NCBI GenBank assembly: GCA_001799615.1 | Contig: MGTU01000009.1 | Coordinates: forward strand, 576-64,575 | DNA: 64,000 bases | Direction: 5' to 3' | From: Elusimicrobia bacterium GWA2_61_42 | GTDB lineage: Bacteria; Elusimicrobiota; Elusimicrobia; Elusimicrobiales; UBA9959 | Shown: positions 1 to 64,000 of the stretch, piece after piece | Numbering within the stretch: the first letter of the stretch is position 1 | Layout of the letters: every line of letters begins with the position of its first letter | The notes under the pieces: model-generated | What the model saw: only the letters and a program-made list of their open reading frames with translations | What the model was told of the DNA's origin: nothing | The model's database searches: none | Program-made: the position numbers and the translations under genes

Positions 1-3000
1 CGCGGGCGGCGTCCAGCCGGCGGGGGCCTTGCCGGGCGCGGGGGCCAGTTCCTCGGCTGTCAGCACCACGCCCTTGCCCTTGGCCAGTTCTTCCTGGGTG
101 AAGAAGCCGGCGCAGCCTTTTTTCATGCTGATGAACGGCTCGCCGTCCACGGTGCTTTCATAGTTGAAGAAGAAGAGCCAGATGTCGCCGTTCTGCGCGA
201 AACGCTCTATATTGATGTCGTAGTGGATCACCTGGCCCGGCAGCGGCAGGGCCCGGTGGACTGTTACCTCGGCGTCGAGCAGGCGGTACATGGCCTTGCC
301 CCTGGTGCGGTCGTCAATGCCCAGGTAGCCGCAGAGGAACAGGTCGGCCTGGCCGGCCTCCACCGCTATGCAGGTGGGAATGCGGCCGCAGTCCAGGTAC
401 CAGGCGCCGGGCAGGATATCGTGCTCGGTGACCACGCTGCCGGAGGTCATGGAGCCGGGCTCGCCCTTCACGCTCAGGATCCGGTCCACCAGCATCAGCG
501 GTTCGTCGGGCAGGCGCACCCGGGTAGGGTAGGCATCGGCGGCAGCGAATTTTTCTCCGAGTACCTTGGCGATGGACCCGACGGCGAATTCCATGCACTG
601 CTCGCGGTTCATGAAAACTTTTTCCGGGGCGGAGCTGCCGGAAACGATCGCCGAGGCCGCGGGAGTGACGGGGGAGTGGGCGACCGGCATAGGGAGCACC
701 GCGCCGGGCTGACCGCCAAGGGCGCGCGCCAGGGTGCCCTGGAAGGCTATGTTCCTGGACTGGAGCTCGGTGAAGTTTTTGGAAAGCCGCAGGAAAATTT
801 CGTGGGCGTTGGCTTTGGCCGCGTTAGCCGCGGCGAAATTCTGCAGATAGGCCGGGCCCCCCTGCGCGGAAAGGGTTGCATGCTGGGGCAGCGCCTGCGG
901 AGCGAAGGAGACCGGTGCGATGGCGGCCTGCGCCGGCGCTGCGGCTGCTTGCGCGGGCGCGGGGGCGGGCCTGGCCGGGGCCGCGGGGGAGGAGCTCATG
1001 GCAGGAGTCTGCGGGGCGGCCTCGACAGTCGCTGGCCGCCAGATCAGCGCGTCGGGGGCCGGAACGGAAAGTCCGGCTTTAATTCTTGTTTTTTTCTGCG
1101 GGACGTCCTGGTGCGCGGCGGCGCGGGATTCCAGGCCGTAGAGGGGCGCCAGGTCTACCGGGGCCCGTTCGGCCAGCAGCCGCGCCAGCAGGCGCAGTAT
1201 GGTGCCAATCTCATCCTGGTTCTTCACGCAGGCGGGCCGAGCCGCGTGGGGCCGGCCGGCCAGGATCTTGTCTATCATCCGGGTGCAGGACGCCTGCGGT
1301 CCCAGCTCCACGAAAACCCTGGCGCCGTCTTCGTAGGCGCGTTTTACCAGCGACGGGAAGTCCAGGATGTGCACGGCCTGCGCCACGATCGAGTCGGCCG
1401 CGCTGTCGCGGGTCACGTCGTAGGGCTTTTTCCAGGCGCCGCTGTAGAATTTGATGCCGGGCGGAGGGTCGGTGGGGAAAAGGTGCAGGTCCCGGTACTG
1501 CTTCTCCACCAGCTTTGCCGCGGCGAAATGTACCGTGGACACGCCTTGCAGCGGCAGGAACACGCAGCCCATGCCCTGGACCAGTGAATCTACCGCCTTG
1601 CGGTAGCCGCCTACCACGCATTCCAGCGGGGCGTTGACGATGAGCAGCGCGGCGCGTTCGGCGCCTTTCAGGGCCAGGCGCACCGTTTCGGCCGGGCGGT
1701 CTATCACGCCCAGCACCCAGTCGGCCTTCTCGTCCTTGGGCAGATTCCAGAAGCGGCGGGCGGCGTCGCAGGGGCCGGCCAGGTCGCTGACGAACAGGCT
1801 GGACTCGTTGATGCGGCGCAGCATCTCGTCGCGCGCGGTCCACGTGCGGGTGGCGAAAAGCCCGGCGGTCTCGCCCAGGCTGTAGCCTATAACGATAGCC
1901 GGTTGTATCCCCAGCGAACGCACCAGGTCGCTGACGGCCGTGCCGTGGGCCACGGAGCCGAAGATCATGGAATTGTAGTCATCCACTATGCGCAGTTCCG
2001 TCTCCGCCTGCCAGCCCGGTTCCCAGGTCAGGCGCCAGGGGGCGAAGAGTTCCGGCACCATCTGGGCGCGCAGGTAGCCGTTCTCGGCGTCGAGCCGGCG
2101 GATGATCTCGGGCCACTGGGTCCAGAGGCCGCGGCCCATGCCGATATACTGGTTGCCGGAGCCGGGGAAAACGAAGGCGAGATTTTCTTTACGGGCCAAA
2201 CCGGCGGGGGAATAATAGACGCGGTCCTTGAAAACCGGTTTTTCCGGATCGCCGCGCAGCGCGGCCGCGGCTTCCGCGTGAAGGGCGAGCAATTCCGCCG
2301 CGTTCCGGGCCAGCAATACGCAGGCCCGTTTTTTTGCCGACCTTGCGCCGGCGCGGGCGAACCAGCTCCGGGCCAGCCGCTCGATGTTGACTTCCTGGTC
2401 CTGCTTTGAAAGCCAGGCGCGCAGGTCTTCCAGCCCTTCCAGCAGCCCGCGGGCGTCGTCGTCCTCTACCGCGAAAAGAGCTTCGGCCCGCGCGCCGAGC
2501 GGCTGGCGGCGCTCTATAGCAGGACGATCACCGGCCGCCTGCTCCAGGCCTTCTAAAACCACGTGGCCGCAGTTGCCGTCGAGGCCGAGGGCGCTGACGC
2601 CGGCGCGGCGCGGGCCTTCGGCCCGGTTGCGCAGCCAGTACTGGGGCTCCGGGGGAATGTGGAATCTTTTTTTAGCGCGAGCCAGCGTGGCCAGAGGAAA
2701 AATTTCGGCCAGCGGCGGGAGTATCTCCTGGTAAAGGGCCAGGGCGGTCTTTACCACGCCGGCGAGGCCGCAGGCGGGGCCCGTGTGGCCTATTACCGGT
2801 TTCACCGAGCCCAGCGCGCAGGGCAGCGGGGAGGCGGAGACGCCGTAAAAATCAGTGAGGGCTTCCGCTTCGGCCGCGTCCTCCGCGGGAATGCCGCTGC
2901 CGTGAGTTTCCAGGTAGCCGATAGTGGACGGGTCCACCTGCGCTTCTGCGTAGGCCTCGCGCAGCGCCGAGGCGTAGGCCTGCGGGGTGGGGGCGGGCTT

Positions 3001-5253
3001 GTCCACGCCGCCGCCGGAGGCGAAGCCCAGGCCCTTTATAACGGCGTAGACGCGGTCTCCGTCGCGCACGGCGTCGTCCAGGCGTTTGAGCACCAGGGCG
3101 GCCGCGCCTTCGCCCTGCACGGTGCCTGAGGCGGCGGTGTCGAAAGGTTTGGGCTGCGGCGCGAAAGGCCGCAGGGCGTCCGCGGCGTTCAGGGCGCGGG
3201 GATCTCCGTCCAGGGAGACCGCGCCGACCAGGGCGGTATCGAGTTCGCCGGCGCGCAGGGCGCGCACGGCCGTCTCGAGCGCCCGCAGGCCGGAGGTCTC
3301 GCCGCTGGAAATAGTGAAGCTGGGGCCTCCGACGTGGAATTCGCGGGCTATGCGGCTGGCCACTATGCCGCCCAGCGCTCCCATGGTGCGGTTGGCCGAG
3401 AGCGCCGGCCCGGCTTTTTCGCGCAGGGCCGACAGCAGGTCGGTCTCTTCTTTTTTTGAAAGTTTCCAGCCCTTCTCAGCCGCGTACCGGTGGGCGGTGT
3501 CGGCCAGGGCCCAGCGGAAATGGAAATTAGTGGTGTTCAGGTCCAGCCCCAGGCCTATAAAGACCCCGGCGTTCTCCAGGCCTTTGCCGCCGGCATCGGC
3601 TATGGCGCGGGCCGCGGTGTCGAGCATCAGCAGCTGCTGCGGCAGCATCTCCTCCAGTTCCTTCGGGGGGATGCGGTAAGCGTCGGCCGCCACGCCGACC
3701 TCGCGCAGGTAAAAACCTTTCTTGCCGGGGGGCAGGCCGCGCAGGCGTTCTCCCGGCAGATCGCCGGTCGGCGCGGCCGAGGTGCCGAGCGCGGCCTCCT
3801 GGAACTGCCGCAGGCCGCCCAGGGCGCCGAAGCGGGCTTCCATGCCGATTATGGCCACCGGCGCCGGCGGCGCGGGCGGGGCCTGCCGCAGGGCGGGAGT
3901 GTAGGAACCTGAGTATTCCTCCACCAGTACGTGGGCGTTGATGCCGCCGAAGCCGAAGGCGCTGACTGCGGCGCGGCGCGGGGTGCGCCCGTCGCGCTGG
4001 GCCCAGTCGGCGGCCTCGCTGTTCACGCGGAAAGGCGAATCGGCCAGTTTTATTTTGGGCCCGGGCTTGGAGAAATTGGCGGTAGGGGGCAGGGTCTTGT
4101 TCTGGAAGGCCAGCAGCACCTTCATCAGGCCGGCCGAGCCGGCGGCGGTGAGCAGGTGGCCGATATTGGATTTTACCGAGCCCAGGGCGCACTGGCCCTC
4201 GCTCCAGCCGCGCTCGCCCCAGAGGGTCTTGAGGCTTTCCACCTCCACCGGGTCGCCGGTGGGAGTGCCGGTGGCGTGGCACTCTATGTAGTCCACCTGG
4301 GACGGGGAAAGCCCGGACTGGCGGTAGGCGGAGCGCATGGCGTAGAGCTGCCCGGCGGTGTTGGGGGCCAGCAGGCTGCCGCCGATGTCGTTGGAGAGGC
4401 CTATGCCGGTGATCAGGCCGTAGATCTTGTCGCCGCTGCGCACGGCGTCGGCCAGGCGTTTGAGCACGAACATGCCGGCGCCTTCGCCCACTACCAGGCC
4501 GTCGGCGGCGGCGTCGAAGGGGGAGGGGCGGCCGGAAGGCGACAGGGCGCGCAGCTGGGAGAAACCCATCTGCGTGTAGAGGCTGGCCGGGCGGGAAACG
4601 CCGCCGGTCAGCATGGCGTCGGCGCGGCCGGAGCGGAGGGCGTCGACGGCCAGTTTTATGGCGTAAAGCGAAGAGGCGCAGGCCGCGTCCAGAGTAAAGC
4701 TGCCGCCGGAGAGGCCGAGGGCGCGGGCTATGGCGGCGCCGGGCAGGCCGGCCGGGTAGCGGTTGAGCGGATCGGTCTTGGATTTCAGGCTGGTGAGCTG
4801 TTTGCCCAGCACCGCCCTTTCGAAATCGGGGAGCAGGGTTTCCAGCGACAGCGCGGAGACGGCGTCCGTGGGCAGTACTATGTTGCCTATGATCACGCCC
4901 GTGCGGGCACGGTTTATTCTTTTTTCTCCGGCGTCCAGAACGGCCTGCCGGGCGGCGTGCAGGGCCAGGTGGAAAACGGGGTCCAGTTTTTCGATGAAGG
5001 TTTCCCGCAGGTCCAGCCCGCCCGTGTCCAGCCGGAAATTCTCGACGAAGCAGGCCTTGAGGGAATAGACCTTGTCCGGCGCGCCTTTCTGCGGGTCGAA
5101 AGCTTCGCCGCCGGGCAGGATCCAGCGGCCGGCCGGCGCGTCTTTGGCCGAGCAGCTGCCTCCGGCTATGTTGGACCAGAAAGCCGGGAGGTCGGCCGCG
5201 CCGGGAAAAATGCCGCCGGCGCCGACTATCGCTATGGGCTGAATCTCTTTCAT
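1..5253 (-). CDS. pfaC: PUFA/secondary-lipid synthase subunit, PfaC/Pfa3-like (KS - chain-length-factor - AT - FabA-type DH ...); 3' end lies outside the window
   Basis: Absent from the ORF track because the frame never closes inside the window. Hand translation of the minus strand from the ATG at 5253..5251 gives MKEIQPIAIVGAGGIFPGAADLPAFW. Motifs found: KS active site FTLDAACASSLYA (Cys codon about 4680..4678); a second KS-like domain with the Cys lost (GPSFTISSGETSGL, about 3300..3260, CLF type); AT motif VIGYSLGETA (about 1893..1864); FabA-like DH HDILPGAWYLDCGRIP...YRLLDAEVTVHRALPLPGQVIHYDI (about 440..215). The start shares one base with the pfaA stop (TGATG). Confidence 0.85.
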   Translation of the reverse strand, partial: MKEIQPIAIVGAGGIFPGAADLPAFWSNIAGGSCSAKDAPAGRWILPGGEAFDPQKGAPDKVYSLKACFVENFRLDTGGLDLRETFIEKLDPVFHLALHAARQAVLDAGEKRINRARTGVIIGNIVLPTDAVSALSLETLLPDFERAVLGKQLTSLKSKTDPLNRYPAGLPGAAIARALGLSGGSFTLDAACASSLYAIKLAVDALRSGRADAMLTGGVSRPASLYTQMGFSQLRALSPSGRPSPFDAAADGLVVGEGAGMFVLKRLADAVRSGDKIYGLITGIGLSNDIGGSLLAPNTAGQLYAMRSAYRQSGLSPSQVDYIECHATGTPTGDPVEVESLKTLWGERGWSEGQCALGSVKSNIGHLLTAAGSAGLMKVLLAFQNKTLPPTANFSKPGPKIKLADSPFRVNSEAADWAQRDGRTPRRAAVSAFGFGGINAHVLVEEYSGSYTPALRQAPPAPPAPVAIIGMEARFGALGGLRQFQEAALGTSAAPTGDLPGERLRGLPPGKKGFYLREVGVAADAYRIPPKELEEMLPQQLLMLDTAARAIADAGGKGLENAGVFIGLGLDLNTTNFHFRWALADTAHRYAAEKGWKLSKKEETDLLSALREKAGPALSANRTMGALGGIVASRIAREFHVGGPSFTISSGETSGLRALETAVRALRAGELDTALVGAVSLDGDPRALNAADALRPFAPQPKPFDTAASGTVQGEGAAALVLKRLDDAVRDGDRVYAVIKGLGFASGGGVDKPAPTPQAYASALREAYAEAQVDPSTIGYLETHGSGIPAEDAAEAEALTDFYGVSASPLPCALGSVKPVIGHTGPACGLAGVVKTALALYQEILPPLAEIFPLATLARAKKRFHIPPEPQYWLRNRAEGPRRAGVSALGLDGNCGHVVLEGLEQAAGDRPAIERRQPLGARAEALFAVEDDDARGLLEGLEDLRAWLSKQDQEVNIERLARSWFARAGARSAKKRACVLLARNAAELLALHAEAAAALRGDPEKPVFKDRVYYSPAGLARKENLAFVFPGSGNQYIGMGRGLWTQWPEIIRRLDAENGYLRAQMVPELFAPWRLTWEPGWQAETELRIVDDYNSMIFGSVAHGTAVSDLVRSLGIQPAIVIGYSLGETAGLFATRTWTARDEMLRRINESSLFVSDLAGPCDAARRFWNLPKDEKADWVLGVIDRPAETVRLALKGAERAALLIVNAPLECVVGGYRKAVDSLVQGMGCVFLPLQGVSTVHFAAAKLVEKQYRDLHLFPTDPPPGIKFYSGAWKKPYDVTRDSAADSIVAQAVHILDFPSLVKRAYEDGARVFVELGPQASCTRMIDKILAGRPHAARPACVKNQDEIGTILRLLARLLAERAPVDLAPLYGLESRAAAHQDVPQKKTRIKAGLSVPAPDALIWRPATVEAAPQTPAMSSSPAAPARPAPAPAQAAAAPAQAAIAPVSFAPQALPQHATLSAQGGPAYLQNFAAANAAKANAHEIFLRLSKNFTELQSRNIAFQGTLARALGGQPGAVLPMPVAHSPVTPAASAIVSGSSAPEKVFMNREQCMEFAVGSIAKVLGEKFAAADAYPTRVRLPDEPLMLVDRILSVKGEPGSMTSGSVVTEHDILPGAWYLDCGRIPTCIAVEAGQADLFLCGYLGIDDRTRGKAMYRLLDAEVTVHRALPLPGQVIHYDINIERFAQNGDIWLFFFNYESTVDGEPFISMKKGCAGFFTQEELAKGKGVVLTAEELAPAPGKAPAGWTPPA

Positions 5254-8200
5254 CAGGCGGCGGTCGCGCTCAGCTCCTTCTTCTGAAAAGCGGCGTTAAG
5301 GGCCTTGTCCACGGTGGAGTCGTAGCCTTCCAGCCTGGCCACCAGTGCGCCCTTGTCGTCGGTAAAATCTATGTCGGCCGTGCAGGCGTGCTCGGCGCTG
5401 CGGGTCACGCGCGCGGAGATCCGCACCCCGCCGCCGGGGAACTGCGAGTATTGGCGGTAGGCGGCGGCCGAGTTGGGCAGCGAGCAGGCGCCGGAGTTCT
5501 CGAAGGTCCAGAGGATCATACCCTGGAAGGCGGCGTCGAGGGCGGCGGGGTCAGCCAGCCAGCGGTCGCGCAGCGGGCTGCGCATCCAGGAGGCCGGCGG
5601 CAGCGAGGCCGCGGCGTCCAGCACTATGCCCTTTTCAGAGACGCCCGCCACCGAGCGGATGAAGCGCATGTCCTCGCCGTGGAAAAGGATCTCGCCGTAG
5701 GCCTTGTCCGCGGTGCGCGGGTAAGGCTTGAGGGGGAAGTCGGGCGCCGGAGCGGCGGCTGCGGGCAGCGCGGCGGCCAGCACTATTTCGGCGCCGGCGT
5801 GCAGTTCCCCGTTGGGGCCGCGCAGTTCGACCGGCACGGCGAAGAGGCCGTTAAGCTTCGAGGTTTTTCCAGCCAGAGCGGAGACCCGGTAGGTCCCGCC
5901 CTCCAGCAGTATGCCCTTGTAGATCTTGAGGCCGTTGAAGCCGTGGAAGAGCAGGCCCGGGTTGCCGTGCAGCGCGGCGTGGGCCAGCCATTCGGTTATC
6001 ACGGCCGTCGGCACCACCGCTTTGCCGTTGATGACGTGCGAGCGCAGGAAAGGGCTGTCGGCCACGGAGACGGAAAAGTCGAAAGCGCGCGCGAGCGCCC
6101 GGCCGGAGACCGGCGGGGTCGCGGCCGGGGCTTTGGGCCTGGCCACCACTACCACCTCGGCCGGGCCGCCCTGCAGAGAGAGTTCGTTGACCAGGAACCT
6201 GCCGCCTTCCTCGAGGCCTATCACACCCACGCCCTCTTTGGCAAAGAGGGCCTTGAGCCCGTCGTTAACCATGCCGCCGTCCCACGGGCCCCAGTTGAAA
6301 GAGGCCACGCGGCAGTCGGGCAGGCGGCGCGCCAGCAGGCGGGCCGTCTTGTTGAGCACTTCGTTGGCCATCGCGTAATCGCACTGGCCGGCGCGGCCGA
6401 AGCGCGCGGTGGAGGAGGAATAAAGCGCCAGCGCTTTAAGTTTCGTCAGGTCCAGCGCTGTTAATATGTTGCGCAGTCCGACCACCTTGGTGTCGAACAC
6501 GGAGCTGAACTGCTCGTCGGTCTTGTCCAGCAGCAGCTTGTCGGCCAGTACGCCGGCGCCGTGCACCAGGCCGCGCACGGGGCCCAGCTCTTTCTTGACT
6601 TTGGCCAGGGCTTCTCCCACGGCTTTGGCGTCGCGTATGTCCGCGGAGTAATAGGAGGCGCGCGAGCCGGCGGCCTCGAAGCGGTTGAGCTGGGCGCGGA
6701 TCTCGCGGGCGGCCAGTATGCTGCGGCACTGCTCGCCGGCCGCCTTCGGGGCCATGCCCGGGTTGCGCGACAGCAGGGCTTTCTTTATATCGTTCTCGGA
6801 GCCGCAGGCGGCCAGCCAGCCTTCTTCGGCTGCAGGCAGGGGGCTGCGGCCCAGCACGGCCAGGGCAGCGCCGCAGGCGGCGGCCAGGGCGGCCGCGGCC
6901 TCGGCGGTGACGCCGCGCGCCCCGCCGGTGATGAGCACTACGTCGCCTTTGGCCAGGGGGAAATCCTCGCCCTTGACCTGTTCCGAGCGGCTCAGCAGCA
7001 CTACTTTGCTGCCGGTATCGGAAAGGCCCAGCTCGGCCGGGCCCTTGCAGAAGAGCTCGTCGGCCACGGCTTGCGCCACGGAGACGGTGTGGGTCCAGTC
7101 GGCGGCGGCGTCCAGCGCGCGGCAGGAAACTTCAGGCCACTCGTGCCCGGCCGTCTTGGCCAGGCCTGCCAGCCCGCCGAAAACAGGGTCCTGCTCGGAC
7201 TTGAGCCCCGAGATGCCGAAGGCGCCGTCCAGGCGGGAGACCGTCATCAGGACGGCTCCGGAGGCTTTGCCGGCGGCCTTAAGCGCGGGGCCGGCGGCGC
7301 GGGTCAGGCTGAAAGCTTTTTTCAGGAAAGCTTCCGAGGTCCCGTTCCAGAAATCCTTCTTGCCGAGCTTTACCGCGGGGGCGATTATCACCAGGCCCGC
7401 CAGGCCGGTGCCTGGCACGGCCGTTTCATCGAGTGAAACCGTCTTTGCCGCGTGGCCGCGTTCCACGAGATTTTTAACTATTGCCGCCGACAGGGCAGAG
7501 CCGTCCTCGGTAACCCAGATCGGAAGTTTTTTGTCGAGCGGTACCGCCTGCCGGGGAGCGGAGAGGTCCAGTTCCGCGGTCTTGAGCACTTCGCGGACTA
7601 TTTCGCTCTCGAAAGTTTTTGCGGCCGCCGCGGCGGGGGCCGGGACGGGCGCGGGGGCCGCGCCGGCCGTGAGATGGGCCGCCACCTGGCGCAGGGTGCG
7701 GATGGCGCCGAGCTGCTCCGGGGTAATGCGCGGGGCGGACGGCAGCCTTTCCTGCAGTTCGGAAAGAATGGCCACGCGCTTGATGGAGTCGATGCCGAGG
7801 TCGGACTCCATGTCCATGTCCTGGTTGAGCGACTCGGCCGGGTAGCCGGTCTGGGCCGAGACTATCTCGAGGAGTACGCTGGAAATTTCTGAACCCGCCG
7901 CTGCCGGGGCCTGCTGCGCGGGGGCCGCCGGCATTCCGGCGCTGAGGTGGGCGGCCACCTGGCGCAGCGTGCGTATGGAACCGAGCTGTTCAGGCGTAAT
8001 GCGGGGGGCGGAAGGCAACTTCTCCTGCAGCTCGGAGAGTATCGCCACGCGCTTTATGGAATCGATGCCGAGGTCGGACTCCATGTCCATGTCCTGGTTG
8101 AGCGACTCGGCCGGGTAGCCGGTCTGGGCCGAGACTATTTCGAGCAATACTTTGGAAACTTCGGAACCGGCCGCCACGGGGGCCGGCTGCGCGGGCGCGG

Positions 8201-11200
8201 CCTGGACCGCGGGCATTCCGGCGCTGAGGTGGGCGGCCACCTGGCGCAGGGTGCGGATGGAGCCGAGCTGCTCGGGCGTAATGCGGGGCGCGGTGGGGAG
8301 TTTCTCCTGGAGCTCGGAGAGAATGGCCACGCGCTTGATGGAATCGATGCCGAGGTCGGACTCCATGTCCATATCCTGGTTGAGCGATTCGGCCGGGTAA
8401 CCGGTCTGGGACGAAACGATATCCAGCAGCACTTTCGCGACGTCGGGCCCGGCCGCGGCCGGGGCGGGCAGGGCGGGGGCCGGTGCCGGCTGGTACGCCG
8501 GGACGGCAGCGCGGGGGGCGGGGGCGGGCTGGTACGCGGGCCACGGCTGGGCCGGCGCGCCGCCGAAGAACTGCTGCTGCTGGTCCAGCAGGGTCTGGAA
8601 GGAGCGCTGGGCGGCTTCCTGTCCCTCGAGGAAACGGGTATGCAGGATAGCGGTCTGCTCCTGCATCTTCTGCAGGGCGGCCATGCTTTCCTGCGTAATG
8701 CGCAGCGCGTCGGAGGCGTAGGCCTGCAGGGCAGGCTGCATGGCCGGCGCTCCGGTGAGTGCCTGCGCGGCCGCCGGGGCGGCGACTACCCTGCGGAGCG
8801 CGGGCTTTTGACCGGCGGGGCGGGGGGAGCGGTAATTGGCGCCGGTAAGTTTAACGGCAAGCTTGGAAACCTTGTTCTCCAGCACGTCCTTCACGCCGGC
8901 TTCCCCGTTCTCCCAGGCGGCGAGGTCCAGTTTATAACCCAGCGCAGCCAGGCGGGCCAGCGCGCGCGCGGCGTCGGCTATGCCGGAGCGTTTGCCGGCG
9001 GAGGCGTCCAGGGCGAAAGCGGTATGCGGCTTGCCGGCCAGGATGGCCGAGGCCAGGCCGGTCAGGCGCGAGCCGGGGCCCACCTCAAGGAATACGCGCG
9101 TTCCTGCGGCGTACATCTTCTCTATCATCGCAGTGAACTCCACAGGCGAGGCCAGCTGCGACGCCAGGATCTCGCGCGCCTTGCCGGGGTTCTCCGGGTA
9201 GGCTTCGGCGGTCTTGTTGGCGTAAACGGCGGCAACCGGCTTGTCGAATTTGACTTTCTCCAGCGCGGCGGCGAACTCTTTCTGCGCGCCGGCCACCAGC
9301 GGGCTGTGGAAAGCGGCCGAGACCTGCAGCTGCGTGCTCTTGAGGCCGCGGCTGGCGAAGGCTGCGGCGGCCCGCTTTATTTCTTCGGTGCGCCCTGACA
9401 GTACGAACTGCGCCGGGGCGTTCTTGTTGGCGATAATGAGGTCGAGCTTTTCTTCCTTAACGACTTTTTCCACGTCGGCGAGGCCGGCCTGCACGGCCAG
9501 CATTCCCCCGCGGTCGCCGGAGCCGGCGGCCATCAGGGAGCCGCGCAGTTTGGACAGGGAGAACAGTGAGGCAGCGTCAAAGGCGCCGGCCGCGCAGAGC
9601 GCCGCCAGTTCGCCGTAGCTGTGCCCGGCGAAAGCGTCGGGCTTGAGGCCGAAGCCGGCCAGCACGCGCCAGGCGCCCAGGGCGGCCGCGCCCAGCGCAG
9701 GCTGCGCCACCGAGGTGTCGCGCAGGGCGTCGGCCTGGGCCTGCCTGCCCTCCGGGGTGAAGGCGGACCTGGGATAGATGAAGTCGGAGAGCGGCTTATC
9801 GCCGCCGAAGGCCTTGTCGGCCGCGGCCAGCGTATCCAGCGCGGCGGGGAAACGGCAGACTATATCGCGCTGCATGCCTGGGTACTGCGCGCCCTGGCCG
9901 GGGAACAGCACGGCCAGCTTTTCGGGCGCGCCGGAGGCGTAGAACACGCCGTCGGGAGTGGTCCAGGAGGCGGCCTGCTGCGAAGAGAGATTGGAGAGAG
10001 CGGAAGCTATGACTTTATTATAGTCGGAGTCCCGCTCCAGCACGAAGGTAAGGCGCGCGGCGCCGTCGGCCTTGTAGGCAGCGCGGGAGCGCATGGCTTT
10101 AACGCGCAGGTCGTTCCACTGCAGCCCTGCCCAGCCGGCCAGCTCGGTCTTCAGCGTTCCTGCGTCGGGCCCGGAGAGGGCCGCGATCTGCACTTCGCCG
10201 TCCCAGTCGGGCTGGGCCTTAACGGGGGAGTATTCCTCCAGCACGGCGTGGAAATTGGCGCCGCCGAACCCCAGGGCGCTCACGGCCGCCCGGCGGGGGT
10301 GGCTCTTCGGCAGCCAGGGGCGCAGTTCGGTGTTGAGGTAGAAGGGGGTAGTTCCGGCCGCCAGCTGTTTTACCGGCGCGGTTACTTTAATGGTGGGCGG
10401 GAGGGTTTTGTTGTAGAGCGAGAGGGCGGCCTTGATGAGGCCGGCCGAACCGGCGGCGGCCTTGGTGTGGCCGATCATGGATTTCACCGAGCCGAGGGCG
10501 CACCAGGTGCCTTCCTTCCTGCTGTCGCGATAAACTTCGGTGAGGGCGTCCACTTCTACGCCGTCGCCGACGGTGGTGCCGGTGCCGTGCGCTTCCGCCA
10601 TCTCCACCGTGTCGGGGGAAACGCCGGTGACGGAGTAGGCGTTCCTGAGCGCGCGGGCCTGACCTTCGGCGCTGGGGGCGTAGATGGCCTTGCCTTTGCC
10701 GTCGGAGGAGGAGCCCACGCCCTTGAGCACGGCGTAGATCCTGTCGCCGTCCTTAACGGCGTCGTCGAGGCGCTTCATCACCATCATGCCCAGGCCTTCG
10801 CCCAGGGCCGTGCCGTCGGCGGAAGCGTCGAAAGGCTTGGCGTTGCCGTCGGCGGACAGCGCCGGGGTCTTGCTGAAGCACATGTACATGAAAATATCGT
10901 TGAAACAGTCCACGCCGCCGGTGACCACCATGGTGGAGCGCCTGGTGGCCAGCTCCATGGAGGCCATGTGCACCGCGCCCAGCGAGGAGCCGCAGGCGGC
11001 GTCCACCACGCAGTTGGTGCCGCCCAGGTTGAAGCGGTTGGCCACGCGGCCGGAGACCACGTTGCCGAGCAGGCCGGGGAAGGAACTTTCCTGCCACGGG
11101 ACGTAGTCCTCCTGCATGCGTGAGATGATGGCTTCGGCGTCCGCGCCGGTTATGCCGAACTCGGAGAGGGCCTTGCGCCACTTGGGGTGGCCCAGGCGGG

Positions 11201-11624
11201 CGCCGAGGGGGATCACCAGCTCCAGGGCGCCGGTGACGCCGAGGATAACGCTGACGCGGCCGCGGTCGAAATCCCGGCCGGGGCCGTAGCCCGCGTCCTG
11301 CAGGGCCATCTTGGCCGTCAGCAGGCCCAGCAGCTGGGCGCTGTCGGTGGCTTCCAGCGCGTTGGGCGCCAGGCCGAACTCCGACGGGTCGAAGTCCACG
11401 GGCAGGATGAAACCGCCCTTGCGGGCGTAGGTGCGGTCCGGGCTTTTGGGATTCTTGTCGTAATAATCTTCGGGGAGCCAGTGGGAGGCCGGCACGTCGG
11501 TGATGGCGTCCACGCCGTTCTTGATGTTGGCCCAGAACCGGCGGGCGTTCTCCGCTTTGGGGAACAGGCAGCCTATGCCGACTATCGCCACCGGTGACTG
11601 GACTGAGTTTTCTTTTACGCTCAT
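5253..11624 (-). CDS. pfaA: PUFA/polyketide synthase multidomain subunit, PfaA/Pfa2-like: KS - malonyl-CoA:ACP AT - 3 tandem ACP - KR - PKS-type DH
   Basis: 2123-aa ORF. Motifs found: KS VVDAACGSSL and HGTGT; AT GHSYGE; three near-identical ACPs each with DLGIDSIKRV; KR ITGGARGVTAEAA; DH LRSHVINGKAVVPTAV (HxxxGxxxxP). Confidence 0.93.
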   Translation of the reverse strand: MSVKENSVQSPVAIVGIGCLFPKAENARRFWANIKNGVDAITDVPASHWLPEDYYDKNPKSPDRTYARKGGFILPVDFDPSEFGLAPNALEATDSAQLLGLLTAKMALQDAGYGPGRDFDRGRVSVILGVTGALELVIPLGARLGHPKWRKALSEFGITGADAEAIISRMQEDYVPWQESSFPGLLGNVVSGRVANRFNLGGTNCVVDAACGSSLGAVHMASMELATRRSTMVVTGGVDCFNDIFMYMCFSKTPALSADGNAKPFDASADGTALGEGLGMMVMKRLDDAVKDGDRIYAVLKGVGSSSDGKGKAIYAPSAEGQARALRNAYSVTGVSPDTVEMAEAHGTGTTVGDGVEVDALTEVYRDSRKEGTWCALGSVKSMIGHTKAAAGSAGLIKAALSLYNKTLPPTIKVTAPVKQLAAGTTPFYLNTELRPWLPKSHPRRAAVSALGFGGANFHAVLEEYSPVKAQPDWDGEVQIAALSGPDAGTLKTELAGWAGLQWNDLRVKAMRSRAAYKADGAARLTFVLERDSDYNKVIASALSNLSSQQAASWTTPDGVFYASGAPEKLAVLFPGQGAQYPGMQRDIVCRFPAALDTLAAADKAFGGDKPLSDFIYPRSAFTPEGRQAQADALRDTSVAQPALGAAALGAWRVLAGFGLKPDAFAGHSYGELAALCAAGAFDAASLFSLSKLRGSLMAAGSGDRGGMLAVQAGLADVEKVVKEEKLDLIIANKNAPAQFVLSGRTEEIKRAAAAFASRGLKSTQLQVSAAFHSPLVAGAQKEFAAALEKVKFDKPVAAVYANKTAEAYPENPGKAREILASQLASPVEFTAMIEKMYAAGTRVFLEVGPGSRLTGLASAILAGKPHTAFALDASAGKRSGIADAARALARLAALGYKLDLAAWENGEAGVKDVLENKVSKLAVKLTGANYRSPRPAGQKPALRRVVAAPAAAQALTGAPAMQPALQAYASDALRITQESMAALQKMQEQTAILHTRFLEGQEAAQRSFQTLLDQQQQFFGGAPAQPWPAYQPAPAPRAAVPAYQPAPAPALPAPAAAGPDVAKVLLDIVSSQTGYPAESLNQDMDMESDLGIDSIKRVAILSELQEKLPTAPRITPEQLGSIRTLRQVAAHLSAGMPAVQAAPAQPAPVAAGSEVSKVLLEIVSAQTGYPAESLNQDMDMESDLGIDSIKRVAILSELQEKLPSAPRITPEQLGSIRTLRQVAAHLSAGMPAAPAQQAPAAAGSEISSVLLEIVSAQTGYPAESLNQDMDMESDLGIDSIKRVAILSELQERLPSAPRITPEQLGAIRTLRQVAAHLTAGAAPAPVPAPAAAAAKTFESEIVREVLKTAELDLSAPRQAVPLDKKLPIWVTEDGSALSAAIVKNLVERGHAAKTVSLDETAVPGTGLAGLVIIAPAVKLGKKDFWNGTSEAFLKKAFSLTRAAGPALKAAGKASGAVLMTVSRLDGAFGISGLKSEQDPVFGGLAGLAKTAGHEWPEVSCRALDAAADWTHTVSVAQAVADELFCKGPAELGLSDTGSKVVLLSRSEQVKGEDFPLAKGDVVLITGGARGVTAEAAAALAAACGAALAVLGRSPLPAAEEGWLAACGSENDIKKALLSRNPGMAPKAAGEQCRSILAAREIRAQLNRFEAAGSRASYYSADIRDAKAVGEALAKVKKELGPVRGLVHGAGVLADKLLLDKTDEQFSSVFDTKVVGLRNILTALDLTKLKALALYSSSTARFGRAGQCDYAMANEVLNKTARLLARRLPDCRVASFNWGPWDGGMVNDGLKALFAKEGVGVIGLEEGGRFLVNELSLQGGPAEVVVVARPKAPAATPPVSGRALARAFDFSVSVADSPFLRSHVINGKAVVPTAVITEWLAHAALHGNPGLLFHGFNGLKIYKGILLEGGTYRVSALAGKTSKLNGLFAVPVELRGPNGELHAGAEIVLAAALPAAAAPAPDFPLKPYPRTADKAYGEILFHGEDMRFIRSVAGVSEKGIVLDAAASLPPASWMRSPLRDRWLADPAALDAAFQGMILWTFENSGACSLPNSAAAYRQYSQFPGGGVRISARVTRSAEHACTADIDFTDDKGALVARLEGYDSTVDKALNAAFQKKELSATAA
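7665..8455 (-). repeat. Three tandem ACP-encoding repeats (period about 273-282 nt) inside pfaA, near-identical at nucleotide level over the cores
   Basis: The stretch ...gatgccgaggtcggactccatgtccatgtcctggttgagcgactcggccgggtagccggtctgggccgagactat... recurs at about 7790, 8065 and 8345. In protein it reads GYPAESLNQDMDMESDLGIDSIKRVAILSELQEKLP, three times. Confidence 0.9.
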
Positions 11625-11672
11625 AGTATCCTCGTTTCCCGGACCCTGTCCGGCGGCCGTTCGGCCTTGTTT

Positions 11673-13250
11673 CTAGTTGCGAAAGAACGCAGACAGCTGC
11701 TCCCTGGTGCGGGGGGCCTGGCGGGCCAGCCGGCTGTCGGCGGCCACGCCCTGGCAGCGCAGGGCGTGCAGGCGCGTAAGCGCGGCCGCCCCGGCGAGTA
11801 AATTATAGGCGACGGTAACGGCGTCGCGGGCTTCCGGTTTTTCAAGGAAGGAGCCCCTGGCCCATTCGTTGAAGGCGCCCATGGCGGGGCCGCACCAGAT
11901 CTGGTAGTCGAGCTTGCGGCTCTCGTCCCCGGCCAGCGGCCAGCGGGAGGACTGGCTGAGGTACCAGCGGAACACCAGGGCCAGCTTATGCTTCGGCTCC
12001 CGTTCGGCGCGCTCGGCCTGCGCGGGGTCTTTGCGCAGGAAGTAGTCCCGCGTGCCCTGCCAGACCTCGCCGAAGGAGGCGCGGAAATAATCCCGCTCGA
12101 TGACGGCCCTGGTCTCGGCGGGGATCTCCTCGAAGCTCCCGCAGGTGCGGTAAAGATCGTAAAGCTTGTTGGCGCGCATGGCGAACATGGTGCCGCGCTT
12201 GAGGATCTGCACCCGCACGCCCATCTCGAACATGTCGGCCGCGGCGGCCATGGCCACGTCGGCCTGCTCCGCCCCGGCGAGGAGTTTCCGCACCAGGTCC
12301 GTGGTGCCCGATTCCACGCAGGCCTGGTTGACCGAGCCGGTCACCACGTAGGCCGCGCCCATCATGAAGGCGGCGGCGGCCGCTTCGGGGGTGGCTATGC
12401 CGCCGCCGGCGCCCACGCGCGGGGCAACGGCGTAATTAAATTTCTCCTGCAGCCGGTCGCGCAGGGCGAGGATGGTGGGCAGCAGGTTGACCAGCGGCCG
12501 GTTGTCCGTATGCCCGCCGGAGTCGGCTTCGGCCGTCACGTCCTCCGCCACGGGGATCCTGGAGGCCAGCTCGGCCTGTTCGGGCGTGAGCTCGCCGCGG
12601 GAGACCAGCTCCTTCAGGAATTTTTCCTCCGGGGGCGAGAAGAAGCGCGTCGCCACTTCCGTGCGCGAGATCTTGCCTATCACGCGGTTAGGGGTCTCTA
12701 TCCCGCCGTCGGCGTTGCGGCGTATGCCCGCGGTGCGGTAGCGGATGAGCGGCAGGGTGAGGCCGATGAAAGCCGAAGCCTCCACCAGGCGCACGCCGCG
12801 TTTTAAGTACAGGTCCACCAGGGCCGCTTCCAGCGCGGGGTCTGAGGGGCTGTGTATCAGGTTGAAACCGAAATTGGGCACCGCGGCTGACTGCAGGCGG
12901 TCTATGGCCTTTTCAACTTCAGCGATGGGCTGGCCGGCGGCGCCGTAGAAGCCCAGCATGCCGGCCCGGCCGAACGCCTCGGCCAGTTCAGTGGAGCTTA
13001 TGCCGTTGGCCATGGAGCCGCCGACGTAGGCGTAACCCAGCCCGTGGGCCCGCAGGAAAGCGGGATCGCCCAGGTTTTCCGGGGCGCAGGCGGGCATTAC
13101 GGGGGTGCCGGGCTTGAGCCCGGGGGTTAAGGCCAGGCTTTCGGAGCCGGCAGCGGAGAAAGGCGCCGTCAGGTCCTGTATGGCGGCCAGGGTCTCCGGC
13201 GAATAAGGCAGAAAAGGCTGCGTTTTGGTCCCTGTCGTTGAAGCGGTCAA
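11673..13250 (-). CDS. pfaD: PfaD-family enoyl reductase (FMN-dependent, 2-nitropropane dioxygenase-like) of the PUFA/polyketide synthase
   Basis: 525 aa. It contains GGSMANGISSTELAEAFGRAGMLGFYGAAG and ADSGGHTD, typical of PfaD/Pfa1. It sits directly upstream of pfaA on the same strand. Confidence 0.9.
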   Translation of the reverse strand: MTASTTGTKTQPFLPYSPETLAAIQDLTAPFSAAGSESLALTPGLKPGTPVMPACAPENLGDPAFLRAHGLGYAYVGGSMANGISSTELAEAFGRAGMLGFYGAAGQPIAEVEKAIDRLQSAAVPNFGFNLIHSPSDPALEAALVDLYLKRGVRLVEASAFIGLTLPLIRYRTAGIRRNADGGIETPNRVIGKISRTEVATRFFSPPEEKFLKELVSRGELTPEQAELASRIPVAEDVTAEADSGGHTDNRPLVNLLPTILALRDRLQEKFNYAVAPRVGAGGGIATPEAAAAAFMMGAAYVVTGSVNQACVESGTTDLVRKLLAGAEQADVAMAAAADMFEMGVRVQILKRGTMFAMRANKLYDLYRTCGSFEEIPAETRAVIERDYFRASFGEVWQGTRDYFLRKDPAQAERAEREPKHKLALVFRWYLSQSSRWPLAGDESRKLDYQIWCGPAMGAFNEWARGSFLEKPEARDAVTVAYNLLAGAAALTRLHALRCQGVAADSRLARQAPRTREQLSAFFRN

Positions 13251-13333
13251 GCTGTTCTCCGTGCGCTGCGAATTTCGGGATTAGATCGGGATTTTTTTAA
13301 GGTGTCCTATATTATATATTTTTATAGGCGCCT

Positions 13334-14896
13334 ATGGTGACAGGTTGGCGGGGAAATATGCCAAAGTCCGGAAAAGGGACTCCCTCTGCCGTAAACATAT
13401 CCCGTAAGCGCGGTTTTTCCTACAATATAGGGGTGAAAAAAATACTGGTGCGCCGGTTCCGGTCAGCCGCGGCGCTGCTTTTGGCTTTCTTTGTCGCTTT
13501 TGCCGCGCTGGCCCTTCTGGCGGAAGGCCTGTATCGCTTAAGCCTGTTCGGTTCGGCCCGCTTCGCCGAAGGACAGGGCGACTTTGAACTGTACGCCATG
13601 GGCGAGTCCAGCATGGAGGGGTCCCCTTTCTACAGATCTCCGCCGGCCATCGTTTCCCTGCTGTTCTCGCACACGCTTGCCGGCCGGAATTTGCGCGTGA
13701 TAAACCTGGCTTACGGCGGGAATTCCGTGTACCCGCAGGCTATAAAAACCATCAGGGCCCTGAAGTACAGGAACCGCGCCGCCCCCGCCGCTCTGCTTAT
13801 CTACTCCGGCCACAATGAGAACATTCTCGGGTATGCCCGCGCCGCCCTGCCGCAGCGGGCGTATGAGCTTTTCAAGCGGCGCGTGCTGATACACTCGCTT
13901 CTTTTCAGCGAGGCGGCGCTGCGCCTGGAGCGGCGCTTTCTTTTTTACGGCGTCAGGGACCTGGCCCACTACGAGCATTACCTGCGCGCGGCCATCGAAG
14001 CCGCCCTGGACGCCGGCGCGGTGCCGATCGTTTCCACGCTCGCGAGCAATATCTCCGGCGTAGAGCCCGGGGAAGGCAGGCTGACCCCCGGGATAGAGCG
14101 GGCGCTGGGGCTGGAATTGGCGGGGAGATACGGAGAAGCGGCGCGGCAGTATTCGCGCCTGGCGGAAGACCCGGCTTCCGACGCCGGGGCCTCTTCGCTC
14201 CTGCCTTACCTGGAGTACCGGCTGGGCAGGTGCCTGCAGTCCATGGGAAAGCCGGCCGCGGCTAAAGAACATCTGCTTAAGGCGCTGGAGACCGACCCTT
14301 TGCCTTTTCGCGCAAAACCTTCCCAGAACGAAGTGATCCGCGGCCTGGCCGAAGAATACGGCATCCCTTTGCTGGACGCGGAAAAGCTGTTCGCCGGGCG
14401 TTCCGCTGACGGCCTTCCCGGCAGCGACCTTTTTGTGGACCATGTGCATCCTGACGCCGGGGGCTATATGCTTCTGTCCGGCGCCTTTGCCGGCCTGCTG
14501 GGGCGGGAATTCGGCGGGAAGGTCCGGCGCGATCTTCCCGGCCCTTCCGCCATGTCCGCCCTCGGCAGCGGCCGGCTTAGCGACAAGTCAACGCCGTATC
14601 TGCTGGCCGGGACGTACGTGCTCTGGTTCAGCTGGAGTTCCGTTCCCATCCCGGACCGCCTGGCGCTGGCCGAGAAAAATTTCAGGAGGGCCCTGAAGCT
14701 GCCCGGCGCCAATAATCTTGCGGCCGTCGGTTTGCGGGTCGTGGTCCTCTCCCGCAAAAACCGGAACATGATCCCCGAAGAGGTTTATGACTGGTTCAAG
14801 GGGAAGCGTTTTAATTTTGAGTATCTGCAGCCGCTGTCGGCGGAGGAACTGGCCGCGGCCGATAAATTCCTGCGCGGCTGGGAGAGCGGCGGATAA
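13334..14896 (+). CDS. Membrane-anchored SGNH/GDSL-like hydrolase with an inserted TPR-like segment (function unknown)
   Basis: Candidate SGNH blocks: AMGESS (block I), YGGNS (II), YSGHNE (III), DHVHP (V). There is an N-terminal TM helix (AALLLAFFVAFAALALLA). The start is uncertain; alternatives are ATG 13358 and GTG about 13433. Confidence 0.5.
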   Translation: MVTGWRGNMPKSGKGTPSAVNISRKRGFSYNIGVKKILVRRFRSAAALLLAFFVAFAALALLAEGLYRLSLFGSARFAEGQGDFELYAMGESSMEGSPFYRSPPAIVSLLFSHTLAGRNLRVINLAYGGNSVYPQAIKTIRALKYRNRAAPAALLIYSGHNENILGYARAALPQRAYELFKRRVLIHSLLFSEAALRLERRFLFYGVRDLAHYEHYLRAAIEAALDAGAVPIVSTLASNISGVEPGEGRLTPGIERALGLELAGRYGEAARQYSRLAEDPASDAGASSLLPYLEYRLGRCLQSMGKPAAAKEHLLKALETDPLPFRAKPSQNEVIRGLAEEYGIPLLDAEKLFAGRSADGLPGSDLFVDHVHPDAGGYMLLSGAFAGLLGREFGGKVRRDLPGPSAMSALGSGRLSDKSTPYLLAGTYVLWFSWSSVPIPDRLALAEKNFRRALKLPGANNLAAVGLRVVVLSRKNRNMIPEEVYDWFKGKRFNFEYLQPLSAEELAAADKFLRGWESGG

Positions 14897-14986
14897 AGCG
14901 GCCAGGCCGGCGAAAGCCCCGGCGCCGCATTTTGTGGAAAACATATTTATATTTTTCATAAATCAGTCCTTCCCGTATATATACCC

Positions 14987-16351
14987 GTGTTTTATTGTAA
15001 AATTTCAGACATGACGCGGCCCAACGCTTTTACCAAGGTTGCCGGCCCGGCGGCCATTGTCGGCGCCGTCGGCTGGACGCTTTGGCTATGGCCGGCGCAT
15101 TTCCTCTGGGTCTACCCCGCCAGCGGGGCGCTGTTCCTCTGGTTCTCCTGGTCCGGCGAGCGCGAAATAAAATACATCTTCCTTTTCCTGGTCACCGTGG
15201 CCGGGTTCCTGCTGCCTAATCTCTCGCCGGAGGGGGATTCGCTGTACCTTATGGCCGGGGCCATCGCCGAAACCCTGGGCCTGTGGCTGCTTTTCTACGC
15301 CTTGTCCCATTTTGAAACCTCGCGCGTAGCCGCCCGCGAGCGCCTGTACGCGCAGGAGGCGGCGGCGCTGGAAAAAGTGAAGAACCTGGAAGACGAGCTG
15401 GCCCGCTACCGCCTGCACCTCGACAGCACCCTGGCCCGCATAAGGGACAAGGGCGCCCTGGCCGCCGCCCTCCACGACATGGGCTCCGCCTCGGCCCCCG
15501 ACGAGGTGCGCGACCGGCTTGAAACCCTGCTGCGCGAATATTTCCCGGGCGCCTCGGTGGAACTGCGCACCGGCGCCCCGCGCGATTTCGCCGATAACTG
15601 GGTGGCGGAGCGCAAGATCCCGCTGCTGGTGCGCAACTCGGACGCCGACAGCCGCTTTAACCGGAGTCTTTTCGGGCCGCAGGAGCGCTCTTTCATGGCG
15701 CTGCCGCTTTACCTGTTCGGCCGGCTGGTCGGGTTCGTGCGCGCGTCGGCGGCGGCTCCGGACCGCTTCAAGTCGGAGGACCTCCGCGGGGCTGAGCTCG
15801 CCTGCACGCTGGCCGGGGTCAGCATGGAGAACATCTACCTTTTCGACAAGGTCAACGAACTGGCCATAAAGGACGGGCTTACCGGCCTTTACACGCACCG
15901 GGCTTTCCAGGACCGGGTGCAGGAAGAGGTGCTGCGCTCGGCGCGCACCAAGGTCCCGTTCTCCATAATCATGGCCGACATCGACCATTTTAAATCCTAC
16001 AACGACAATTTCGGCCACCAGGCCGGCGACACGGTCCTGAAGGCCGTGGCGGAAGTTTTCGCCGGAGGCGTGCGCGACATCGACTTCGTGTCGCGCTACG
16101 GCGGCGAGGAGTTCGCCCTGGTAATAACCGGCTCCGGCAAAGAGCAGGCGTCCGCCGTGGCCGAGGGGCTGCGCCGCTCGCTCGAGGCCAGGGCTTTTAA
16201 TTTCGGCGGCCGGCCGTCCCGCGTAACCGCCAGCTTCGGCGTGGCCGAATTTCCCTCCGAGGGCGCCGCCGCCAGCCAGCTGGTGCGGGCCTCGGACGAG
16301 CGCCTGTATAAAGCCAAAGAAGGCGGCCGCAACAGGGTGGTGTTCGAATGA
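14987..16351 (+). CDS. Diguanylate cyclase, membrane N-terminus + GAF-like + GGDEF (GGEEF) with an RxxD I-site
   Basis: Contains LTGLYTHRAF, DIDHFKSYND and RDIDFVSRYGGEEF. The ORF-track start is a GTG; the ATG at 15011 (MTRPNAF) is an equally plausible start. Confidence 0.85.
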   Translation: MFYCKISDMTRPNAFTKVAGPAAIVGAVGWTLWLWPAHFLWVYPASGALFLWFSWSGEREIKYIFLFLVTVAGFLLPNLSPEGDSLYLMAGAIAETLGLWLLFYALSHFETSRVAARERLYAQEAAALEKVKNLEDELARYRLHLDSTLARIRDKGALAAALHDMGSASAPDEVRDRLETLLREYFPGASVELRTGAPRDFADNWVAERKIPLLVRNSDADSRFNRSLFGPQERSFMALPLYLFGRLVGFVRASAAAPDRFKSEDLRGAELACTLAGVSMENIYLFDKVNELAIKDGLTGLYTHRAFQDRVQEEVLRSARTKVPFSIIMADIDHFKSYNDNFGHQAGDTVLKAVAEVFAGGVRDIDFVSRYGGEEFALVITGSGKEQASAVAEGLRRSLEARAFNFGGRPSRVTASFGVAEFPSEGAAASQLVRASDERLYKAKEGGRNRVVFE

Positions 16352-17595
16352 ACAGGCCTGAATTGTGGATAGCCGCCGCGGCCGCCGCCCCGGTGCTTTC
16401 CTATTTCCTGGGGCGCCTCAACCGCTGGGCCGGCCTGGCCGCCGGGCTGCTGCTTTTTATTTTCTGCTCTTTCATGCTGGCGGGAGAAATTTCCGCCGGG
16501 GCGCCGTTCGCGGCGCTGGCTTTATGGGTGGCGGCCGCGCTGGCCCACTCGGTGCTGCTCAACGGGCGCCATTCGGACGCGGCGGACAGGTCCGGCCTGG
16601 AGGCCGCCGTAAAAAAGGCGGCCGCGCTGGAAGCCGAGCTTGCCGCCATCAAGAGCGAAGCCAGCCTTAACGCGGCCGGCGAGAAAAAATCCCTGGCCAT
16701 TTATTCCGCCGTAAAATTGCTTTCCGAGACCGTGGAGCCGCAGACCGCCGCCAAACAGCTGGGCAAGTACCTGGCCGACTATTTCGGGACCGAGGAAGCC
16801 GCGCTCTACATGGCCGGCGGTTCAGGCGGCGTGGCGGAGATGGAGCTGTTCGCGCAGGCCGCCAAAGGCTCCGCCCTGCCCGCACTGGCGGAACTGACGG
16901 CCCTGGCCGGAGGCTTCCCTCAGGAGACTGCAGCGGCCGCCGGCCTGGTGCTGGCGCCCGTGGCCGCCGGCGGGGCGCCCCTGGGCCTGATCGTCGTGCG
17001 CGCGGACCCGGCCGCCGCCGATAGCGCGTCCAGGTTCGCGTCCGATATCTCGTTCGCGCTCAAGCGCGTGATCCTGTTCCGCCAGGTGGAATGGCTGTCG
17101 CTTACCGACGGCCTTACCGGCCTGTGGCGCCGCGGCGCCCTGGACGAAAAGATCCGCGAGGAGATCCGGCGCGCCTCGGCGTTCAAGACCACGCTGGGCT
17201 TCATGATAGCCGACATAGACCACTTTAAGCGCCTCAACGACACCTACGGCCACCAGTTCGGCGACGCCGTGCTCAAGCGGGTGGCGCAGCTGCTGAAGTC
17301 AGGGGTTTACGAAACGGACTTCGTCGGGCGTTACGGCGGCGAAGAATTCGGCATAGTGCTGCCCCGCGCCGATTCGGCCGGCCTGCTGCGCAAGGCCGAG
17401 GCCGTGAGGGCCCGCATAGAGGCCGAGGTGTTTTCACAGGGCCTTGAAAAGGTGCGGCTTACCGTTTCCATAGGCATAGCGCACTTTCCCAAGGACGGGC
17501 GCGGCCCCGAGGAACTGGTGGCCGCGGCCGACAAGGCGCTGTACGCCGCCAAGGAAAGCGGGCGAAACCGCGTGGCGGAAGCCGGCAAGAGCTAG
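16348..17595 (+). CDS. Diguanylate cyclase (GGDEF domain, GGEEF), membrane N-terminus; no RxxD I-site
   Basis: Contains LTGLWRRGAL, DIDHFKRLND and YETDFVGRYGGEEF. Its start overlaps the upstream stop (ATGA). Confidence 0.85.
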   Translation: MNRPELWIAAAAAAPVLSYFLGRLNRWAGLAAGLLLFIFCSFMLAGEISAGAPFAALALWVAAALAHSVLLNGRHSDAADRSGLEAAVKKAAALEAELAAIKSEASLNAAGEKKSLAIYSAVKLLSETVEPQTAAKQLGKYLADYFGTEEAALYMAGGSGGVAEMELFAQAAKGSALPALAELTALAGGFPQETAAAAGLVLAPVAAGGAPLGLIVVRADPAAADSASRFASDISFALKRVILFRQVEWLSLTDGLTGLWRRGALDEKIREEIRRASAFKTTLGFMIADIDHFKRLNDTYGHQFGDAVLKRVAQLLKSGVYETDFVGRYGGEEFGIVLPRADSAGLLRKAEAVRARIEAEVFSQGLEKVRLTVSIGIAHFPKDGRGPEELVAAADKALYAAKESGRNRVAEAGKS

Positions 17596-17629
17596 CCGGC
17601 CGGATTTTTATTTCGGTCTGGAGGACTAA

Positions 17630-18688
17630 ATGGAAGAACAAAACAACAGCGTGCCGGTCAATCCCGCGGCCCAGCCGGCTCCGGCTCCGGCGCAGGTTCC
17701 CGCGCCGCCCGCCGCGCCCGGGGGCACGGGTTTCTGGCTTAAGGTCGTGGCCGCGCTTTACGCGGTTTCCCTTATCGCGGCGTTTTCCCTTATCACAAAG
17801 GCCGACGCCGCTAAAAAGGCCGGCAGCAAGGACCTGAAGATGTCCAAGCTTTCCTCCAGCCTGCGGCAGTCTAAAAAAAGCGCCGTGGGCGTGGTGGAGA
17901 TCTACGGGGCCATTTCACAGGGCAGCTCCAGCCGTTCCTGGGACCGCGGCAGCCAGCAGATCTCCAAGCGCATCCGCTCTCTGTCCGCCGACAAGGACGT
18001 CAAGGCCATAGTCCTGGATATAAACACTCCCGGGGGATCCGTAGGCTCCGTGCAGGAGATCTACTCCGCCATAAAGCGCGCCAAAGCCGAGACCAAAAAA
18101 CCCTTCGTGGCCCGCTTCGGCGAGGTTTCCGCCAGCGGCGGCTACTACGTGGCTTCGGCCTGCGACCTGGTAGTGGCGCATCCCGGCACCATAACCGGCT
18201 CCATCGGCGTCATCTTCAGCGTGACTAATCTTGAGGGGCTGCTGAAGAAGGTCGGCGTCAGGAGCGAGGCCATCAAGTCCGGCAAGTTCAAGGACATCGG
18301 TTCGCCCATGCGCGAGATGACCACGGAAGAGCACAAGCTGCTGCAGGGGATGATCGACGATTCGTATGAGCAGTTCGTCGCGGCGGTGGCCGAAGGCCGC
18401 AAGATGACGGTGGAAAAGACCAAGGCGCTGGCCGACGGCCGCATCTACACCGGGCGGCAGGCCCTGGACCTCGGCCTGGTGGACAAACTGGGGGACCTGC
18501 AGGAGGCCCTGGACGCCGCCGGAGAGCTGGGCGGCATAGGCAAGAATCCGCGCGTGGTCAGGGAATCCGCCCCCTTCGAGCAGCTGATGTCGCTGGTGGA
18601 CAGCAGGCTGCAGCTGCTGGGGACCAAGGCCGTGGCGGACGCGCTGGAAACCGGGCCCAGCCTGGAATACCGCTGGTACGGGCGCTGA
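17630..18688 (+). CDS. sppA: Signal peptide peptidase SppA, 36K type
   Basis: Contains GAISQG, INTPGGSV, EVSASGGYY and GSIGV...KSGKFKD motifs of the S49 family. A GGAGG SD precedes the ATG. Confidence 0.88.
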   Translation: MEEQNNSVPVNPAAQPAPAPAQVPAPPAAPGGTGFWLKVVAALYAVSLIAAFSLITKADAAKKAGSKDLKMSKLSSSLRQSKKSAVGVVEIYGAISQGSSSRSWDRGSQQISKRIRSLSADKDVKAIVLDINTPGGSVGSVQEIYSAIKRAKAETKKPFVARFGEVSASGGYYVASACDLVVAHPGTITGSIGVIFSVTNLEGLLKKVGVRSEAIKSGKFKDIGSPMREMTTEEHKLLQGMIDDSYEQFVAAVAEGRKMTVEKTKALADGRIYTGRQALDLGLVDKLGDLQEALDAAGELGGIGKNPRVVRESAPFEQLMSLVDSRLQLLGTKAVADALETGPSLEYRWYGR

Positions 18689-18689
18689 C

Positions 18690-19256
18690 ATGAACCCGAT
18701 AAACACTCTTGAGGCGCTGATAGACCGGCCCGAAACGATCACGGGCCCTGAAAGGCCCGCGGGCCTGGGCCGCGCCGGACTCCTGGGTTATTTCTCCGGC
18801 ACGCTCGGGCTTTTCATGTTCCTGCGTATGCAGGGAGCCGTTCCGCCGGGAGTTTTCTCTTTCCTGTCGGCGTACCTGTTCGTGCTGGCCGCCAATTTCT
18901 TCTTCGCCGGCGTGATCCACCTGTTCATGGACCTGACCTGCGCGGCTCCGTCCGGAGCGAACGGGCGCGGCAGGGCGGCGAGGCTGTTCCTCGCCTTCGG
19001 CTGCACCGACTACCTGCTGGCGCTGCTGGTGCCGCTGGGCTTCCTTTCCGGCGTAAAGGTCCTGAACGGCTTCCTGTGGTTCGGCCTGTGTTTCCTGGCC
19101 GTCATCTACGCGCGCGTGCGGCTGATACGCCGGCTTTATACGGTCTCGGTCAACAAGGCCCTGCTGTCCGTCTGGCTGCCTTACGGCGGGATCTTCCTGC
19201 TGTTCTTCGCCGGGCTCGTCTACGGCATGATCTGGCTGTTCTGGCTGATAATGTAG
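18690..19256 (+). CDS. Polytopic membrane protein, unknown function (possibly Yip1-like)
   Basis: 188 aa with 4-5 hydrophobic helices. It starts 2 nt after the sppA stop. Confidence 0.5.
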   Translation: MNPINTLEALIDRPETITGPERPAGLGRAGLLGYFSGTLGLFMFLRMQGAVPPGVFSFLSAYLFVLAANFFFAGVIHLFMDLTCAAPSGANGRGRAARLFLAFGCTDYLLALLVPLGFLSGVKVLNGFLWFGLCFLAVIYARVRLIRRLYTVSVNKALLSVWLPYGGIFLLFFAGLVYGMIWLFWLIM

Positions 19257-19279
19257 GCGCCGGTTTTTCGCCCGCCCTT

Positions 19280-20011
19280 ATGTCAAAAATACCGCAAGTA
19301 AAAGAATTCGACGGCCTGCCCGTAGTTACGGCGGAGAAGATGAAGTATCTGGACAAAAAGGCTTCGCTGGAGCACGGCGTCGCCGCAGAGACCCTTATGG
19401 AGAACGCCGGGCGCGCCGTGGCCGAGGCGGCGCTCAAGTTCGCCGCGGAAGAACTGGGCAAGCAGCCGGCGGGGTTGTCGATCGCCGTCTGCTGCGGCAA
19501 AGGCAATAACGGCGGGGACGGCCTGGTGGCCGCCCGCTACCTGAAGCAGGCCGGGGCCGCGGTCAGGGTTTTTATCCTGCCGCCCAAGGAGACCGGCTAC
19601 GGCGAGCTGGTGGTTAAAAATCTGCAGGCCGCCAAAGAGGCGGGGGTGCCGGTGGAAATGACGCGTAAAGAGGACCTGGAAGCCCTGCCCGCGGCGTTCT
19701 CCGCGGCCGACCTCCTGCTGGACGCGCTGCTGGGCGTCAGCGGGGTGGGCAAGCCTACCGGCCCCGTTCACCGGGTCATACAATTGATGAACAAGAGCGG
19801 CCGGCCGATAATAGCGGTGGACCTGCCTTCGGGCCTGAGCCCCGACACCGGGCACCACAGCGGGGTTTTTATTATCGCCAGGCTCACGCTGACGCTGGGC
19901 TTCGCCAAGACCGGCCTGATGGCGGCGCACGCCCAGAAGAACACCGGGCTGATAAAAGTGCTGCCCATAGGCTACCCGCAGCCGCTCATCGAAGAGGCGC
20001 GCCGCGGATAG
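19280..20011 (+). CDS. nnrE: NAD(P)H-hydrate epimerase (YjeF N-terminal domain protein)
   Basis: From ATG 19280: MSKIPQVKEF...TAEKMKYLDKKA...LMENAGRAVAE...CCGKGNNGGDGLVAARYL. The ORF-track N-terminal extension (from 19076) overlaps the upstream gene and looks non-coding. Confidence 0.8.
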   Translation: MSKIPQVKEFDGLPVVTAEKMKYLDKKASLEHGVAAETLMENAGRAVAEAALKFAAEELGKQPAGLSIAVCCGKGNNGGDGLVAARYLKQAGAAVRVFILPPKETGYGELVVKNLQAAKEAGVPVEMTRKEDLEALPAAFSAADLLLDALLGVSGVGKPTGPVHRVIQLMNKSGRPIIAVDLPSGLSPDTGHHSGVFIIARLTLTLGFAKTGLMAAHAQKNTGLIKVLPIGYPQPLIEEARRG

Positions 20012-20030
20012 CATTCCAGGGGGAGGACAG

Positions 20031-20435
20031 ATGAACGTAGTTATAGCCGACGACGACCAGAATTTGCTCGCGATGCTGGTGCCGCACCTGGAACACGAGG
20101 GGCACCAGGTCATCCTGGCCGCCAACGGCCCCGAGCTCCTTAAAAAAATAAAGGAGCTGCGCGCCGACCTTATAATTTCCGACATAAATATGCCTGGTTT
20201 CGACGGCATAGAGCTTTACACGAAGACCCGCGCCATGCCCGAATACGCCTGCTCCCCTTTTATCCTGTGGAGCGGGCTCGAGACCGGGAAAGGGGCCGCG
20301 CTGGCTCAGGCCGATCCGAAACTGCGCTTCCTGAAGAAGCCGTTCAGCCTGGCCGCCCTGCACAAGGCCATCGACGAAGTGACCGATATGCCCATGTTCG
20401 GGGATTACGGAGCGAAAAGCGGCTTAAAACTATAA
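20031..20435 (+). CDS. Single-domain response regulator (CheY-like receiver)
   Basis: Contains IADDD, DLIISDINMPGFDG and LKKPF. A GGGAGG SD is present. Confidence 0.85.
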   Translation: MNVVIADDDQNLLAMLVPHLEHEGHQVILAANGPELLKKIKELRADLIISDINMPGFDGIELYTKTRAMPEYACSPFILWSGLETGKGAALAQADPKLRFLKKPFSLAALHKAIDEVTDMPMFGDYGAKSGLKL

Positions 20436-20465
20436 CCATAAAAAAACCAGCCGCGGGGGGGGACT

Positions 20466-22271
20466 ATGAGACCTTTTAGCGACAGCGTTATCTATTTCGC
20501 GGTGGTAGACCGTTTCTTTAACGGCAATTCCGACAACGACCGGGGCCGCAACCCGGCCACCTACGACGCCGCGCGCGGCGACTGGTTCAAGTACTGGGGC
20601 GGCGACCTGAACGGCGTCCTGCAGAAACTCGACTACATAAAGGAGCTGGGCTGTTCGGCCATCTGGCTGACGCCGCTGTTCGACCAGATAGACGGGCTGG
20701 TGGACGTGGAAGGGCGCGGCATGGCGGGCTACCACGGCTACTGGGCCAAGGATTTCAAGCGCCTCGACGAGCACCTGGCGGGTTCCCCCGAAGACGTGCG
20801 CGTCTTCGCCTCCGACAACACCATTTTCGACAAACTGGTGAAAAGCATGAAGGCCAAAGACATGCGGTTGGTGCTCGACATCGTCTGCAACCATTCCAGC
20901 CCCGCACAGCGCCCCGACATGGGCGGCTGCCCCGGCAAAGGCGCCATCTACGACGACGGAAAAATGCTGACCTCTTACGAGGACGACAAACTCGGCTGGT
21001 ACCACCGCAACGGCGGCGTGCACGACTGGGGCAACAAGGCCCAGGTGGAAGGCAGCGAGCTCTGCGGGCTGGCGGATTTCAACGAAGCGCATATCGGCTA
21101 CCGCACCTACATCAAAGAGGTCATGAAGCTCTGGCTGGACAAGGGCGTGGACGCGCTGCGCGTGGACACGGTCAAGCATATGCCGCTCTGGTTCTGGCAG
21201 GAATTCGTCTCCGACATGCTCTTCCACCGCCCCGGCCTTTTCATCTTCGGGGAATGGTTCCAGGGCGGCTGCTACGACGACCTGTCCGTGCATTTCGCCA
21301 ATAAGAGCGGCATGGGAATGCTGGACTTCGCCCTGCAGCGCGGGCTCGAGGACTGCCTGGCCCGCGGCGCCGACACCGGGTTCGACCTGGTTGACCGCGT
21401 CTTCGGCCGCGACACGCTGTTCGACGACTGCCGCCACCTGGTGACCTTCATAGACAACCACGATATGCCCAGGTTCATGTCTTCTGGCGCCACCCCGGCG
21501 CGGATGGAAATGGCGCTGGCGCTGATCCTTACCTGCCGCGGCACGCCGTGCGTCTATTATGGCACCGAGCAGTACCTGCATAACGACACTAACGGCGGTG
21601 CCGACCCGTATAACCGGCCTATGATGGAGAACTGGGGCACCCAAACGCCGGCTTTCCAGCTGGTGAGCAGGCTGGCCAAGGTGCGCCGCGAGAACCGGGC
21701 CGTGCAGAGCGGCAGCCACCGCCGCAAATACCTTTCGCAGGACGTTTACGCCTACACCCGCGTGTACCGCGGCAGCTGCTGCCTGGCGGTCTTCAACCGC
21801 GGCCCCGCTTCGACCTTAACGCTGGAGAACATAGAGCTGCCCGACGGCGTGCATAAGGACGCGCTATCGGACGCGGCGGTGACCGTGAAAGGCGGGCGCA
21901 TAGCGGGCCTGCGCGCCGGGCGCGACAGTTCCATGGTATTCTCCTGGTCCGAGCCGCCGCGCGCCAGGGCCGGGATGGAGATCAGTTTTATCCTCAACGG
22001 CTTCAGCACGGCGTACGGCCAGCGCGTGAAAGTGACCGGCAACTGCCCCGAGCTGGGCAATTGGGACCTGGCCAAGGCCTTCCCGCTGGAATATATAAAC
22101 GAGAATATGTGGCTGGGCAACCTGCCGGTCAAAGAAAGCGCCGGCAAGCTCATCTCTTATAAGTTTATTATTGAAAAACCTGAAGGCGGGGTTTTCTACG
22201 AGAACCGCCCCGCCCACTTCCGCCACCTGCCCGCAAACGGCTTCCTGGAACTGCAGCACCGCTGGGTCTGA
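20466..22271 (+). CDS. GH13 alpha-amylase family enzyme with C-terminal CBM20 starch-binding domain, no signal peptide
   Basis: GH13 regions are DIVCNH, GVDALRVDTVKHM, IFGEW and FIDNHD. The C-terminus (ISFILNG...GQRVKVTGNCPELGNWD...WLGNLPV) is CBM20-like. Confidence 0.85.
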   Translation: MRPFSDSVIYFAVVDRFFNGNSDNDRGRNPATYDAARGDWFKYWGGDLNGVLQKLDYIKELGCSAIWLTPLFDQIDGLVDVEGRGMAGYHGYWAKDFKRLDEHLAGSPEDVRVFASDNTIFDKLVKSMKAKDMRLVLDIVCNHSSPAQRPDMGGCPGKGAIYDDGKMLTSYEDDKLGWYHRNGGVHDWGNKAQVEGSELCGLADFNEAHIGYRTYIKEVMKLWLDKGVDALRVDTVKHMPLWFWQEFVSDMLFHRPGLFIFGEWFQGGCYDDLSVHFANKSGMGMLDFALQRGLEDCLARGADTGFDLVDRVFGRDTLFDDCRHLVTFIDNHDMPRFMSSGATPARMEMALALILTCRGTPCVYYGTEQYLHNDTNGGADPYNRPMMENWGTQTPAFQLVSRLAKVRRENRAVQSGSHRRKYLSQDVYAYTRVYRGSCCLAVFNRGPASTLTLENIELPDGVHKDALSDAAVTVKGGRIAGLRAGRDSSMVFSWSEPPRARAGMEISFILNGFSTAYGQRVKVTGNCPELGNWDLAKAFPLEYINENMWLGNLPVKESAGKLISYKFIIEKPEGGVFYENRPAHFRHLPANGFLELQHRWV

Positions 22272-22275
22272 GCGG

Positions 22276-24321
22276 TCAGGGTTTTTGGTCCCACGCCTCG
22301 GCGGCCGTCAGCACGGCGCCGAGGTGTTTTTTTATGGCGGACAGCGCCCGCGCCGGCCCGGAGGAAGCTCCCGACTCCAGCATGAAATGACCGCCGTGGA
22401 CGCGGCCCGGGGCCGGGTTAAGCAGGACGTTCTCGCTCCTGGCCTGCAGCGCGCAGCGCAGCGAGGCCCCGCCCTTCTTTAAATTGAATTCCACCGTTTC
22501 CCTGCCGGCGGGCCCTAATTCCATCTTCAGCCCCGTCCGCGCCAGCAGGGCGCGCAGCGCGGAACCCGGCGCCTCCAGGCCAAGCCGCAGTCCTTCGCGG
22601 GCGCGCTCCGCGTGCGGGTTTACCGTAAAGGCCGCCTCGTAAAGTTTCTCTATGAGCTTCTTGTTCTTGTGGCCCAGCGTCCGGTAAAGGTACATCAGCA
22701 GGTGCGAGTCGTCCATGCGCGCGCCGGTATATTTGGGCGTTCCCTTCAGGGCGTTGATCAGCTGCACTATGCGCCGGTTGGAATCCAGGTTCAGGCGCGA
22801 TTTCTCCTCCCAGCCCGGGCCGTTCTGCTCGTCGTAGGAGTCCTGGCAGTAAAGCGACAGCGGCTGTCCCAGTTTGAAGCCGAACTTCTCCGGTTGTTTC
22901 TGGAAGGGCGAGCCTAGCGCCATGTGAAAAGACCCCACGGTGTAGGAATTGACCATGTCTTTGGTGGCCCTGATCCAGTCCTCCATTTCCGCCACGTCCG
23001 TTTCGGTTTCCGTAGGCAGGCCCGTGATCAGGAGCACGTGGTTCCAGATGCCGGCCTTGTGCAGCTCTTCCAGGTTCCGGTAGATGGTCTCGACCGAAAG
23101 CCCTTTGTTTATGTATTTGAGCATGCGCCTGGTGGGGTATTCCACGCCGGCGATGATCTTTATCACGCCGGCTTCGCGCATCATGGCCGCCATTTCCCGG
23201 TCCAGGCTGCGCAGGTTGAAGCAGTCGCTCCAGCGGATGTCCAGTTTGGCTTTTATGATCTCCGCCAGGAAGCGTTTGGCGTAGCCCGGGGTGGGGTTGA
23301 AGTTAGGGTCGTAGAAAAGGAAATGGCGGCAGCCCAGTTCCTCTTTCATGCGCTTGAGCATCCTTACGGATTCTTTTATCCCCAGGGAGAAGAACTTCGT
23401 ATTCGCTCCGGCGCAGAAATAGCAGCCGAAGGGACAGCCCTCGTTGAAGCTGGCCTGCAGCAGCAGGAAAGTGTCCTTGTCGGCGGGCGCCAGAAGTTTC
23501 GCGCAGCCGGCCGGCAGGTGGTAGAACTTGCGCAGTTCCTCGCCGGTATAGGCGTAGGCTCGGCTATTGGCCTTGTCGTAAGCCGGCAGGCCGAAAGGCA
23601 CGCTTTTATTCCTGGTCTCCCCGGGCGGCAGCGGCTCGAAATAATGGCCGGTCACCTCCGCGCGGGCCTCGCCTTTTATCTCGTTTATCAGCAGGGACTT
23701 TCCCACCTGTACGGTCCTGAAATTCCCGGGGGCCGCGGAGGCGAAAGTCTTTTTCTTCTCCAGCGCCCTGCAGATATAAAGCATGGCCAGGTGGGCCTCG
23801 CCGCAGACGGCGTAATCGAAGGCAGGGCACTCCTCGAGTATCCTGCTGTAGGCCTCCCGCTGGAAAGGCAAGGACATGTTCTGCAGGCCGCCCAGGGCTA
23901 TGACGCAGCCAGGGAAGCGCTGCTTGAGCGCCTTGGCCAGGCATTGCGCCAGGTTTATCCCCAGCGCTATCTCGCCTTCGTCGCCGAGAAAATGATTTAT
24001 GGAGATCCCGAAGAAGTCTTGGCGCTCTATCCCCAGGGTGTCCAGCAGGAACGCCGTCTGCTTCTCCAGCGCGGAGTCTCCGCGTTCTAAAAAACGCCGC
24101 ACGTTCTCCCGGTCCGAGTAGCTGATAAGTTTTACCAGGCCGGGGCTTTCTTTGTAGACCTTGAGCACCTGGTTGTTGAAGTCGTACTGCGTTATTTCGG
24201 GGAAGCCGGCCCTCTTCAGGAAACCGGCCAGGTTCGGCACGCCGACTTTCTGGTAGAGGGGGTCGCGGTACCAGTCGTGTTTGAGGGTTGCCGGCGAGGT
24301 TATGATGAAAGCCAGTTTCAT
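22276..24321 (-). CDS. B12-binding-domain radical SAM protein, unknown substrate
   Basis: From ATG 24321: MKLAFIITSP... It carries the CxxxCxxC cluster motif CPFGCYFCAG. The first 106 aa of the ORF-track call overlap tilS and are low-complexity, so they were trimmed. Confidence 0.8.
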   Translation of the reverse strand: MKLAFIITSPATLKHDWYRDPLYQKVGVPNLAGFLKRAGFPEITQYDFNNQVLKVYKESPGLVKLISYSDRENVRRFLERGDSALEKQTAFLLDTLGIERQDFFGISINHFLGDEGEIALGINLAQCLAKALKQRFPGCVIALGGLQNMSLPFQREAYSRILEECPAFDYAVCGEAHLAMLYICRALEKKKTFASAAPGNFRTVQVGKSLLINEIKGEARAEVTGHYFEPLPPGETRNKSVPFGLPAYDKANSRAYAYTGEELRKFYHLPAGCAKLLAPADKDTFLLLQASFNEGCPFGCYFCAGANTKFFSLGIKESVRMLKRMKEELGCRHFLFYDPNFNPTPGYAKRFLAEIIKAKLDIRWSDCFNLRSLDREMAAMMREAGVIKIIAGVEYPTRRMLKYINKGLSVETIYRNLEELHKAGIWNHVLLITGLPTETETDVAEMEDWIRATKDMVNSYTVGSFHMALGSPFQKQPEKFGFKLGQPLSLYCQDSYDEQNGPGWEEKSRLNLDSNRRIVQLINALKGTPKYTGARMDDSHLLMYLYRTLGHKNKKLIEKLYEAAFTVNPHAERAREGLRLGLEAPGSALRALLARTGLKMELGPAGRETVEFNLKKGGASLRCALQARSENVLLNPAPGRVHGGHFMLESGASSGPARALSAIKKHLGAVLTAAEAWDQKP

Positions 24322-24392
24322 TGTCTTGGCGCCTGGGGAGAACAGCTGCTCTTCCCGCTTTTTGTCCCCGGACTTACCGTTCGCGAAGCGGG

Positions 24393-25142
24393 TCACTTTA
24401 AAAGGGCGACGGCGAGCTTGCGGGACAGTTCGGCCAGGTGCTCGCGCAGGCGGGGCTGTTTCCTGAGCATCAGCGGCAGCAGGGTTTTGCGGATCCAGTT
24501 GCGGGTGTAATATTCGTCGTCGTTGGTGTGATCTTGTTTCGACGGCAGGGCGTGGGCTTTCAGGTACGCCTCTATGTCGCGGCGGGAAACCGCCAGCATG
24601 GGCCGCACCAGGTCGACCCGGATCTTTCCCTTGCGGCAAAGTTCGCGCTTTACCGGTATGCCCAGCAGGCCTTTGGGTTCAGTGCCGCGCAGGAGGTTGA
24701 GCAGGATGGTCTCGGCCTGGTCGTCGGAATGGTGCGCCGTGGCCACCAGGGAGCATTTTTGTTTTAAAGCGGTCTCTGACAGCAGCCGGTAGCGGGCGTT
24801 GCGGGCGGCGTGCTCCAGGCTGGTGCCGTGTTTTTTTGCCAGCTTCCTGACGTCGGCGGAAAGGACCGAGGTCTCTATGCCGTACCGCGCGCCCAGTTTC
24901 TTTACGAAAGCGGCGTCCGCGTCGGCCAGCTTGCCGCGCAGCTTATGGTTGATGTGGCAGATATGCAGCCGCAGCCGGTGGCCGCGCGCCTGGGCGGCGA
25001 AGAAATCCAGCATCACCACCGAATCCGGCCCGCCGGAGACGGCCAGCAGGATGGCGTCGCGGTCGGCGAACAGGCGGTGCGCCCGCGCGTGCGCCATCAC
25101 CTTGTTCCACAAGCTCATCGTTGCCGACCTTTTTGAAACCAT
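24393..25142 (-). CDS. tilS: tRNA(Ile)-lysidine synthase (short form)
   Basis: PP-loop LLAVSGGPDSVVML, plus HHSDDQAETILLNLLRG. The start is either ATG 25142 or ATG 25118; the ORF-track start at 25262 would run into the divergent phoB-like gene. Confidence 0.85.
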   Translation of the reverse strand: MVSKRSATMSLWNKVMAHARAHRLFADRDAILLAVSGGPDSVVMLDFFAAQARGHRLRLHICHINHKLRGKLADADAAFVKKLGARYGIETSVLSADVRKLAKKHGTSLEHAARNARYRLLSETALKQKCSLVATAHHSDDQAETILLNLLRGTEPKGLLGIPVKRELCRKGKIRVDLVRPMLAVSRRDIEAYLKAHALPSKQDHTNDDEYYTRNWIRKTLLPLMLRKQPRLREHLAELSRKLAVALLK

Positions 25143-25221
25143 ATAAGGAATTATAATAAAAAACAGCCGCCTGCCCGTGCCTGTTCCGCGGCGCTCCCAA
25201 GTATTGCTATCATATTCACAA

Positions 25222-25911
25222 ATGGACGCGAAGATACTTATCGTAGAGGACGAAAAGGACATAGCCCGCCTGCTGGACTATAACCTTAAAAAAGAGGGCT
25301 TCCGCACCGTGCTGGCCCACGAGGGTTCCTCCGCCGCCCTGCTGGCCGCCAAGGAGCGTCCCCACCTGATAATATTGGACCTGATGCTGCCGGGCCTCGA
25401 CGGCCTGGAAGTCTGCCGCCGGGTAAGAATGGACGCCAAGACCGCCTCCATCCCCATAATAATGCTGACCGCCAAGGGCGAAGAGTCCGACAAGGTGGTA
25501 GGCCTGGAAATGGGGGCCGACGATTACGTGACCAAGCCTTTCAGCATCAAAGAGCTCATCTCCCGCGTGAAAGCCGTGCTGCGGCGCGCGGCCCTGCTGG
25601 GCGAGGCCCTGCAGGTTTACCGCGCCGGCGACCTGGAACTGGACTGCTCCCGCGTACTGGCCCTGGTGAAGGGGCGGCCGGCCGACCTTACCGCCCGCGA
25701 ATTCGAACTGCTGAAGGCCCTGATGACCGCCGGGGGGAAAATGCTGTCGCGCGAGGACCTGCTGGCCAAAGCCTGGGGGATGGACGCGTCGCTCGAGGTG
25801 GAGACCCGTACCGTGGACGTGCATATAGGCACGCTGCGTAAAAAACTCGGGATCGAGGGCCGCCGCATAGTGACGGTAAAGAATTACGGCTACAGGTTCG
25901 AGAGCAAATGA
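25222..25911 (+). CDS. phoB: OmpR/PhoB-family response regulator
   Basis: From ATG 25222: MDAKILIVEDEKDIARLL...ILDLMLPGLDG...TAKGEE...VDVHIGTLRKKL (winged helix). Confidence 0.85.
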   Translation: MDAKILIVEDEKDIARLLDYNLKKEGFRTVLAHEGSSAALLAAKERPHLIILDLMLPGLDGLEVCRRVRMDAKTASIPIIMLTAKGEESDKVVGLEMGADDYVTKPFSIKELISRVKAVLRRAALLGEALQVYRAGDLELDCSRVLALVKGRPADLTAREFELLKALMTAGGKMLSREDLLAKAWGMDASLEVETRTVDVHIGTLRKKLGIEGRRIVTVKNYGYRFESK

Positions 25912-27293
25912 GATCTTTTTCCACGCTGAAATTCAGGATGCTGTTTTCCTATGTGCTGGGAGCGCTGCTCGCCCTGGCCGCCGCCGCCTTCCTGCTGCGC
26001 CGTTTCTTCGAGCGGCAGGCTGCCGGGGAACTTGGCGGCAGTGTCGCGCTGGTCCTCGCCCTTTCCGCGGTTCTCGTCCTGGCCCTGGGCTGGCTGGTGG
26101 TTCTGCTCATCGGCAGGCAGTTCGGGGAGATAGTGACGGGGTCCAAGCGTTTCGCCTCGGGGGATTTCGGCTACCGCATCCCGGTAGGGTCCTCCGGCGA
26201 GCTGAAAAAACTTTCCGAAACCCTCAACTACATGGCCGAAGAGATCGGCCTGAAGATGCGGGAGGCCGAACTGCGGCGGCTGGAACTGGAAGCGGCTTTC
26301 CGCGACATGTCGGAAGCCATCCTGGTCACCGACGGGTCCGGCATCATAACGCGCATAAACCCGCGCGCGCGCCAGCTTATGGGCGTTAAAGGCTTTGACC
26401 CGGAAGGGGTGCGCCTGTCCGGCATGCCCGGCGGGCCGGAGCTGTCCTCGGCGGCCATCAAGGCCCTGTCCAGCGGCAAGCCTGTTTCTTTCGAGATAGA
26501 GCCTTCGGCCGCTCCCGGGACCGTGCTGGCCGTCAGCGCCTCGCCTATAATAGAGGAAGGCGCCGTGCGCGGCTGCGTCCTGGTGGCCCGTGACATCACC
26601 GGGCCGCGCAAACTGGAGGCCATGCGCCGGGACTTTGTGGCTAATGTTTCCCACGAGCTTAAGACCCCGCTTACCGCCATCCGCGGCTGCGCCGAAACCC
26701 TGCTTAACGGGGCCATGGAAGACAAAGAGCACGGCCCCGGCTTCGCGCGCAGCATCTGCGAGCAGGCGGTGCGGCTGGACAGCCTGGTAGACGACCTGCT
26801 GAAGATCTCTTACGCCGAATCGGGCCGGGCCGTTCTTGAAAGGGCCCCGGTAGATCTGAAGGCGCTGGCGGACGAGACCGCGGGCGGGCTGGCGCCCATC
26901 CTGGCTAAAAAGAAAATTTCCTTCCTGAACCTCGTCCCCGCCGGGCTTACGGTCAGCGCGGATAAGGATAAGCTATCCCAGGTGCTGATAAACCTGCTGG
27001 ATAACGCCGCCAAATACAACAGGGAGGGCGGGGAGATAAAACTCTCGGCCGCTTCAGAAGGCGGCCGCGTGAAGGTTTCGGTGGAAGATACCGGCTCCGG
27101 CATCCCGGCCGCTCACCTGCCCCGGATCTTCGAGCGGTTTTACCGCGCGGACAAGGCCCGCTCGCGGGAGCTGGGCGGCACCGGCCTCGGCCTTTCCATA
27201 GTGAAGCACCTGGTGGAAATGCACGGTGGTTCCACGGGCGTGGAAAGCGCCGAGGGCCGCGGTTCCTCCTTCTGGTTCACCCTGCCGGAATAG
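25908..27293 (+). CDS. phoR: Sensor histidine kinase, PhoR-like (TM - HAMP - PAS - HisKA - HATPase)
   Basis: H-box SHELKTPLTAI, N-box LLDNAAKYN, G-boxes DTGSGI and GGTGLGLSIV. Its start overlaps the phoB stop. Confidence 0.85.
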   Translation: MRSFSTLKFRMLFSYVLGALLALAAAAFLLRRFFERQAAGELGGSVALVLALSAVLVLALGWLVVLLIGRQFGEIVTGSKRFASGDFGYRIPVGSSGELKKLSETLNYMAEEIGLKMREAELRRLELEAAFRDMSEAILVTDGSGIITRINPRARQLMGVKGFDPEGVRLSGMPGGPELSSAAIKALSSGKPVSFEIEPSAAPGTVLAVSASPIIEEGAVRGCVLVARDITGPRKLEAMRRDFVANVSHELKTPLTAIRGCAETLLNGAMEDKEHGPGFARSICEQAVRLDSLVDDLLKISYAESGRAVLERAPVDLKALADETAGGLAPILAKKKISFLNLVPAGLTVSADKDKLSQVLINLLDNAAKYNREGGEIKLSAASEGGRVKVSVEDTGSGIPAAHLPRIFERFYRADKARSRELGGTGLGLSIVKHLVEMHGGSTGVESAEGRGSSFWFTLPE

Positions 27294-27305
27294 TCCAAAA
27301 ACTTC

Positions 27306-27364
27306 TTTACACATATTTTACACGGGCTTTAAACGGCCTTCACGCGCTTTTTTTAAAGTATAAG
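27306..27364 (+). promoter_or_regulatory. Pho-box-like operator: four direct heptamers at exact 11-bp phase, followed by a -10-like TATAAG
   Basis: Heptamers are TTTACAC (27306), TTTACAC (27317), TTTAAAC (27328) and TTCACGC (27339), then TATAAG at about 27359. It lies between phoR and the DUF47-pit genes, replacing a -35. Confidence 0.6.
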
Positions 27365-27393
27365 GGCAGTCAAATCCGCGGCAGGAGAAAAAC

Positions 27394-28020
27394 ATGGCCA
27401 TTAATTTCTTACCCAAAGAAGTAAAGTTCTTCGACTACCTCAACCTGCAGGCCGAGAACCTGGTGAAGGCCTCGGGGTATTTCAAATCCATCCTTAAGAA
27501 CGGCGTACTGGACGAAGACTCCGCCCGCAAGATCCACGACCTCGAGCACGAAGGCGACACGCTCTCGCACGAGATCACCGACATGCTGAACCGCACTTTC
27601 ATCACGCCCATAGACCGCGAGGATATTTACGCGCTGGCCAACCAGATAGACGACGTGATGGACATGCTCAACGCCATGGCCGGCCGCATGAGGCTTTACA
27701 AGCTGGACCCCGCCGACGAATACTTCGCCCAGTTCATCGATCTTATCGACCAGTCCTCGGTCGCCCTTTCCAACGCCGTCAAGCACATGCACGACACCAA
27801 GCGCGCCCGCCGCGTGCTGGACCACTGCATAGAGATCAACCGGCTGGAGAACCTGGGCGACGCCGTCCGGGAAAAGGCCATCAGCAACCTGTTCGAGACC
27901 GAGAAGGACCCCATCATGGTGATAAAGTGGAAAGAGATCTACGAAGTGGCCGAAGGCACTCTGGATAAATGCGAACACGTGGCCAAGGTTATCGAGTCCA
28001 TCCTGGTGAAACATGGATAG
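27394..28020 (+). CDS. DUF47 / PhoU-like phosphate transport regulator (Pit accessory protein)
   Basis: 208 aa, with FFDYL...HDLEHEGD...IDREDIYALANQIDDVMD. It overlaps the downstream pit gene by 8 nt. Confidence 0.85.
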   Translation: MAINFLPKEVKFFDYLNLQAENLVKASGYFKSILKNGVLDEDSARKIHDLEHEGDTLSHEITDMLNRTFITPIDREDIYALANQIDDVMDMLNAMAGRMRLYKLDPADEYFAQFIDLIDQSSVALSNAVKHMHDTKRARRVLDHCIEINRLENLGDAVREKAISNLFETEKDPIMVIKWKEIYEVAEGTLDKCEHVAKVIESILVKHG

Positions 28021-29017
28021 CACGCTGATCGCTATAATCTTACTGGTGGGGCTGGCGCTGTTCTTCGACTTCCTGAACGGCTTCCACGACGCCGCCAACT
28101 CCATAGCTACCATCGTCGCCACCCGCGTGCTTACCCCCAAGTACGCGGTCATGTGGGCGGCTTTCTTCAACTTCATCGCCTTCGCCTTCTTCGGTCTGCA
28201 CGTGGCCGGAACTATAGGCAAAGGCATAGTGGATATCGCCCAGGTGGACAGTTACGTCATCTTCGGCACGCTCATGGGCGCCTGTTCGTGGAACCTCATA
28301 ACCTGGTATTTCGGCATACCGTCCAGCTCCTCGCACGCGCTGGTGGGCGGGCTTATCGGCGCCGCCCTCGTAAAGTCCGGCCCGACCGCGCTGGTTATGA
28401 AGGGCATAATAAAGACCGTCGCCTTCATCGTCATCTCGCCGGTGGTGGGCATGCTGCTGGGGCTGCTGCTGGGTGTTATCGTTTACCGGTTGTTCGCGCG
28501 GTCTACGCCGACCAAGGTGGACCACCTGTTCCGCAAGGGGCAGCTGCTTTCCGCCGCGGCCTACAGCCTGGGCCATGGCGGCAACGACGCGCAGAAGACC
28601 ATGGGTATCATCGGCGGCCTGCTGTTCAGCGCCGGCTACCTGGGCACGGAATTCCACATACCTCTGTGGATAGTGCTGTCCTGCCACGCGGCGATAGCGC
28701 TGGGCACCATGTCCGGCGGCTGGCGCATAGTTAAGACCATGGGCAACAAGCTTTCCAAGCTGCGCCCCGTGGACGGTTTCTGCGCCGAGTTCGGCGCTTC
28801 CCTGGTGCTGTTCGGCGCTTCCGCCATAGGCGTGCCCATAAGCACCACGCATACCATAACCGGCGCCATAGTGGGCGTGGGTACGCTGAAGGGAATACGC
28901 GCGGTGAAGTGGGGAGTGGCCGGCAATATAGTCTGGGCCTGGATCATAACCATCCCGGCCGCGGCGGCTATCTCGGCCGCCTGCTATCAGCTGGGCATAA
29001 TGGCGTTCAAAGGCTGA
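28013..29017 (+). CDS. pit: Inorganic phosphate transporter, PiT family
   Basis: Contains GFHDAANSIAT and GHGGNDAQKTMGI signature repeats. The protein is polytopic. Confidence 0.9.
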   Translation: MDSTLIAIILLVGLALFFDFLNGFHDAANSIATIVATRVLTPKYAVMWAAFFNFIAFAFFGLHVAGTIGKGIVDIAQVDSYVIFGTLMGACSWNLITWYFGIPSSSSHALVGGLIGAALVKSGPTALVMKGIIKTVAFIVISPVVGMLLGLLLGVIVYRLFARSTPTKVDHLFRKGQLLSAAAYSLGHGGNDAQKTMGIIGGLLFSAGYLGTEFHIPLWIVLSCHAAIALGTMSGGWRIVKTMGNKLSKLRPVDGFCAEFGASLVLFGASAIGVPISTTHTITGAIVGVGTLKGIRAVKWGVAGNIVWAWIITIPAAAAISAACYQLGIMAFKG

Positions 29018-29038
29018 GGAGAGTTTAACGGTGTGAAA

Positions 29039-29068
29039 GCCCGGAAGGAGAGCCTTCCGGGCTTTTTT
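29039..29068. terminator. Bidirectional intrinsic terminator shared by pit (+) and the convergent histidine kinase (-)
   Basis: The stem gcccggaagg-agag-ccttccgggc is followed by TTTTTT on the plus strand. The kinase stop codon lies in the T-tract. Confidence 0.8.
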
Positions 29069-30395
29069 ATGTCCGGAGGGCGCGGCCGTCTTCCGCTTTC
29101 AGCGCCGGCCCGCTTTCTATGGGGAGGGAGAAGTAAAAACAAGAATTCTTGCCGGCTTCGCTTTTAACTTCCAGCGCGCTGCCGTGCAGCAGCAGCATGT
29201 CGCTGCAGACCTTGAGCCCGAGCCCGAAGCCTTCGGCCGCTTCCCGGCCTTCGCCTGTCCTGAAAAATTCGGTCTTGATCTTCTCGATGTCGGCGGCGCT
29301 GATGCCGCGGCCGGAATTTTCTATGTAAAAAGTTACATAGCCCGCTTTTTCTGCGTGCGGCGCCAGCCTGATCTTGATGCTGCCGTCCGCCCGGGTATAT
29401 TTAACGGCGTTGCCGACCAGGTTGGAGATAACGAGCGCGAGCGCCTCGTGGTCGGCGCTCACTATGGCCGGTTCCGGAGGCATGTCCAGGGAAAAGGAGA
29501 TATTCTTCTTTTTCATCAGCTCTTCCATGGCCGCCGCGGAGGAACGGACCAGGTCGCGCAGCGCCAGCGGCCTCTTGTCCACGGTGAACTTTCCCGCTTC
29601 CATCCGGGCTTCGTTCAGAACGTTCTTTACAAAGCGCCTCAGGGAGCCCCGCTCGTAGTCGAGGGCTTTATACAGTCCCGCCCTCGCGGCGTTGCTCTTT
29701 TCAGGCTCGGATTCCTCCAGCATGAAAACCGCCGCGTCTATAACGGTAAGCGCGTTATTGAACTCGTGGCTGACGGCGTGCACCATCGCTGATTTCAGCG
29801 CGGCGGCCTTCTGCTCCTGCCGTATCAGCGCCCTCATCTCGAACAGCAGCGCTATGGTGAGCAGCGCCGCCAGGAAGATCAGCAGCAGCTTGTGCCGGGC
29901 GGGGGCCAGGCGGTATTCTATGGTCTCGCTGTTGGCCGCTACGGCCACGGTGCCGACCCGGCTGGTCCCGACCAGTATGGGCTCCGAAAAATACATATAG
30001 TCCTGTCCGTCGCCGCCTTTGAAGATCTGCGTCAAAGGGGTTTTGGCGTTCCTGGCCGCCGTTCCTTCGGGGCTGTCGTCCTTGTCTCCTATGCTTTCAG
30101 GGTCGGAATGGGATCGTATCTTTCCGGATTTGTCGGAAACCGCGGCGTACTTTATGACAGGCTCCAGCATCATGGTGTTCACAAGCAGGTGCAGCACGAA
30201 CAGGTCCTCCCTGGGAAACATGGCCGCCCCGGCCCTTTTGGATAAGACCCCGGCGCGCACGCGCATATCCTCGTAGACGGAATTGCGCGCGTCTTCAAGA
30301 ATGAGGCTGGCGGTCCCCAGGATCAGCAGCACGACCAACGAGGTGATGATGAGCGAGACATTTATGGCCGTCTCGCGGAGCTTGCCCGGTTTCAT
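29067..30395 (-). CDS. Sensor histidine kinase with about 150-aa periplasmic domain; no adjacent response regulator
   Basis: Two TM helices. H-box VSHEFNNALT, N-box NLVGNAVKYT, G-boxes ENSGRGI and GFGLGLKV. Confidence 0.85.
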   Translation of the reverse strand: MKPGKLRETAINVSLIITSLVVLLILGTASLILEDARNSVYEDMRVRAGVLSKRAGAAMFPREDLFVLHLLVNTMMLEPVIKYAAVSDKSGKIRSHSDPESIGDKDDSPEGTAARNAKTPLTQIFKGGDGQDYMYFSEPILVGTSRVGTVAVAANSETIEYRLAPARHKLLLIFLAALLTIALLFEMRALIRQEQKAAALKSAMVHAVSHEFNNALTVIDAAVFMLEESEPEKSNAARAGLYKALDYERGSLRRFVKNVLNEARMEAGKFTVDKRPLALRDLVRSSAAAMEELMKKKNISFSLDMPPEPAIVSADHEALALVISNLVGNAVKYTRADGSIKIRLAPHAEKAGYVTFYIENSGRGISAADIEKIKTEFFRTGEGREAAEGFGLGLKVCSDMLLLHGSALEVKSEAGKNSCFYFSLPIESGPALKAEDGRALRT

Positions 30396-30682
30396 GGCTT
30401 AGTGACGGAGATCCTTCTGATCTTTTCCCGTAGCTCCAGGGCTGGCGGATAGGAGGGGTGGATAGCGGAGATCTCGTTCAGGTTTTTCAGGGACAGGGCC
30501 AGTTCATTATTAGTGTAAGCGCCTACGGCCTTATAATACAGCTGTTCCACTTTCCTGGTGTTCTCTTCGGAAAGCCTTACCGGAGCCTCTTTTTTAGCCG
30601 GCGCGGTCTTCCAGGCCGCCGGAAAGCAGCCGCACAGGAGGAGGGGGAGGAGAAGGTGAAAAAGATGTTTGTTGTGCCGCAT
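30392..30682 (-). CDS. Small lipoprotein, unknown function
   Basis: Lipobox LLLCGC in MRHNKHLFHLLLPLLLCGC. Its stop overlaps the kinase start (ATGA). Confidence 0.6.
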   Translation of the reverse strand: MRHNKHLFHLLLPLLLCGCFPAAWKTAPAKKEAPVRLSEENTRKVEQLYYKAVGAYTNNELALSLKNLNEISAIHPSYPPALELREKIRRISVTKP

Positions 30683-30759
30683 ATTGGACTAAAAGCCGCG
30701 CCGCAGGTCCCTTGCTTGGTGTTTGACCCGGGTTTTTTTGCCTCACTCGTTTTTCAAGC

Positions 30760-31545
30760 TCAAAACCGGCGGCTCACGCCGGCGCTCAGCCCCGCGTCCG
30801 GGCTGCCGTCGGAAAGTCCCAGCAGCAGGCCGCCGGAATAGCGGTTGCCGTCGGCGGCCTTGTAGTCCAGGGAGAAACTGAGGTCCCTGGGGTCCGAGTT
30901 CCCGTCCAGCAGCGCGCTGCGGGTCTCATAAAGGACGGTCAGGGTCAGGTCGGCGGCCACCGGCCGGGAAAAACCTATGTCGAAGGACAGCTGGTTGCTG
31001 TAATCTATGCCGGCGGGGTCGCCGATGATCGTGTAATACCCGTCGGCCAGCAGTGTAAAGCGCGGCGAGATCTTCTTGGCTAATTCCAGCCCCAGGCCTT
31101 CGTCCAGTTCGCCGGTCCCCAGGCCCTTATGCTCGTTGGCTGTGGGCAGTTTCAGCAGCCCGGCCAGGGACAGGTCGAAAGAGCGCGGCCCTTCCTCCTT
31201 GACCACGTAGCCGCCGCGCACCAGTATGTCCCCGGGGCCGGACTCGCAGGAACCCGCCGGCGCCTGGGTTTTTCCCGCGGCGCGCGCCGGCCTGCCTCCC
31301 ACCCGGGTGACCCGGCCGGTAGAACTCTGGCGCAGCCAGGGCACGGTCACCGACAGGTCCGCGTAGCCGTAATAGCGCTTGAGGGTGAAAGGGATGTAGA
31401 CGGAATCGGTCCTGTCGCTGGTCCCGTACTTGCCCGTGTCATAATTTACGGAAGAGCTGACTTTCCAGTCCTCCGCCGCGGAGGCGGCGGGCAGCAGCGC
31501 GCAGGCGGCCGCCAGGCAGGCCTTCGCCGTTAACAAATATTTCAT
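30760..31545 (-). CDS. Outer-membrane beta-barrel protein (MetA/phenol-degradation-like transporter family)
   Basis: Signal peptide ...LLPAASA-AE, alternating beta-strand pattern, and a C-terminal ...GVSRRF aromatic terminus. Confidence 0.65.
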   Translation of the reverse strand: MKYLLTAKACLAAACALLPAASAAEDWKVSSSVNYDTGKYGTSDRTDSVYIPFTLKRYYGYADLSVTVPWLRQSSTGRVTRVGGRPARAAGKTQAPAGSCESGPGDILVRGGYVVKEEGPRSFDLSLAGLLKLPTANEHKGLGTGELDEGLGLELAKKISPRFTLLADGYYTIIGDPAGIDYSNQLSFDIGFSRPVAADLTLTVLYETRSALLDGNSDPRDLSFSLDYKAADGNRYSGGLLLGLSDGSPDAGLSAGVSRRF

Positions 31546-31739
31546 GAAACCTCCGCGCCGTGCAGTTTTATTCTTACCGGGACCGGAAAAAGCCGGCTTT
31601 CAGCCGGACAGAGCCCTTAAACATACAAATTAAAAAAAATCGACTTGCCAAGTCAACTCGTTTTCGGCTTCTCACTGAATTGTAATAGTATCAGTTTAGG
31701 GGTCGGCGTGCGGAAAACGCTCCCTTCGCCTGCGCGCTT

Positions 31740-31768
31740 CTGACCTTTTGGCCTTGATATTGTATAAT
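31740..31768 (+). promoter_or_regulatory. Candidate promoter of the giant-protein operon
   Basis: CTGACC, then 17 nt, then TATAAT (31763..31768, preceded by TG). A GAGGTG SD lies at about 31798, ahead of the ATG at 31809. Confidence 0.35.
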
Positions 31769-31808
31769 AGGTCATCTTATTAAGGCAGAATTCCCAACGA
31801 GGTGCTAA

Positions 31809-34800
31809 ATGCGCAATTTTCTGGCAATCTCCGTCTCTTTCCTTTTTTTATTGTTGCCTTTCCCCCAGGACGTTTCAGCCCAGACAGACAGCCCGGATCC
31901 TTTCTCCAAATTTAAAAACCGCGTAAAAGCCGACCGGCAAATGACCGGGGGCGCCGACCAGTGGAAAGCGCTGAGCGCGAAACTGGCGGCGGACCCGCTC
32001 TTCGCGGCGCTGGGCCTGGACAAGCTCGTCTACGACAAAGGCAACCAGCTGACCTACGACTTCGACCTGTCCCTCGGCGGCGAAGAGCTGGACCTGAAAG
32101 GCACGCTGACCTTCGACCCGCAGGCGGCCGACGGCGCCCCGGCGGCCAGCCTGACCTCCAAGGCCGAATCCCGCACCTCCGACGACCTGGTGGACATCGG
32201 CGCGCTGCACGCCACCTCGGCCAGCCTGGACGTAGTGGTCTACAAGGAAGCCGGCGCCTACAAGGTCTACGCCCGCGTCATCCCCTACTTCACCAACTAT
32301 AACAAGCCCCCGCTGCCGGGCCTCATGCTCACCAAAACCAAAGCCGGCCTGGATTTCCTGGTCATAGGCGGCAACCTGGCGTTGCGGGACATCCTGCCTT
32401 ACGCCGGGCAGCTGCCGCTCTACAAGCAGTTCGCCTTCGAAAGCCTGGCCAAGAACGGCACGGAGCTCAAGATCAAGGGCTTTGTGAACGGCCGCGAGAT
32501 CTCCGTGACCGCCGATACCGCCCAGAATACCCTGCGCCTCACCGGCCAGGGCCTGGTGCTGGCTGATTTCTACCCCGAAGCCTCCGCCTTCACCTATCTC
32601 TCCAACTTCGCCTTCGAAAGCTACTACCAGTCCCCCGCGGCCGGCATGGCCGTCGGCGGCACGGTGAACGGCAGGAAGGTCACCGTGGCCCGCGGTGGAG
32701 ACAAGACTTCTTTCGTGGTGACAGCCGCCGGCCTTAAACTGGCCGACTTCGTGCCCGCGGCGGCGCAGGTGCCCGTGCTCGCCAACTTCTCCTTCACCGG
32801 CCTTATCTGGGCGCCCGGTTCCCTTACCGTCAACGGCACCATCGGCGGCAAGAGCGCCGCGGTGGTCTCCGACAGCGCGGGGCAGACCCTCACCGTAACC
32901 GGCGACGCCCTTAAGCTGCAGGACTTCCTCCCCGAAGCCGCCGCTCTGCCCGTACTCGCCGCTTTCGACTTCCTGCGCCTGGAGCAGGCCCCGGCCGGTT
33001 TCTCCGTGCTGGGCCACATCAACGGCGGAGAAGTTACCGTTACAAAGGGCGCGGCGCCCAAAACCTACACCGTAACCTCTACCGGCCTTAAGCTGGCCGA
33101 CTTCATCCCTACAGCGTCCAAAGTGCGGTTCCTCGACGCTTTCGAATTCGTCAGCGCCGGCCGCTCGCCGACGGCTACCCAGGTGACCGGGCGCGTCAGC
33201 GGCAAGAACGTTACCGTCGAAAGCGGCCCGGCGGGGGCTTTCACCCTCACCGGCGAAGGGCTTACGCTCAGCGACCTCGTCCCCGAAGCGTCCAGCCTGG
33301 CCTCGCTCAATAATTTCGTGTTCGAAAAATATGATTACGCCGCCGGCAACACCACGGTGTCCGGCAAGGTGCGGGGCAAAGCCCTGCTGGTGAAGAAAAG
33401 CGCCGGCGACAAGGCGCTGCTCATCAGCGGCGAAGACCTGAAGCTCGCCGACTTCGTAGCCGAAGCTTCGCAGCTTACCTACCTCGATACTTTCGCCCTG
33501 GACACGGTCAAGTGTTCTCCCGACGAATTCATCGTCAACGGCAAGGTGAACGCCAAAGCCGTGACCATAGACGACCACACTACCAGCAATATCTTCACGG
33601 TTACCGGCGAAGCGCTGAAGCTGGCCGATTTTATACCGGACGCGAAGAACCTGACCTACCTCAACACCTTCGCCTTCGACAGCCTTACCCATACGGCCGA
33701 CGGCATCGCCGTGGCGGGCCGCGTGAACGGCAAAGGCGTAACGGTCAGCCATACCCTGGCGGACAAGACCTTCACGGTGAAGGGCGACAATCTCAAGCTG
33801 GCGGATTTCATCCCGGCGGCGGTCAAGATCTCTTACCTGAACGGCTTCACCTTCCTGGAGCTGGATTACTCCGAGACCGAAATTAAAGTAGCCGGCACGG
33901 TGAACGCCAAGAACATCGCGGTGGTGCAGGACCTGGCCACCAAGATGTTCACGCTGACCGGTTCCGCGCTGCAGCTGACGGACTTTGTGCCGGCGGCCAG
34001 GAATCTCCCCTACCTGCAGAAGTTCGACCTGAACCGCGTGCAGCAGCGCCCCAACGGCGCGCTGGTGAACGGCGACATAGACGGCAAAGCGCTGAGCGTG
34101 GACGCCGACCTGGACGCCAATACCTTCAAGATCACGGGCGCCGACCTGCTCCTTAAGGACTTCGTCCCGCAGGTTTCCGGGTGGTCTTACCTGAATAACT
34201 TCAAGTTCGACAGCCTGCTCTCGACGCTTACCGACGTCACCGTGACCGGCAAGGTGGGCGACAAGGCGGTCTACGTCAAGAAGACGCTGAATTCCCCGAA
34301 TTTCATGGTGACCGGCGACGACCTGACGCTGGTGGACTTCATCCCCGAGGCGGCCGAGGTGCCCTGCGTGAGCGCCTTCGCGCTGGACAGCGTGCAGCGC
34401 TCGGACACCGACGCTTCCATCGCCGGCAAAGTCGACGGCAAGCCCGTCGGTATAACCACTACTTTCGCCGACAACTCGATCAAGATGACCGGGCTGGGCC
34501 TGAGCCTGCCCGCGTGCGTGCCGTTCTCTCTGAACCTGCCCGCCCTGAAGTGGTTCACCTTCGGCAGCCTGTTCCATTGGCCGGACAGGATCGAAGTGAA
34601 CGGGACCATCGACGGCAAGGCGGTGAAACTTGTGTGGGTCTTCTCCCCCAAGGTCATAACCGCCACCGGCGACAGCCTTAAGCTGGCCGACTTCATCCCG
34701 GAGACCGCCAGGATCCCGCTCTTAAACTCGTTCGCTTTCCTGAGCATGGAGTATACGGATACTACGTTGACCGTGAGCGGCACGGTGAGAAGCAAGAACG

Positions 34801-37800
34801 TGGCCGCCGTGCGTGACAACGCTGCCAAGAGCATTAAAGTGACCGGCGACGACCTGAAGCTGGCGGACTTCGTGCCCGAGGCGGCTGACGTCCCCTTCCT
34901 GAAAGCTTTCGCTTTCGACAGCCTGGCCTATACCCCGGACTCCATCGTGGTGGAGGGCAAGCTGAGCGCCAAGAAGGTTTCCGTGACGCGGGCTTTCGGC
35001 CCGGCGACCGCTTTCACCGCCACCGGCGAGGGACTTACGCTCAAGGACATCGTCCCCGAGGCGGGCGGCATTAAGGCTTTCGACGCGCTGGCTCTTAATC
35101 TGGTCAGCGTGAGCCCGGAGGCCGTGCAGGTAGCCGGCACGCTGAACGGCAAAGCGGTGAAGTTCGTGCGCACCCGGAACGACAAACCCGTGACCACCGT
35201 TACGGCGGACGGCATGGTGCTGGCGGATATTTACGCCCCGCTGGCCGGCCTGCCCGCCGTGAACGCGGTGGCCGTGGACAAGATCAGCCTGGACGGCACC
35301 AGCGTGGAAGCCGAGGCTAAACTGAACGGCGTGAAGGTGGACGTTATCGCCCACGCCAACCAGAATAACGACGGCGGCTACGTCTCCGTCTTCTTCGACA
35401 CGCTCTCGGCCGCCACCTTCATCCCGGCGGCGCAGGGACATTTGGTCAACGACCTCTTCCTGGAGAAGGCGCTGTTCCTCGTGCAGCCCGCGGGCTCGCC
35501 CGCGCGTGCGGTTACGGCCGCGGACCTGCCCGGCGACCTGCCCAAACTGGTAGCGTGGCCGGCTAACACGTCGATGAACCTGTCGGAAGGCGTGAATTTC
35601 GCCGCCACCATCGCCACGGCCAAGTCCGGCAAGCTCGCCGACGCTTTCAAGACCGTCGGCCTGCCGCCGGTCAGCGTGTTCGTCAAAGGCACGGTTTCCC
35701 AGAATACCTTTAAAGGCATGACCCCGGGCGGAGCGCTGGCCGAAGCCGACAAGCAGGTTATGCTGGCCGGCCTGGACCTGAGCATAGATCTCCCGCTGCC
35801 TACCCTCCCCGCCATCGCGGGCATGGTCACCGTCAAAGGACCGGTCACACTTAACATCGGCGGCGACGCCAGGAACAAGAGCAGCCTGTGGGCGCGCGTG
35901 CCCGCGGCCATAGCCGCTTCCAAGCCTAAGGGCGACCTGGACGTGTCCGTGCAGTTCCAAGTGGACATAGTCGGCGCGGGCATCGGCGAGAAGTTGGACG
36001 CCCTGGTGAGCCTGGACAAAGGCGCGAGCGGCGGTTTAACCCTGCTGGCGCTTTACGAGGGCGCCTGGAAGCAGCCTTTCGGCATCCAGGGCCTGACCCT
36101 GGCCGACGGCGGCTTCGAGTTCGCGCTGGACGGCAAGGACGCGCAGGCCAAGAGCAGCCTGGGCTTCTTCGCCACGGCGCTGATAGGCGGCAAGAACGTG
36201 GCCGTCACCGCCGAACTGAAGCGCGCGGACGGCAAGATCTCGCTGGATTACTTCGAGCTGGACGGCAAGTTCCGCCTGGCCGATTTCCCCGGCGGCAAGA
36301 ACATTCCCTCCGGCGAGAAGTTCGAGCTGGACCAGCTGAAACTTTCGGTCAACGGCATAGAGGCCAAGACCGTGATAGGCGGGAACAAGGTGAACGCCTA
36401 CATGTTCAACGCCGGCGCGGCCGCGACGCCCAACTGGGTCTTCGCCATCAACCAGAAGAACTTCAAGATCACCGAGCTGCTGCCCGCTGCCAAGGCTATC
36501 AAGCCGCTGGCCGCCATGACCATCCCCAACGCGGCGCTGATCCTTTCCGAGAAAGGGCTGAAGAACGCCGACCGCAACAGCCTGGGCGTGATCGCCAGGG
36601 ACATGTTCGACGGCATCCTCGGTAAATCCAACGCGCCGGTCACCCTGCCCGACGGCATAGGCCTGCTGGCGGAGTTCGACCCCAACGCGATGGGCATTGT
36701 GGGTAAAGGGCTTAACGCCATAGGCGTGCATGACGACGCCATTATAATGGGCGCCGTCACCGGAGTATTCCAGGGCCAGGCCGGCGTAATGCTGTCGCTG
36801 AGCATGGAGAGCGCGGGCGCGGCCAAGGGCCTGCCCGGCAAGATCATGACCTTCAAGCCCGGAGTGCCGCCGGCTTACTTCATCCAGTGGGCGGGCGCGG
36901 ACCTGTACGCGGGCCTGAGCACCGCGATGCAGGTGAAAGCCGGCAAGGAGACCATCGACTTCGCCACCAAACTGGAGCTGCAGTTCGGCGAGGCCGGCGC
37001 CGGGGTAAAGATCCTGGGCGAGAAGACCGGGCCCTGGAAGCAGCCTTTCGGCATCAAGGGCCTGACCCTCAATAACCTGAAGATGGACGTGGCCATAACG
37101 CCCGTGGGCGAGGTGCAGTTCGGCCTGGCCGGCGCCGGGGTAAAGATCCTGGGCGAGAAGACCGGGCCCTGGAAGCAGCCTTTCGGCATCAAGGGCCTGA
37201 CCCTCAATAACCTGAAGATGGACGTGGCCATAACGCCCGTGGGCGAGGTGCAGTTCGGCCTGGCCGGCGATCAGCTGTACGGCAACTGCCACGACCTGAA
37301 GTCCAAGGACTGCGTGGACGTGGACCTGGCGATGAGCGTGAAAGTCCCGCTGGAGGCCGGCCTGCCCGACGGCGTGGCCTTCGCCGGCAAGGTGAATCCG
37401 CTGAGCATCCCGGCCCTGATGGAGATAACGGAAACGCTGATGGGCGTGCCCGCGGGCAGCATCGCCAAGCTGCCGGTGCCTTACTTCGAGATCGACAACG
37501 CCCAGCTGGCCTTCGCCACGCCAGGCGCCAGCGACCCGCAGCTGGGGCTGGTAAGCGAGGGCTTCGCCTTCGCCGGCAACTTCTTCTTCATGAACAAGAA
37601 TCTGGGGAAGGTAACGGGCGCCGGCGGGCCCGGCGGCCTCAGGATCAAGGGCGCTATCGGCGACATCGACCTGGAAGTTCTGAAGTTCACGGATAATACC
37701 ATCGACATTTCCGTCAACCAGGTCCCCAAATACGTCATCAACGCCAACGTGACCCTGCTGGGCGCGCCCCAGAAGGTGGCCATCGACATCGAGCCGCCGC

Positions 37801-39824
37801 ATTTCTCCTTCGACATAACGGAAAAGCTGGGCGCCTTCGGCAACGCGCTGCTGACCATCACCATGGACGGCTTCGACCTGAAGAAAGGCACCTTCGACAA
37901 GAACGCCGGGATCAGCGTGGTGGGCGAGTTCCAGTCCACGCTGGTGCCGTGGATGAAGGCCGAAGTGAAGCGCGGCGTGGAAGAACTGCGGGATTCCGCC
38001 AAGGCCAAGTTCGAGGCCGACGGTAAAGCTTTGAACGAGGCGATGGACAAGGTCAACCAGCTCACCGCCAAGATCCAGAAACTCAAAGAAGAGGACCAGA
38101 AAGCCAAAGACCGGGCCAACGACGCCCTGGATTCCGCCAAGCGCCGCGTGGATTCTTTGTCCGACCAGCACGACCACGAGAACCACCAGGCCCACCATTG
38201 CGGTTCGCGCTGGACGCATTGGGCCTGTTCGCCCGGCTGGCGCATAGCCGCGGCTTCGACCTGGGTCATTTACGAAGTGGCCGAGAAATCCCTGGACGCC
38301 GCCAAGAAAGTGGTGGCGGCCGCCACCAACCTGGACCCCCGCGTAGCGGCCCTGATCGCCGAGCGCGACATCGAGCGCGCCGGGCTTTCCGTGGCACAGG
38401 CCGTGGTGAAGGTGGCCGAGGACGTGGAAGACTTCGTGATGAAAGAACTCGAGACCGTCCTGGAGAAAGCGATCTCCAGCATGCCGCTGGAAATAGACAA
38501 GACCTATATCGTGGGCGACCTGAAGGACATGGTCACCCACAACGACCCGCTGGTGCTGGATATGCAGTTCAAGCTGGCCGGCGCCCCGATGCACGAGTTC
38601 TTCGCGGTAAAGATCCCGATCAACGAGGAGAACGCCCAGTTCGACGCGGGCTCCTTCGCGCTGCTGCCGGCGCTGGCCATGGACAAGCTGACCGAGGACG
38701 CGCTGAGCAAGCTCTCGCCGTCGGCGGCCAAGTGGGTGCACTCCCACATCGCCACGCAGATCGCCGACTCCGAGGAGAAGGTGCGCGAGGCCGTGGAAGC
38801 CCAGGAGGAGAAGTACAAAGCCGTGCTGGCTTCCCTGGAGAACGGCACCGCGAAGTACAAGAAGGCCTTCGCGGAGCAGGCCGACGACCACCTGAAGCTG
38901 GTGGAGGGCATGGACGTCAGCGACCTGATGCCCAACAGCCTGCAGTACCAGAACACCTACCTCGCCATCGGGCACAGCAGTCTCTGCCTGGCCGTCTCCA
39001 AGGACGGCCTGAGCGTGGTGCAGCTGCCCTGCAAGGACGCGGACGTGCAGCAGTGGAGCACGGTGGCGCTGAAGGACGACGCCGCGGGCTACGTGGAGCT
39101 CAAGAACAAGGGGCTCTGCCTGAAGGCCCGCCAGGGCGACGAACGGGACGGCTTCGAGCCGCTGATCCTGGCCCAGTGCGACTCGGACGACCTGCATGAG
39201 CAGTGGAAGATAATCTCGGCGGACGGGTTCTACGAGGAGATCGTCAACCGCGCTTCGCAGAAATGCCTGCACTTCGACAAAGAGGACGCCAACCCGGAGT
39301 CGGCTTTCGCCAAGTGGACCAGCTGCCTGGGCACCGACTCCCAGACCTTCCGGGACATCTCCGACGCGGAGAAGCCCACCTGGCACAAGGTGGAGTCCAT
39401 GGTGAGGGCGGCCAACGGCCTGTGCCTGGACGTGGTGGAACAGGCGGAGAACGCGCTGCAGATCACGCCGGACAAAAAAGAGATAAAACTCTACGCGCAT
39501 AAATGCGGCGAAGGCAGCGAGAAGTTCAACTACATCGAAGAGGTGGACGGCGACATCCGGCTGGTGCATACCGAGACCGGCGCCTGCGTCTACCCGCAGG
39601 AAAAGAGCACCACCCTGGCGCTCAGGGCCTGCGACCGCGGCGAAGACATGTTCTGGCGGATCAACGCCAAGTCGGCCAACGCCGACCAGTTCTTCATCGA
39701 GCCCAGGAACGCCTGCATGACGCTGCCCGCGCCGCCCAAGGGATCCACGCAGGACCTGGAAGCGGGCATCGCGGACTGCAACATCGTACCCAACGACAGC
39801 ACCTTACTGGAACTTACAAAATGA
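31809..39824 (+). CDS. Giant secreted repeat protein (2,671 aa): signal peptide, about 17 novel ~59-aa repeats, central beta-rich region, coiled coil, C-terminal ricin-type beta-trefoil lectin domains
   Basis: The signal peptide is MRNFLAISVSFLFLLLPFPQDVSA-Q. The repeat consensus is L-K-L-A-D-F-I-P-E-A..L..F.F.S......V.G.VNGK.V.V. The coiled coil is KALNEAMDKVNQLTAKIQKLKEEDQKAKDRANDALDSAKRRV. The C-terminus (about 38950..39821) has CL...QQW / CL...EQW / ...KW and a second CLDV...FW module, as in (QxW)3 lectins. Confidence 0.9.
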   Translation: MRNFLAISVSFLFLLLPFPQDVSAQTDSPDPFSKFKNRVKADRQMTGGADQWKALSAKLAADPLFAALGLDKLVYDKGNQLTYDFDLSLGGEELDLKGTLTFDPQAADGAPAASLTSKAESRTSDDLVDIGALHATSASLDVVVYKEAGAYKVYARVIPYFTNYNKPPLPGLMLTKTKAGLDFLVIGGNLALRDILPYAGQLPLYKQFAFESLAKNGTELKIKGFVNGREISVTADTAQNTLRLTGQGLVLADFYPEASAFTYLSNFAFESYYQSPAAGMAVGGTVNGRKVTVARGGDKTSFVVTAAGLKLADFVPAAAQVPVLANFSFTGLIWAPGSLTVNGTIGGKSAAVVSDSAGQTLTVTGDALKLQDFLPEAAALPVLAAFDFLRLEQAPAGFSVLGHINGGEVTVTKGAAPKTYTVTSTGLKLADFIPTASKVRFLDAFEFVSAGRSPTATQVTGRVSGKNVTVESGPAGAFTLTGEGLTLSDLVPEASSLASLNNFVFEKYDYAAGNTTVSGKVRGKALLVKKSAGDKALLISGEDLKLADFVAEASQLTYLDTFALDTVKCSPDEFIVNGKVNAKAVTIDDHTTSNIFTVTGEALKLADFIPDAKNLTYLNTFAFDSLTHTADGIAVAGRVNGKGVTVSHTLADKTFTVKGDNLKLADFIPAAVKISYLNGFTFLELDYSETEIKVAGTVNAKNIAVVQDLATKMFTLTGSALQLTDFVPAARNLPYLQKFDLNRVQQRPNGALVNGDIDGKALSVDADLDANTFKITGADLLLKDFVPQVSGWSYLNNFKFDSLLSTLTDVTVTGKVGDKAVYVKKTLNSPNFMVTGDDLTLVDFIPEAAEVPCVSAFALDSVQRSDTDASIAGKVDGKPVGITTTFADNSIKMTGLGLSLPACVPFSLNLPALKWFTFGSLFHWPDRIEVNGTIDGKAVKLVWVFSPKVITATGDSLKLADFIPETARIPLLNSFAFLSMEYTDTTLTVSGTVRSKNVAAVRDNAAKSIKVTGDDLKLADFVPEAADVPFLKAFAFDSLAYTPDSIVVEGKLSAKKVSVTRAFGPATAFTATGEGLTLKDIVPEAGGIKAFDALALNLVSVSPEAVQVAGTLNGKAVKFVRTRNDKPVTTVTADGMVLADIYAPLAGLPAVNAVAVDKISLDGTSVEAEAKLNGVKVDVIAHANQNNDGGYVSVFFDTLSAATFIPAAQGHLVNDLFLEKALFLVQPAGSPARAVTAADLPGDLPKLVAWPANTSMNLSEGVNFAATIATAKSGKLADAFKTVGLPPVSVFVKGTVSQNTFKGMTPGGALAEADKQVMLAGLDLSIDLPLPTLPAIAGMVTVKGPVTLNIGGDARNKSSLWARVPAAIAASKPKGDLDVSVQFQVDIVGAGIGEKLDALVSLDKGASGGLTLLALYEGAWKQPFGIQGLTLADGGFEFALDGKDAQAKSSLGFFATALIGGKNVAVTAELKRADGKISLDYFELDGKFRLADFPGGKNIPSGEKFELDQLKLSVNGIEAKTVIGGNKVNAYMFNAGAAATPNWVFAINQKNFKITELLPAAKAIKPLAAMTIPNAALILSEKGLKNADRNSLGVIARDMFDGILGKSNAPVTLPDGIGLLAEFDPNAMGIVGKGLNAIGVHDDAIIMGAVTGVFQGQAGVMLSLSMESAGAAKGLPGKIMTFKPGVPPAYFIQWAGADLYAGLSTAMQVKAGKETIDFATKLELQFGEAGAGVKILGEKTGPWKQPFGIKGLTLNNLKMDVAITPVGEVQFGLAGAGVKILGEKTGPWKQPFGIKGLTLNNLKMDVAITPVGEVQFGLAGDQLYGNCHDLKSKDCVDVDLAMSVKVPLEAGLPDGVAFAGKVNPLSIPALMEITETLMGVPAGSIAKLPVPYFEIDNAQLAFATPGASDPQLGLVSEGFAFAGNFFFMNKNLGKVTGAGGPGGLRIKGAIGDIDLEVLKFTDNTIDISVNQVPKYVINANVTLLGAPQKVAIDIEPPHFSFDITEKLGAFGNALLTITMDGFDLKKGTFDKNAGISVVGEFQSTLVPWMKAEVKRGVEELRDSAKAKFEADGKALNEAMDKVNQLTAKIQKLKEEDQKAKDRANDALDSAKRRVDSLSDQHDHENHQAHHCGSRWTHWACSPGWRIAAASTWVIYEVAEKSLDAAKKVVAAATNLDPRVAALIAERDIERAGLSVAQAVVKVAEDVEDFVMKELETVLEKAISSMPLEIDKTYIVGDLKDMVTHNDPLVLDMQFKLAGAPMHEFFAVKIPINEENAQFDAGSFALLPALAMDKLTEDALSKLSPSAAKWVHSHIATQIADSEEKVREAVEAQEEKYKAVLASLENGTAKYKKAFAEQADDHLKLVEGMDVSDLMPNSLQYQNTYLAIGHSSLCLAVSKDGLSVVQLPCKDADVQQWSTVALKDDAAGYVELKNKGLCLKARQGDERDGFEPLILAQCDSDDLHEQWKIISADGFYEEIVNRASQKCLHFDKEDANPESAFAKWTSCLGTDSQTFRDISDAEKPTWHKVESMVRAANGLCLDVVEQAENALQITPDKKEIKLYAHKCGEGSEKFNYIEEVDGDIRLVHTETGACVYPQEKSTTLALRACDRGEDMFWRINAKSANADQFFIEPRNACMTLPAPPKGSTQDLEAGIADCNIVPNDSTLLELTK
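32376..35360 (+). repeat. Array of about 17 degenerate tandem coding repeats (~177 nt / ~59 aa each) in the giant gene
   Basis: Each unit starts with L[KTQLV]L[AKSTQ]D[FIL][VIY]P and ends ...T[VLA]TG. Seventeen units were counted by eye, from LALRDILPYAG to MVLADIYAPLA. Confidence 0.8.
36993..37262 (+). repeat. Perfect 2 x 135-bp in-frame tandem duplication (45 aa: AGAGVKILGEKTGPWKQPFGIKGLTLNNLKMDVAITPVGEVQFGL)
   Basis: The sequence gccggcgccggggtaaagatcctgggcgag...gaggtgcagttcggcctg occurs twice back to back, with no mismatch that I can see. Confidence 0.85.
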
Positions 39825-41752
39825 AAAAAATAACCACCTCGCTCCTCAGCCTGCTGCTTCTCGCCCCCGCGTTCAGCGGCTGCGCGTCCACGGCTCAAAC
39901 GGCCCGGCGCGTGCCCCTGAACCCCTCGGTAGACCGGATGCTGGACGACGTCGCCCGCAGCCCCTCGAGCAGCAAGATCAGCGCGTCCATCCGGGACGGG
40001 ATCAAGCAGCTCCGCAAGGGCCGCTACGCGGAGGCCGGCAAGAGCTTCGCGGCCGGTCTGAGGGTAGACCCGGTGAGCGGGAATTTGCACTTCCTGAACG
40101 CCCTGGCCTATCACCTCAGCTCGCTGTCGGGCGACCAGGCTATGCTGGACCTGGCCGAGTCGGGCTACGCTACGGCGCTGCGCTTCGACCCGGATAATTA
40201 CTGGGCCTCCTATTTCCTGGGCCACGTCTACTTCACCCAGAAGCGCTACAAGGACGCGCAGAACCAGTTCTCCTACGCGCTGCTCTATGTCCCCGAGGAC
40301 GCGGAATTCCTGAGAGCGCTGGCCACGGCTTCCTATTACGAACAGAGCCTGGACACGGCGAGCTGGGCCGCGGAGAAAGCGGCGGCCCGCGAGCCGCTGA
40401 ACCCTTCGGGCTGGCGCCTGGTAACGCTGACCAGGGCCGCCAAAGGGGACTTTAAAGGGGCAGAAGAGGGGTTCCTGAAGTACCAGGCGCTTACCGGGAT
40501 GAAGGCCGACAAAAAGAATAGCGGCGCGGTCCAGGAATGGACCACCTCCTACCTGAGGAACCGTGTCGACGACTGGAAGGCTTTTCACCGGCAGCACCCC
40601 GCCCTGGTCCAGGCGGCCGGCCCCGGCGTCTTCAAGGCCCCGGTCCAGGCGGAAGGCAAGCCGCTGGACGTGGCCGGCCAGGACGACAACTACGACGACA
40701 GCAACGACGCCTCAATGCAGGGGGTCCCGCCCGGGCCCGCGCCCGCGCCTTTCAGCCCCGCCACCAAGCTGGACGAAGCCGAGCCCAAGATGACCCTGGT
40801 GGACGTGGTGCTGCTCAGCACCGAAGAGAGCCGCACCCAGTCCAAAGGCGTCAACCTGCTGGCCGGCCTGAAGGCCACGCTGACCGGAACTTTGTACGCG
40901 TACAAATATATCAACGCGCGCGGCTCGGGCGGCACGTCGGGCCGTTCCACCACGGTGGCGCCGACCTTCGCCCTGAGCAACATGACGTACAACCTGAACA
41001 TCTGGAACGACGGCGTGAACAAGGCCGAAGTGCTGGCCCGGCCTTCGCTGCTGGCCGTGGAGAACCAGACATCCCAGTTCTACTCGGGCGCCGTGCTGCA
41101 CGTGCAGCTCAACAGCAACAATTCCGACGGGTCGCTGGTGGACGTGCCGGTGGGCATCAACCTGTCGGTCACGCCCACCTTCGTGGACAATGAGACCATC
41201 AAGCTCAAGGTGCATGCCGACCGCAGCTTTATCGAATCCAAGAGCGAGAAGCTGGGCTTCGACACTTTCTCCCAGACTTCCAAGACTTCCGTGGACGCCA
41301 CGGCCATCATGAAGTTCGGCGAGACGCTGATCCTGAGCGGCCTGTCCGAGAACGAGACGACCAAGTCCAAGAGCGGCGTGCCGTTCCTGCAGAGCATCCC
41401 CATCATCCAGTCGCTCTTCTCCAACAAGACCGAGCACGAGATGAAGAAGTCGGTGATGATCCTGATCTGCCCGCAGAAAGCCCACCGCGCCGCCGAGCAT
41501 ATGACGCCCGCCGAGGCGAAAGAGATGCGTAAGGCGCTGCTCAAGGGGCCGGCGGCGGTGGCGCACCTGAAGGCGCTGAAGGCCAAGGAAGGCCTGGACA
41601 CCAAGGACAACCTGGACGCGGTTTACGAGGAGATCTACAAGGGCAAATATTACAAGGAATTCCAGAGCGGCGACCTGCGCCTGGACGAATGGCATAACTC
41701 CGACAGCATGATCGGCTCGATCAAGCGCGTGCTCGGTTTCCTCTGGTATTAA
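39821..41752 (+). CDS. Outer-membrane lipoprotein with N-terminal TPR region and C-terminal secretin domain (liposecretin)
   Basis: ATG 39821 overlaps the giant-gene stop (ATGA). The lipobox is MKKITTSLLSLLLLAPAFSGC. TPR-like helices span about aa 60-230. The secretin core is GINLSVTPTFVDNETIKLKVHAD...GETLILSGLSENETTKSKSGVPFLQSIPIIQSLFSNKTEHEMKKSVMILICPQ. The ORF-track N-terminal extension (from 39503) lies inside the giant gene and was rejected. Confidence 0.8.
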   Translation: MKKITTSLLSLLLLAPAFSGCASTAQTARRVPLNPSVDRMLDDVARSPSSSKISASIRDGIKQLRKGRYAEAGKSFAAGLRVDPVSGNLHFLNALAYHLSSLSGDQAMLDLAESGYATALRFDPDNYWASYFLGHVYFTQKRYKDAQNQFSYALLYVPEDAEFLRALATASYYEQSLDTASWAAEKAAAREPLNPSGWRLVTLTRAAKGDFKGAEEGFLKYQALTGMKADKKNSGAVQEWTTSYLRNRVDDWKAFHRQHPALVQAAGPGVFKAPVQAEGKPLDVAGQDDNYDDSNDASMQGVPPGPAPAPFSPATKLDEAEPKMTLVDVVLLSTEESRTQSKGVNLLAGLKATLTGTLYAYKYINARGSGGTSGRSTTVAPTFALSNMTYNLNIWNDGVNKAEVLARPSLLAVENQTSQFYSGAVLHVQLNSNNSDGSLVDVPVGINLSVTPTFVDNETIKLKVHADRSFIESKSEKLGFDTFSQTSKTSVDATAIMKFGETLILSGLSENETTKSKSGVPFLQSIPIIQSLFSNKTEHEMKKSVMILICPQKAHRAAEHMTPAEAKEMRKALLKGPAAVAHLKALKAKEGLDTKDNLDAVYEEIYKGKYYKEFQSGDLRLDEWHNSDSMIGSIKRVLGFLWY

Positions 41753-41753
41753 G

Positions 41754-42554
41754 ATGAAAGACCACGCTCTCCTTCTACTGCTGGCGGCGGGGCTCGCCCT
41801 GCCCGCGCGGGCCGTAGCGGCCGACGCGCCGACCTTGCAGGAGGCTTTTGTGCGGGCGGCTGCCGGGGTGAAGCCCGCGGTGGCGGCGATCACCGCCGGC
41901 CGCGGGGCGGACGCCGGTTCCCCGCTGGAACGCGAGCCCGAAGAGATGGTGGAACAGTACTTTTTCCCGACGGCGCCGCACCGGGCCGGCAGGCCCGAAC
42001 TGCATACCGGGCGGCAAGTGCCCAACACCGGCTCGGGCGTGGTGGTGGATCCGGCCGGCTATCTCCTGACCAGCGCGCACGTGGTGAGCGGGGCGGAGGT
42101 CATCACCGTGACCTTCGCGGGCGAGACGGGGAAAAGCTACAGCGGCAGCGTGATAAGCGAGGACGCCGCCGCCGACCTGGCCCTGGTCAAGATCGAGGGG
42201 AAGAAGGGGCTGGTGGCAGCGAAGCTCGGCGACTCCAACGGGCTGCGCGCCGGGGAATGGGCCATAGCGGTGGGCAGCCCGGCCGGGTTGGCCCAATCCG
42301 TAAGCGTGGGCGTGATCTCGGCCCCCGGCCAGAAGCTCCCGGTAAGCAAGGACACCTGGCTGGAGGTGATCCAGACGGACGCGGCCATCAACCCGGGCAA
42401 TTCCGGCGGCCCGCTGCTGAATCTCCGCGGCGAGGTCATAGGGATAAATACGGCCAGCTATTCCCCGGCCGGGGAATTCGCCGGCATAGGCTTCGCCATC
42501 CCCATAAACCGCGCCAAGGGACTGCTTTCAGTCCTCCGCAAGGCCTCTCGCTGA
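41754..42554 (+). CDS. Secreted trypsin-like serine protease (S1C/HtrA-like catalytic domain, no PDZ)
   Basis: The signal peptide is MKDHALLLLLAAGLALPARAVA. The catalytic triad context is LLTSAHVV, DLALVKI and NPGNSGGPLLN. It starts 1 nt after the secretin stop. Confidence 0.85.
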   Translation: MKDHALLLLLAAGLALPARAVAADAPTLQEAFVRAAAGVKPAVAAITAGRGADAGSPLEREPEEMVEQYFFPTAPHRAGRPELHTGRQVPNTGSGVVVDPAGYLLTSAHVVSGAEVITVTFAGETGKSYSGSVISEDAAADLALVKIEGKKGLVAAKLGDSNGLRAGEWAIAVGSPAGLAQSVSVGVISAPGQKLPVSKDTWLEVIQTDAAINPGNSGGPLLNLRGEVIGINTASYSPAGEFAGIGFAIPINRAKGLLSVLRKASR

Positions 42555-42578
42555 CCGCGCGCTTTTGCGGTTTATTAA

Positions 42579-42614
42579 GGCCCGGCAGGCTGAAACCTGC
42601 CGGGCCTTTTCTTT
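42579..42614 (+). terminator. Intrinsic terminator of the giant-protein/secretin/protease operon
   Basis: The stem ggcccggcagg-ctgaaa-cctgccgggcc is followed by TTTTCTTT. Confidence 0.8.
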
Positions 42615-42686
42615 GCCGGCTTGCCGGCGGGGCAAAATTGTATAATTATTAACTGATTTAAGGTAAGGATCAAGGACGTTTTAGCC

Positions 42687-45335
42687 ATGAAAAGCCACCA
42701 GATACGCAAAAGTTTTTTGGATTTTTTCGCCAAACAGGGCCACCCCGTGGTCAAATCCAGCCCGCTGATCCCCGAAGGCGACCCCACGCTGCTGTTCACC
42801 TCGGCCGGCATGGTGCAATTCAAACCCTACTACCTCGGCCTCAAGACCGACATGAAGCGCGCGGTCTCCTGCCAGAAAAGTTTCCGCACCACGGATATAG
42901 ATAACGTCGGCAAGACCATCCGCCACATGACCTTCTTCGAGATGCTGGGGAACTTCTCCTTCGGCGACTATTTCAAGAAAGAATCCATAGCCTGGGGCTG
43001 GGAATTCCTGACCAAGGACATGGGGCTGGACCCCAAGCGCCTGTACCCGTCCATCTACAAAGGCGGCGTGGCCCCGCGCGACGCCGAGGCCCGCGAGATC
43101 TGGGAAAAGATCCTGCCCGCGGAGCTGCATTCCCATATCCTGGAGCTGGGGGACAAGGATAATTTCTGGGCCATGGGCGACACCGGCCCTTCCGGCCCCT
43201 GCTCGGAGATCTACTGGGACCGTGGCCCGCAATATGACCACAAGGGCTGCGAGGGTCCGGGCTTCTGCTCCTGCGACCGCTATATCGAGATCTGGAACCA
43301 CGTCTTCACCCAGTTCGACAAGCAGCCCGGCGGCGTTTACGCCCCGCTGCCCAAGAAGAACATAGACACCGGCATGGGGCTGGAGCGCCTGACCTTCATC
43401 GTCGAGGGCAAAGAGTCCCCGTTCGAGACCTCGCTGTTCTACCCGATAATAGAAAGCGCCCAGGGCCTGTTCAAGGCGGAGTACCAGGCTTCTCCAGAGA
43501 ACGTTTCGGCCTACCGCATCATAGCCGAACATCTGCGCGCCTCGTCGTTCCTGATTTCCGAGGGCATCATTCCCTCCAACGAAGGCCGCGGCTACGTACT
43601 GCGCCGCCTTATCCGCCGCGCCAGCCGCTACGGCCGCATGCTGGGCGCCAGGGACCCCTTCCTGCACAAGCTTACCCCGGCCGTGTTCTCTATATTCAAG
43701 GGCGTCTACCCCGAAGTGGAAGCCGCCGCCAAGCAGATAGGCGAGGCGCTGCGCTTCGAGGAGCAGGGGTTCATAGAGACCCTGGAGACCGGAGAGAAGT
43801 TCCTGTCCGACCTGCTGGTGAAACATCCCAAGGGGATACCCGGCGCCGAGATCTTCAGCCTTTACGAGACCTACGGCTTCCCGTTCGAGCTGACCCGCGA
43901 GCTGGCCGAGAAGAAAGGCGTGCCGGTGGACGAGCAGGGCTTCCACGAAGCCCGCAAGGCCGCGCAGAGCGTGGCCAAGGCCGGCTGGAAGGATTCCGGA
44001 GAGAAGAACGCTTTCATTTTCCAGACCGCCGAGGAGAAACTGCCCGCCACCGTGTTCAGGGGCTACGAAGTTACCGAGACCGAGGCCTCAGTGATCGCCC
44101 TGCTCGACGAGAAAGGGCACATGGCGGAGAAACTGCCCGCCGGCGCCGAGGGGTACGCCGTGCTGGACGTTACCCCTTTCTACGCCCAGTCGGGCGGCCA
44201 GGCCGGCGACACCGGCTCCCTGGTCTTCGAAGGCGCCGAACTCGCCTCCGTGACCGACACGCAGAAGCCGGTGGAGAAGGTCTATTTCCACGCTATCCGC
44301 GCCCACGCCGGGCTTAAGACCGGCATGAAGGTCTCGGCCCGCGTTTCCGGGGACAGGTACCGCACGGCCTGCAACCATACCGCCACCCACGTGATCAACG
44401 CCGCGCTCAAGCAGGTGTTCGGCGACACCACCCGCCAGGCCGGCTCCGAAGTGGACCCGGTCCGGTTCCGCTTCGACTATACGGTCTCCAAAACTCCCAC
44501 CAAGGAAGAGCTCGCCCGCATAGAGGACATCGCCAACGCCGCCGTGCGCGAGGATTACCTCGTCTCCAAGGCCGAGCGCCCGCTGGCCGACGCCGCCAAG
44601 TTCGGCGCCACCACGCTGCTGGGCGAGAAGTACCGGGACCCGGCGCGCTTCATCCTGATAAACCGCGGCGGTTTCGAGACGGCCAGGGACCGCTACAGCC
44701 TGGAACTCTGCGGCGGCACGCACATAGACCGCACCGGAGAACTGCTGGTGATAAAAATACTCAAGGATTCCTCCGTCTCGCGCGGCGTGCGCCGCATAGA
44801 GGGCGTGGCCGGCCCGGCCGCGGTTTTCTACCTCTCCGGCCTGGCCCGGGTGGCGGAGACGCTGGCTGCCCGCCTGTCGGTACCGCCGTCCGAACTGCCG
44901 GCGCGCGTGGACCAGTTGCTGCAGAACCTGAAAGAACTCAAAGCCGGCAAAGGCAAAGCGGCGCCCGCCGCGGCGTCCAAAGAAGGCCGCAAAATGCTGG
45001 CGGAGGGCATCGACGGTTCCGGCTCGAGCTTCATGGTCTATGACGCCGGCGCCCTGGAGATGAAAGAGCTGCGCGGCATCTCCGACGAGATAAAGAAGGA
45101 CCTGAAATCCACGCTGCTTTTCATCTATTCCCGCGCCGCCGGCAAATTCTCTTTTATCATCACCCACACCGGCGACGTCAAGGCCGACGCCTCCGCCATA
45201 GCCAAAGTCGTGGCGGACGTCATAAGCGGCTCCGGCGGCGGCCGCAAAGACTTCGCGCAGGGCGGCGGGGAGATCCCTGCCGACCTCGCTGCTTTTGAAG
45301 CCCAGCTGCTGGAAATAGCCAAAAAGCACGTGTAG
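42687..45335 (+). CDS. alaS: Alanine--tRNA ligase
   Basis: 882 aa. Contains FTSAGMVQFKPYYLG, FEMLGNFSFGDYFK, GMGLERL and HTATHVINAALK. Confidence 0.95.
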   Translation: MKSHQIRKSFLDFFAKQGHPVVKSSPLIPEGDPTLLFTSAGMVQFKPYYLGLKTDMKRAVSCQKSFRTTDIDNVGKTIRHMTFFEMLGNFSFGDYFKKESIAWGWEFLTKDMGLDPKRLYPSIYKGGVAPRDAEAREIWEKILPAELHSHILELGDKDNFWAMGDTGPSGPCSEIYWDRGPQYDHKGCEGPGFCSCDRYIEIWNHVFTQFDKQPGGVYAPLPKKNIDTGMGLERLTFIVEGKESPFETSLFYPIIESAQGLFKAEYQASPENVSAYRIIAEHLRASSFLISEGIIPSNEGRGYVLRRLIRRASRYGRMLGARDPFLHKLTPAVFSIFKGVYPEVEAAAKQIGEALRFEEQGFIETLETGEKFLSDLLVKHPKGIPGAEIFSLYETYGFPFELTRELAEKKGVPVDEQGFHEARKAAQSVAKAGWKDSGEKNAFIFQTAEEKLPATVFRGYEVTETEASVIALLDEKGHMAEKLPAGAEGYAVLDVTPFYAQSGGQAGDTGSLVFEGAELASVTDTQKPVEKVYFHAIRAHAGLKTGMKVSARVSGDRYRTACNHTATHVINAALKQVFGDTTRQAGSEVDPVRFRFDYTVSKTPTKEELARIEDIANAAVREDYLVSKAERPLADAAKFGATTLLGEKYRDPARFILINRGGFETARDRYSLELCGGTHIDRTGELLVIKILKDSSVSRGVRRIEGVAGPAAVFYLSGLARVAETLAARLSVPPSELPARVDQLLQNLKELKAGKGKAAPAAASKEGRKMLAEGIDGSGSSFMVYDAGALEMKELRGISDEIKKDLKSTLLFIYSRAAGKFSFIITHTGDVKADASAIAKVVADVISGSGGGRKDFAQGGGEIPADLAAFEAQLLEIAKKHV

Positions 45336-45395
45336 CCCTTTTATCTAAAGGGTATAATGTATTTCGCGGTGTAAAAGCGGTCTTGTTCTCTTAAC

Positions 45396-45467
45396 GCGCC
45401 CGTGGTGAAATGGATATCACAGGAGCCTCCGAAGCTTCTAGTGCAGGTTCGATTCCTGCCGGGCGCA
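45396..45467 (+). tRNA. tRNA-Arg (anticodon CCG)
   Basis: Hand-folded cloverleaf: acceptor GCGCCCG/CGGGCGC, D-stem GTGA/TCAC, anticodon stem GGAGC/GCTTC with loop CT-CCG-AA, T-arm GCAGG-TTCGATT-CCTGC, discriminator A. No encoded CCA. Confidence 0.85.
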
Positions 45468-45705
45468 TATAATTTCGGGCAATGCGCCCGGAGCACGCCA
45501 TAATCATGGCGTGCGTCAGGAATCGAAAGCCGGAGCCGCGAGGCCACCAGGCCGCAGCGGCGAGGCGGGGTCGCAAGCTGAGGGCCGCGACGGCGGCCCG
45601 AAGACTTGTGACCGTCTGCCGGACTAAGCGCAGTGTTCCTTATCCGGCGGATGAAGCGCAGCGACCTAATCCGCCGGCTATGTTTCCCCGCTCATCTCTC
45701 TCTAA

Positions 45706-47184
45706 ATGAATTTCGAAGAAGAAATCTCCCTCCTGATCAAATCCCGCTACCCGCTGGTGCTGGTGGATACCATCGACGAGAGTTACGTCCTCAACCAGCT
45801 CAACGGCGTGGCCCGGGACCAGTCCCTGGCGTTCTATACCTGGTCTTTCACCAAAGGGCTGCGCATAGGCAATAATGAGAATTCCTTCTATAAATCCGGC
45901 GACCCCGCGGCCATGCTGCGCCTGGCCGGCGACCTGGTAAAAGAGCCCCACAGCGCCCTCTTCGCTTTCTCCGACCTGGACCGGTTTCTCGGCGACGCCG
46001 CCGCGGCCAGGCTTTTTAAGGACCTGCTGAACCATATCAAAGGCACGCCCACCACGGTGGCGCTGCTGGGCGCCGAGGTGAAGCTGCCGCCGGACATAGC
46101 CCCGCTCGCCGCCCGCATCTCCGGCGGGTATCCCGACGAAAAACAGATAATGGCGGAGCTGAACCGGGTGGTCGGGGATTTTAAGCGGACCTCCGCGCGC
46201 CTGGACGTGGACATGCCTCCCGAAGCCCTGCGGCGCGTGATCAAAACGCTGAAAGGCCTTTCGCTGCAGCAGGTCCGCAACGCCCTCAATCTCTGCCTGC
46301 TCAACGACAACTGTTTTGACGCCGGCGATATCTCGGTGGTCGAGAAATTCAAGAAAGAGGCTTTCGACCGGGACGGGATCCTGGAATATTTCGGCGCCGA
46401 GCAGTCAGCCGCCATCGCCGGCTTCGGCAGCCTCAAGCGCTGGGTGGGCGACCGGAAACATTCCTTCTTCACGGACGGCCCGCTGCCGCCCCCGAAAGGC
46501 CTGCTGCTGCTGGGCGTGCAGGGCTGCGGCAAGAGCCTGGCGGCCAAGGTCATCGCGGGGGAACTGGGCATACCGCTTTACCGCCTGGACCTGAACCGGC
46601 TTTATTCCAAGTACATCGGCGAGACCGAGGAGAATCTGCGCAAGGCTCTGGCCACCGTAGAGCGCCTGGCCCCGGTCTGCCTTTGGATAGACGAGATAGA
46701 AAAGATCTTCGCCTCCTCCTCGGGCGAGATAGACGGCGGCGTGTCAAAAAGGGTGCTGGGCACCATGCTGACCTGGATGCAGGAGCGCAAAGACCGCTCC
46801 TTTATAGCCGCCACTTCCAACGATATCAACGGCCTGCCGCCCGAGCTGCTGCGCAAGGGCCGGTTCGACGAGATCTTCTTCGCCGATCTGCCCGAGGCTC
46901 CCGCGCGCGAGGGGATACTGAAGATACACCTGGAAAAACGCGGCCTGGACCCCGCGCTGTTCGAGGTGCCGGCGCTGGCGCAGGGCTGCGCCGGGTTCAG
47001 CGGCGCGGAAATAGAGCAGGCCGTCATCTCCGCCCTCTACAGCGCCGCGGGCTCGAACGAGAAAATTTCCGCCAGGCACGTGCTGGAACAGCTCAGGCTG
47101 ACGCGCCCGCTTTCGGTGATAAAAGCCGAAGCCGTGGATTTCCTGCGCAACTGGGCCAAAGAACGCAATATCCTGCCGGTTTAA
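45706..47184 (+). CDS. AAA+ family ATPase (classic AAA module at the C-terminus, unknown N-terminal domain)
   Basis: Walker A is GVQGCGKSL and Walker B is LWIDEIEK. Also has SRH-like ATSNDINGLPPELLRKGRFDE. Confidence 0.8.
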   Translation: MNFEEEISLLIKSRYPLVLVDTIDESYVLNQLNGVARDQSLAFYTWSFTKGLRIGNNENSFYKSGDPAAMLRLAGDLVKEPHSALFAFSDLDRFLGDAAAARLFKDLLNHIKGTPTTVALLGAEVKLPPDIAPLAARISGGYPDEKQIMAELNRVVGDFKRTSARLDVDMPPEALRRVIKTLKGLSLQQVRNALNLCLLNDNCFDAGDISVVEKFKKEAFDRDGILEYFGAEQSAAIAGFGSLKRWVGDRKHSFFTDGPLPPPKGLLLLGVQGCGKSLAAKVIAGELGIPLYRLDLNRLYSKYIGETEENLRKALATVERLAPVCLWIDEIEKIFASSSGEIDGGVSKRVLGTMLTWMQERKDRSFIAATSNDINGLPPELLRKGRFDEIFFADLPEAPAREGILKIHLEKRGLDPALFEVPALAQGCAGFSGAEIEQAVISALYSAAGSNEKISARHVLEQLRLTRPLSVIKAEAVDFLRNWAKERNILPV

Positions 47185-48633
47185 ATGAAAACCATTCTTG
47201 TCACGGGCCCCACGGGCTATATCGGCGGCCGCCTTATCCCCAGGCTGCTGGCCAAGGGGCTGCGCGTGCGGGCCCTGGCCCGGCACCCGGAAGATCTGGC
47301 GGGCCGGCCCTGGTCGGGCAGCGTGGACATTTTCAAGGGCGACGTCTTCTGCGGCCAGGGGCTTAAAGAGTCCCTGCAGGGCGCGGACGCGGCCTATTAC
47401 CTTATCCATTCCATGGCGGACACCGCGGATTTCGAGGCTTTCGAGGAAACCTCCGCCCGCAACTTCGCGGCCGCCGCCAAAGAGGCGGGCGTAAAAAAAA
47501 TAATCTACCTCGGCGGGCTGGGGGGGGACGCGGCAAGCCTGTCCCACCACCTGCATTCCCGCCACCGCATGGGCGAGATCATGCGCGCGGCGGGGCTGAA
47601 CGTCACGGAGTTCCGCGCGGCCATCATAGTGGGCTCGGGCAGCATCTCCTTCGAGATGATCCGCTACCTGGTGGAGCGCCTGCCGCTTATTCCCTGCGCC
47701 CGCTGTTTGCGCGGCACGCGCTGCCAGCCGGTGGCCATAAGGGACGTGCTGGCCTACCTGGCGGAGGCGCTGGAGAACCCGCTTTCCGACGGGAAGATAG
47801 TGGAGATAGGCGGCGCGAGCGTGCATACCTACCGCGAGCTCATGGATATCTACGCGGAAACCCGCGGCCTTAAACGCTTCTTTTTTTCCTGCGCTTTCTG
47901 GTCGCCGGCGTTCTGCGCGCGGCTTATAGACCTGATCACCCCGGTGCCGGGCGTGCTGGCCAAGCCCCTGCTGGAGAGCCTGCGCAACGACGTGGTCTGT
48001 TCTTCGGACGAGGCTTTGCGGCTCTTCCCGGGGATCAAACCGCTGGATTACCGCACCGCCGTGCAGTACGCGCTGATGCGCATAACCGAGAACAATGTGG
48101 AAACCTCCTGGACTACCGCCTACGAACCGCATTACGCCAAGCCCTGTTCCTTTATAGACACGGAGGGACTGATACTCCAGGACCATTATATAGCGGTGGA
48201 CGCTCCCGCGGACAAAGTTTTCAGGGTGTTCTCCGGTATAGGCGGGCAGCGCGGCTGGCTGTACGGGCAGTGGCTGTGGAGCCTTAAGGCTTTGCAGGAC
48301 CGCCTGATAGGCGGGGTAGGTATACGCCGCGGGCGCCGCCACCCGGATATCATCCACCAGGGCGAGGCGCTGGATTTCTGGCGGGTGGAGCGCGTGATCG
48401 AAGACCGCATGCTGCTGCTGCGCGCGGAAATGAAGCTGCCCGGCAAGGGCTGGCTGCAGTTCGAAGCCAAGCCGCGCAGCGAAACCTCCTCTATCCTGCG
48501 CATGACGGCCTACTTCGAGCCGCGCGGCTTTCTCGGCAGCCTCTACTGGTACTCCCTGTACCCGGTGCACACTTACATCTTCCGCGGCCTCACCCGCGAA
48601 ATACGCCGCCGCGCGGAATCAGTTAAGGCCTGA
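47185..48633 (+). CDS. NAD(P)-binding SDR/NmrA-like protein fused to a DUF2867-like C-terminal domain
   Basis: Rossmann motif MKTILVTGPTGYIGGRL. It starts immediately after the AAA gene stop. Confidence 0.7.
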   Translation: MKTILVTGPTGYIGGRLIPRLLAKGLRVRALARHPEDLAGRPWSGSVDIFKGDVFCGQGLKESLQGADAAYYLIHSMADTADFEAFEETSARNFAAAAKEAGVKKIIYLGGLGGDAASLSHHLHSRHRMGEIMRAAGLNVTEFRAAIIVGSGSISFEMIRYLVERLPLIPCARCLRGTRCQPVAIRDVLAYLAEALENPLSDGKIVEIGGASVHTYRELMDIYAETRGLKRFFFSCAFWSPAFCARLIDLITPVPGVLAKPLLESLRNDVVCSSDEALRLFPGIKPLDYRTAVQYALMRITENNVETSWTTAYEPHYAKPCSFIDTEGLILQDHYIAVDAPADKVFRVFSGIGGQRGWLYGQWLWSLKALQDRLIGGVGIRRGRRHPDIIHQGEALDFWRVERVIEDRMLLLRAEMKLPGKGWLQFEAKPRSETSSILRMTAYFEPRGFLGSLYWYSLYPVHTYIFRGLTREIRRRAESVKA

Positions 48634-49014
48634 ACAGGCGCCCCTCAGTTTGCTTACCCACAGCGCTATTTCCACCAGGTCCAGGTCGTTTATCTCCGGG
48701 AAGCGGGCCGCCGCCTCCAGGGACTTTACCGTGGCGCCCTTGCCCTCGAAGCGTATCAGCGCTATGGTGGCCCCGCCATATTTAACTTCGTAAGCCGGAG
48801 CGCCGCTGGTGTAAAAGTCCGGCCATTTCAGCGCCCGGTAAATATAGGCGGTCAGGGCGCCTACCTTGCGGGCCCTGTAGCTTTCGGCAACCCACTCGTT
48901 AACGGTCCATTTCATAAAACCCCCGTGTTCCTCGAATATACCCGGAAACTTCTTCATCCCTTCCATAGCATAGCAGGCCGACACGACACCGTGCTGTCGC
49001 GTTAATGCCGCCAT
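48619..49014 (-). CDS. Hypothetical protein (start uncertain)
   Basis: 131-aa ORF convergent with the SDR gene, with no recognisable motif. Internal starts MEGMKKF or MKWTVNEW are more likely than 49014. Confidence 0.35.
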   Translation of the reverse strand: MAALTRQHGVVSACYAMEGMKKFPGIFEEHGGFMKWTVNEWVAESYRARKVGALTAYIYRALKWPDFYTSGAPAYEVKYGGATIALIRFEGKGATVKSLEAAARFPEINDLDLVEIALWVSKLRGACSGLN

Positions 49015-49033
49015 AATTTTCTAGAATAGAAGC

Positions 49034-49876
49034 ATGCTTCTTCGTCTCTGCATCGTGACCGCGCTTGCCGCTCTGTGCCTGACGGCCCAGGCGTCCGCCG
49101 CCAGGCGCCCGCGGGGCGACGAGCGCAACGTCTTCAAATCCTACTATACGGCCGAATATAACTCCTTCAAGAAACGCATCATGGCGGAATTCCGGGACGT
49201 CAAGGCCGGGCGCTTCAGCGAATTCCTAAAGCGCGGCACCCCCGGCGGAAAAGGTCCCGACCAGAAGGTCATCGCGCTTACCTTCGACGCCTGCGGCGGC
49301 CGCCACAGCGGCTACGACGCCGCCCTCATAGCCTACCTGCGCCGCGAGCAGATCCCGGCCACGCTGTTCGTCACCGGGATCTGGATAGAGAAGAACAAGG
49401 AGATCTTCGCCGGGCTGGCCAAGGACCCGCTGTTCGAGATAGAGAACCACGGCCTTATGCACCGGCTCTGCTCCACCGAGGGCAAGACCAAGTACGGCGT
49501 GCACGGCACCAGGGACCTGGGCGACGTTATAGACGAGATGGAACTGGGCGCCAGGAAAATAAGCGGGCTTACCGGCCGCCGCCCTTTGTTCTTCCGTTCC
49601 GCCACCGCTTATACCGACGAGCTTTCCATGAAGGTGGCCGGCCGCCTGGGCATGGAGGTGGTCAGCTACGACGTGCTCTCCGGCGACGCCATGCGCCAGT
49701 CCGCTAAAAAGATGCAGCGCAATATCCTGGCCGGCGCGCGCCACGGCGCCGTGGTCATAATGCATTTCAATCATCCCGAATGGCCCGGCCTCGCGGCCCT
49801 TGAGCTGACCGTCCCCGAGCTGCGCCGGAGGGGCTACAGCTTCGGCAAGCTGGAAGATTTTACCGTAAAGCCGTAA
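49034..49876 (+). CDS. Secreted polysaccharide deacetylase (CE4/NodB-homology family)
   Basis: The signal peptide is MLLRLCIVTALAALCLTAQASA. Contains LTFDACGG, ENHGLMH, FFRSATAY and MHFNHPE. Confidence 0.75.
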   Translation: MLLRLCIVTALAALCLTAQASAARRPRGDERNVFKSYYTAEYNSFKKRIMAEFRDVKAGRFSEFLKRGTPGGKGPDQKVIALTFDACGGRHSGYDAALIAYLRREQIPATLFVTGIWIEKNKEIFAGLAKDPLFEIENHGLMHRLCSTEGKTKYGVHGTRDLGDVIDEMELGARKISGLTGRRPLFFRSATAYTDELSMKVAGRLGMEVVSYDVLSGDAMRQSAKKMQRNILAGARHGAVVIMHFNHPEWPGLAALELTVPELRRRGYSFGKLEDFTVKP

Positions 49877-49901
49877 TTGGATCTGCCGGCATAAAAAGAA
49901 A

Positions 49902-49930
49902 GGCCCCTCGTTACCGGGGGGCTTTTCTTC
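49902..49930 (+). terminator. Intrinsic terminator after the deacetylase gene
   Basis: The stem ggcccc-tcgttacc-gggggc is followed by TTTTCTTC. Confidence 0.6.
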
Positions 49931-50003
49931 TGCTGGAACACCTGTTGGCGGCGCCCGGAATAAACGCGCGCGGAAGTTTTTTTAAGCTATTTTGGCCTGG
50001 GCC

Positions 50004-50032
50004 TTGACAAGTCAAGAGGCGTCTGTTATACT
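50004..50032 (+). promoter_or_regulatory. Near-consensus sigma70 promoter of structured RNA copy A
   Basis: TTGACA, then 17 nt, then TATACT, with an A/T-rich UP-like tract upstream. The -35 sits inside the palindrome CTTGAC-AA-GTCAAG. Confidence 0.75.
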
Positions 50033-50038
50033 TCAAAT

Positions 50039-50436
50039 GTAGCCTTGGTCTTTATACAGCGCGTCGGCAGTGTGAGCGGTTCGGTTGGGTTGGTTTCGGG
50101 GATCTGCCCCGGCCCCGGCGCGGTTTCCCCCGGTTCGCGGCCATGTTCCCGGCTCGGCGTTCTTGCGGCGTCGGCGCAGTTTCGGTGTTTGCGGCTCGCG
50201 TTCTACGGGGTGTTCCCCGGTCCGTCTCCCGCCCTTAGGGCGGCGCGGTTGCCGGGGTCCCGGTTCGGCGGTCCGCCCACAGCGGCGGCAACAGCTCCCG
50301 GGCGGGTGTTCCGGTCCCGGCGCTTTTCGGCGCTCTCGGTACTCCGGTTCGCTCCTCAGGCGGTGCGGTCTGCGGTCTATGCGGTCCGGCCTGTGTGCCA
50401 ATGAAGAGCCCCCGTTTCCCGGGGGCTCTCATTTTT
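50039..50436 (+). ncRNA. Unclassified ~400-nt A-depleted G/C/U-rich structured RNA, copy A (own promoter and terminator)
   Basis: The predicted TSS is about 7 nt after TATACT. Blocks conserved with copies B and C include gcgcggtttcccccggttcgcggcc and ggtccgtctccc...gcgcggttgccggggtcc.ggttcggcg. It ends in the terminator agagcccccg-tttcc-cgggggctct + ATTTTT (50405..50436). Confidence 0.7.
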
Positions 50437-50455
50437 ATAGGGGAATAGCGATGTT

Positions 50456-50833
50456 TTACTTTCTTTTGCGCTCAGGAGCCAGGGCGGCGCGTATTGTAAG
50501 GTAGGTGCGCTTCTGTATGCCTGACGATTTATTGCGGATTATCCCTATGATCCTGGTTTCCCAGGTGGTGGTTCGTACTTTCGGCGCCTTCTCTTCCAGC
50601 AGGTCCGCGGCTTTCACCATCAGGGCCGCTGACACCTTGGCCAGCGTGGCCAGGCTTATCTTTTTAGTGCCCCGCTCTATCTGGCCTATATAGCTGGGGT
50701 GCAGCCCGGCCCGGTCCCCCAATTCCTCCTGGGACCAGTTCAGGCGCTTGCGGTGACCCCGTACGGAGGTCCCAAGCGCCGCGTAGATGTTTATTTTCAT
50801 GATGGCGCTTATATTTTTGCAATGAACCGGCAC
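50456..50833 (-). CDS. XRE-family helix-turn-helix transcriptional regulator
   Basis: HTH region: LNWSQEELGDRAGLHPSYIGQIERGTKKISLATLAKVSAAL. The start is uncertain (GTG 50833 or ATG 50800). Confidence 0.8.
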   Translation of the reverse strand: MPVHCKNISAIMKINIYAALGTSVRGHRKRLNWSQEELGDRAGLHPSYIGQIERGTKKISLATLAKVSAALMVKAADLLEEKAPKVRTTTWETRIIGIIRNKSSGIQKRTYLTIRAALAPERKRK

Positions 50834-50878
50834 CTCTTTCTAGAGTCCACAAGGTTTAATATGACAAACCCTGTGGTG

Positions 50879-51066
50879 TTGACACCGCCAGGGATTATCT
50901 TATATGTTTAACCGAGGGAACGGGAGAATGCTTTTTTTTGCGCCCGCCCTGCCGGCCTTAACCGGCCATTTTTTTTCGAGAGTCCCCGCGGACCCCCCTG
51001 ACACATCCGCGGGGACTCTCCAATTTGCCGCGGTACCGGTAATAGGCCTTAGGGCCTATTTTTTTC
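50879..51066 (+). promoter_or_regulatory. Candidate promoter plus structured leader or small RNA upstream of the GH104 gene
   Basis: TTGACA (50879), then 16 nt, then TATATG. Next is a perfect 14-bp hairpin gagagtccccgcgg/ccgcggggactctc (50979..51021), then the terminator-like hairpin ataggcc-ttag-ggcctat + TTTTTT (51043..51066). This lies 45 nt before the ATG. Confidence 0.4.
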
Positions 51067-51110
51067 AGGGCCCAAGGGCACTTAAAGGCCGCGCCGCCGC
51101 CTGCCATAAT

Positions 51111-52037
51111 ATGGGAATGGAAAGGATGAACCGGGCCGCTTTAATTACCCTGCTTGCGATAGCGGCGCCCGTCTGCGCTTCGGCGCAGGCCTTTGACGAA
51201 CTGCTGGCGGCTTACGCCGGCGATAAAAATTTATCCCTGCCTTCCGTCCCCGCCGCCCCTGCCCTGGCGGAAGCAGAGCAGTACCTGCCCCCCGACAATA
51301 AAGAACCCGGTTTTGAATGGCCCTCGGAAAGGAAGGACAGGGCCGCCGAGGATTTTTTCTATATAGGCAATAACACCGCTTTCCTCAAGGCTTCCACCGA
51401 CCTTGCGGCCGATCTGGCCGAAGGCAGCGGCCGGTGCGCCCTCGCCCCTAATGCCCTTTATAAAACCCAGGCCAAACCCGGCTTCCAGGGCGAGCATATG
51501 ACCGTGACCCTGGCCGCGCCGCTGCCCGGCTGCGCCATCACCCGCGGCTATCTCTACATGACCGACGTTTCCTCCAGCTCGGCCGGCGGGGCCTGGGAGC
51601 TGCCCAGGACGGTGAGGGCCTTCATGGATACCCTGGCTTTCGCCGAGGGCACCAAGGCCCGTTATAATTATATTTTCACCTTCGTCACCTTCAACAGCTA
51701 CGCGGACCATCCCCGCAAAGCCATCTGCGCCGGCAAACTGTGCTCTACGGCCGCCGGGCGCTACCAGTTCCTTTCTAAAACCTGGGACGGCCTGGCCCCC
51801 GGCCTGGGCCTTACGGAGTTCACCCCGCCCAGCCAGGAAAAAGCGGCGCTTGAGATCATCCGCCGCGCCGGCGCCTACAACAGGGTGCTCAAATCCAACG
51901 TCTATGAGAATTTCACTTCCGCCCTCGCCAAACTGAACACCACCTGGGCCTCGCTGCCCGGCAGCCCTTACGGTCAGCCCACCCACCCTACCTCGGAACT
52001 GTGGAAAGTCTATAAAGCCGCCCTCGCCAAATATTGA
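51111..52037 (+). CDS. Secreted GH104-like (phage lambda R-type) lytic transglycosylase/muramidase with unknown N-terminal domain
   Basis: The signal peptide MNRAALITLLAIAAPVCASAQA follows the ATG cluster at 51111/51117/51126. The C-terminus is FAEGT...YADHP...STAAGRYQFLSKTWD. The ORF-track N-terminal 69 aa are treated as leader. Confidence 0.7.
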   Translation: MGMERMNRAALITLLAIAAPVCASAQAFDELLAAYAGDKNLSLPSVPAAPALAEAEQYLPPDNKEPGFEWPSERKDRAAEDFFYIGNNTAFLKASTDLAADLAEGSGRCALAPNALYKTQAKPGFQGEHMTVTLAAPLPGCAITRGYLYMTDVSSSSAGGAWELPRTVRAFMDTLAFAEGTKARYNYIFTFVTFNSYADHPRKAICAGKLCSTAAGRYQFLSKTWDGLAPGLGLTEFTPPSQEKAALEIIRRAGAYNRVLKSNVYENFTSALAKLNTTWASLPGSPYGQPTHPTSELWKVYKAALAKY

Positions 52038-52137
52038 TCCGCTCCGCCCTGTTGCCCGGCCCGCCCGCGCGGGCCTTCGCTGTTTAAGGGCCGCGGCCCG
52101 TCAATACGGCGTCGCCTTAATATCTTATAATTGACTT

Positions 52138-55100
52138 ATGGGAAAGCCCGCGGCAACCGCAGCGCAGGTGTTGGAGGGGGATAAAACCCTTAAATTCCCG
52201 CACGCCATCCTGATCAGCGCCTCCGCCGGCTCCGGCAAAACCTATACCCTTACCCAGCGCTATGTGCAGTTCCTGCTTTCGGAGAAAGTTCCCAATAACG
52301 ACCTTTCCGGCATCCTCGCCGTCACTTTCACCAATAACGCCGCCAAGGAAATGAAAGCCCGCATCCTGGCGTGGCTGAAGGACCTGGCGCTGAATAAGAA
52401 CTGCGAAAAAATGGACGAGACCCTGGCGCTGGTCTCCCTTTCCCGGGAAGAGGTCCATAAGCGCGCCGGGGACCTGGTGGAGCGCGTCATCGGCAACTAC
52501 TCGGATTTTCACATCCAGACCATAGACAGCTTCCTGGCCAGGGTGATGGCGGCCTCGGTGGACGAGCTGAAACTGCCGCTGAAGGCGGAGATCACCATGG
52601 CCTACGACGTACTCATAGACCTGGCGCTGTACGCCATGTTCGCCCGCATAGGCAAGGCGGACCTGCCCGCCGAGGTCGTGGATAAATTCCTGGCCGTGCT
52701 GCCCAAGACCGGCTCCTACCCGTGGAACCCCGCCCAGCGCGTAAAGGACAATTTCAACAGCTTCCTGACGCAGGAGGGCAAGACCGCGGGCGTGCTGGCG
52801 GCGGTGGCCGGGGACCACGAGGCTTTGCTCAAGGCCAAATTCGGCGAGACGCTGAAGTTCTGCGCCGGCCTGGTAAAACATTACGGCGACAAAGGGCTGT
52901 TCAAAGAGAAGTGCCTGGCCGCGCTGGAAGCGAAGAACCTCACCGACTTCCTGGCGGCCTATAAGTTCGACTACGGCATTTTCAGCGGCGTTAAAAAGAA
53001 AAGCCTGCCGGCCGGCTGGGAAAAAGACCTCGCAAGCCTGAACGAACTGGTGATAGCCCTGACCGAGCTGAACGCCGCGGCTTATTACCACCCTTACGTG
53101 GGCATCTATGACCGCTTCAAGGCCGAGCTGGAGCGCGTCAAGCGCGGCAAGACCGACGTCATTCACATCAACGACATCGCCAAGAAGCTTTCCGCCTATA
53201 TCAACGCCGAGAACGTGCCCGAGGTCTACCTGAAGCTGGGCGAACGCATCTCCCACTTCCTCATCGACGAGTTCCAGGACACCAACCGCCTGCAGTGGGA
53301 CGTCCTCCGCCCGCTGGTGGAGGAAGCCGTCTCCAAGAACGGCTCGCTGTTCGTGGTGGGGGACATCAAGCAGGCCATCTACATGTTCCGCAACGCGGAC
53401 TACAAGATCATGCGCGACCTGCTGGACAAGGCCGAGGGCAAAAAGGCCGAGGCGGCCAACCTTTCGCTGGACTCCCTGGGCGGCGAATTGAAGTACGTGA
53501 ACCTGCCCGTCAACTACCGCTCCGACGGCGAGGTGCTGAACTACGTGAACGCCCTCTTTAAAGAAAAGCTCAAGCGCGTGCCCGAGCTGATAGGCCAGGA
53601 CCTGACCGAGCTTACCGCTTATTCCCAGGCCGCGCGGCCCGACAGGCTGAAGCTCGGCTATGTGAAGACCGGCGTGCTGGAGCTTGAGGACCTCTCCGAG
53701 GCCGAGCCGCAGAAAGACTGGCTGCTGAAAGCCGTGAATTCCGCGCGCGAGCGCTACCCGCTGGGCGAGATCGCCATCCTGGTAGCCAAGAACAAGCGTA
53801 TTGAGCCGGTGGTGGAGTGGCTGACCGGCGCCGGCATCCCCGTGGCCTCGCTGAGCTCCCTGGACATACGCAAGCGCAAGGTAGTGGCCGAGCTTATCGC
53901 CTGCCTGAAGTTCCTGGAAACCCCGTCGGATGACCTTTCCTTCTCCGCCTTCATAACGGGGGATATCTTCACCAGGCTTACCGGCCTGCCGCGCGAAGAA
54001 CTGACGGAGTTCGTCTTTAATTCCCGCTTAACGGCCCCGGGCGCCCTTCTTTACGCCGCGTTCCGCAACCACGCCAGGTACAAAGAATACTGGGACAAAT
54101 ACCTCGACGAAGCCTTCCGCAAGGTCGGCTACCTGCCGCTGTACGAGCTGGTCTCGGTGGTCTGCGACGATTTCAGGCTGTTCGCCAATTTCCCTTCAGA
54201 GCAGGCCTTCCTGGCCCGGTTCCTGGACGCGGTCAGCGCGCTGGAAGCCGGCGGCGTGACCAGCCCCCGCTCTTTCATAGAGTACGCCTCCGGGGCCGAC
54301 GAGGACAAGGCCGCGCTGTTCTCCATCGCCCTGCCGGAATACCTGGACGCCGTGCGCGTGATGACCTTTCATAAATCCAAGGGCCTGGGCTTCTCGGTGG
54401 TGATCAACCTGATGTACGACGAGCGCGGCCAGAGCGACCCGATGTATTTCGAGGAGAAGGACGGCGAGATCCACGTCTACCACATCACCAAGGCGGCGGC
54501 CGAGCAGTCGGTGAAGCTCCGGCCGGTGTACGAGGGCCGCAGGACGGACGCCAACGTGCAGGACCTGAACGTGCTCTACGTGATCTCCACCCGCGCCCGC
54601 CACGAACTTTATAACCTGGTGATAAAAAAAGCCCGCAAGACCGCGGCGCCGGAGCCCAGGCTGCAGGACCTCTTCGCGCCGTTCGAGGCCGGCACCCCCG
54701 CGGAGCGCAAGCCGGAGGCCCGCCAGGCCTCCGAACCGGTGGAGGTGCCCGGCGCGGCCGCCCGTCCCGAGCAGCGCTTCGACGCGCTGAAGCCCACTTA
54801 CGGCAGCTCCTTCGACACCGCCGAGGGCGAGCTGGCGCACGCTATCCTGGCCCGCGTCACCGGGCCGTCCGACCCGGAGCGGGAACTGCCCGCCCTTTTC
54901 GACGAGCTGAGCCCCGGCTATCCTTTCAAGTTCGACAAGGTCCGGCTGGTAAAGACGCTCCTGGCTTTCCTCAGCAACTCCGAGGCCGCGAATTTCTTCG
55001 CCGACGGCCCCGGCCGGCAGGTCCTGGCCGAGGCCGAATTTATAGACAGGAACGGCGCGCTGTTCCGCATGGACCGCGTGATAATAGAAAAAGACGCCGT

Positions 55101-55263
55101 GACCGTGGTGGACTTCAAGACCGGGCGCGAGAACATGAAAAAATACGCGCCCCAGATGAAGAATTACCTGGCGATAATTTCCGAAGTGTACGGCAGGCCC
55201 GCCAAGGGCGCGCTGGCCTACGTGGACCTGCAAAAGATAGTAGAGGTTAAACCGGGAGACTGA
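52138..55263 (+). CDS. UvrD/Rep-type superfamily-1 helicase fused to a C-terminal PD-(D/E)XK (RecB-family) nuclease, AddA-like
   Basis: Walker A SASAGSGKTYTL. Also LIDEFQDTN, VGDIKQAIYMFRNAD and TFHKSKGLGF. The nuclease motif is RMDRVII...VVDFKTG...QMKNY. Confidence 0.8.
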   Translation: MGKPAATAAQVLEGDKTLKFPHAILISASAGSGKTYTLTQRYVQFLLSEKVPNNDLSGILAVTFTNNAAKEMKARILAWLKDLALNKNCEKMDETLALVSLSREEVHKRAGDLVERVIGNYSDFHIQTIDSFLARVMAASVDELKLPLKAEITMAYDVLIDLALYAMFARIGKADLPAEVVDKFLAVLPKTGSYPWNPAQRVKDNFNSFLTQEGKTAGVLAAVAGDHEALLKAKFGETLKFCAGLVKHYGDKGLFKEKCLAALEAKNLTDFLAAYKFDYGIFSGVKKKSLPAGWEKDLASLNELVIALTELNAAAYYHPYVGIYDRFKAELERVKRGKTDVIHINDIAKKLSAYINAENVPEVYLKLGERISHFLIDEFQDTNRLQWDVLRPLVEEAVSKNGSLFVVGDIKQAIYMFRNADYKIMRDLLDKAEGKKAEAANLSLDSLGGELKYVNLPVNYRSDGEVLNYVNALFKEKLKRVPELIGQDLTELTAYSQAARPDRLKLGYVKTGVLELEDLSEAEPQKDWLLKAVNSARERYPLGEIAILVAKNKRIEPVVEWLTGAGIPVASLSSLDIRKRKVVAELIACLKFLETPSDDLSFSAFITGDIFTRLTGLPREELTEFVFNSRLTAPGALLYAAFRNHARYKEYWDKYLDEAFRKVGYLPLYELVSVVCDDFRLFANFPSEQAFLARFLDAVSALEAGGVTSPRSFIEYASGADEDKAALFSIALPEYLDAVRVMTFHKSKGLGFSVVINLMYDERGQSDPMYFEEKDGEIHVYHITKAAAEQSVKLRPVYEGRRTDANVQDLNVLYVISTRARHELYNLVIKKARKTAAPEPRLQDLFAPFEAGTPAERKPEARQASEPVEVPGAAARPEQRFDALKPTYGSSFDTAEGELAHAILARVTGPSDPERELPALFDELSPGYPFKFDKVRLVKTLLAFLSNSEAANFFADGPGRQVLAEAEFIDRNGALFRMDRVIIEKDAVTVVDFKTGRENMKKYAPQMKNYLAIISEVYGRPAKGALAYVDLQKIVEVKPGD

Positions 55264-55265
55264 GA

Positions 55266-56642
55266 ATGAAAAAAGACCTTAAAGAATACGCGGCCCTGCT
55301 GGGCGGCTACAGCGAGCTGCGCCTGCAGGAGAACCGGAACGCCAATATCTCCCTGATGAACGGGAACCTGGTCGCTAACGGCCAAACGGCCGCCGGCGGC
55401 CTGTCGGCCAGGGTTTACAGGAACGGGGCCTGGGGCTTCGCCTCCGCCCCCGGGGCCGACGTCGAAACAGTTAAAAAAGTGCTGGCCGCCGCCGCCCGCA
55501 ACGCCGAGTTCCTGGATTCACGCCTTAAAAAAGGCCTGCCGCCGCTGCCTTCCCTGCCCGGCAGCGCCGTGCACGACCTCTCGACCAGGAAAAACCGCAA
55601 AAGCCAGAAGGAACTGGTGGACTTCGCCACCGAGATCGACGGCTACATAGCCGGGAAATATAAAGCCCTTAAAGGCCGGCGCGTAAGCATACAGGGCCTG
55701 GACATGGAGAAGGCCTATGTTAATTCCTACGGCTCTTCTTCTTACTCTATGACGCCGCGCTCCACTTTAAGGGTGGTCATGTTCACCGAAAAGGACGGCG
55801 TCCCGGTGCAGGCTTCGGACTATGTCTGCAGCGTGGGCCATTTCGAGGACGTTTTCAGCGAGCCGGCCGCGCTGTTCTCCTTCGTGGACGGGATCTACGA
55901 GAAGCTCAGGCGCAGCGCCGAAGGCGTTTACCCCGAAGCCGGCCTGAAGGAATGCATCCTGGACGCCGACCTGGCCGGCATACTGGCGCACGAGGCCGTG
56001 GGCCACACTACCGAGGCGGACCTGGTGCTGGGCGGTTCCGTTTCCGCCGGCCTGATGGGCAAGGTGGTCGCCAGCCCCATGGTGAACCTGACGGACTTCG
56101 CGCATACCTGCCTGGGCAGGCCCTGCCATATCCCGGTCTACGTGGACGACGAAGGCGTAACGGCCAAAGACGCCGTGATCATAAAGGACGGCGTGCTGAC
56201 TTCCTACATGCACAACCGCGAGTCGGCCGCGCATTTCGGCGCGGCGCCTACCGGCAACGCCCGGGCCTCGGAATTCTCGGACGAGCCCCTTATCCGCATG
56301 CGCAATACGGCTATACTGCCGGGCAAGGACAAGCTGGCGGACATGGTAAGTTCCGTCAAGGACGGTTATTACCTGGCCGGCTGGACCAACGGCCAGGCCG
56401 ACTCCACCAGCGAATTTACTTTCGGGGTGATGGGCGGCTACGAAATAAAGAACGGCAAGTTCGCCAGGTCCCTGCGGGGAGCCACGGTTTCCGGCGTGGC
56501 CTTCGAACTGCTCAAGACCGTCACCATGCTTTCTTCCGACATGAGCTGGTCCGCCATCGGCATGTGCGGCAAGAAGCAGAGCATCCCGGCCGCCATGGGC
56601 GGCCCGGCCGTAAAATGCCTTATCAACATAGGGGGGCGCTGA
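55266..56642 (+). CDS. tldD: TldD-family metalloprotease
   Basis: Has the HEAVGH zinc motif. It is 458 aa and adjacent to its PmbA partner. Confidence 0.85.
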   Translation: MKKDLKEYAALLGGYSELRLQENRNANISLMNGNLVANGQTAAGGLSARVYRNGAWGFASAPGADVETVKKVLAAAARNAEFLDSRLKKGLPPLPSLPGSAVHDLSTRKNRKSQKELVDFATEIDGYIAGKYKALKGRRVSIQGLDMEKAYVNSYGSSSYSMTPRSTLRVVMFTEKDGVPVQASDYVCSVGHFEDVFSEPAALFSFVDGIYEKLRRSAEGVYPEAGLKECILDADLAGILAHEAVGHTTEADLVLGGSVSAGLMGKVVASPMVNLTDFAHTCLGRPCHIPVYVDDEGVTAKDAVIIKDGVLTSYMHNRESAAHFGAAPTGNARASEFSDEPLIRMRNTAILPGKDKLADMVSSVKDGYYLAGWTNGQADSTSEFTFGVMGGYEIKNGKFARSLRGATVSGVAFELLKTVTMLSSDMSWSAIGMCGKKQSIPAAMGGPAVKCLINIGGR

Positions 56643-56643
56643 C

Positions 56644-57939
56644 ATGTCCGACAAGAACACCGCTTTATTCTGCCTGGAAAGCCTTAAGCAGGCCGGCGCC
56701 GACAAGGCGCAGTGCGTGCTCACCAACACCGAGAAGCACGAGTTCAACGTGGACTGCGACAAACTCTCGCTGCTGCGCACGGGGTACGACACTTCCATAA
56801 AGTTCACGGCCATCAAGGACGGCCGCAGGGGCACCGCCTCGCTTAACGGCTGCGCCAGGCCGGAGATCGAGAAAGCGGCGGCTTCGGCGGTGGAATTCTC
56901 CAAAGCCTCGCCTTCGGACCCGGCTTACGATATCGCCCCCGCGCAGCCCGCCAAAGTTTTTGAGAGCGGCCTGGCCGCGCCGGACCTGGGCGCCATGTAC
57001 GACAGGCTCTCCGCTCTGCTGGCGCAGGCCCGCGCGAAGTACCCCCGCCTTAAACTGGTGCAGGCTATCGTGAACTTCAACCGCAAGACCGAGTATTTCC
57101 TGAACTCCAACGGCGTGGACTTCACTTCTTCCACCGGGTATTACGACGGCTCCGTTTTTTTCCTGTCGCAGGACGGCAAAAAAACCTCCTCGTTCAATTA
57201 TTCCGGGTTCACTTCCCGCGAGATGGAAAAAGAACTGATCGGGCGGGTTTCCATCGACACGCTGTTCCGCCAGTCGGCCGAGCAGCTGGACACGAAACCC
57301 CTGAACGGCAAGTTCGAGGGGGAGATCATAGTCACCCCCGACTGCCTGATAAACTTCCTGCAGTTCATAACGGCCATGGCGCTGCGCGACGCTTCGCTGA
57401 TCTCCGGCAGCAGCGTCTACAAGGACAAGCTGGGCAGGCAGATAGCTTCCCCGGGCTTCACCCTGCATTCCCGGCCCGTCTCCTACGAGATCGTGGACGG
57501 CTACTTCGTAACCCCGGACGGCTTTGAGGCCGAGAACACGACCATAATAGAGAACGGCGTGCTGAAGACCTTCCTGCTGAGCCTTTACGGCGCCAACAAG
57601 ACCGGCCTGCCGCGGGTTTCCTGCTCCGCCGGCTGCGACGTGATAGAGCCGGGCGATAAAACGCTGGAAGAGCTGGCGGCCCCCATAAAGAAAGGCCTGC
57701 TGGTCACGCGCGTGTCCGGCAACAACCCCAACGAAAGCGGCGATTTCTCCGGCGTGGCCAAGAACAGCTACTATATCGAGAACGGCAAGATCCTCTATCC
57801 CGTCAGCGAGACCATGATCTCCTGCAATATTCCCAAGATGTTCATGGATATCAGGGGTATCTCCAAAGAACGGGTGGATTTCGGCAGCGCCGTCTACCCG
57901 TGGCTCTCCTTCGGGGGAGTGACGGTCTCCGGCAAATAG
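56644..57939 (+). CDS. pmbA: PmbA/TldE-family protease subunit
   Basis: 431-aa TldD/PmbA fold lacking the HExxH motif. It starts 1 nt after the tldD stop. Confidence 0.8.
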   Translation: MSDKNTALFCLESLKQAGADKAQCVLTNTEKHEFNVDCDKLSLLRTGYDTSIKFTAIKDGRRGTASLNGCARPEIEKAAASAVEFSKASPSDPAYDIAPAQPAKVFESGLAAPDLGAMYDRLSALLAQARAKYPRLKLVQAIVNFNRKTEYFLNSNGVDFTSSTGYYDGSVFFLSQDGKKTSSFNYSGFTSREMEKELIGRVSIDTLFRQSAEQLDTKPLNGKFEGEIIVTPDCLINFLQFITAMALRDASLISGSSVYKDKLGRQIASPGFTLHSRPVSYEIVDGYFVTPDGFEAENTTIIENGVLKTFLLSLYGANKTGLPRVSCSAGCDVIEPGDKTLEELAAPIKKGLLVTRVSGNNPNESGDFSGVAKNSYYIENGKILYPVSETMISCNIPKMFMDIRGISKERVDFGSAVYPWLSFGGVTVSGK

Positions 57940-57949
57940 GAACGCGGGA

Positions 57950-59008
57950 ATGGACATGAACGTAGTTAAATTCGATTTCCTGGCGGCTTCGGACGCGGAC
58001 TGGGAGGCCTATTTCCGGCACAAGGACGAGATCCTGCGCGAGGCCGACCCGGAAGAACCCCTGCTGCCCCGCGAAAAAAGAAAGGCGGTCTTCATTTCTT
58101 CCGCGGCCAGCCCGTACCGCCAGGCCCGCATGTTCCTTATGTTCTCCCCCGGGGACGCCGCCGCCGCGGGGTTCGCTTTCCTTTCCGTGGAAACCCCCCG
58201 AAGTCCCACGTATGAGACCAATAAGCATTTCGCCCACCTTACGCTCTCCGTCTCGAAAAAATACAGGGGCAAGGGCGCTGGCCGCCTATTGCTGAAGCGC
58301 GTGATAGAAGAGGCCGCCGCGCTGGAGCCGGCCATCAGCGAACTGCTCACCCCCGTGGTGCTGGAATCCGGCGGGCGGTTCCTGGCGGGCCTGGGCGCCA
58401 CCGTAGCGCTTGAGAACGCGGAGAACCGGCTGAATTTCAAGGACGTCGACTGGAAGATGGCGCAGGCCTGGGCCGAAGAGGGCGCCCGCAGGAACCCGGC
58501 CACCGCGCTTGTAACCGTGCAAACCATCCCCCGGGAGGACCTGGAGGATTACAGCGCGGCCTATACGGAAACCAGCGCCCAGGCCCCCCAGGGCGACATA
58601 GAGGGGAAGTTCGTCTATACCCCGGAGATGATCCGTTTCTCGGAACAGAAAATAATAGCCCAGGGCTATACGCCGATAACGATGTTCACCAGGGAAAGCG
58701 ACGGAAAAATAAGCGGCTTGACCGAGATGATGTACCTGCCGGAAGCGGGGCACAAGGCGACGCAGATGCTTACCGGCGTGCGCGAGCAGTACAGAGGCCG
58801 GGGGCTGGGGAAACTCCTGAAGGCCAGCATGCTGCTGCATATAAGGAAAGAATTTCCCGGAGTAAAACATGTGGCGACAGGCAACGCCGACTCCAACGCG
58901 CCCATGCTGGCCATAAACAACAGGCTGGGTTTTAAAAAACACCTGGCGATAAAACTTTACAAACTGAAGCTCGGCCCGAAGCTGCCGGAAAAGGCGGGGC
59001 CGCCGTGA
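57950..59008 (+). CDS. Tandem GNAT-family N-acetyltransferase
   Basis: There are two acetyl-CoA-binding motifs: KKYRGKGAGRLLL and EQYRGRGLGKLLK. Confidence 0.7.
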   Translation: MDMNVVKFDFLAASDADWEAYFRHKDEILREADPEEPLLPREKRKAVFISSAASPYRQARMFLMFSPGDAAAAGFAFLSVETPRSPTYETNKHFAHLTLSVSKKYRGKGAGRLLLKRVIEEAAALEPAISELLTPVVLESGGRFLAGLGATVALENAENRLNFKDVDWKMAQAWAEEGARRNPATALVTVQTIPREDLEDYSAAYTETSAQAPQGDIEGKFVYTPEMIRFSEQKIIAQGYTPITMFTRESDGKISGLTEMMYLPEAGHKATQMLTGVREQYRGRGLGKLLKASMLLHIRKEFPGVKHVATGNADSNAPMLAINNRLGFKKHLAIKLYKLKLGPKLPEKAGPP

Positions 59009-59691
59009 GATCCAGGTTCTCTATCTGGGCTATCGTCGCCGCCAACCTGCTGCCGCTGGTCCTGGTCGCGCTCGGCTACTGGGGCGTAACCGAGATCCTG
59101 GCGCTTTACTGGATCGAGACCGCCATCGTCGGATTTTTTACCGTCCTGAAGGTCTTTTTCGCCTCGGCGCCGGTGCCGTATCACAAAACCGTCACTTTTG
59201 AAATGCTCAAGTCGGCTCCGCATCTGAAAACGCTGCCGCTGCTGGCCGGGGACCTGGGTTTTATCGGGAAGATCCTGATCTCCCTCTTTTTCGCTTTTCC
59301 TTTCATTATGTTCATGGCGCTGAACGGACTTATTCTTTACCTGGCGCTGGTCCTTGTTTATCCCGGCGCCAGCGTGCCGCCGCTCTTAAGCCTGAAATGG
59401 GGGCTGCTGTCGCTGTTCCTGGGTCACGGCGCCGCTTTCGCGGCGGATTATCTCGCCAGCGGTGAATTTCGCAGGACCAGGCCCGGCGACTGCGTGAACG
59501 AGCCTTTTCACAGGCTGGCTATAATGCAGCTTACCCTGGCCGCCGGGGCCGGCCTCTCCGGCTCGTTCGGCGGCATGCTGTATATAATGAGCGTTTTCGT
59601 CGTGGCCAAGCTCGCCATCGAACTGCGCCCGCCGGGCGGCTACATCGGCGCCGCGGCAGAAACGCCAAAAACCGACGCGTCAGCACGTTGA
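59005..59691 (+). CDS. Polytopic membrane protein, unknown function
   Basis: 228 aa with about 6 hydrophobic helices. It overlaps the GNAT stop by 4 nt. Confidence 0.55.
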   Translation: MRSRFSIWAIVAANLLPLVLVALGYWGVTEILALYWIETAIVGFFTVLKVFFASAPVPYHKTVTFEMLKSAPHLKTLPLLAGDLGFIGKILISLFFAFPFIMFMALNGLILYLALVLVYPGASVPPLLSLKWGLLSLFLGHGAAFAADYLASGEFRRTRPGDCVNEPFHRLAIMQLTLAAGAGLSGSFGGMLYIMSVFVVAKLAIELRPPGGYIGAAAETPKTDASAR

Positions 59692-59717
59692 CGCTTTCTC
59701 CTGCTATACTATATAAG

Positions 59718-61592
59718 ATGACTCCCGAGGAAATCCTTAAAAAACGCTGGGGCTACGGCGCCTTCAAACCTCTGCAGAAAGAGGCTATAGAGGCCGCGCT
59801 GGCCGGGAGGGACTGTTTGGTGGTGCTGCCTACGGGCGGCGGCAAAAGCCTTTGCTACCAGCTGCCGGCGGCCATGGGAAAGGGCCTGGTGCTGGTGGTG
59901 TCCCCGTTGATAGCCCTGATGGACGACCAGGTGGCCGCCGCGCGCGAAGCCGGCCTGGCCGCCGACGCGCTGCATTCCAATTTGAAGGCCGGCCCCAAGC
60001 GCGAGGCTTACCAGAACCTCTCCAGCGGCGTTACTGAACTGCTTTATGTCAGCCCGGAGCGCCTGCTCTCCGGCGACCTTTACCAGCTGATAGCTCCCCG
60101 GCTTATACTGGCCGCGGTAGACGAGGCGCACTGCGTGTCCCATTGGGGCCACGAGTTCCGCCCGGAGTACCGCCGCCTGACGGAGGCGCTGGACCTTTTT
60201 CCCAGGGCGGCCCGCATGGCGCTTACGGCCACGGCTACGCCCGTGGTGCAGGAGGATATCCGCGCGCAGCTGGCGCTGCGCTCGCCCGAGATCCTGATCG
60301 GCCACCCTGACCGCCCCAACCTTGTTTACCGCGCTTTCCCGCGCCGGGACCAGTCCAGGCAGGTGCTGGAGGTGGTGAAGCGCCACCCCGGCGAGGGCGG
60401 CATAGTTTACGCCCAGACCCGCAAGGACGTCACGCGCCTGGCCGCGAACCTTAAGAAGGAAGGGGTTTCCTGCGCGCCTTACCACGCGGGGCTCAACGCC
60501 GAGGAGCGCCGCCAGGCGCAGGACGATTTCGTGAACGAGCGGCTGGACGTGATAGTGGCCACCATCGCCTTCGGCATGGGCATAGACCGCTCCAACGTGC
60601 GCTACGTGGTGCACGCCAACACGCCGCGCTCGGTGGAGCATTACCAGCAGGAGAGCGGCCGCGCCGGGCGCGACGGCGAGCCCGCCGACTGCACGCTGCT
60701 GTTCTCGGCGGCGGACCTGGCCATGCACCGCTGGATGGCCAAGAAAGACGTCACGCTTTCCGCTGAGCGCGAGCGCGCGCTGGAGAAGCAGCTGCGCGAC
60801 ATCGGGCGCTTCGCGGTGGCGCCGGTGTGCCGGCACGGGCAACTGGCCGAGCATTTCAGCGCGCCTTACCCGGTGGCGCCGCGCGGGGAAGGGGGCTGCG
60901 GGGCCTGCGACGTCTGCCTGGGGGAGACCAAGGGGCTGTCGGACGCGGAGGCGCTGCTGACGGCTAAAAAAGTTTTGAGCGCGGCGTGGCGGGCCGAGGG
61001 GCGCTACGGCACGGGCTACGTGGTGAATCTGCTGCTGGGGCGGCCTAACGACCGCATGACGGGCAACGGCCACGACAAGCTTCAGGTGTTCGGCCTGCTG
61101 AAAGAGGCGGGCGAGCCGGCGGTGAGGTCTTGGATAGACCAGCTTATCGTGCAGGATTTCCTGGAGGTGACGGAGGAGAGCGAATACCCGCTGCTGCGGA
61201 TCACGGCGGCGGGCCGCGCGCTGTGCCAGGACAAAGGCGCGGTGCGGCTGGGGCTGCCGGTGCCGCCCAAGGCGGGCAAGAAGAAGTCCAAGGCGCTGAA
61301 GAAGGCGGGCGCTGATTTCTCCGCTTCGGACGAAGCGCTCTTCGAGCGGCTGCGCGCTATCCGGCGGGCGCTGGCGGACAAGGCGGGCATCCCGCCGTAC
61401 GTTATCTGCCAGGACGCGACGCTGCTGGAAATTTCTTCGGTGAAGCCGCGGACCCCGGAGGCGCTGCTGGAGATCAAGGGGATGGGGGAGAAGCGGGTGC
61501 AGAAATACGGCAGGATCTTCCTGGACGCCGTCGCCGGGCGCGCGCCGGAAATCCCTGCGCCGTCCGCGGTATCGGATGAGGCGGAGTTCTGA
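59718..61592 (+). CDS. recQ: ATP-dependent DNA helicase RecQ (helicase + RQC + HRDC)
   Basis: From ATG 59718: MTPEEILKKRWGYGAFKPLQ. Also has LPTGGGKSLCYQLPA, VDEAHCVSHWGHEFRPEY, and the HRDC region LFERLRAIRRALADKAGIPPYVI...IKGMGEKRVQKYG. The ORF-track start at 59688 is a TTG overlapping the upstream gene. Confidence 0.9.
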   Translation: MTPEEILKKRWGYGAFKPLQKEAIEAALAGRDCLVVLPTGGGKSLCYQLPAAMGKGLVLVVSPLIALMDDQVAAAREAGLAADALHSNLKAGPKREAYQNLSSGVTELLYVSPERLLSGDLYQLIAPRLILAAVDEAHCVSHWGHEFRPEYRRLTEALDLFPRAARMALTATATPVVQEDIRAQLALRSPEILIGHPDRPNLVYRAFPRRDQSRQVLEVVKRHPGEGGIVYAQTRKDVTRLAANLKKEGVSCAPYHAGLNAEERRQAQDDFVNERLDVIVATIAFGMGIDRSNVRYVVHANTPRSVEHYQQESGRAGRDGEPADCTLLFSAADLAMHRWMAKKDVTLSAERERALEKQLRDIGRFAVAPVCRHGQLAEHFSAPYPVAPRGEGGCGACDVCLGETKGLSDAEALLTAKKVLSAAWRAEGRYGTGYVVNLLLGRPNDRMTGNGHDKLQVFGLLKEAGEPAVRSWIDQLIVQDFLEVTEESEYPLLRITAAGRALCQDKGAVRLGLPVPPKAGKKKSKALKKAGADFSASDEALFERLRAIRRALADKAGIPPYVICQDATLLEISSVKPRTPEALLEIKGMGEKRVQKYGRIFLDAVAGRAPEIPAPSAVSDEAEF

Positions 61593-61617
61593 GCTTATTC
61601 AGCCACCGAGGTTATAA

Positions 61618-62661
61618 ATGACGAACGACAAGAAAGATCCGGGTACTACGCTGCTGGTGCTGCTGGCCGTTTTCCTTTTCCTGTTCCTGGGCATGATCTG
61701 GCCTTACCTGATAGCGCTGGTGATGGGCCTGCTGCTGGCCATCCTCAGCCGGCCGCTTTATAACGCGCTGGTAAAGAGACGCCTGGGGCCGCAGCTGGCG
61801 GCGGGCTTGTCCATGGCGGTGATCCTGCTGGCTATCATAGGGCCGCTGGCGGTTTTTGCGGTCACGGCGGTCAAGCAGGCCGTGGCCCTGGCGGCTTACC
61901 TGGCCGACGAGCGCGGCGCGGAATTCGTGAGGGCGGCGGTGGCCGCGGTTACGGCGCTGAAGCCGGTGCAATGGGTTATAGACAGCCCGGCTGACCTGCA
62001 GGCCAAGGGGCTGGAGTTCGCCCAGAGCGCGGGCGGCGCGCTGAGCCGCATGATCCTGGTGCAGGCTGCCGCCCTGCCGGACCTGCTGCTTAAGGTGGTT
62101 ATTTCCCTGCTTACCTGGTTCTTCCTGCTTTTCGAGGGGGAAACTTTTCTTAACTGGTTTATGCGCAGGGTGCCTATGGAGGCCGGCCTGCGCGGCCGCC
62201 TGATCTCTTCTTTCAGGGCTACGGCCGCTTCCACGGTGTGGGCGACTTCGGCGGCCGCGGCGGCGCAGGCGCTGGTGGTGATGGCGGGTTTCTGGGCGCT
62301 GGGGGTGCCGGCTATTTTCCTGGCCGGCGGGGCTACGTTCATCTTCGCCTGGATACCCATCCTGGGCAGCCTGCCGGTCTGCCTGGCGGGGGCGGTTTAT
62401 CTGTATTTCAACGGCGCGCTTTTTATGCTGGCGCTGATGGGCCTGGTGGCGGTGGTGGCGGGGCTTATGGATAACGTGGTGCGGCCTATCGTGATGAAGG
62501 GGCACGGGGATATGCACCCGCTGCTGGCGCTCATTTCAATTTTCGCCGGGATACGGATGTTCGGGGTGCTGGGCGTGATCTTCGGGCCGATCGTGGCCGC
62601 CATGCTGCTGGCTTTGCTGAACTCCTGGCAGCTGCCGGCGGCCGGAGCCGGGAATAATTGA
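61618..62661 (+). CDS. AI-2E family transporter (PerM/YhhT-like permease)
   Basis: 347 aa, polytopic, with the C-terminal motif ...VRPIVMKGHGDMHPLLALISIFAGIRMFGVLGVIFGP. Confidence 0.8.
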   Translation: MTNDKKDPGTTLLVLLAVFLFLFLGMIWPYLIALVMGLLLAILSRPLYNALVKRRLGPQLAAGLSMAVILLAIIGPLAVFAVTAVKQAVALAAYLADERGAEFVRAAVAAVTALKPVQWVIDSPADLQAKGLEFAQSAGGALSRMILVQAAALPDLLLKVVISLLTWFFLLFEGETFLNWFMRRVPMEAGLRGRLISSFRATAASTVWATSAAAAAQALVVMAGFWALGVPAIFLAGGATFIFAWIPILGSLPVCLAGAVYLYFNGALFMLALMGLVAVVAGLMDNVVRPIVMKGHGDMHPLLALISIFAGIRMFGVLGVIFGPIVAAMLLALLNSWQLPAAGAGNN

Positions 62662-62734
62662 TCCCGGCGGGCCGCGCCGCCCGACGTGGAAAGGCGCCGG
62701 GGATATTAATTTTAAATTTATTTTTATTTACCCC

Positions 62735-62763
62735 TTGACAAGTCAAGGGGTTGCTGTTATACT
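62735..62763 (+). promoter_or_regulatory. Near-consensus sigma70 promoter of structured RNA copy B
   Basis: TTGACA, then 17 nt, then TATACT. It is preceded by the A/T-rich tract attaattttaaatttatttttattta. Confidence 0.75.
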
Positions 62764-62769
62764 CGGTAT

Positions 62770-63200
62770 GTAGTCCTGATCTTTTAAATGCGTCGGCGGT
62801 GTAGTCGAGGTGCTCTCGGTGGTGTGCGGTCGAGCTGATCTCGGCGTTGAGGTTTTCCGGTCCGCGGGTCCTGCCCGCCCCGACGCGGTTTTTCCCGGTT
62901 CGCGGCCTGTGTTCTCCGGTCTGGCGCTTTAGCGGCGCCGCTTGGTCCGCTGTTCGAGGCTTGCGTTCTCCGGGTTTTCCCTGGTCCGTCTCCCGCCCTT
63001 TCGGGCGGCGCGGTTGCCGGGGTCCTGGTTCGGCGCTCCGTCTTCTGGCGGTCTGCCTCCGGGTGGGTGTTCCGGCCCTCGGTCTCCGGCGCTAATGCGC
63101 CTCCTGGTTCCCGGTTCGCTCCTTACGTGGTCCGTAGTTCCCAAGTACCCTGGCCTGTGCGCCAATTGAAGAGCCCCCGTTCCCGGGGGCTCTCAATTTT
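62770..63200 (+). ncRNA. Unclassified ~430-nt A-depleted structured RNA, copy B
   Basis: The 5' end (atgtagtcctgatcttttaaatgcgtcggcgg) is identical to copy C. It shares internal conserved blocks and the 3' motif cctggcctgtgcgccaattgaagagcccccg with the other copies. The terminator is agagcccccg-ttcc-cgggggctct + AATTTT. Confidence 0.7.
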
Positions 63201-63258
63201 ATATAGTGCGCGTTTAGCTTTGGGTGGTGGGCCGCGAGAAGCCCAGTCGGAGCCTGCC

Positions 63259-63372
63259 GAGGGTATGGGCCCGGCGGGCACCGGGTCGGCCACACCGTGG
63301 CCGCCCTCCTCACTCGGCCTCGTCGCTATGCAAGCCTCGGCCTCCGTGAGGGCCCGCCGAACCCATACCCTC
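63259..63372. other. About 114-nt imperfect palindrome predicted to fold as a multi-stem junction, in the spacer between RNA copies B and C
   Basis: The outer 12-bp stem is cgagggtatggg/cccataccctcg. After a 2x2 internal loop comes the 8-bp stem cggcgggc/gcccgccg. Inner hairpins are cggccac-acc-gtggccg and cctcac...gtgagg. Confidence 0.4.
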
Positions 63373-63562
63373 GTCAGTCCCCTCCGTGATGGTGGCGTAA
63401 TAACAGTTTTGCCGGGTGATTGCCGGAGATCTTCGGGAGGGTGAAAGGGAGGAATTTTGAAAATAAAAAAATGCGGGGGAAGGGCTGCCGGAAAAAAATA
63501 GGCGGCGAACGGGATTTAGCTCGACGTGAAAATAAGAAAATAAAATATTTTAAGATTACCCC

Positions 63563-63591
63563 TTGACAAGTCAAGGAGTTGCTGTTATACT
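63563..63591 (+). promoter_or_regulatory. Near-consensus sigma70 promoter of structured RNA copy C
   Basis: TTGACA, then 17 nt, then TATACT. It is preceded by aaaataagaaaataaaatattttaagatta. Confidence 0.75.
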
Positions 63592-63597
63592 CGGTAT

Positions 63598-64000
63598 GTA
63601 GTCCTGATCTTTTAAATGCGTCGGCGGTCTCGGTGTGCGGTCGAGCTGATCTCGGTGGTTGCGGGTTTCGGGCTTTGCCCCGGCCCCCGGCGCGGTTTCC
63701 CCCGGTTCGCGGCCAGTGTTTTTTGGCTTGGCGTCTTGCGGCGTCGGCGTTCGAGGTTGGTTGCTGGCGCGCGTTCTACGGGGTGTTCCCTGGTCCGTCT
63801 CCCCCACCTAAGTGGGGCGCGGTTGCCGGGGTCCTGGTTCGGCGGCCCGCCTTTCGCGGCGGCAACCTGCTCCCGGGTGGGTGTTCCGGTTCTCGGTTCG
63901 GCGCTAACGCGCTGCCTGGTTCCCCGGTCTGCCCCTTACGCGGTCTCAGTCGCGGTTTACAAGTACCCTGGCCTGTGCGCCAATTGAAGAGCCCCCGTCC
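63598..64000 (+). ncRNA. Unclassified A-depleted structured RNA, copy C (3' terminator cut by the window edge)
   Basis: It is collinear with copies A and B. The window ends inside the terminator 5' arm (gaagagcccccg). Confidence 0.65.

Follow-up and report, generated by a model that had tools for sequence, protein, structure and literature searches.

A pfa-ole gene cluster in a groundwater Elusimicrobia bacterium and the polyunsaturated olefin it likely encodes

Pfa synthases occur in several described gene arrangements, three of which are relevant here. In Geobacter bemidjiensis the genes pfaD, A, B, C, oleA, B, C, D, and pfaE are arranged in tandem, and this bacterium makes hentriacontanonaene, C31:9 (PMC4882568; PMC3098273). 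The combination of a leading enoyl reductase (ER) gene and a pfaBC fusion is the published Geobacter-type layout, i.e., Type I of Shulse & Allen (PMC3098273; see also Yoshida et al., PMC4882568), the KS-CLF-AT-DH2 unit being what Shulse & Allen called the pfaBC fusion (PMC3098273). Formation of the olefin in Shewanella depends on the Pfa synthase, and the authors of that study infer that OleA draws 16:4 chains from the Pfa ACPs without an acyl-CoA synthetase (PMC6463001). In most marine producers of PUFAs, pfa or ole is accompanied by a linked thioesterase gene, pfaT (PMC6463001). Finally, the myxobacterial Pfa1-Pfa2-Pfa3 systems (Aetherobacter, Minicystis, Sorangium; Type L) yield phospholipid PUFAs; a C-terminal AGPAT domain, which transfers the chain to lysophosphatidic acid, is described as unique to their Pfa3, and a distant pfaE is normal for them, the PPTase residing at a separate locus (PMC8436480). 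For the Elusimicrobia, the sole published Pfa-like cluster is that of Elusimicrobium minutum, which belongs to another type, Type R (PMC3098273), and we found no published report of a pfa-ole cluster in this phylum.

The synthase genes pfaD, pfaA, and pfaBC

The DNA analysed (the window) is a stretch of 64,000 nucleotides from the genome of Elusimicrobia bacterium GWA2_61_42 from Rifle groundwater. Its first three genes, on the minus strand, are pfaD, pfaA, and a pfaBC fusion. The third gene and the genes downstream of it were read on a 233-kb ENA scaffold of the same bacterium, which is 99.9% identical to the window (11 mismatches in 13,250 bp). Window and scaffold combined reveal a full cluster of seven co-directional genes, pfaD-pfaA-pfaBC-oleA-oleB-oleC-oleD, which are probably expressed as one operon. 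The features located in the window are as follows.

13251..13333, no strand: divergent spacer separating pfaD from an unrelated GDSL/TPR gene; 83 bp, A+T-rich
11673..13250, minus: pfaD, trans-acting enoyl reductase (ER), first gene of the cluster; 525 aa, TTG start
5253..11624, minus: pfaA, KS-AT-ACP x3-KR-DH (PKS type); 2123 aa, ATG start, GAGGA upstream
10383..11597, minus: PfaA ketosynthase (KS), aa 10-414; PF00109 and PF02801, active-site motif VVDAACGSS
9060..9908, minus: PfaA malonyl-CoA:ACP acyltransferase (AT), aa 573-855; GHSYG motif, PF00698 117.8 bits, TIGR00128 fabD 195 bits
7665..8447, minus: three tandem PfaA ACPs, phosphopantetheine Ser at aa 1095, 1189, and 1280; PF00550, three stretches
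6279..6938, minus: PfaA ketoreductase (KR), aa 1563-1782; PF08659 112 bits
5313..6083, minus: PfaA C-terminal PKS-type dehydratase (DH), aa 1848-2104; PF14765 37 bits and PF21089
1..5253, minus: pfaBC fusion, KS-CLF-AT-DH and onward; first 1751 of 2322 codons, continuing past window base 1
3904..5238, minus: PfaBC ketosynthase, aa 6-450, catalytic Cys192; PF00109, PF02801, and PF16197, aligns to 6riw
2500..3657, minus: PfaBC chain-length factor (CLF), aa 533-918; Glu652 at the catalytic Cys position
1261..2175, minus: PfaB-type acyltransferase, aa 1027-1331; GYSLG motif, PF00698 Acyl_transf_1 35.7 bits (cut-off 32.7)
136..513, minus: first FabA-type dehydratase hot-dog stretch, aa 1581-1706; PF07977 25.5 bits on the window fragment, other stretches beyond the edge

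The original prediction for this DNA described a Pfa-type secondary-lipid synthase encoded by co-directional, tightly packed genes with that for the ER in first position. An ORF check returned all of its coordinates (pfaD stop at 11673, pfaA start at 11624, a base shared at 5253), and the domain HMMs place both PfaD (13250..11673, minus strand; 628 bits against TIGR02814, cut-off 449) and PfaA (1521 bits against TIGR02813, cut-off 1010) above curated cut-offs, while the KS-CLF part of PfaBC aligns to the solved KS-CLF didomain of Moritella PfaC (6riw, E 2e-128). The pfaD-pfaA-pfaBC genes thus encode a Pfa-type secondary-lipid synthase, as predicted. Among solved structures, PfaD is best matched by Shewanella PfaD (6lkc, E 1e-172; 4yx6, E 9e-167); its TTG start has a GGAG 9 nt upstream, and the gene call on the public scaffold is likewise 525 aa. 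The Pfam domains of PfaA are KS, AT, three PP-binding stretches, KR, and PS-DH, and an identical PfaA protein is encoded on four public contigs. The motif LGIDSIKR occurs exactly three times in PfaA, in ACP units that are 79-90% identical to one another, in agreement with the prediction of only three ACPs.

The 83-bp spacer (13251..13333) presumably contains the promoter region and forms the left boundary of the cluster; no sigma-70 consensus was found in it upstream of pfaD. Since the upstream neighbours of pfaD differ among the relatives L087, L088, and L089, the cluster can be taken to begin at pfaD.

At the other end, the TGA of pfaA (5255-5253) and the ATG of pfaBC share base 5253 in a TGATG overlap, and the pfaBC reading frame stays open for 1751 codons up to window base 1. 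The third gene is indeed cut by the window edge, as had been supposed, and on the ENA scaffold it is completed as a single intact ORF of 2322 aa with a KS-CLF-AT-DH-DH organisation (L001 16372-23340), neither split nor pseudogenised. Five other Elusimicrobia species have PfaBC proteins that are 77-84% identical over the full length, each encoded by an intact ORF. The presence of a CLF was confirmed: it is 36% identical to the KS of the same protein (internal BLASTP, E 2e-50) and keeps both His motifs, Cys192 of the KS aligns to Glu652 of the CLF, and the CLF of Moritella PfaC in 6riw has a Glu at the same position. The AT had been predicted to be embedded in the KS-CLF-DH protein and is found there, between the CLF and FabA domains; it matches TIGR02816 pfaB_fam weakly (86 bits, below the cut-off of 144), and we infer a PfaB-type role for it. 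On the complete protein PF07977 scores 257.7 bits over four stretches and the fabA models score 215-222 bits, so that extension past the window edge adds further FabA stretches (DH-DH). A Pfam scan of the complete 2322 aa detected no AGPAT domain and no acyltransferase after the FabA domains.

This last result bears on the resemblance to the myxobacterial pfa1-pfa2-pfa3 organisation that had been noted for this locus. A synthase of that type would load long-chain PUFAs (EPA, DHA, ARA) directly into membrane phospholipids, and its description as an ER-first system with a pfaA homologue, a KS-CLF-AT-DH protein, and an unlinked PPTase fits the Elusimicrobia genes (PMC8436480). However, the pfa1(ER)-pfa2-pfa3 order also occurs in the Geobacter-type cluster and is thus non-specific, the complete PfaBC does not carry the domain that sets Pfa3 apart, and oleABCD are attached immediately downstream. 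Moreover, among the OleA loci compared in an OleA-anchored scan (see below), the nearest ones outside the Elusimicrobia belong to Desulfuromonadales and Planctomycetota. The resemblance is confined to gene order, an affinity with the myxobacterial systems is not supported, and a product of the myxobacterial kind is very unlikely.

The original prediction also found no PPTase gene (pfaE) in the 64 kb. Three approaches agree with this: PF01648 was absent from the precomputed Pfam matches of all called genes in the window and from the scanned unannotated ORFs, and a tblastn search with Geomonas PfaE was negative. Past the window edge, the 6.5 kb that were read downstream of oleD also gave no PF01648 match. 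L042 and 14 more Desulfuromonadales loci carry a pfaE gene after oleD, but none of the Elusimicrobia loci does. Because no PPTase is linked, unlike in Geobacter with its pfaE after oleD, activation of the ACPs has to be assumed. Likewise, no pfaT thioesterase appeared among the precomputed Pfam matches, which covered the annotated genes of the window and those immediately past its edge.

The oleABCD genes and the likely product

The start of oleA lies 188 bp past the pfaBC stop, 2.1 kb beyond the window edge (L004 gene map). Spacing within the ole genes is even tighter, with a 1-base overlap of oleA and oleB, 4 bp between oleB and oleC, and a 4-base overlap of oleC and oleD. OleA scores 456 bits against NF006720 (cut-off 285) and is best matched among solved structures by Xanthomonas OleA (3fk5, 3row; E 1e-51). 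In an alignment of 14 sequences its Cys123, Glu97, His266, and Asn296 are invariant; we take the EP(S/A)TA stretch in this alignment to be the site of the OleA-specific Glu117, and Glu97 is presumably the equivalent of Glu117 of Xanthomonas. OleC reaches 630 bits with PRK09274 (cut-off 478) and has the Ole models as its best specific matches, the olefin beta-lactone synthetase models scoring 580 and 530 bits; for OleD the 2-alkyl-3-oxoalkanoate reductase models score 397 and 351 bits. The best values of 580 and 397 bits fall below the NCBI equivalog cut-offs (900 for OleC, 580 for OleD), which are tuned to Xanthomonas and Shewanella. Both putative assignments are supported by synteny and by an identity of 42-56% to OleC and OleD of Shewanella and Geobacter.

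OleB, an alpha/beta hydrolase (PF00561, 102 bits) encoded between oleA and oleC, reaches no curated cut-off, its haloalkane-dehalogenase-type matches all falling below theirs, but it is 58-68% identical to OleB encoded at the same position in Geobacter and Shewanella loci and is predicted to be a beta-lactone decarboxylase. Its presence is of importance since the Ole pathway could also end in a beta-lactone or a ketone, and the product would then be a specialised metabolite instead of a membrane olefin. Homologues of OleA, OleC, and OleD without OleB make beta-lactone natural products (PMC7064751), and OleA alone yields a 31:8 ketone (PMC6463001). In the present cluster an OleB-type hydrolase gene does, however, lie between oleA and oleC, overlapping the former by a base, and its product shows the 58-68% identity to OleB of Geobacter and Shewanella given above. 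Consequently, we regard a pathway ending at the lactone or ketone as extremely improbable.

The original prediction held that the product could not be inferred and listed a hydrocarbon precursor as one option. This was too cautious: with oleABCD beginning 188 bp after pfaBC, that option becomes the likely one. Because oleABCD adjoin the pfa genes in an arrangement as in Geobacter, a long polyunsaturated hydrocarbon is to be expected, and by analogy the product is likely a head-to-head polyunsaturated olefin rather than a phospholipid PUFA. It is quite probable that the seven genes act as one pathway in which OleA condenses Pfa-derived chains head to head to a very long polyunsaturated olefin. 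The three PfaA ACPs would first have to be activated by a PPTase from another locus of the genome. The synthase, comprising PfaA (KS-AT-ACP3-KR-DH), PfaBC (KS-CLF-AT-DH2), and PfaD as separate enoyl reductase, would then iteratively build a methylene-interrupted polyunsaturated acyl chain on these ACPs. OleA, a non-decarboxylating Claisen thiolase, would join two such chains head to head, probably taking them straight from the ACPs. Subsequently, OleD would reduce the beta-keto acid, OleC would close the beta-lactone, and OleB would decarboxylate the lactone, leaving a very long, polyunsaturated cis-olefin. If the analogy to Shewanella and Geobacter holds, this may be hentriacontanonaene (C31:9) formed from two 16:4 chains.

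The locus shares with the Geobacter-type cluster, as far as gene layout compared with published descriptions can tell, the leading ER gene, a pfaA encoding KS-AT-ACPn-KR-DH, the KS-CLF-AT-DH2 unit, and the co-directional oleABCD directly downstream; the hosts in both cases are subsurface or anaerobic bacteria. Identities to the Desulfuromonadales loci amount to 47-57% for PfaBC, 57-62% for OleA, 50-68% for OleB, and 44-48% for the C-terminal part of PfaA. Shewanella and Photobacterium (pfaABCDE and oleABCD, as well as pfaT) possess both enzyme systems and share the proposed chemistry from 16:4 to C31:9 via OleA, with OleA 54-56% identical and PfaD matching the Shewanella structure as given above, but they differ in the marine order pfaA-B-C-D, the separate pfaB, and the unlinked ole genes.

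Distribution of the pfa-ole layout

The OleA-anchored scan covered species-dereplicated genomes, and the best 80 OleA loci were compared. In 58 of these 80 the C-terminus of pfaBC lies directly upstream of oleA: 26 in Desulfuromonadales, 10 in Planctomycetota, 10 in Desulfobacterales and relatives, 9 in Elusimicrobia, and one each in Verrucomicrobia, Acidobacteria, and a doubtful Lysobacterales contig. The ole genes of Shewanella and Psychromonas (9 gammaproteobacterial loci) are homologous and not linked to pfa. The fused layout, first seen in Geobacter, thus extends over no fewer than six phyla, for the most part from anoxic or subsurface environments, and this spread bears on the membrane or antioxidant role proposed for such hydrocarbons as well as on their value as biomarkers. 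Besides the GWA2_61_42-type locus, 12 other species-level Elusimicrobia genomes were represented in the scan. The Elusimicrobia are a new host phylum for a known type of pfa-ole cluster with enzymology that is already known; the gain is one of distribution and annotation, not of mechanism. The lipids of Elusimicrobia have hardly been described, and the synthase locus now leads to a specific prediction, i.e., a very long polyunsaturated olefin in groundwater Elusimicrobia.

Free or phospholipid PUFA could also be the main product, with OleA diverting only part of the intermediate as in EPA-producing Shewanella. Marine Shewanella make both EPA and C31:9 with one synthase, OleA competing for the ACPs (PMC6463001), and Pfa synthases are also able to release free PUFA. 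Against this, S. oneidensis MR-1 is recorded as positive for hydrocarbon but negative for EPA (PMC6463001), and for G. bemidjiensis the sources consulted give only C31:9 and describe the other pfa/ole products as largely unknown (PMC4882568). The joining of pfa and ole in one tight co-directional unit in six phyla points to a dedicated pathway as well, and such a dual output seems unlikely.

Within the olefin pathway that we favour, there is room for variation. The clade of uncultured groundwater Elusimicrobia may long have had a self-contained pfa-ole operon without pfaE and pfaT, and its hydrocarbon may differ from C31:9 in length or double bonds, or be made alongside a PUFA; we consider this possible but rather doubtful. 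A variant or dual product would provide the Elusimicrobia with their first diagnostic lipid and offer a natural example in which OleA draws directly on Pfa ACPs without an accessory thioesterase. Neighbour-joining places the Elusimicrobia OleA sequences in a clade of their own that is not nested inside the Desulfuromonadales, and the pfaD-first order is also found in the relatives L087 and L089.

The pfa genes in the window

Three close-set, co-directional ORFs lie on the minus strand at positions 1-13250 of the window, the third of which (pfaBC) encodes a KS-CLF-AT-DH fusion:

13250..11673 (-), pfaD, 525 aa, TTG start with GGAG 9 nt upstream
11624..5253 (-), pfaA, 2123 aa
5253 to window base 1 (-), pfaBC, 1751 open codons, cut by the window edge

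The spacer between pfaD and pfaA measures 48 bp, and base 5253 is common to the TGA of pfaA and the ATG of pfaBC (TGATG). In profile searches PfaD matched TIGR02814 (628 bits, cut-off 449) and PfaA matched TIGR02813 (1521 bits, cut-off 1010), while PfaD also aligned with the solved Shewanella PfaD structures (E 1e-172). The domains recognized in PfaA are KS, AT, three PP-binding stretches, KR and a PKS-type DH; those in the part of PfaBC inside the window are KS, a second KS-like domain, a weak PfaB-type AT and FabA. The original prediction had described a Pfa-type locus with precisely this gene arrangement and domain order, and the ORFs and profile searches confirmed every detail of it. This includes the number of ACPs in PfaA, where three LGIDSIKR motifs occur at Ser1095, Ser1189 and Ser1280 in stretches that are mutually 79-90% identical. 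The number of ACPs ranges from 2 to 4 in the relatives viewed from the pfaD side and, therefore, three ACPs are not unusual.

The second KS-like domain of PfaBC shares 36% identity with the first KS and retains both His motifs, but Glu652 replaces the catalytic Cys192. The KS-CLF region aligns with the solved KS-CLF didomain of Moritella PfaC (6riw; E 2e-128), which carries Glu at the equivalent site. Judged by its sequence, this domain is a true chain-length factor and, together with the FabA match, it provides the domain evidence for the CLF and FabA-type DH assignments made previously.

The ole genes beyond the window edge and the predicted product

The region beyond the window edge was taken from a 233-kb ENA scaffold (ANAN16-1 scaffold_81), which encodes the exact PfaA protein and differs from the window by 11 mismatches in 13,250 bases. 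The suspected truncation of pfaBC by the window edge was indeed found, since the complete gene on scaffold_81 encodes 2322 aa; it is a single intact ORF, so that the split or decayed gene envisaged as a refutation was not encountered. KS, CLF and AT are followed by four FabA stretches, which are two dehydratase units, and the second DH anticipated outside the window is thus present. An AGPAT (acyltransferase) domain, which the original prediction had suggested looking for there, was absent from the C-terminus in a Pfam scan of the complete 2322-aa protein. On the same strand pfaBC is succeeded by four genes:

oleA, same strand as pfaBC, start 188 bp past the pfaBC stop, 339-aa thiolase (NF006720, 456 bits, cut-off 285)
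oleB, same strand as pfaBC, one-base overlap with oleA, 298-aa alpha/beta hydrolase of the haloalkane-dehalogenase type
oleC, same strand as pfaBC, before oleD, 534-aa adenylating enzyme (PRK09274, 630 bits, cut-off 478)
oleD, same strand as pfaBC, 4-base overlap with oleC, 333-aa reductase

OleC scored 580 and 530 bits against the olefin beta-lactone synthetase models, under their cut-offs of 900 and 850, and OleD 397 and 351 bits against the 2-alkyl-3-oxoalkanoate reductase models, under the cut-off of 580. The best-matching solved structures for OleA are those of Xanthomonas OleA (3fk5 and 3row; E 1e-51). Cys123, His266, Asn296 and Glu97 are invariant in an alignment of 14 OleA sequences, and we equate Glu97 with the OleA-specific Glu117 of the Xanthomonas enzyme. 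On the basis of these homologies the four genes are assigned as oleA, oleB, oleC and oleD. Past oleD there is a gap of 855 bp, then a gene with a signal-peptide-like N-terminus for which no family match was found, and then mfd on the opposite strand.

The likeness to the myxobacterial pfa1-pfa2-pfa3 organization noted in the original prediction is only partly upheld: the gene order is indeed common to both, but it is not specific to myxobacteria, and PfaBC lacks the C-terminal AGPAT domain of myxobacterial Pfa3, a feature reported to be exclusive to that synthase type (PMC8436480). Because this domain is missing, an assignment to this type was rejected and, despite the matching gene order, a myxobacterial-type PUFA synthase is very improbable.

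The locus resembles instead the Type I clusters of Shulse and Allen (PMC3098273), which have a pfaBC fusion, occur in Deltaproteobacteria and one planctomycete, are often linked to ole genes and have been proposed to supply olefin precursors. The same authors pointed out that Geobacter bemidjiensis makes hentriacontanonaene, and in this species the genes stand in tandem in the order pfaD, A, B, C, oleA, B, C, D, pfaE (Yoshida et al., PMC4882568). For Shewanella it was reported that OleA links both pathways, that its ketone product is still made in a host without acyl-CoA synthetase and that the pfaT thioesterase is accessory only; the authors infer that a 16:4 chain passes straight from the Pfa ACPs to OleA (Allemann et al., PMC6463001). 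Gene content, motifs and synteny are observed here, and from this Shewanella and Geobacter work we infer expression as an operon, the nature of the product and the hand-off from ACP to OleA. The Pfa synthase would build a polyunsaturated acyl chain, two of which would be joined head to head by OleA, after which OleD, OleC and OleB would carry out reduction, lactonization and decarboxylation, respectively. The end product is probably a very long polyunsaturated olefin formed head to head from what the Pfa synthase makes, and precisely C31:9 is about as likely as not. A dual output of PUFA and hydrocarbon is unlikely, and an arrest of the pathway at the beta-lactone or ketone is the least probable of the readings considered. 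Previously the product was thought not to be inferable; the genes just outside the window allow this caution to be replaced by a concrete prediction.

A PPTase linked to the cluster was found neither in the window, as predicted, nor in the 6.5 kb beyond oleD; the search covered precomputed Pfam lists for every called gene, ORFs without annotation scanned against Pfam, and a tblastn comparison with PfaE from Geomonas. The Geobacter prototype has a PPTase after oleD, whereas the Elusimicrobia loci are without it. A PPTase (PF01648, 62 bits) is encoded by the ORF that follows oleD in Geomonas limicola; used as a tblastn query, it detected homologues at the corresponding position in 14 further Desulfuromonadales loci, but none in the Elusimicrobia loci or the window. 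A pfaT-type hot-dog thioesterase was also not found among the precomputed Pfam hits for the genes in the window and downstream of ole. The Elusimicrobia version is thus a minimal seven-gene unit, assumed to depend on an unlinked PPTase. The divergent GDSL/TPR gene (13334-14896) was considered as a releasing hydrolase and is treated as unrelated, since its GDSL matches are below cut-off and the upstream neighbor of pfaD differs in three relatives.

Distribution and age of the pfa-ole cluster

An OleA alignment was used to scan one genome per species; the best 80 loci were kept and the seven proteins mapped on them by tblastn. In 58 of these 80 loci oleA is immediately preceded by the C-terminal end of a pfaBC homologue; the 58 belong to Elusimicrobia (9), Desulfuromonadales/Geobacter (26), Planctomycetota including Kuenenia (10), Desulfobacterales and relatives (10), Limisphaerales (1), Acidobacteria (1) and a doubtful Lysobacterales contig (1). 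None of the nine Shewanella/Psychromonas loci has pfa genes next to its oleABCD. All three relatives viewed from the pfaD side share the ER-first order pfaD-pfaA-pfaBC, and the genes upstream of pfaD differ in all of them, so that pfaD forms the left boundary of the cluster. One of these relatives (L088; PfaD 63% identical) has only two ACP motifs in pfaA and an extra 257-aa Cys-rich ORF, without precomputed Pfam hit, between pfaD and pfaA (9626-10399).

By tblastn, two loci (L054, from Candidatus Kuenenia stuttgartiensis, and L053, 225-14657) contain a contiguous pfaA-pfaBC-oleABCD in the anammox bacterium Kuenenia, whose ladderane lipid biosynthesis genes are the topic of an older comparative-genomics paper (PMC2649909).

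OleA is 100% identical to a protein listed by NCBI under 'Elusimicrobia bacterium GWA2_61_42', and the best 120 named OleA and PfaD homologues come almost all from Elusimicrobia metagenome-assembled genomes. In a neighbor-joining tree of OleA, 12 Elusimicrobia species and the query form one clade, apart from the gammaproteobacterial, planctomycete, Desulfuromonadales and Desulfobacterales groups. Two sequences do not group with their assigned taxon in this tree: that of a 3.2-kb contig binned as Lysobacterales (L027) falls within the Desulfuromonadales clade, which suggests a binning error of a short contig, and that of an Elusimicrobiota MAG (L080) branches beside Desulfuromonadales instead of within the main Elusimicrobia clade, which suggests transfer or mis-binning.

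The G+C content at 1-12 kb of the window is raised (0.67-0.69 vs. 0.62). Recent horizontal transfer was rejected as its cause because seven other genes of the window span GC3 values (0.76-0.87) that include those of the pfa genes (0.84-0.85); amino-acid composition, and not a recent transfer, would be consistent with the higher G+C. The OleA clade, and pfa genes whose GC3 does not exceed that of others in the window, indicate that the cluster is old in the Elusimicrobia lineage and not a recent import.

Shulse and Allen list a single Elusimicrobia cluster, that of Elusimicrobium minutum, which is of the unrelated Type R (PMC3098273), and a full-text literature search found no paper tying Elusimicrobia to pfa-ole clusters or polyunsaturated hydrocarbons. 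Elusimicrobia are a new host phylum for an already known, widespread cluster; this is a useful annotation, although the system itself is not of a new kind.

Spacers and other genes

A structured element of ~135 nt occupies the pfaBC-oleA spacer, ~1.9 kb past window base 1 (L004 9814-10000, equal to L001 23341-23527; both are stretches of public scaffold). Its predicted fold (-88.8 kcal/mol, z -5.5) is kept in the equivalent spacer of three other Elusimicrobia genomes, with compensatory changes at 18 of the 46 predicted pairs and the conserved cores GCTTGCRTAAGCGCG and CACGGTGTG; a comparison with Rfam gave no match. Another copy, whose outer stem differs, is located 11 kb away, after alr in an unrelated spacer (L004 20735-20972, minus strand), and a regulatory RNA dedicated to the pfaBC-oleA spacer was rejected on this ground. 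The element is thus a dispersed repeat, either REP/MITE-like or a multi-copy small RNA. Its 15-mer core does not occur in the 64-kb window.

A scan upstream of pfaD found no sigma-70 promoter. The divergent spacer between pfaD and the GDSL/TPR gene contains a perfect 12-bp palindrome, ATAGGCGCCTAT (13324-13335), overlapping the ATG of the latter gene. The window has a single copy of this palindrome against a chance expectation of 0.1, with at least one match in 9 of 100 shuffles, and it could be an operator or chance.

Two adjoining diguanylate cyclase genes (GAF-GGDEF and GGDEF; 14987-17595, plus strand), overlapping by 4 bases, lie beside an S49 peptidase gene. Further on, a giant ORF with Ricin-B lectin domains (31809-41752, plus strand; 2671 aa here vs. 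2626 aa from the different start used in the public gene call) is followed by a secretin gene, and its product has the look of a giant protein, secreted or on the surface, that is provided with an export channel of its own.

Follow-up and report, generated by a model that had tools for sequence, protein, structure and literature searches.

A TPR-containing liposecretin encoded beside a giant lectin protein: a possible secretin-based export module in several bacterial phyla

To our knowledge, every secretin described to date forms the outer-membrane component of a large machine driven by ATP (T2SS, T3SS, T4P, Tad or filamentous phage). The stretch of DNA analysed here, which we call the window, is 64,000 nt long and comes from Elusimicrobia bacterium GWA2_61_42, an Elusimicrobiota MAG (GCA_001799615.1 MGTU01000009.1:576-64575). 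It encodes a secretin directly downstream of a gene for a giant lectin protein and raises the question of whether a secretin can serve one such protein outside a machine of this kind.

The locus is a single unit of three genes on the + strand in the order giant, secretin and protease. The first-pass annotation had described a tight three-gene unit, and this was borne out in every detail that we checked. The main features are:

31740..31768, + strand: promoter-like site CTGACC-17-TATAAT, upstream of the giant gene
31809..39824, + strand: giant ORF, 2,671 aa
39821..39824, + strand: ATGA overlap of the giant TGA (39822-39824) and the secretin ATG (39821-39823)
41754..42554, + strand: HtrA-type serine protease without PDZ, 266 aa, signal peptide, periplasmic
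42577..42614, + strand: intrinsic terminator at the end of the unit, hairpin 42577-42608 and T tail

A Shine-Dalgarno sequence (GAGGT) lies 5 nt 5' of the giant-gene ATG. The giant stop and secretin start overlap as annotated, and this overlap indicates, at the level of sequence, translational coupling of the two genes. The annotated spacing of 1 nt between secretin and protease is also present, with the secretin TAA at 41750-41752 and the protease ATG at 41754, and the strong terminator placed at about 42579..42614 was found to have a stem of 13 bp with 10 GC pairs. In an automated ORF list the secretin begins at 39503, whereas homologues and public gene calls support the ATG at 39821; from this ATG the protein is 643 aa long, and both M1 and the lipobox Cys21 are conserved in homologues. 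Upstream and divergent from the unit are genes for a 261-aa MetA-like outer-membrane protein and a 96-aa ORF. These two were rejected as members of the unit because conservation of both is limited to assemblies of the same species.

The secretin is a lipoprotein comprised of a TPR domain, a linker, a secretin beta-domain and a conserved helical tail, and nothing else:

39821..39883, + strand: lipoprotein signal peptide, lipobox AFSG/C
39923..40615, + strand: all-helical TPR domain, aa 35-265, pLDDT about 90, Pfam TPR_19
40616..40777, + strand: disordered Pro/Asp-rich linker, aa 266-319, pLDDT about 30, no N0-N3 domain
40778..41485, + strand: secretin beta-domain, aa 320-555, with motif GVPFLQSIPIIQSLF
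41486..41752, + strand: conserved helical C-terminal tail of about 88 aa, ending GFLWY, and stop codon

The lipobox, the TPR region and the canonical C-terminal secretin core that had been read from the sequence all held on closer analysis. Cys21 is nearly invariant, being kept in at least 90% of 27 secretin family members; the lipobox is of the HxcQ liposecretin type and acylation is predicted. The TPR region matches Pfam TPR_19. Pfam Secretin (PF00263) matches aa 400-552 strongly, with 104.4 bits against a cut-off of 27.5, and the family profile also matches PDB secretins. Foldseek comparisons with GspD, InvG, RcpA, PilQ, pIV and BfpB gave E values from 9e-16 to 7e-10, with 13-20% identity to all known secretin classes and no class closer than the others. 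The AF2 model of the secretin monomer contains helices, then the disordered linker, then the beta-domain, and nothing else; confidence in our AF2 models is moderate, at pLDDT 74 and 68. By its C-terminal beta-domain, the protein belongs to the PF00263 superfamily.

It could not be placed in a known class of this superfamily. Scores were 83.6 bits with the GspD profile TIGR02517 (cut-off 351), 69.6 bits with the PilQ profile TIGR02515 (cut-off 284) and 73.4 bits with the SctC profile TIGR02516 (cut-off 238), and far under the curated MshL cut-off; overall the secretin lies 3- to 12-fold under every curated secretin family cut-off. Neither Pfam nor the AF2 model revealed the AMIN, N0 and N1 domains of PilQ. 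Pfam found no N-terminal PF13629 or BON-type domain as in Tad RcpA/CpaC, and the PDB RcpA match covers only the beta-domain. Secretin_N (PF03958) was likewise not found by Pfam in the window secretin, and it occurs in 0 of about 105 full-length homologues. More distant secretin matches all carry N-terminal secretin-type domains (PF03958 in P0107-P0109, P0111 and P0112; PF13629 in P0110). The protein shares the C-terminal beta-domain and the GVPxLxxIP motif with GspD/PulD/XcpQ, InvG/SctC, PilQ, RcpA and pIV but has a TPR domain and a disordered linker in place of N0-N3, AMIN or STN domains. The helical tail and the lack of linked machine genes set it further apart from these secretins.

Two groups of proteins resemble its N-terminal half. 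The N-terminal lipobox is shared with the liposecretins HxcQ of Pseudomonas aeruginosa, BfpB, TcpC and PilN; these, unlike the window secretin, keep their N domains and are encoded within complete T2SS or T4bP clusters. HxcQ is described as using the Lol route without a separate pilotin (Viarre et al. 2009, as cited in PMC12475490), and the lipobox suggests that the window secretin probably reaches the outer membrane in the same way. The TPR lipoprotein pilotins (PilF/PilW/Tgl for PilQ; TadD for RcpA, PDB 8odn) likewise pair a secretin with a lipidated module, about 230 aa long and made up entirely of TPRs. Those are separate proteins, whereas the window secretin carries the module in cis, as a fusion, and the module's sequence similarity is that of generic TPRs. 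TIGR02521 (PilW) aligns with aa 13-229 at E = 1e-7, under its cut-off, and we rejected a specific pilotin homology because designed consensus TPRs were the best matches and PilF gave only E = 0.17. Matches to MamA, MamE and MamO (NCBIfam, Foldseek) were well under cut-off and were set aside as generic TPR and HtrA likeness; the window holds no magnetosome genes.

The giant protein contains a Sec signal, 59-aa repeats, a core without a recognisable fold and two ricin lectins:

31809..31880, + strand: Sec signal peptide MRNFLAISVSFLFLLLPFPQDVSA/Q
31881..32342, + strand: N-terminal region, aa 25-178, poorly conserved beyond Elusimicrobia
32343..35345, + strand: 17 tandem repeats of 59 aa, aa 179-1179
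35346..37940, + strand: conserved beta-rich core, aa 1180-2044
36975..37269, + strand: 135-bp tandem duplication in the gene, 98% matches, 2.2 copies
37941..38963, + strand: helical hairpin (helices of about 84, 28 and 47 residues), then a small mixed domain
38964..39821, + strand: two ricin-type beta-trefoil lectins, aa 2386-2671

Across the whole protein the signal peptide is the sole hydrophobic stretch, and no other membrane segment was found. The repeats match no Pfam family, and their number in relatives ranges from about 2 to 27. No match to the core was found among solved and viral folds; an internal duplication is visible there, with aa 1129-1288 resembling 1482-1643. The 135-bp duplication adds 45 aa, and the giant of sister assemblies is 2,626 aa long. 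Helices 1 and 2 of the hairpin are joined by a conserved Cys loop, HHCGSRWTHWACSPGW. The ricin-type domains reported earlier were recovered at the C-terminus by Pfam with PF00652 Ricin_B_lectin (50.6 bits) and PF14200 RicinB_lectin_2 (47.1 bits), in two stretches each. A PDB search with the whole protein returned as its only match a designed trefoil, ThreeFoil, which aligns with the C-terminus (E = 1e-4). By sequence, this region belongs to the ricin-type beta-trefoil lectins and is a putative sugar-binding region. A conserved L-[ED]-[FL]-[VT]-K ending was considered as a C-terminal secretion signal and rejected, since it is most simply the last trefoil strand. A word-indexed search for relatives of the giant returned few (10 and 15 proteins); an exhaustive search returned about 250 clusters at 50% identity, a figure for clusters that carry neither annotation nor genomic context.

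Relatives of the window secretin are encoded in 274 GTDB species. We located secretins and giants at related loci by tblastn as well as by gene calling and found a giant homologue within 4.6 kb of the secretin in 41 of 80 loci. It is upstream and on the same strand in 34 of those 41, and in 28 of the 34 it abuts or overlaps the secretin gene. Among the 28 loci closest to the window, all 27 that could be evaluated have a giant homologue; the roughly half of fetched loci with no detectable homologue are those with the most distant secretins. The pair spans Elusimicrobiota, Campylobacterota, Bdellovibrionota, Alphaproteobacteria and Gammaproteobacteria, with flanking genes that are unrelated between phyla, so giant and secretin are syntenic well beyond close relatives. 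Their pairwise identities correlate (Spearman 0.88, Pearson 0.96, 276 pairs). These sequence comparisons indicate that secretin and giant co-diverge and are co-inherited across phyla. The more distant TPR-secretins adjoin other large proteins that combine a signal peptide with lectin domains (Tectonin, DM9 with RHS, Vps62 or ricin), an arrangement that fits a translocator with swappable cargo. Cultured carriers include Sulfurospirillum arcachonense DSM 9755, Roseospirillum parvum 930I, Kiloniella spongiae and Halarcobacter ebronensis.

All characterised secretins that we know of work with an inner-membrane machine. The window secretin could therefore be the displaced or shared outer-membrane part of a T2SS, T4P or Tad system encoded elsewhere, with the giant as a substrate or simply a neighbour, and a T2SS or T4P is surely present elsewhere in many carrier organisms. 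The first-pass annotation had seen no machine genes in the 64 kb. Pfam scans of 30 of the other called ORFs, all but a few short ones, and a six-frame motif scan of the whole window agree: no GspE/PilB ATPase, platform protein, pseudopilin or prepilin peptidase was found, nor any T2SS, T4P, Tad or T3SS genes. Around the secretin in 86 loci there is no conserved occurrence of gspC-M, gspE or pseudopilin genes. A PilB-like Walker A motif was present in 1 of 87 sequences scanned (the 86 loci and the window, 1.52 Mb); this sole PilB-like ATPase, about 3.6 kb downstream of the secretin in locus L013, is the one finding from the neighbourhoods that favours a displaced secretin. No prepilin signals were found in the 1.52 Mb of secretin neighbourhoods. 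In known secretins the N0-N3 domains provide the coupling to inner-membrane machines through contacts with partners of the GspC, PilP or PrgH type; the window secretin has none of these domains. Since these domains are missing, since the secretin co-diverges with an adjacent giant across phyla while the flanks change, and since one PilB-like signature and no prepilin signals occur in 1.52 Mb, we consider a displaced secretin unlikely; its scores far under all equivalog cut-offs also argue against this.

The third gene has a different history. Pfam Trypsin_2 matches the protease with 111 bits, and the triad His109, Asp141 and Ser217 lies in the motifs TSAHVV, DLALVK and GNSGGP, so by sequence it has the trypsin-like domain and predicted catalytic triad of HtrA/DegP proteases. 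The one or two PDZ domains of that group were not found by Pfam, and the TIGR02037 match (236 bits, cut-off 416) covers profile positions 2-229 of 434. A protease gene follows the secretin in only 12 loci, all from Elusimicrobiales, and is absent from L018 and L023 (Elusimicrobia), from L019 and from all other phyla. The cargo-secretin-protease module proposed earlier is thus supported in part: giant and secretin are paired across phyla, whereas the protease is a lineage-specific accessory in part of the Elusimicrobiales, outside the conserved module.

We compared the pair with systems in which an outer-membrane channel handles a large substrate. In two-partner secretion (T5bSS; FhaB/FhaC, ShlA/ShlB), as proposed here, the gene for a very large Sec-dependent exoprotein lies beside one for a single dedicated outer-membrane transporter, no ATPase is involved and cargoes vary among family members. 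The T5bSS transporter, by contrast, is an Omp85 barrel with POTRA domains, and a TPS domain and a beta-helix characterise its cargo; no Pfam match to any of these was obtained for the giant or the secretin. A periplasmic TPR joined to an outer-membrane channel, handling a polymer or protein without a dedicated outer-membrane ATPase, is also found in BcsC, PgaA, AlgK/AlgE, PelB and Slam/T11SS, but those channels are monomeric beta-barrels rather than multimeric secretins and their substrates, except for Slam, are polysaccharides.

The hallmark TPR-plus-channel build of BcsC, PgaA, AlgK/AlgE and PelB invites the reading that the TPR-secretin exports a polysaccharide or other polymer, like synthase-dependent TPR-plus-porin pairs or secretin "slime nozzles", and that the giant binds this polymer in a matrix. 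The lectin domains of the secretin partners would suit such a role, and there is a reported link between slime secretion and the secretins PilQ and GspD (PMC12475490). The window also encodes a polysaccharide deacetylase, 6.5 kb downstream of the unit, but alaS and a tRNA gene stand between them and the deacetylase is not conserved in other phyla. No conserved glycosyltransferase, synthase or Wzx/Wzy gene was found near the pair in the window or the related loci, and the lectin protein would still need an export route of its own. We regard polymer export as very unlikely.

Neither TPR-secretins nor the pairing of a secretin with a giant lectin protein turned up in a full-text search of the literature. 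The reading we prefer, which we hold as an even call, is that giant and secretin form a self-sufficient export module of two genes at the outer membrane, joined in one lineage by an accessory gene, like two-partner secretion but based on a secretin. The giant, secretin and protease each have an N-terminal export signal, suggesting that all three enter the periplasm via Sec. The lipid anchor, perhaps aided by the fused TPR domain, would bring the secretin to the outer membrane, where it would form the usual gated multimeric channel. Lacking N0-N3 domains, it would have no means of docking on the inner-membrane platform of a T2SS, T4P, Tad or T3SS. A TPR ring beneath the channel could receive the giant, as do the TPR domains of BcsC, PgaA, AlgK and Slam, although the resemblance in architecture to the separate pilotins PilF/PilW/TadD means that the TPR region may serve secretin assembly rather than, or besides, cargo docking. 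We infer export of the giant through the window secretin; it would cross lengthwise and, more speculatively, folding of the 59-aa repeats and beta-rich core outside might give direction with no ATPase. Once outside, the giant would either form a fibre on the surface or be released as an adhesin or toxin, with the ricin lectins binding target glycans.

The LapA/LapE/LapG system likewise combines genes for a repeat-rich giant adhesin, its outer-membrane pore and a protease that acts in the periplasm, and LapA is retained in its pore until that protease releases it. It differs in that LapA uses a T1SS, in which an ABC transporter works with a pore of the TolC-like kind, and LapG is a cysteine protease under the control of LapD and c-di-GMP, whereas the enzyme here is an HtrA-type serine protease confined to Elusimicrobiales. 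In this bacterial order, the PDZ-less HtrA protease could clear stalled giants or, as LapG does for LapA, trim or release the giant. By analogy with LapA, the giant might instead be a structural partner that remains in the secretin channel or fixed to it, forming a permanent surface fibre or envelope-spanning device with its lectin tips outward, used for attachment to prey or substrate or for contact-dependent delivery. Translational coupling, which implies comparable synthesis of both proteins, and tight co-divergence are consistent with this, as are the long repeat stalk, the helical hairpin of roughly 85 residues with its conserved Cys loop and the terminal lectins. However, the giant has no recognisable retention module or anchor and its repeat number varies widely. 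Such a structural role differs from the export module only in the final location of the giant, and we find it unlikely.

More tentatively, the TPR-liposecretin and its adjacent giant may represent an unrecognised ATPase-independent pathway in several phyla, in which a secretin devoid of N domains serves one dedicated, very large Sec cargo and lectin cargoes (ricin, Tectonin, DM9/RHS) pair with different secretin branches, making it the secretin counterpart of two-partner secretion. All secretins that we know of need a filament or needle to push them open from beneath. The replacement of the coupling domains by a TPR domain and the shared evolution with one giant cargo gene suggest that secretins can work alone, and raise the questions of how a secretin gate would open without a piston and how a 280-kDa protein would cross the outer membrane without a local energy source. 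The giants in turn define a protein family with a core of about 900 aa that has no recognisable fold. The secretin family is widespread and, since it occurs in cultured bacteria, these ideas are testable.

Three tightly packed genes occupy 31.7-42.6 kb of the window on the + strand. They encode a giant Sec-signal lectin protein, a TPR lipoprotein secretin and an HtrA-type protease. The first-pass annotation had described them as one unit and this was confirmed by an ATGA in which the secretin start overlaps the giant stop, a gap of 1 base between the secretin TAA and the protease start, and a hairpin terminator. The features are:

31740-31768, + strand: promoter-like site CTGACC-17-TATAAT, 5' of the giant gene
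+ strand, 5' of the giant gene: GAGGT ribosome-binding site
31809..39824, + strand: giant gene, 2,671 aa
36975-37269, + strand: 135-bp near-exact tandem duplication, 2.2 copies, 98% matches, inside the giant gene
38190-38240, + strand: nearly invariant HHCGSxWTHWACSPGW with two invariant Cys, giant aa 2128-2144
39821..41752, + strand: secretin gene, 643 aa
41754..42554, + strand: protease gene, 266 aa
42577-42608, + strand: hairpin with a 13-bp GC-rich stem and T tail, 3' of the protease gene

The mechanical ORF of the secretin starts at 39503. Because alignments of homologues (613-666 aa) begin at Met1, publicly called genes encode 643 aa, and both Met1 and Cys21 show conservation, the real start is ATG 39821. 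The region has an even GC content, and Elusimicrobia MAGs from the Rifle aquifer and other sources carry the same locus. The next genes beyond the hairpin are alaS and, right behind it, tRNA-Arg(CCG) (45396-45467).

The secretin is divided as follows:

aa 1-21: lipoprotein signal peptide, AFSG|C
aa 35-265: all-helical TPR domain, pLDDT about 90
aa 266-319: disordered linker
about aa 320-555: secretin beta-domain
aa 556-643: conserved helical tail with a GFLWY end

The beta-domain is about equally close to secretins of the T2SS, T3SS, Tad and T4P machines, phage pIV and the liposecretin BfpB (13-20% identity; Foldseek E 1e-15 to 1e-10), and the window secretin reached none of the curated family scores. 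Neither Pfam nor the AF2 model showed N0-N3, AMIN or STN domains, and Secretin_N was found in 0 of about 105 full-length homologues. N-terminal secretin-type domains, mostly PF03958, are present in every more distant secretin hit. The combination of lipobox, TPR and secretin domain without N domains is a new secretin architecture. By analogy, the TPR domain may additionally, or alternatively, be a fused pilotin. The lipidated TPR proteins TadD, PilF and PilW match this domain in size, with sequence similarity to it that is generic only.

The giant protein contains these regions:

aa 1-24: Sec signal peptide, the sole hydrophobic segment of the protein
aa 25-178: poorly conserved N-terminal region
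aa 179-1179: 17 repeats of 59 aa without a Pfam match
about aa 1100-2385: conserved core
aa 2386-2671: two ricin beta-trefoils

An AF2 model of aa 1100-2299 (mean pLDDT 74) predicts long antiparallel beta-meanders followed by helices of about 84, 28 and 47 residues, and searches of the PDB and of predicted viral structures gave it no significant match. The conserved HHCGSxWTHWACSPGW motif, a candidate disulphide-stapled binding site or metal site, occupies the loop joining the first two helices; this loop, after the roughly 84-residue helix, is modeled with low confidence. Part of the core is duplicated internally (hhalign probability 98%), and 250 clusters (50% identity) related to the core came out of an exhaustive phmmer search. 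The 135-bp duplication adds 45 aa (AGVKILGEKTGPWKQPFGIKGLTLNNLKMDVAITPVGEVQFGL). Same-species sister assemblies lack it and have a giant of 2,626 aa; two readings fit the duplication, a recent strain polymorphism and an artefact of assembly.

When one genome for each GTDB species was scanned, 274 species had TPR-secretin relatives, and we fetched 80 of the loci with flanks of up to 10 kb either side. In 41 of the 80 the secretin has a giant homologue no more than 4.6 kb away. This homologue is on the opposite strand in seven loci; in the other 34 it shares the strand of the secretin and lies upstream (28 of these abut or overlap the secretin gene). Of the 28 loci that rank highest in secretin similarity, 27 could be evaluated and every one has the giant, which bears out synteny across several phyla. 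These 27 are from Elusimicrobiota, Campylobacterota (Sulfurospirillum arcachonense DSM 9755), Bdellovibrionota (Halobacteriovorax), Gammaproteobacteria, Rhodospirillales (including Roseospirillum parvum 930I) and Desulfovibrionaceae, and from phylum to phylum the pair has unrelated flanking genes. Pairwise identities of secretin and giant are strongly correlated (Spearman 0.88, Pearson 0.96; 276 pairs), and therefore the pair behaves as one heritable unit. The linkage of this new secretin architecture with the giants, a Sec-exported and lectin-tipped protein family, is strict.

Two loci (L027, L029) have giant and secretin in one called reading frame of 3,284 and 1,206 aa, reflecting either true gene fusion or no in-frame stop 5' of the secretin start. 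Some Rhodospirillales (L043:9440-9961, L047:9239-9799, also L034 and L041) encode a 167-187-aa protein without a Pfam match between the giant gene and secretin or right after the secretin; this small protein is a possible accessory factor.

Besides a signal peptide, the protease has an HtrA-type trypsin fold (His109, Asp141, Ser217), with no PDZ domain found by Pfam. Among the fetched loci it lies 3' of the secretin in only 12, all Elusimicrobiales, and is missing in L018, L019, L023 and all other phyla. The cargo-secretin-protease module originally proposed is partly supported: the cargo-secretin pairing holds up, and more strongly than could have been known from the sequence alone; the protease is a lineage-specific accessory, not a core part.

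Distant secretin branches (30-35% identity), mostly Burkholderiales and Rhodocyclales with some Alphaproteobacteria, have different neighbours. Large Tectonin-domain proteins adjoin the secretin in eight loci, and others have a DM9 plus RHS-like protein, a Vps62-domain protein or a shorter ricin protein. The fetched loci in which the neighbour is a large signal-peptide protein with Tectonin, DM9 plus RHS-like, Vps62 or ricin domains are:

L065, L068-L071, L081, L082, L085
L071:15323-20413; L052:11687-15805; L063:1620-4784

One Ferrovibrio giant has both ricin and Tectonin domains, linking the two neighbour sets. The variety of neighbours suggests that lectin-bearing cargoes are exchangeable. 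A pentapeptide-repeat protein of about 289 aa is beside or near distant TPR-secretins in ten loci (L028, L056, L057, L059, L060, L062, L067, L072, L073, L074), directly downstream in seven, and may be a recurrent secretin accessory; such a protein reportedly co-purifies with cyanobacterial PilQ nozzles (PMC12475490). L060 and L074 carry tandem TPR-secretin paralogues.

In agreement with the initial reading, Pfam scans of 30 of the window's other called ORFs found neither a secretion ATPase nor a platform protein, and neither pilin nor prepilin peptidase. These ORFs include two-component systems, phosphate transport genes, alaS, helicases, TldD/PmbA and diguanylate cyclases, two of which (GGDEF) are side by side at 14987-17595. 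A 377-aa ORF at 50904-52037 has no Pfam match. Three large - strand genes at 1-13250 have PUFA-synthase-like domain sets (KS-AT-ACPx3-KR-DH, KS-KS-AT-FabA and an enoyl-reductase/FabD-like protein) and together resemble a pfa-type cluster (polyunsaturated fatty acid or polyketide), here within an Elusimicrobiota genome.

When all 1.52 Mb of secretin neighbourhoods were scanned for motifs in six frames, one PilB-type Walker A motif and no prepilin leader were found. This motif (GPTGSGKTT, PilB/GspE-type) is in L013, an Elusimicrobia MAG, near 15.5 kb and about 3.6 kb 3' of the secretin, and is probably from an unrelated T4P gene. The giant-secretin pair is without linked secretion-machine genes. 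Dependence of the secretin on a distant machine is improbable; the domains that couple known secretins to inner-membrane machines are those missing here. Export of the giant by the secretin has about an even chance of being correct. Most economically, the pair would be a self-contained outer-membrane translocon serving one cargo, functionally like two-partner secretion and sharing use of a periplasmic TPR module with BcsC, PgaA, AlgK and Slam. A variant in which the exported giant is retained as a fibre is rather unlikely. That the secretin exports a polymer is the least probable of these readings; PilQ/GspD secretins reported as slime nozzles (PMC12475490) are the nearest unconventional use we found.

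In the source annotations these proteins are named 'hypothetical', 'type II and III secretion system protein' or 'ricin-type lectin domain protein', and full-text searches of the literature turned up neither an account of TPR-secretins nor one of a secretin that is paired with a giant lectin protein. Proof of autonomous function would make the pair a new secretion pathway.

Follow-up and report, generated by a model that had tools for sequence, protein, structure and literature searches.

The window, a 64,000-nt stretch of DNA from Elusimicrobia bacterium GWA2_61_42, holds a three-gene unit preceded by a candidate promoter and closed by an intrinsic-terminator-like hairpin (Table 1). The first gene encodes a giant protein with full-length homologs (n = 22) of 47–98% identity. 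Its stop codon overlaps the start of the second gene (ATGA), which encodes a lipoprotein TPR-secretin, and the third gene, encoding an HtrA-like protease, is kept in just part of the Elusimicrobia loci.

Table 1. Features of the giant gene and its surroundings, numbered from the first letter of the window.
Feature	Position (nt)	Strand	Detail	Basis
Sigma-70-like promoter candidate	31740..31768	+	CTGACC-17-TATAAT, 5' of giant gene	consensus match only
Giant gene	31809..39824	+	2,671 aa, one single ORF	translation of window
Sec-type signal peptide	31809..31880	+	aa 1-24, MRNFLAISVSFLFLLLPFPQDVSA/Q	read from translation; cleavage site inferred
N-terminal head	31881..32375	+	aa 25-189 (165 aa), no known family	no Pfam match
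Repeat array	32376..35390	+	aa 190-1194, 17 tandem units of 58-60 aa	anchor pattern and HMM
Unit starts			aa 190, 249, 309, 368, 427, 485, 544, 603, 662, 721, 780, 839, 898, 957, 1016, 1076, 1136	
Unit 13, atypical	34500..34676	+	aromatic-rich (LSLPACVP...HWPDR...VWVF)	ortholog comparison
Unit 17, degenerate, terminal	35214..35390	+	starts at aa 1136	HMM score vs shuffle maximum
Beta-rich central region, conserved	35391..37928	+	aa 1195-2040	homolog comparison and model
Possible embedded 18th unit-like element	36270..36464	+	aa 1488-1552, FRLADFPGGKNIP...	unit HMM, model
135-nt tandem duplication	36975..37269	+	2.2 copies, 98% identical, +45 aa	Tandem Repeats Finder
Coiled-coil/helical region	37929..38963	+	aa 2041-2385	sequence
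Near-invariant motif in coiled-coil/helical region	38193-38240	+	HHCGSRWTHWACSPGW	sequence comparison
C-terminal ricin-type beta-trefoil lectin region	38964..39821	+	aa 2386-2671	Pfam
Lipoprotein TPR-secretin gene	39821..41752	+	643 aa	Pfam, PDB matches, lipobox
HtrA/DegP-type serine protease gene	41754..42554	+	266 aa, catalytic domain without PDZ	domain match
Intrinsic-terminator-like hairpin	42577..42608	+	13-bp stem, 10 GC pairs, T-rich tail	sequence

The head of the giant protein is common to the homologs P0002, P0003, and P0010, and is the fastest evolving part of the protein (dN/dS 0.30–0.44). For the central region, neither a Pfam family nor a fold match was found, the weak fold matches including the ApoB100 beta-belt and LptD. 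This region possibly embeds an 18th unit-like element, for which the unit HMM detects a counterpart in several orthologs; in the window protein its score of 4.4 bits does not rise above noise, and the model shows helical turns and four strands there. The 135-nt duplication, which is missing from the 98%-identical homolog P0049 (2,626 aa), is modelled with a pLDDT below 50. At the C-terminus, the Pfam families Ricin_B_lectin (50.6 bits vs. a gathering score of 29) and RicinB_lectin_2 (47.1 vs. 25.6) assign the region to the ricin-type beta-trefoil lectins, for which sugar binding is predicted. Between these domains and the array lie approximately 1,190 residues (~850 beta-rich and ~345 coiled-coil/helical).

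The initial annotation had described about 17 tandem repeats of ~59 aa at 32376–35360, forming the N-terminal 1,000 aa of the protein. Their number and length are borne out by a regular-expression anchor (L-x-L-x-D-F-[VI]-P), which occurs 16 times in the giant protein at distances of 58–60 aa, and by an independent HMM, trained on units from two other organisms with zero window sequence in it, which recovers 16 units at 43–77 bits each and a 17th at 10.2 bits; the highest score after shuffling the array region 200 times was 7.0 bits. The array is hence composed of 16 canonical units and a degenerate one, which retains the secondary structure of the unit type in a second model. The start given for the array coincides exactly with residue 1 of the first unit, but its end fell inside unit 17, the true end being ~35390, and the extreme N-terminus is occupied by the signal peptide and the head rather than by repeats. 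The signature recognized at the outset matches the consensus over 537 distinct units, in which the conserved positions include L1 (98%), L3 (87%), D5 (89%), P8 (94%), L16 (78%), F19 (85%), V33 (76%), G35 (99%), K40 (84%), and G57 (83%). The atypical unit 13 has an orthologous copy in P0001, and in three ortholog comparisons its cross-species identity ranks first among all units twice (0.86 and 0.68) and second once.

These units do not belong to any repeat family found in the searches, in agreement with the initial description of an unrecognized type. No family threshold of Pfam or NCBIfam was reached by the array of the window protein, and sequence and profile searches of the PDB with the repeat gave no match. 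Adhesin repeats of the Ig-like, cadherin, RTX, and Flg_new types were rejected, as Pfam holds no match to these families on the giant protein. When 33 single units were scanned against Pfam, one matched Big_1 (E 0.007); the MucBP and PKD proteins picked up by the unit HMM align only at profile positions 23–57, which correspond to the beta-strand part. A Foldseek search with an AlphaFold model of consecutive repeats (units 6–11) returned no global match, and an exhaustive profile search of 1.84 billion cluster representatives retrieved only 46 proteins. All family members come from uncultured organisms.

One alternative is a mostly disordered scaffold in the manner of CsoS2, in which [VI][TS]G motifs recur periodically. 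Its repeat period is similar, and the Pfam family CsoS2_M gives weak scores for the window protein (14.1–17.5 bits, under the cut-off of 22) and a score above this cut-off for the 36-unit homolog P0061 (37.5 bits), the latter probably as the sum of periodic VTG-like motifs. The chances of this explanation are nevertheless close to nil: the NCBIfam CsoS2 model gives 10.7–15.2 bits vs. 1100, the fold predicted by AF2 is well ordered (pLDDT 92), the giant protein combines a Sec signal peptide with lectins, and the window genes scanned include none for carboxysomes. The ordered prediction together with the genomic context effectively refutes it.

The units share 33% amino acid identity with each other (range 13–49%) and 51% nucleotide identity, and Tandem Repeats Finder detected no DNA-level repeat across the array stretch. 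Units 7–17 are positionally orthologous between species and evolve with dN/dS values of 0.23–0.37, supporting the earlier proposal that the units are old and under selection. The 17 units are thus copies of one previously unclassified module of ~59 residues under purifying selection. The N-terminal units, on the other hand, have been reshuffled between lineages, and a weak super-period of five units in the array points to block duplication. Among homologs, 6–7, 13–14, 17, 22, 27, or 36–37 units are found, with the rest of the protein being collinear, and the Alphaproteobacterial and other members hold 0–2 detectable units while keeping the secretin. A variable unit number within a collinear remainder is the behaviour expected of a spacer or shaft. 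However, the positional conservation of units 7–17 and the strongly conserved, atypical unit 13 hint at unit-specific roles beyond passive spacing.

An AF2 model of units 6–11 was obtained with a pLDDT of 91.9 and a pTM of 0.81, although its alignment mixes orthologous and paralogous blocks, so that the confidence in the packing between units could be inflated. The DSSP pattern is identical across all six modelled units, each of which consists of three short helical turns (L-K-L-A-D-F / V-P-E-A-A / L-P-Y-L-N-x-F, ~19 helical residues in total) followed by a four-stranded antiparallel beta-meander, with hairpin-like strands of 7–8 residues separated by turns of 2–4 residues. In the 537-unit consensus, the strands strictly alternate hydrophobic and polar positions, and the helical segment contributes the hydrophobic positions L1, L3, F6, V7, A10, V13, L16, and F19. 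It is predicted with high confidence that the helical turns pack onto the hydrophobic face of the meander, and that the opposite face is polar, variable, and exposed. Regarding the stalk or beta-solenoid suggested initially, a stalk-like role appears plausible in view of the range from ~6 to 37 units and the rigid six-unit model, whereas a solenoid is contradicted by the antiparallel meanders and helical turns. Such a stalk may present the C-terminal lectins, as also suggested initially, although the conserved beta-rich and the coiled-coil/helical regions intervene. A parallel beta-helix of the FHA or PbH1 type was likewise rejected, given the hairpin-type strands and the fold matches, which are proteins with antiparallel meanders and include no beta-helix among the best 50.

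In the Foldseek search, 3u1w is matched with an E-value of 1.5e-4. The local matches comprise beta-propeller blades and OspA, headed by prolyl oligopeptidase, LRP6, WD40, and Kelch proteins with probabilities of up to 0.97. The propeller matches, together with the blade-like four-stranded meander, would be compatible with units acting as blades of one or more beta-propellers, but such an arrangement is highly improbable. The superpositions are poor (TM 0.12–0.19, RMSD >19 A), the six modelled units do not close into a ring, each unit holds helical residues besides its strands, the unit counts correspond to no fixed blade number, and no Pfam propeller family matches. The prediction leans instead towards an open array. 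It is also very unlikely that this array represents an AsmA/TamB-like hydrophobic groove, spanning the periplasm and carrying lipids, despite the length of the protein, its richness in amphipathic beta-strands, and the weak matches of its central region mentioned above. In the model, each unit's helical segment shields the hydrophobic face of its sheet; AsmA, TamB, and DUF490 have no Pfam match, and TamB, VPS13, and ATG2 structures are absent among the fold matches listed. Moreover, the signal peptide is of the cleavable type (at an inferred site) and does not serve as a membrane anchor, and a periplasmic location is hard to reconcile with lectin domains.

The product of the second gene bears a lipobox (LLAPAFSG/C), an N-terminal TPR region resembling PilW-type pilotins, and a C-terminal Secretin domain (104.1 bits vs. 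a Pfam cut-off of 27.5), with PDB matches to RcpA and GspD (the best two) and to PilQ. Against the NCBIfam equivalogs for T2SS, T3SS, T4P, MSHA, and HofQ secretins it reaches 48–84 bits, far under the cut-offs of 238–598. The giant protein has been found in nine taxonomic groups, and a secretin homolog adjoins its gene in 34 of 41 loci from eight of them: Elusimicrobia, Halobacteriovorax, Campylobacterales, Gamma- and Alphaproteobacteria, Desulfatiglandales, Hydrogenophilales, and Rickettsiales. Across these groups, the secretin gene is the sole other conserved gene, so that both are genomically coupled, which suggests a dedicated two-gene module that would function in export or anchoring. The initial annotation made no mention of this partnership.

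Considered jointly, these data can be explained by the repeat array being the length-variable shaft of an exported, glycan-binding giant protein served by a dedicated TPR-secretin, an explanation with roughly an even chance of being correct. The units would join head-to-tail into a rigid, elongated, two-layer ribbon of ~2 nm per unit, reaching up to ~30–35 nm for 17 units if straight; in support of these dimensions, a crystal structure shows a span of ~40 A for two BLIP-like units with the same make-up (PMC2954215). The ribbon would serve as the shaft of a surface protein that is exported by Sec and may then cross, or anchor in, the outer membrane through the secretin encoded by the next gene, as suggested by the signal peptide, the ATGA overlap, the lipobox of the secretin, and the adjacency of both genes. 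Binding to glycans would be mediated by the ricin-type lectins, which are C-terminal in all confident full-length members and are joined by an extra Tectonin domain in the Ferrovibrio member. In Elusimicrobia, the HtrA-like protease of the operon probably processes or quality-controls the giant protein in the periplasm.

Known secretins operate with inner-membrane machinery, and neither in the window nor in the conserved giant-secretin module are ATPase, platform, or (pseudo)pilin genes present. The drive for exporting so large a substrate therefore lacks an explanation, which counts against the export reading. By analogy with proposals for autotransporter passengers and TpsA beta-helices, the units could act mainly as a secretion ratchet, with their stepwise folding outside the cell pulling the chain through the secretin and the shaft role being secondary. 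The lack of ATPase and pseudopilin genes, the strict pairing of both genes, and the small, numerous, and, according to the model, independently foldable units fit such a ratchet. However, it is considered unlikely, as the members with a secretin but 0–2 units indicate that export cannot need a long array, and genes for inner-membrane partners could lie at other sites of the genome.

Returning to the shaft, the closest parallel to its predicted unit is the BLIP-like motif of BLIP, PepSY, DUF2874/PepSY-like, and SmpA_OmlA/BamE proteins, with ~54–76 residues, a helix-loop-helix, and four antiparallel strands; in tandem copies, the strands merge into a single uninterrupted antiparallel sheet, and the helices lie on its opposite face (PMC2954215). 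The size and the order of elements are the same, as predicted by AF2, but a link in sequence to the superfamily was not found. None of Pfam PepSY, PepSY_like (DUF2874), BLIP, or SmpA_OmlA appeared in the full-protein scan at E ≤ 1 or with the 33 single units at E ≤ 10, a 61-unit profile aligned to BLIP by hhalign reached a probability of 0.2%, and the DUF2874 structures 4k61, 4hbr, and 4ipb are weak, non-significant Foldseek matches (E 0.5–0.9, TM ~0.23, RMSD ~14 A). Furthermore, the members described in PMC2954215 are small periplasmic or secreted proteins with one or two copies, in contrast to the 17–37 copies in the giant proteins of the window family. Since the sheet face of the BLIP-like motif binds protein (PMC2954215), the array might by analogy with BLIP, PepSY, and DUF2874 be a multivalent binding or inhibitor surface instead of a passive shaft, each unit's sheet face contacting a partner, for example an enzyme, a component of the cell wall, or the secretin, either as a whole or by its TPR domain. 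The polar sheet face that varies from unit to unit, the positional conservation of units 7–17, and the distinct aromatic signature of unit 13 agree with this idea. Nevertheless, it remains rather unlikely, because no sequence or profile link to the BLIP/PepSY families was found, the N-terminal units are reshuffled, and a six-fold variation in unit number would hardly be expected if the partners were specific and invariant.

The single-layer sheet of OspA resembles the array in its long run of consecutive antiparallel beta-hairpins, and variants engineered from OspA rank among the better Foldseek matches (TM 0.23–0.29 by query length), values too low for fold identity. Both faces of the OspA sheet are exposed to solvent, whereas one face of the window unit is predicted to be hydrophobic and covered by helices.

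As a shaft, the array recalls the stalks of giant Gram-negative adhesins (BIg domains in SiiE, Ig-like region II in LapA/MpIBP), surface proteins of several thousand residues, which according to PMC5466336, PMC4083281, and PMC7493085 also combine many small folded domains in tandem, providing a long extension, with ligand-binding domains, and vary in copy number between relatives. Their repeats, however, are Ig-like beta-sandwiches of ~90–110 aa stiffened by Ca2+, as opposed to an alpha/beta unit of 59 aa with no Ca2+ motif, and they follow type I secretion with a C-terminal signal, unlike the window protein with its N-terminal Sec signal and adjoining secretin.

The window secretin shares its C-terminal domain with those of T2SS, T4P, and Tad (GspD, PilQ, and RcpA), and its TPR region resembles the TPR pilotins (PilF/PilW, TadD). 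A lipobox is also present in the self-piloting liposecretins such as HxcQ. Unlike known secretins, it holds a TPR domain in place of most N-domains, and its conserved neighbour is the giant lectin protein instead of ATPase, platform, or (pseudo)pilin genes. Two-partner secretion (TpsA/TpsB, as in filamentous haemagglutinin) likewise couples a huge, Sec-dependent, repetitive, beta-rich exoprotein to one outer-membrane channel gene, just as the giant gene adjoins a single dedicated channel gene. However, a parallel beta-helix is not the fold of the window cargo, Pfam gives no TPS-domain match on it, and the channel, instead of being an Omp85/POTRA TpsB, is a secretin in fusion with a TPR lipoprotein domain.

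The N-terminal part of the giant protein (2,671 residues) is built of tandem modules of about 59 residues, hereafter units, which constitute a new sequence family. From residue 190 onwards, the signature L-x-L-x-D-F-[VI]-P occurs 16 times with a spacing of 58-60 residues, followed by a degenerate 17th copy starting at residue 1136. An independent profile HMM, trained solely on units from two other organisms, gives the 16 units 43-77 bits each and the 17th 10.2 bits, against a top score of 7.0 bits among 200 shuffles. The initial annotation had set the limits of this array at 32376-35360; the start is exact, whereas the end falls within unit 17. The signature that it described is accurate with respect to the consensus of 537 distinct family units, in which L1 (98%), P8 (94%), D5 (89%), F19 (85%), G35 (99%), K40 (84%), and G57 (83%) are conserved. 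Within the giant protein, mean identity between units is 33% for amino acids and 51% for nucleotides, and Tandem Repeats Finder detects no DNA-level repeat across the array. Unit 13 is atypical (LSLPACVP...HWPDR...VWVF), being rich in aromatic residues and having D5 replaced. It is among the most conserved units across species—ranking top in two of three ortholog comparisons—and the ortholog P0005 holds two copies of this type, at positions 4 and 13.

Features of the giant-protein locus and of the rest of the window (window coordinates; residues refer to the giant protein)
Feature	Window position	Strand	Residues	Description	dN/dS
PUFA-synthase-like / type I PKS cluster	1-13250	-
Two GGDEF diguanylate cyclase genes	14987-17595	+		adjacent to each other, upstream
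Giant ORF	31809-39824	+		2,671 aa
Signal peptide			1-24	Sec-type
Head				165 aa, after signal peptide	0.30-0.44
Unit array	32376-35390	+	190-1194	16 signature units and a degenerate 17th
Units 1-6					0.37-0.65 (partly inflated by non-orthologous alignment)
Units 7-17					0.23-0.37
Unit 13	34500-34676			atypical unit
Central region			1195-2040	beta-rich	0.18-0.33
135-nt tandem duplication	36975-37269			in central region
HHCGSRWTHWACSPGW	38193-38240			HHCG-x4-HWAC motif, inside coiled-coil region
Secretin gene	39821-41752	+		643-aa lipoprotein, lipobox LLAPAFSG|C
HtrA/DegP-type protease gene	41754-42554	+		catalytic domain without PDZ; third gene of operon
tRNA-Arg(CCG)	45396-45467	+		sole RNA gene detected in the window

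Pfam and NCBIfam scans of the giant protein match only its C-terminal ricin-type lectin, and nothing on the units. When 33 single units were scanned at E<=10, three unrelated one-off matches were obtained. The PDB sequence library gives no match either with the whole repeat region (phmmer) or with profiles of 33 units and of 61 maximally diverse units (hmmsearch). The sole recurrent weak match is Pfam CsoS2_M, which would fit a CsoS2-like scaffold; it scores 14.1-17.5 bits in the giant protein against a threshold of 22, and exceeds the Pfam gathering score only in the 36-unit homolog P0061 (L001:10001-21241; 37.5 bits). These scores are attributed here to summed periodic V-T-G-like motifs. A CsoS2 identity is rejected on the grounds that a well-ordered, secreted giant protein is predicted and that the window genes scanned include no carboxysome gene. 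Weak matches of the unit HMM to MucBP, PKD-like, and similar domains were likewise discarded, as they align only with the beta-strand portion of the profile, which is generic. P0061 also has a faint precomputed match to PF27694 (YegR).

The fold of the unit was predicted with AF2 for units 6-11, using 25 in-register blocks that were either orthologous or paralogous and non-overlapping (mean pLDDT 91.9, pTM 0.81; all five models at least 89). Each modelled unit shows three short helical turns (LKLADF / VPEAA / LPYLNxF) and then four strands of 5-8 residues separated by turns of 2-6 residues. The resulting antiparallel meander with helical turns replaces the beta-solenoid that had been suggested. 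Strand positions alternate between hydrophobic (F21, L24 / L31, V33, V37 / V42, V44 / F53, V55) and polar, while the helical segment contributes L1, L3, F6, V7, A10, V13, L16, and F19 to the conservation map. The map is consistent with a module of two layers: the helices cover one face of the sheet, and the exposed face is polar and variable. Foldseek searches with this model against PDB and BFVD produce no global match (TM <=0.3), which, together with the sequence searches, upholds the earlier view of an unrecognised repeat type. Locally, the model matches blades of propellers and the single-layer sheet of OspA; an arrangement of the units as propellers, which the blades would recall, is very unlikely, as the six modelled units do not close into a ring.

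The BLIP-like motif, whose tandem copies join into a single continuous sheet that has the helices on its outside and two units of which span ~40 A (PMC2954215), agrees with the unit in size and order of elements. However, the unit has no sequence link with BLIP-like proteins, aligning its profile to BLIP with hhalign is negative, and structures of the PepSY-like DUF2874 turn up only among weak, non-significant Foldseek matches. On the basis of the model, the unit looks like a BLIP/PepSY-like motif, which is not to say that it is a member of that family. If the analogy holds, each unit would add ~2 nm, and a straight array would reach up to ~34 nm with 17 units and ~70 nm with 36.

A word-indexed search for the repeat region brings up only two partial Elusimicrobia proteins, and an exhaustive HMMER search of 1.84 billion cluster representatives with the unit profile retrieves 46 proteins (13 at E<=1e-30), including giants with 27 and 36-37 units. 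A full-length search yields 22 homologs with 47-98% identity to the giant protein; the named ones are all from Elusimicrobia MAGs, and their best label is 'ricin-type beta-trefoil lectin domain protein'. Homologs carry 6-7, 13-14, 17 (the commonest number), 22, 27, or 36-37 units, always with a strict period of ~59 residues. No match was found by tblastn of four units against phage and plasmid collections. With an iterated unit HMM, almost every family member is seen to contain 1-5 diverged units; the module therefore seems to be ancestral and to have been amplified in Elusimicrobia, with the caveat that the iterated profile may have drifted.

Units 7-17 are positionally orthologous across species, with same-position identities of ~0.41-0.86 compared to ~0.34 for non-cognate units; there is no concerted evolution. 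Units 1-6 are reshuffled among lineages, and proteins with 27-36 units exhibit a weak super-period of five units that indicates block duplication. Comparison with orthologous DNA gives a dN/dS below 1 in every region of the giant gene, which, along with the positional orthology, corroborates that the units are old and under selection, as had been proposed.

The central region (AF2 pLDDT 74) repeats the unit-type pattern—for instance at residues ~1491-1552—and the unit HMM detects this in several orthologs. Its model has no fold match in PDB by Foldseek, with DUF2874 structures occurring among the weak, non-significant matches. The 135-nt duplication in this region (2.2 copies, 98% identical) adds 45 residues, is disordered in the AF2 model, and is missing in the 98%-identical ortholog P0049 (2,626 aa); it is either a very recent event or an assembly artefact. 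The coiled-coil/helical region that follows bears a near-invariant HHCG-x4-HWAC motif. Across six aligned homologs down to 45% identity, from Elusimicrobia and unnamed metagenome proteins, its H, C, G, and H-W-A-C residues never vary, and the motif could form a disulfide loop or else hold a metal at the tip of a coiled-coil hairpin. The protein ends in two ricin-type trefoils. A 4,062-residue alphaproteobacterial homolog from Ferrovibrio sp. (L030:1313-13498) is almost devoid of recognisable 59-residue units, and has an additional Tectonin domain behind its ricin lectin; the secretin gene at this locus is a direct neighbour too, but in convergent orientation.

In the window, the stop codon of the giant gene overlaps the start of the secretin gene (ATGA). 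A promoter-like site lies 5' of the giant gene, and a strong terminator closes the operon after the protease gene. The secretin protein combines an N-terminal TPR region, like that of PilW-type pilotins, with a C-terminal secretin domain that is nearest to RcpA and GspD, although it scores beneath every curated secretin equivalog. Elsewhere in the window, the PKS cluster encodes KS-AT-ACPx3-KR-DH (2,123 aa), KS-KS-AT-FabA (extending past the window edge), and a PfaD-like enoyl reductase, within a stretch of 67-69% GC against ~60-64% in the rest.

When a single genome from each GTDB species was scanned for the conserved core of the giant protein, 40 loci were identified, the closest being in Elusimicrobia GWC2_61_19 (95% identity). 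Carriers comprise Elusimicrobia, Halobacteriovorax marinus, Campylobacterales, one gammaproteobacterium, Desulfatiglandales, Ferrovibrio and other Rhodospirillales, Hydrogenophilales, Rickettsiales, and a Planctomycetota MAG. Nearly all loci with sufficient flanking sequence have a homolog of this secretin next to the giant gene. All-against-all clustering leaves just two gene families that are conserved across these lineages, those of the giant protein (41 loci) and of the secretin (34 loci in eight groups); a cross-phylum search for a third gene gave only shadow ORFs within the giant gene, and just some of the Elusimicrobia loci keep the HtrA-type protease gene downstream. The window contains no inner-membrane genes of T2SS or T4P type, nor do T2SS or T4P genes accompany the secretin at the 34 paired loci. 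The two genes may represent a dedicated export or anchoring module. Literature searches on orphan secretins with giant or ricin-type substrates and on Elusimicrobia giant adhesins returned nothing relevant, and a preprint on giant genes (10.1101/2023.11.21.568195) mentions neither lectins nor secretins.

The repeat, the selection on it, the variation in copy number, and the gene pairing are observed, and the fold is predicted. The best-supported reading, at about even odds, is that the units form the rigid, length-variable shaft of a Sec-exported, glycan-binding giant surface protein, which would depend on its own liposecretin to cross, or be anchored in, the outer membrane. Besides the propeller and scaffold arrangements, less likely alternatives would be that the units bind partners multivalently, that their folding acts as a ratchet for export, or that they form an AsmA-like groove. 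A more far-reaching proposal, which we consider rather unlikely, is that giant lectin and pilotin-fused liposecretin make up a minimal, self-contained 'secretin two-partner' system in at least eight lineages. The Sec-delivered protein would be threaded through the secretin, or anchored in it, dispensing with the inner-membrane machine of type II or type IV, and the 59-residue modules would fold one after another outside the cell to become the shaft. If true, the system would add both a new route for export or anchoring at the outer membrane and a new role for the secretin channel; the strict pairing with an orphan TPR-liposecretin raises the hypothesis that one giant Sec-dependent substrate can be served by a secretin in the absence of its customary machinery.

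The units provide a first handle on the rare giant lectin proteins of uncultured Elusimicrobia, whose relatives occur in predatory, host-associated, and free-living Proteobacteria, and their profile would improve the annotation of proteins now called 'ricin-type lectin domain protein' or 'hypothetical'. Among known systems, LapA-type adhesins have a releasing periplasmic protease, of which the HtrA-type protease in the window may be reminiscent. No longer tandem array of a BLIP/PepSY-like helix-plus-four-strand motif would be on record: probably, a small fold that is already known is put to a new and extreme use in tandem, while its general role, that of the extension region of giant surface proteins, is a familiar one, with the conserved pairing of giant lectin and orphan secretin genes being more novel than the repeat itself.
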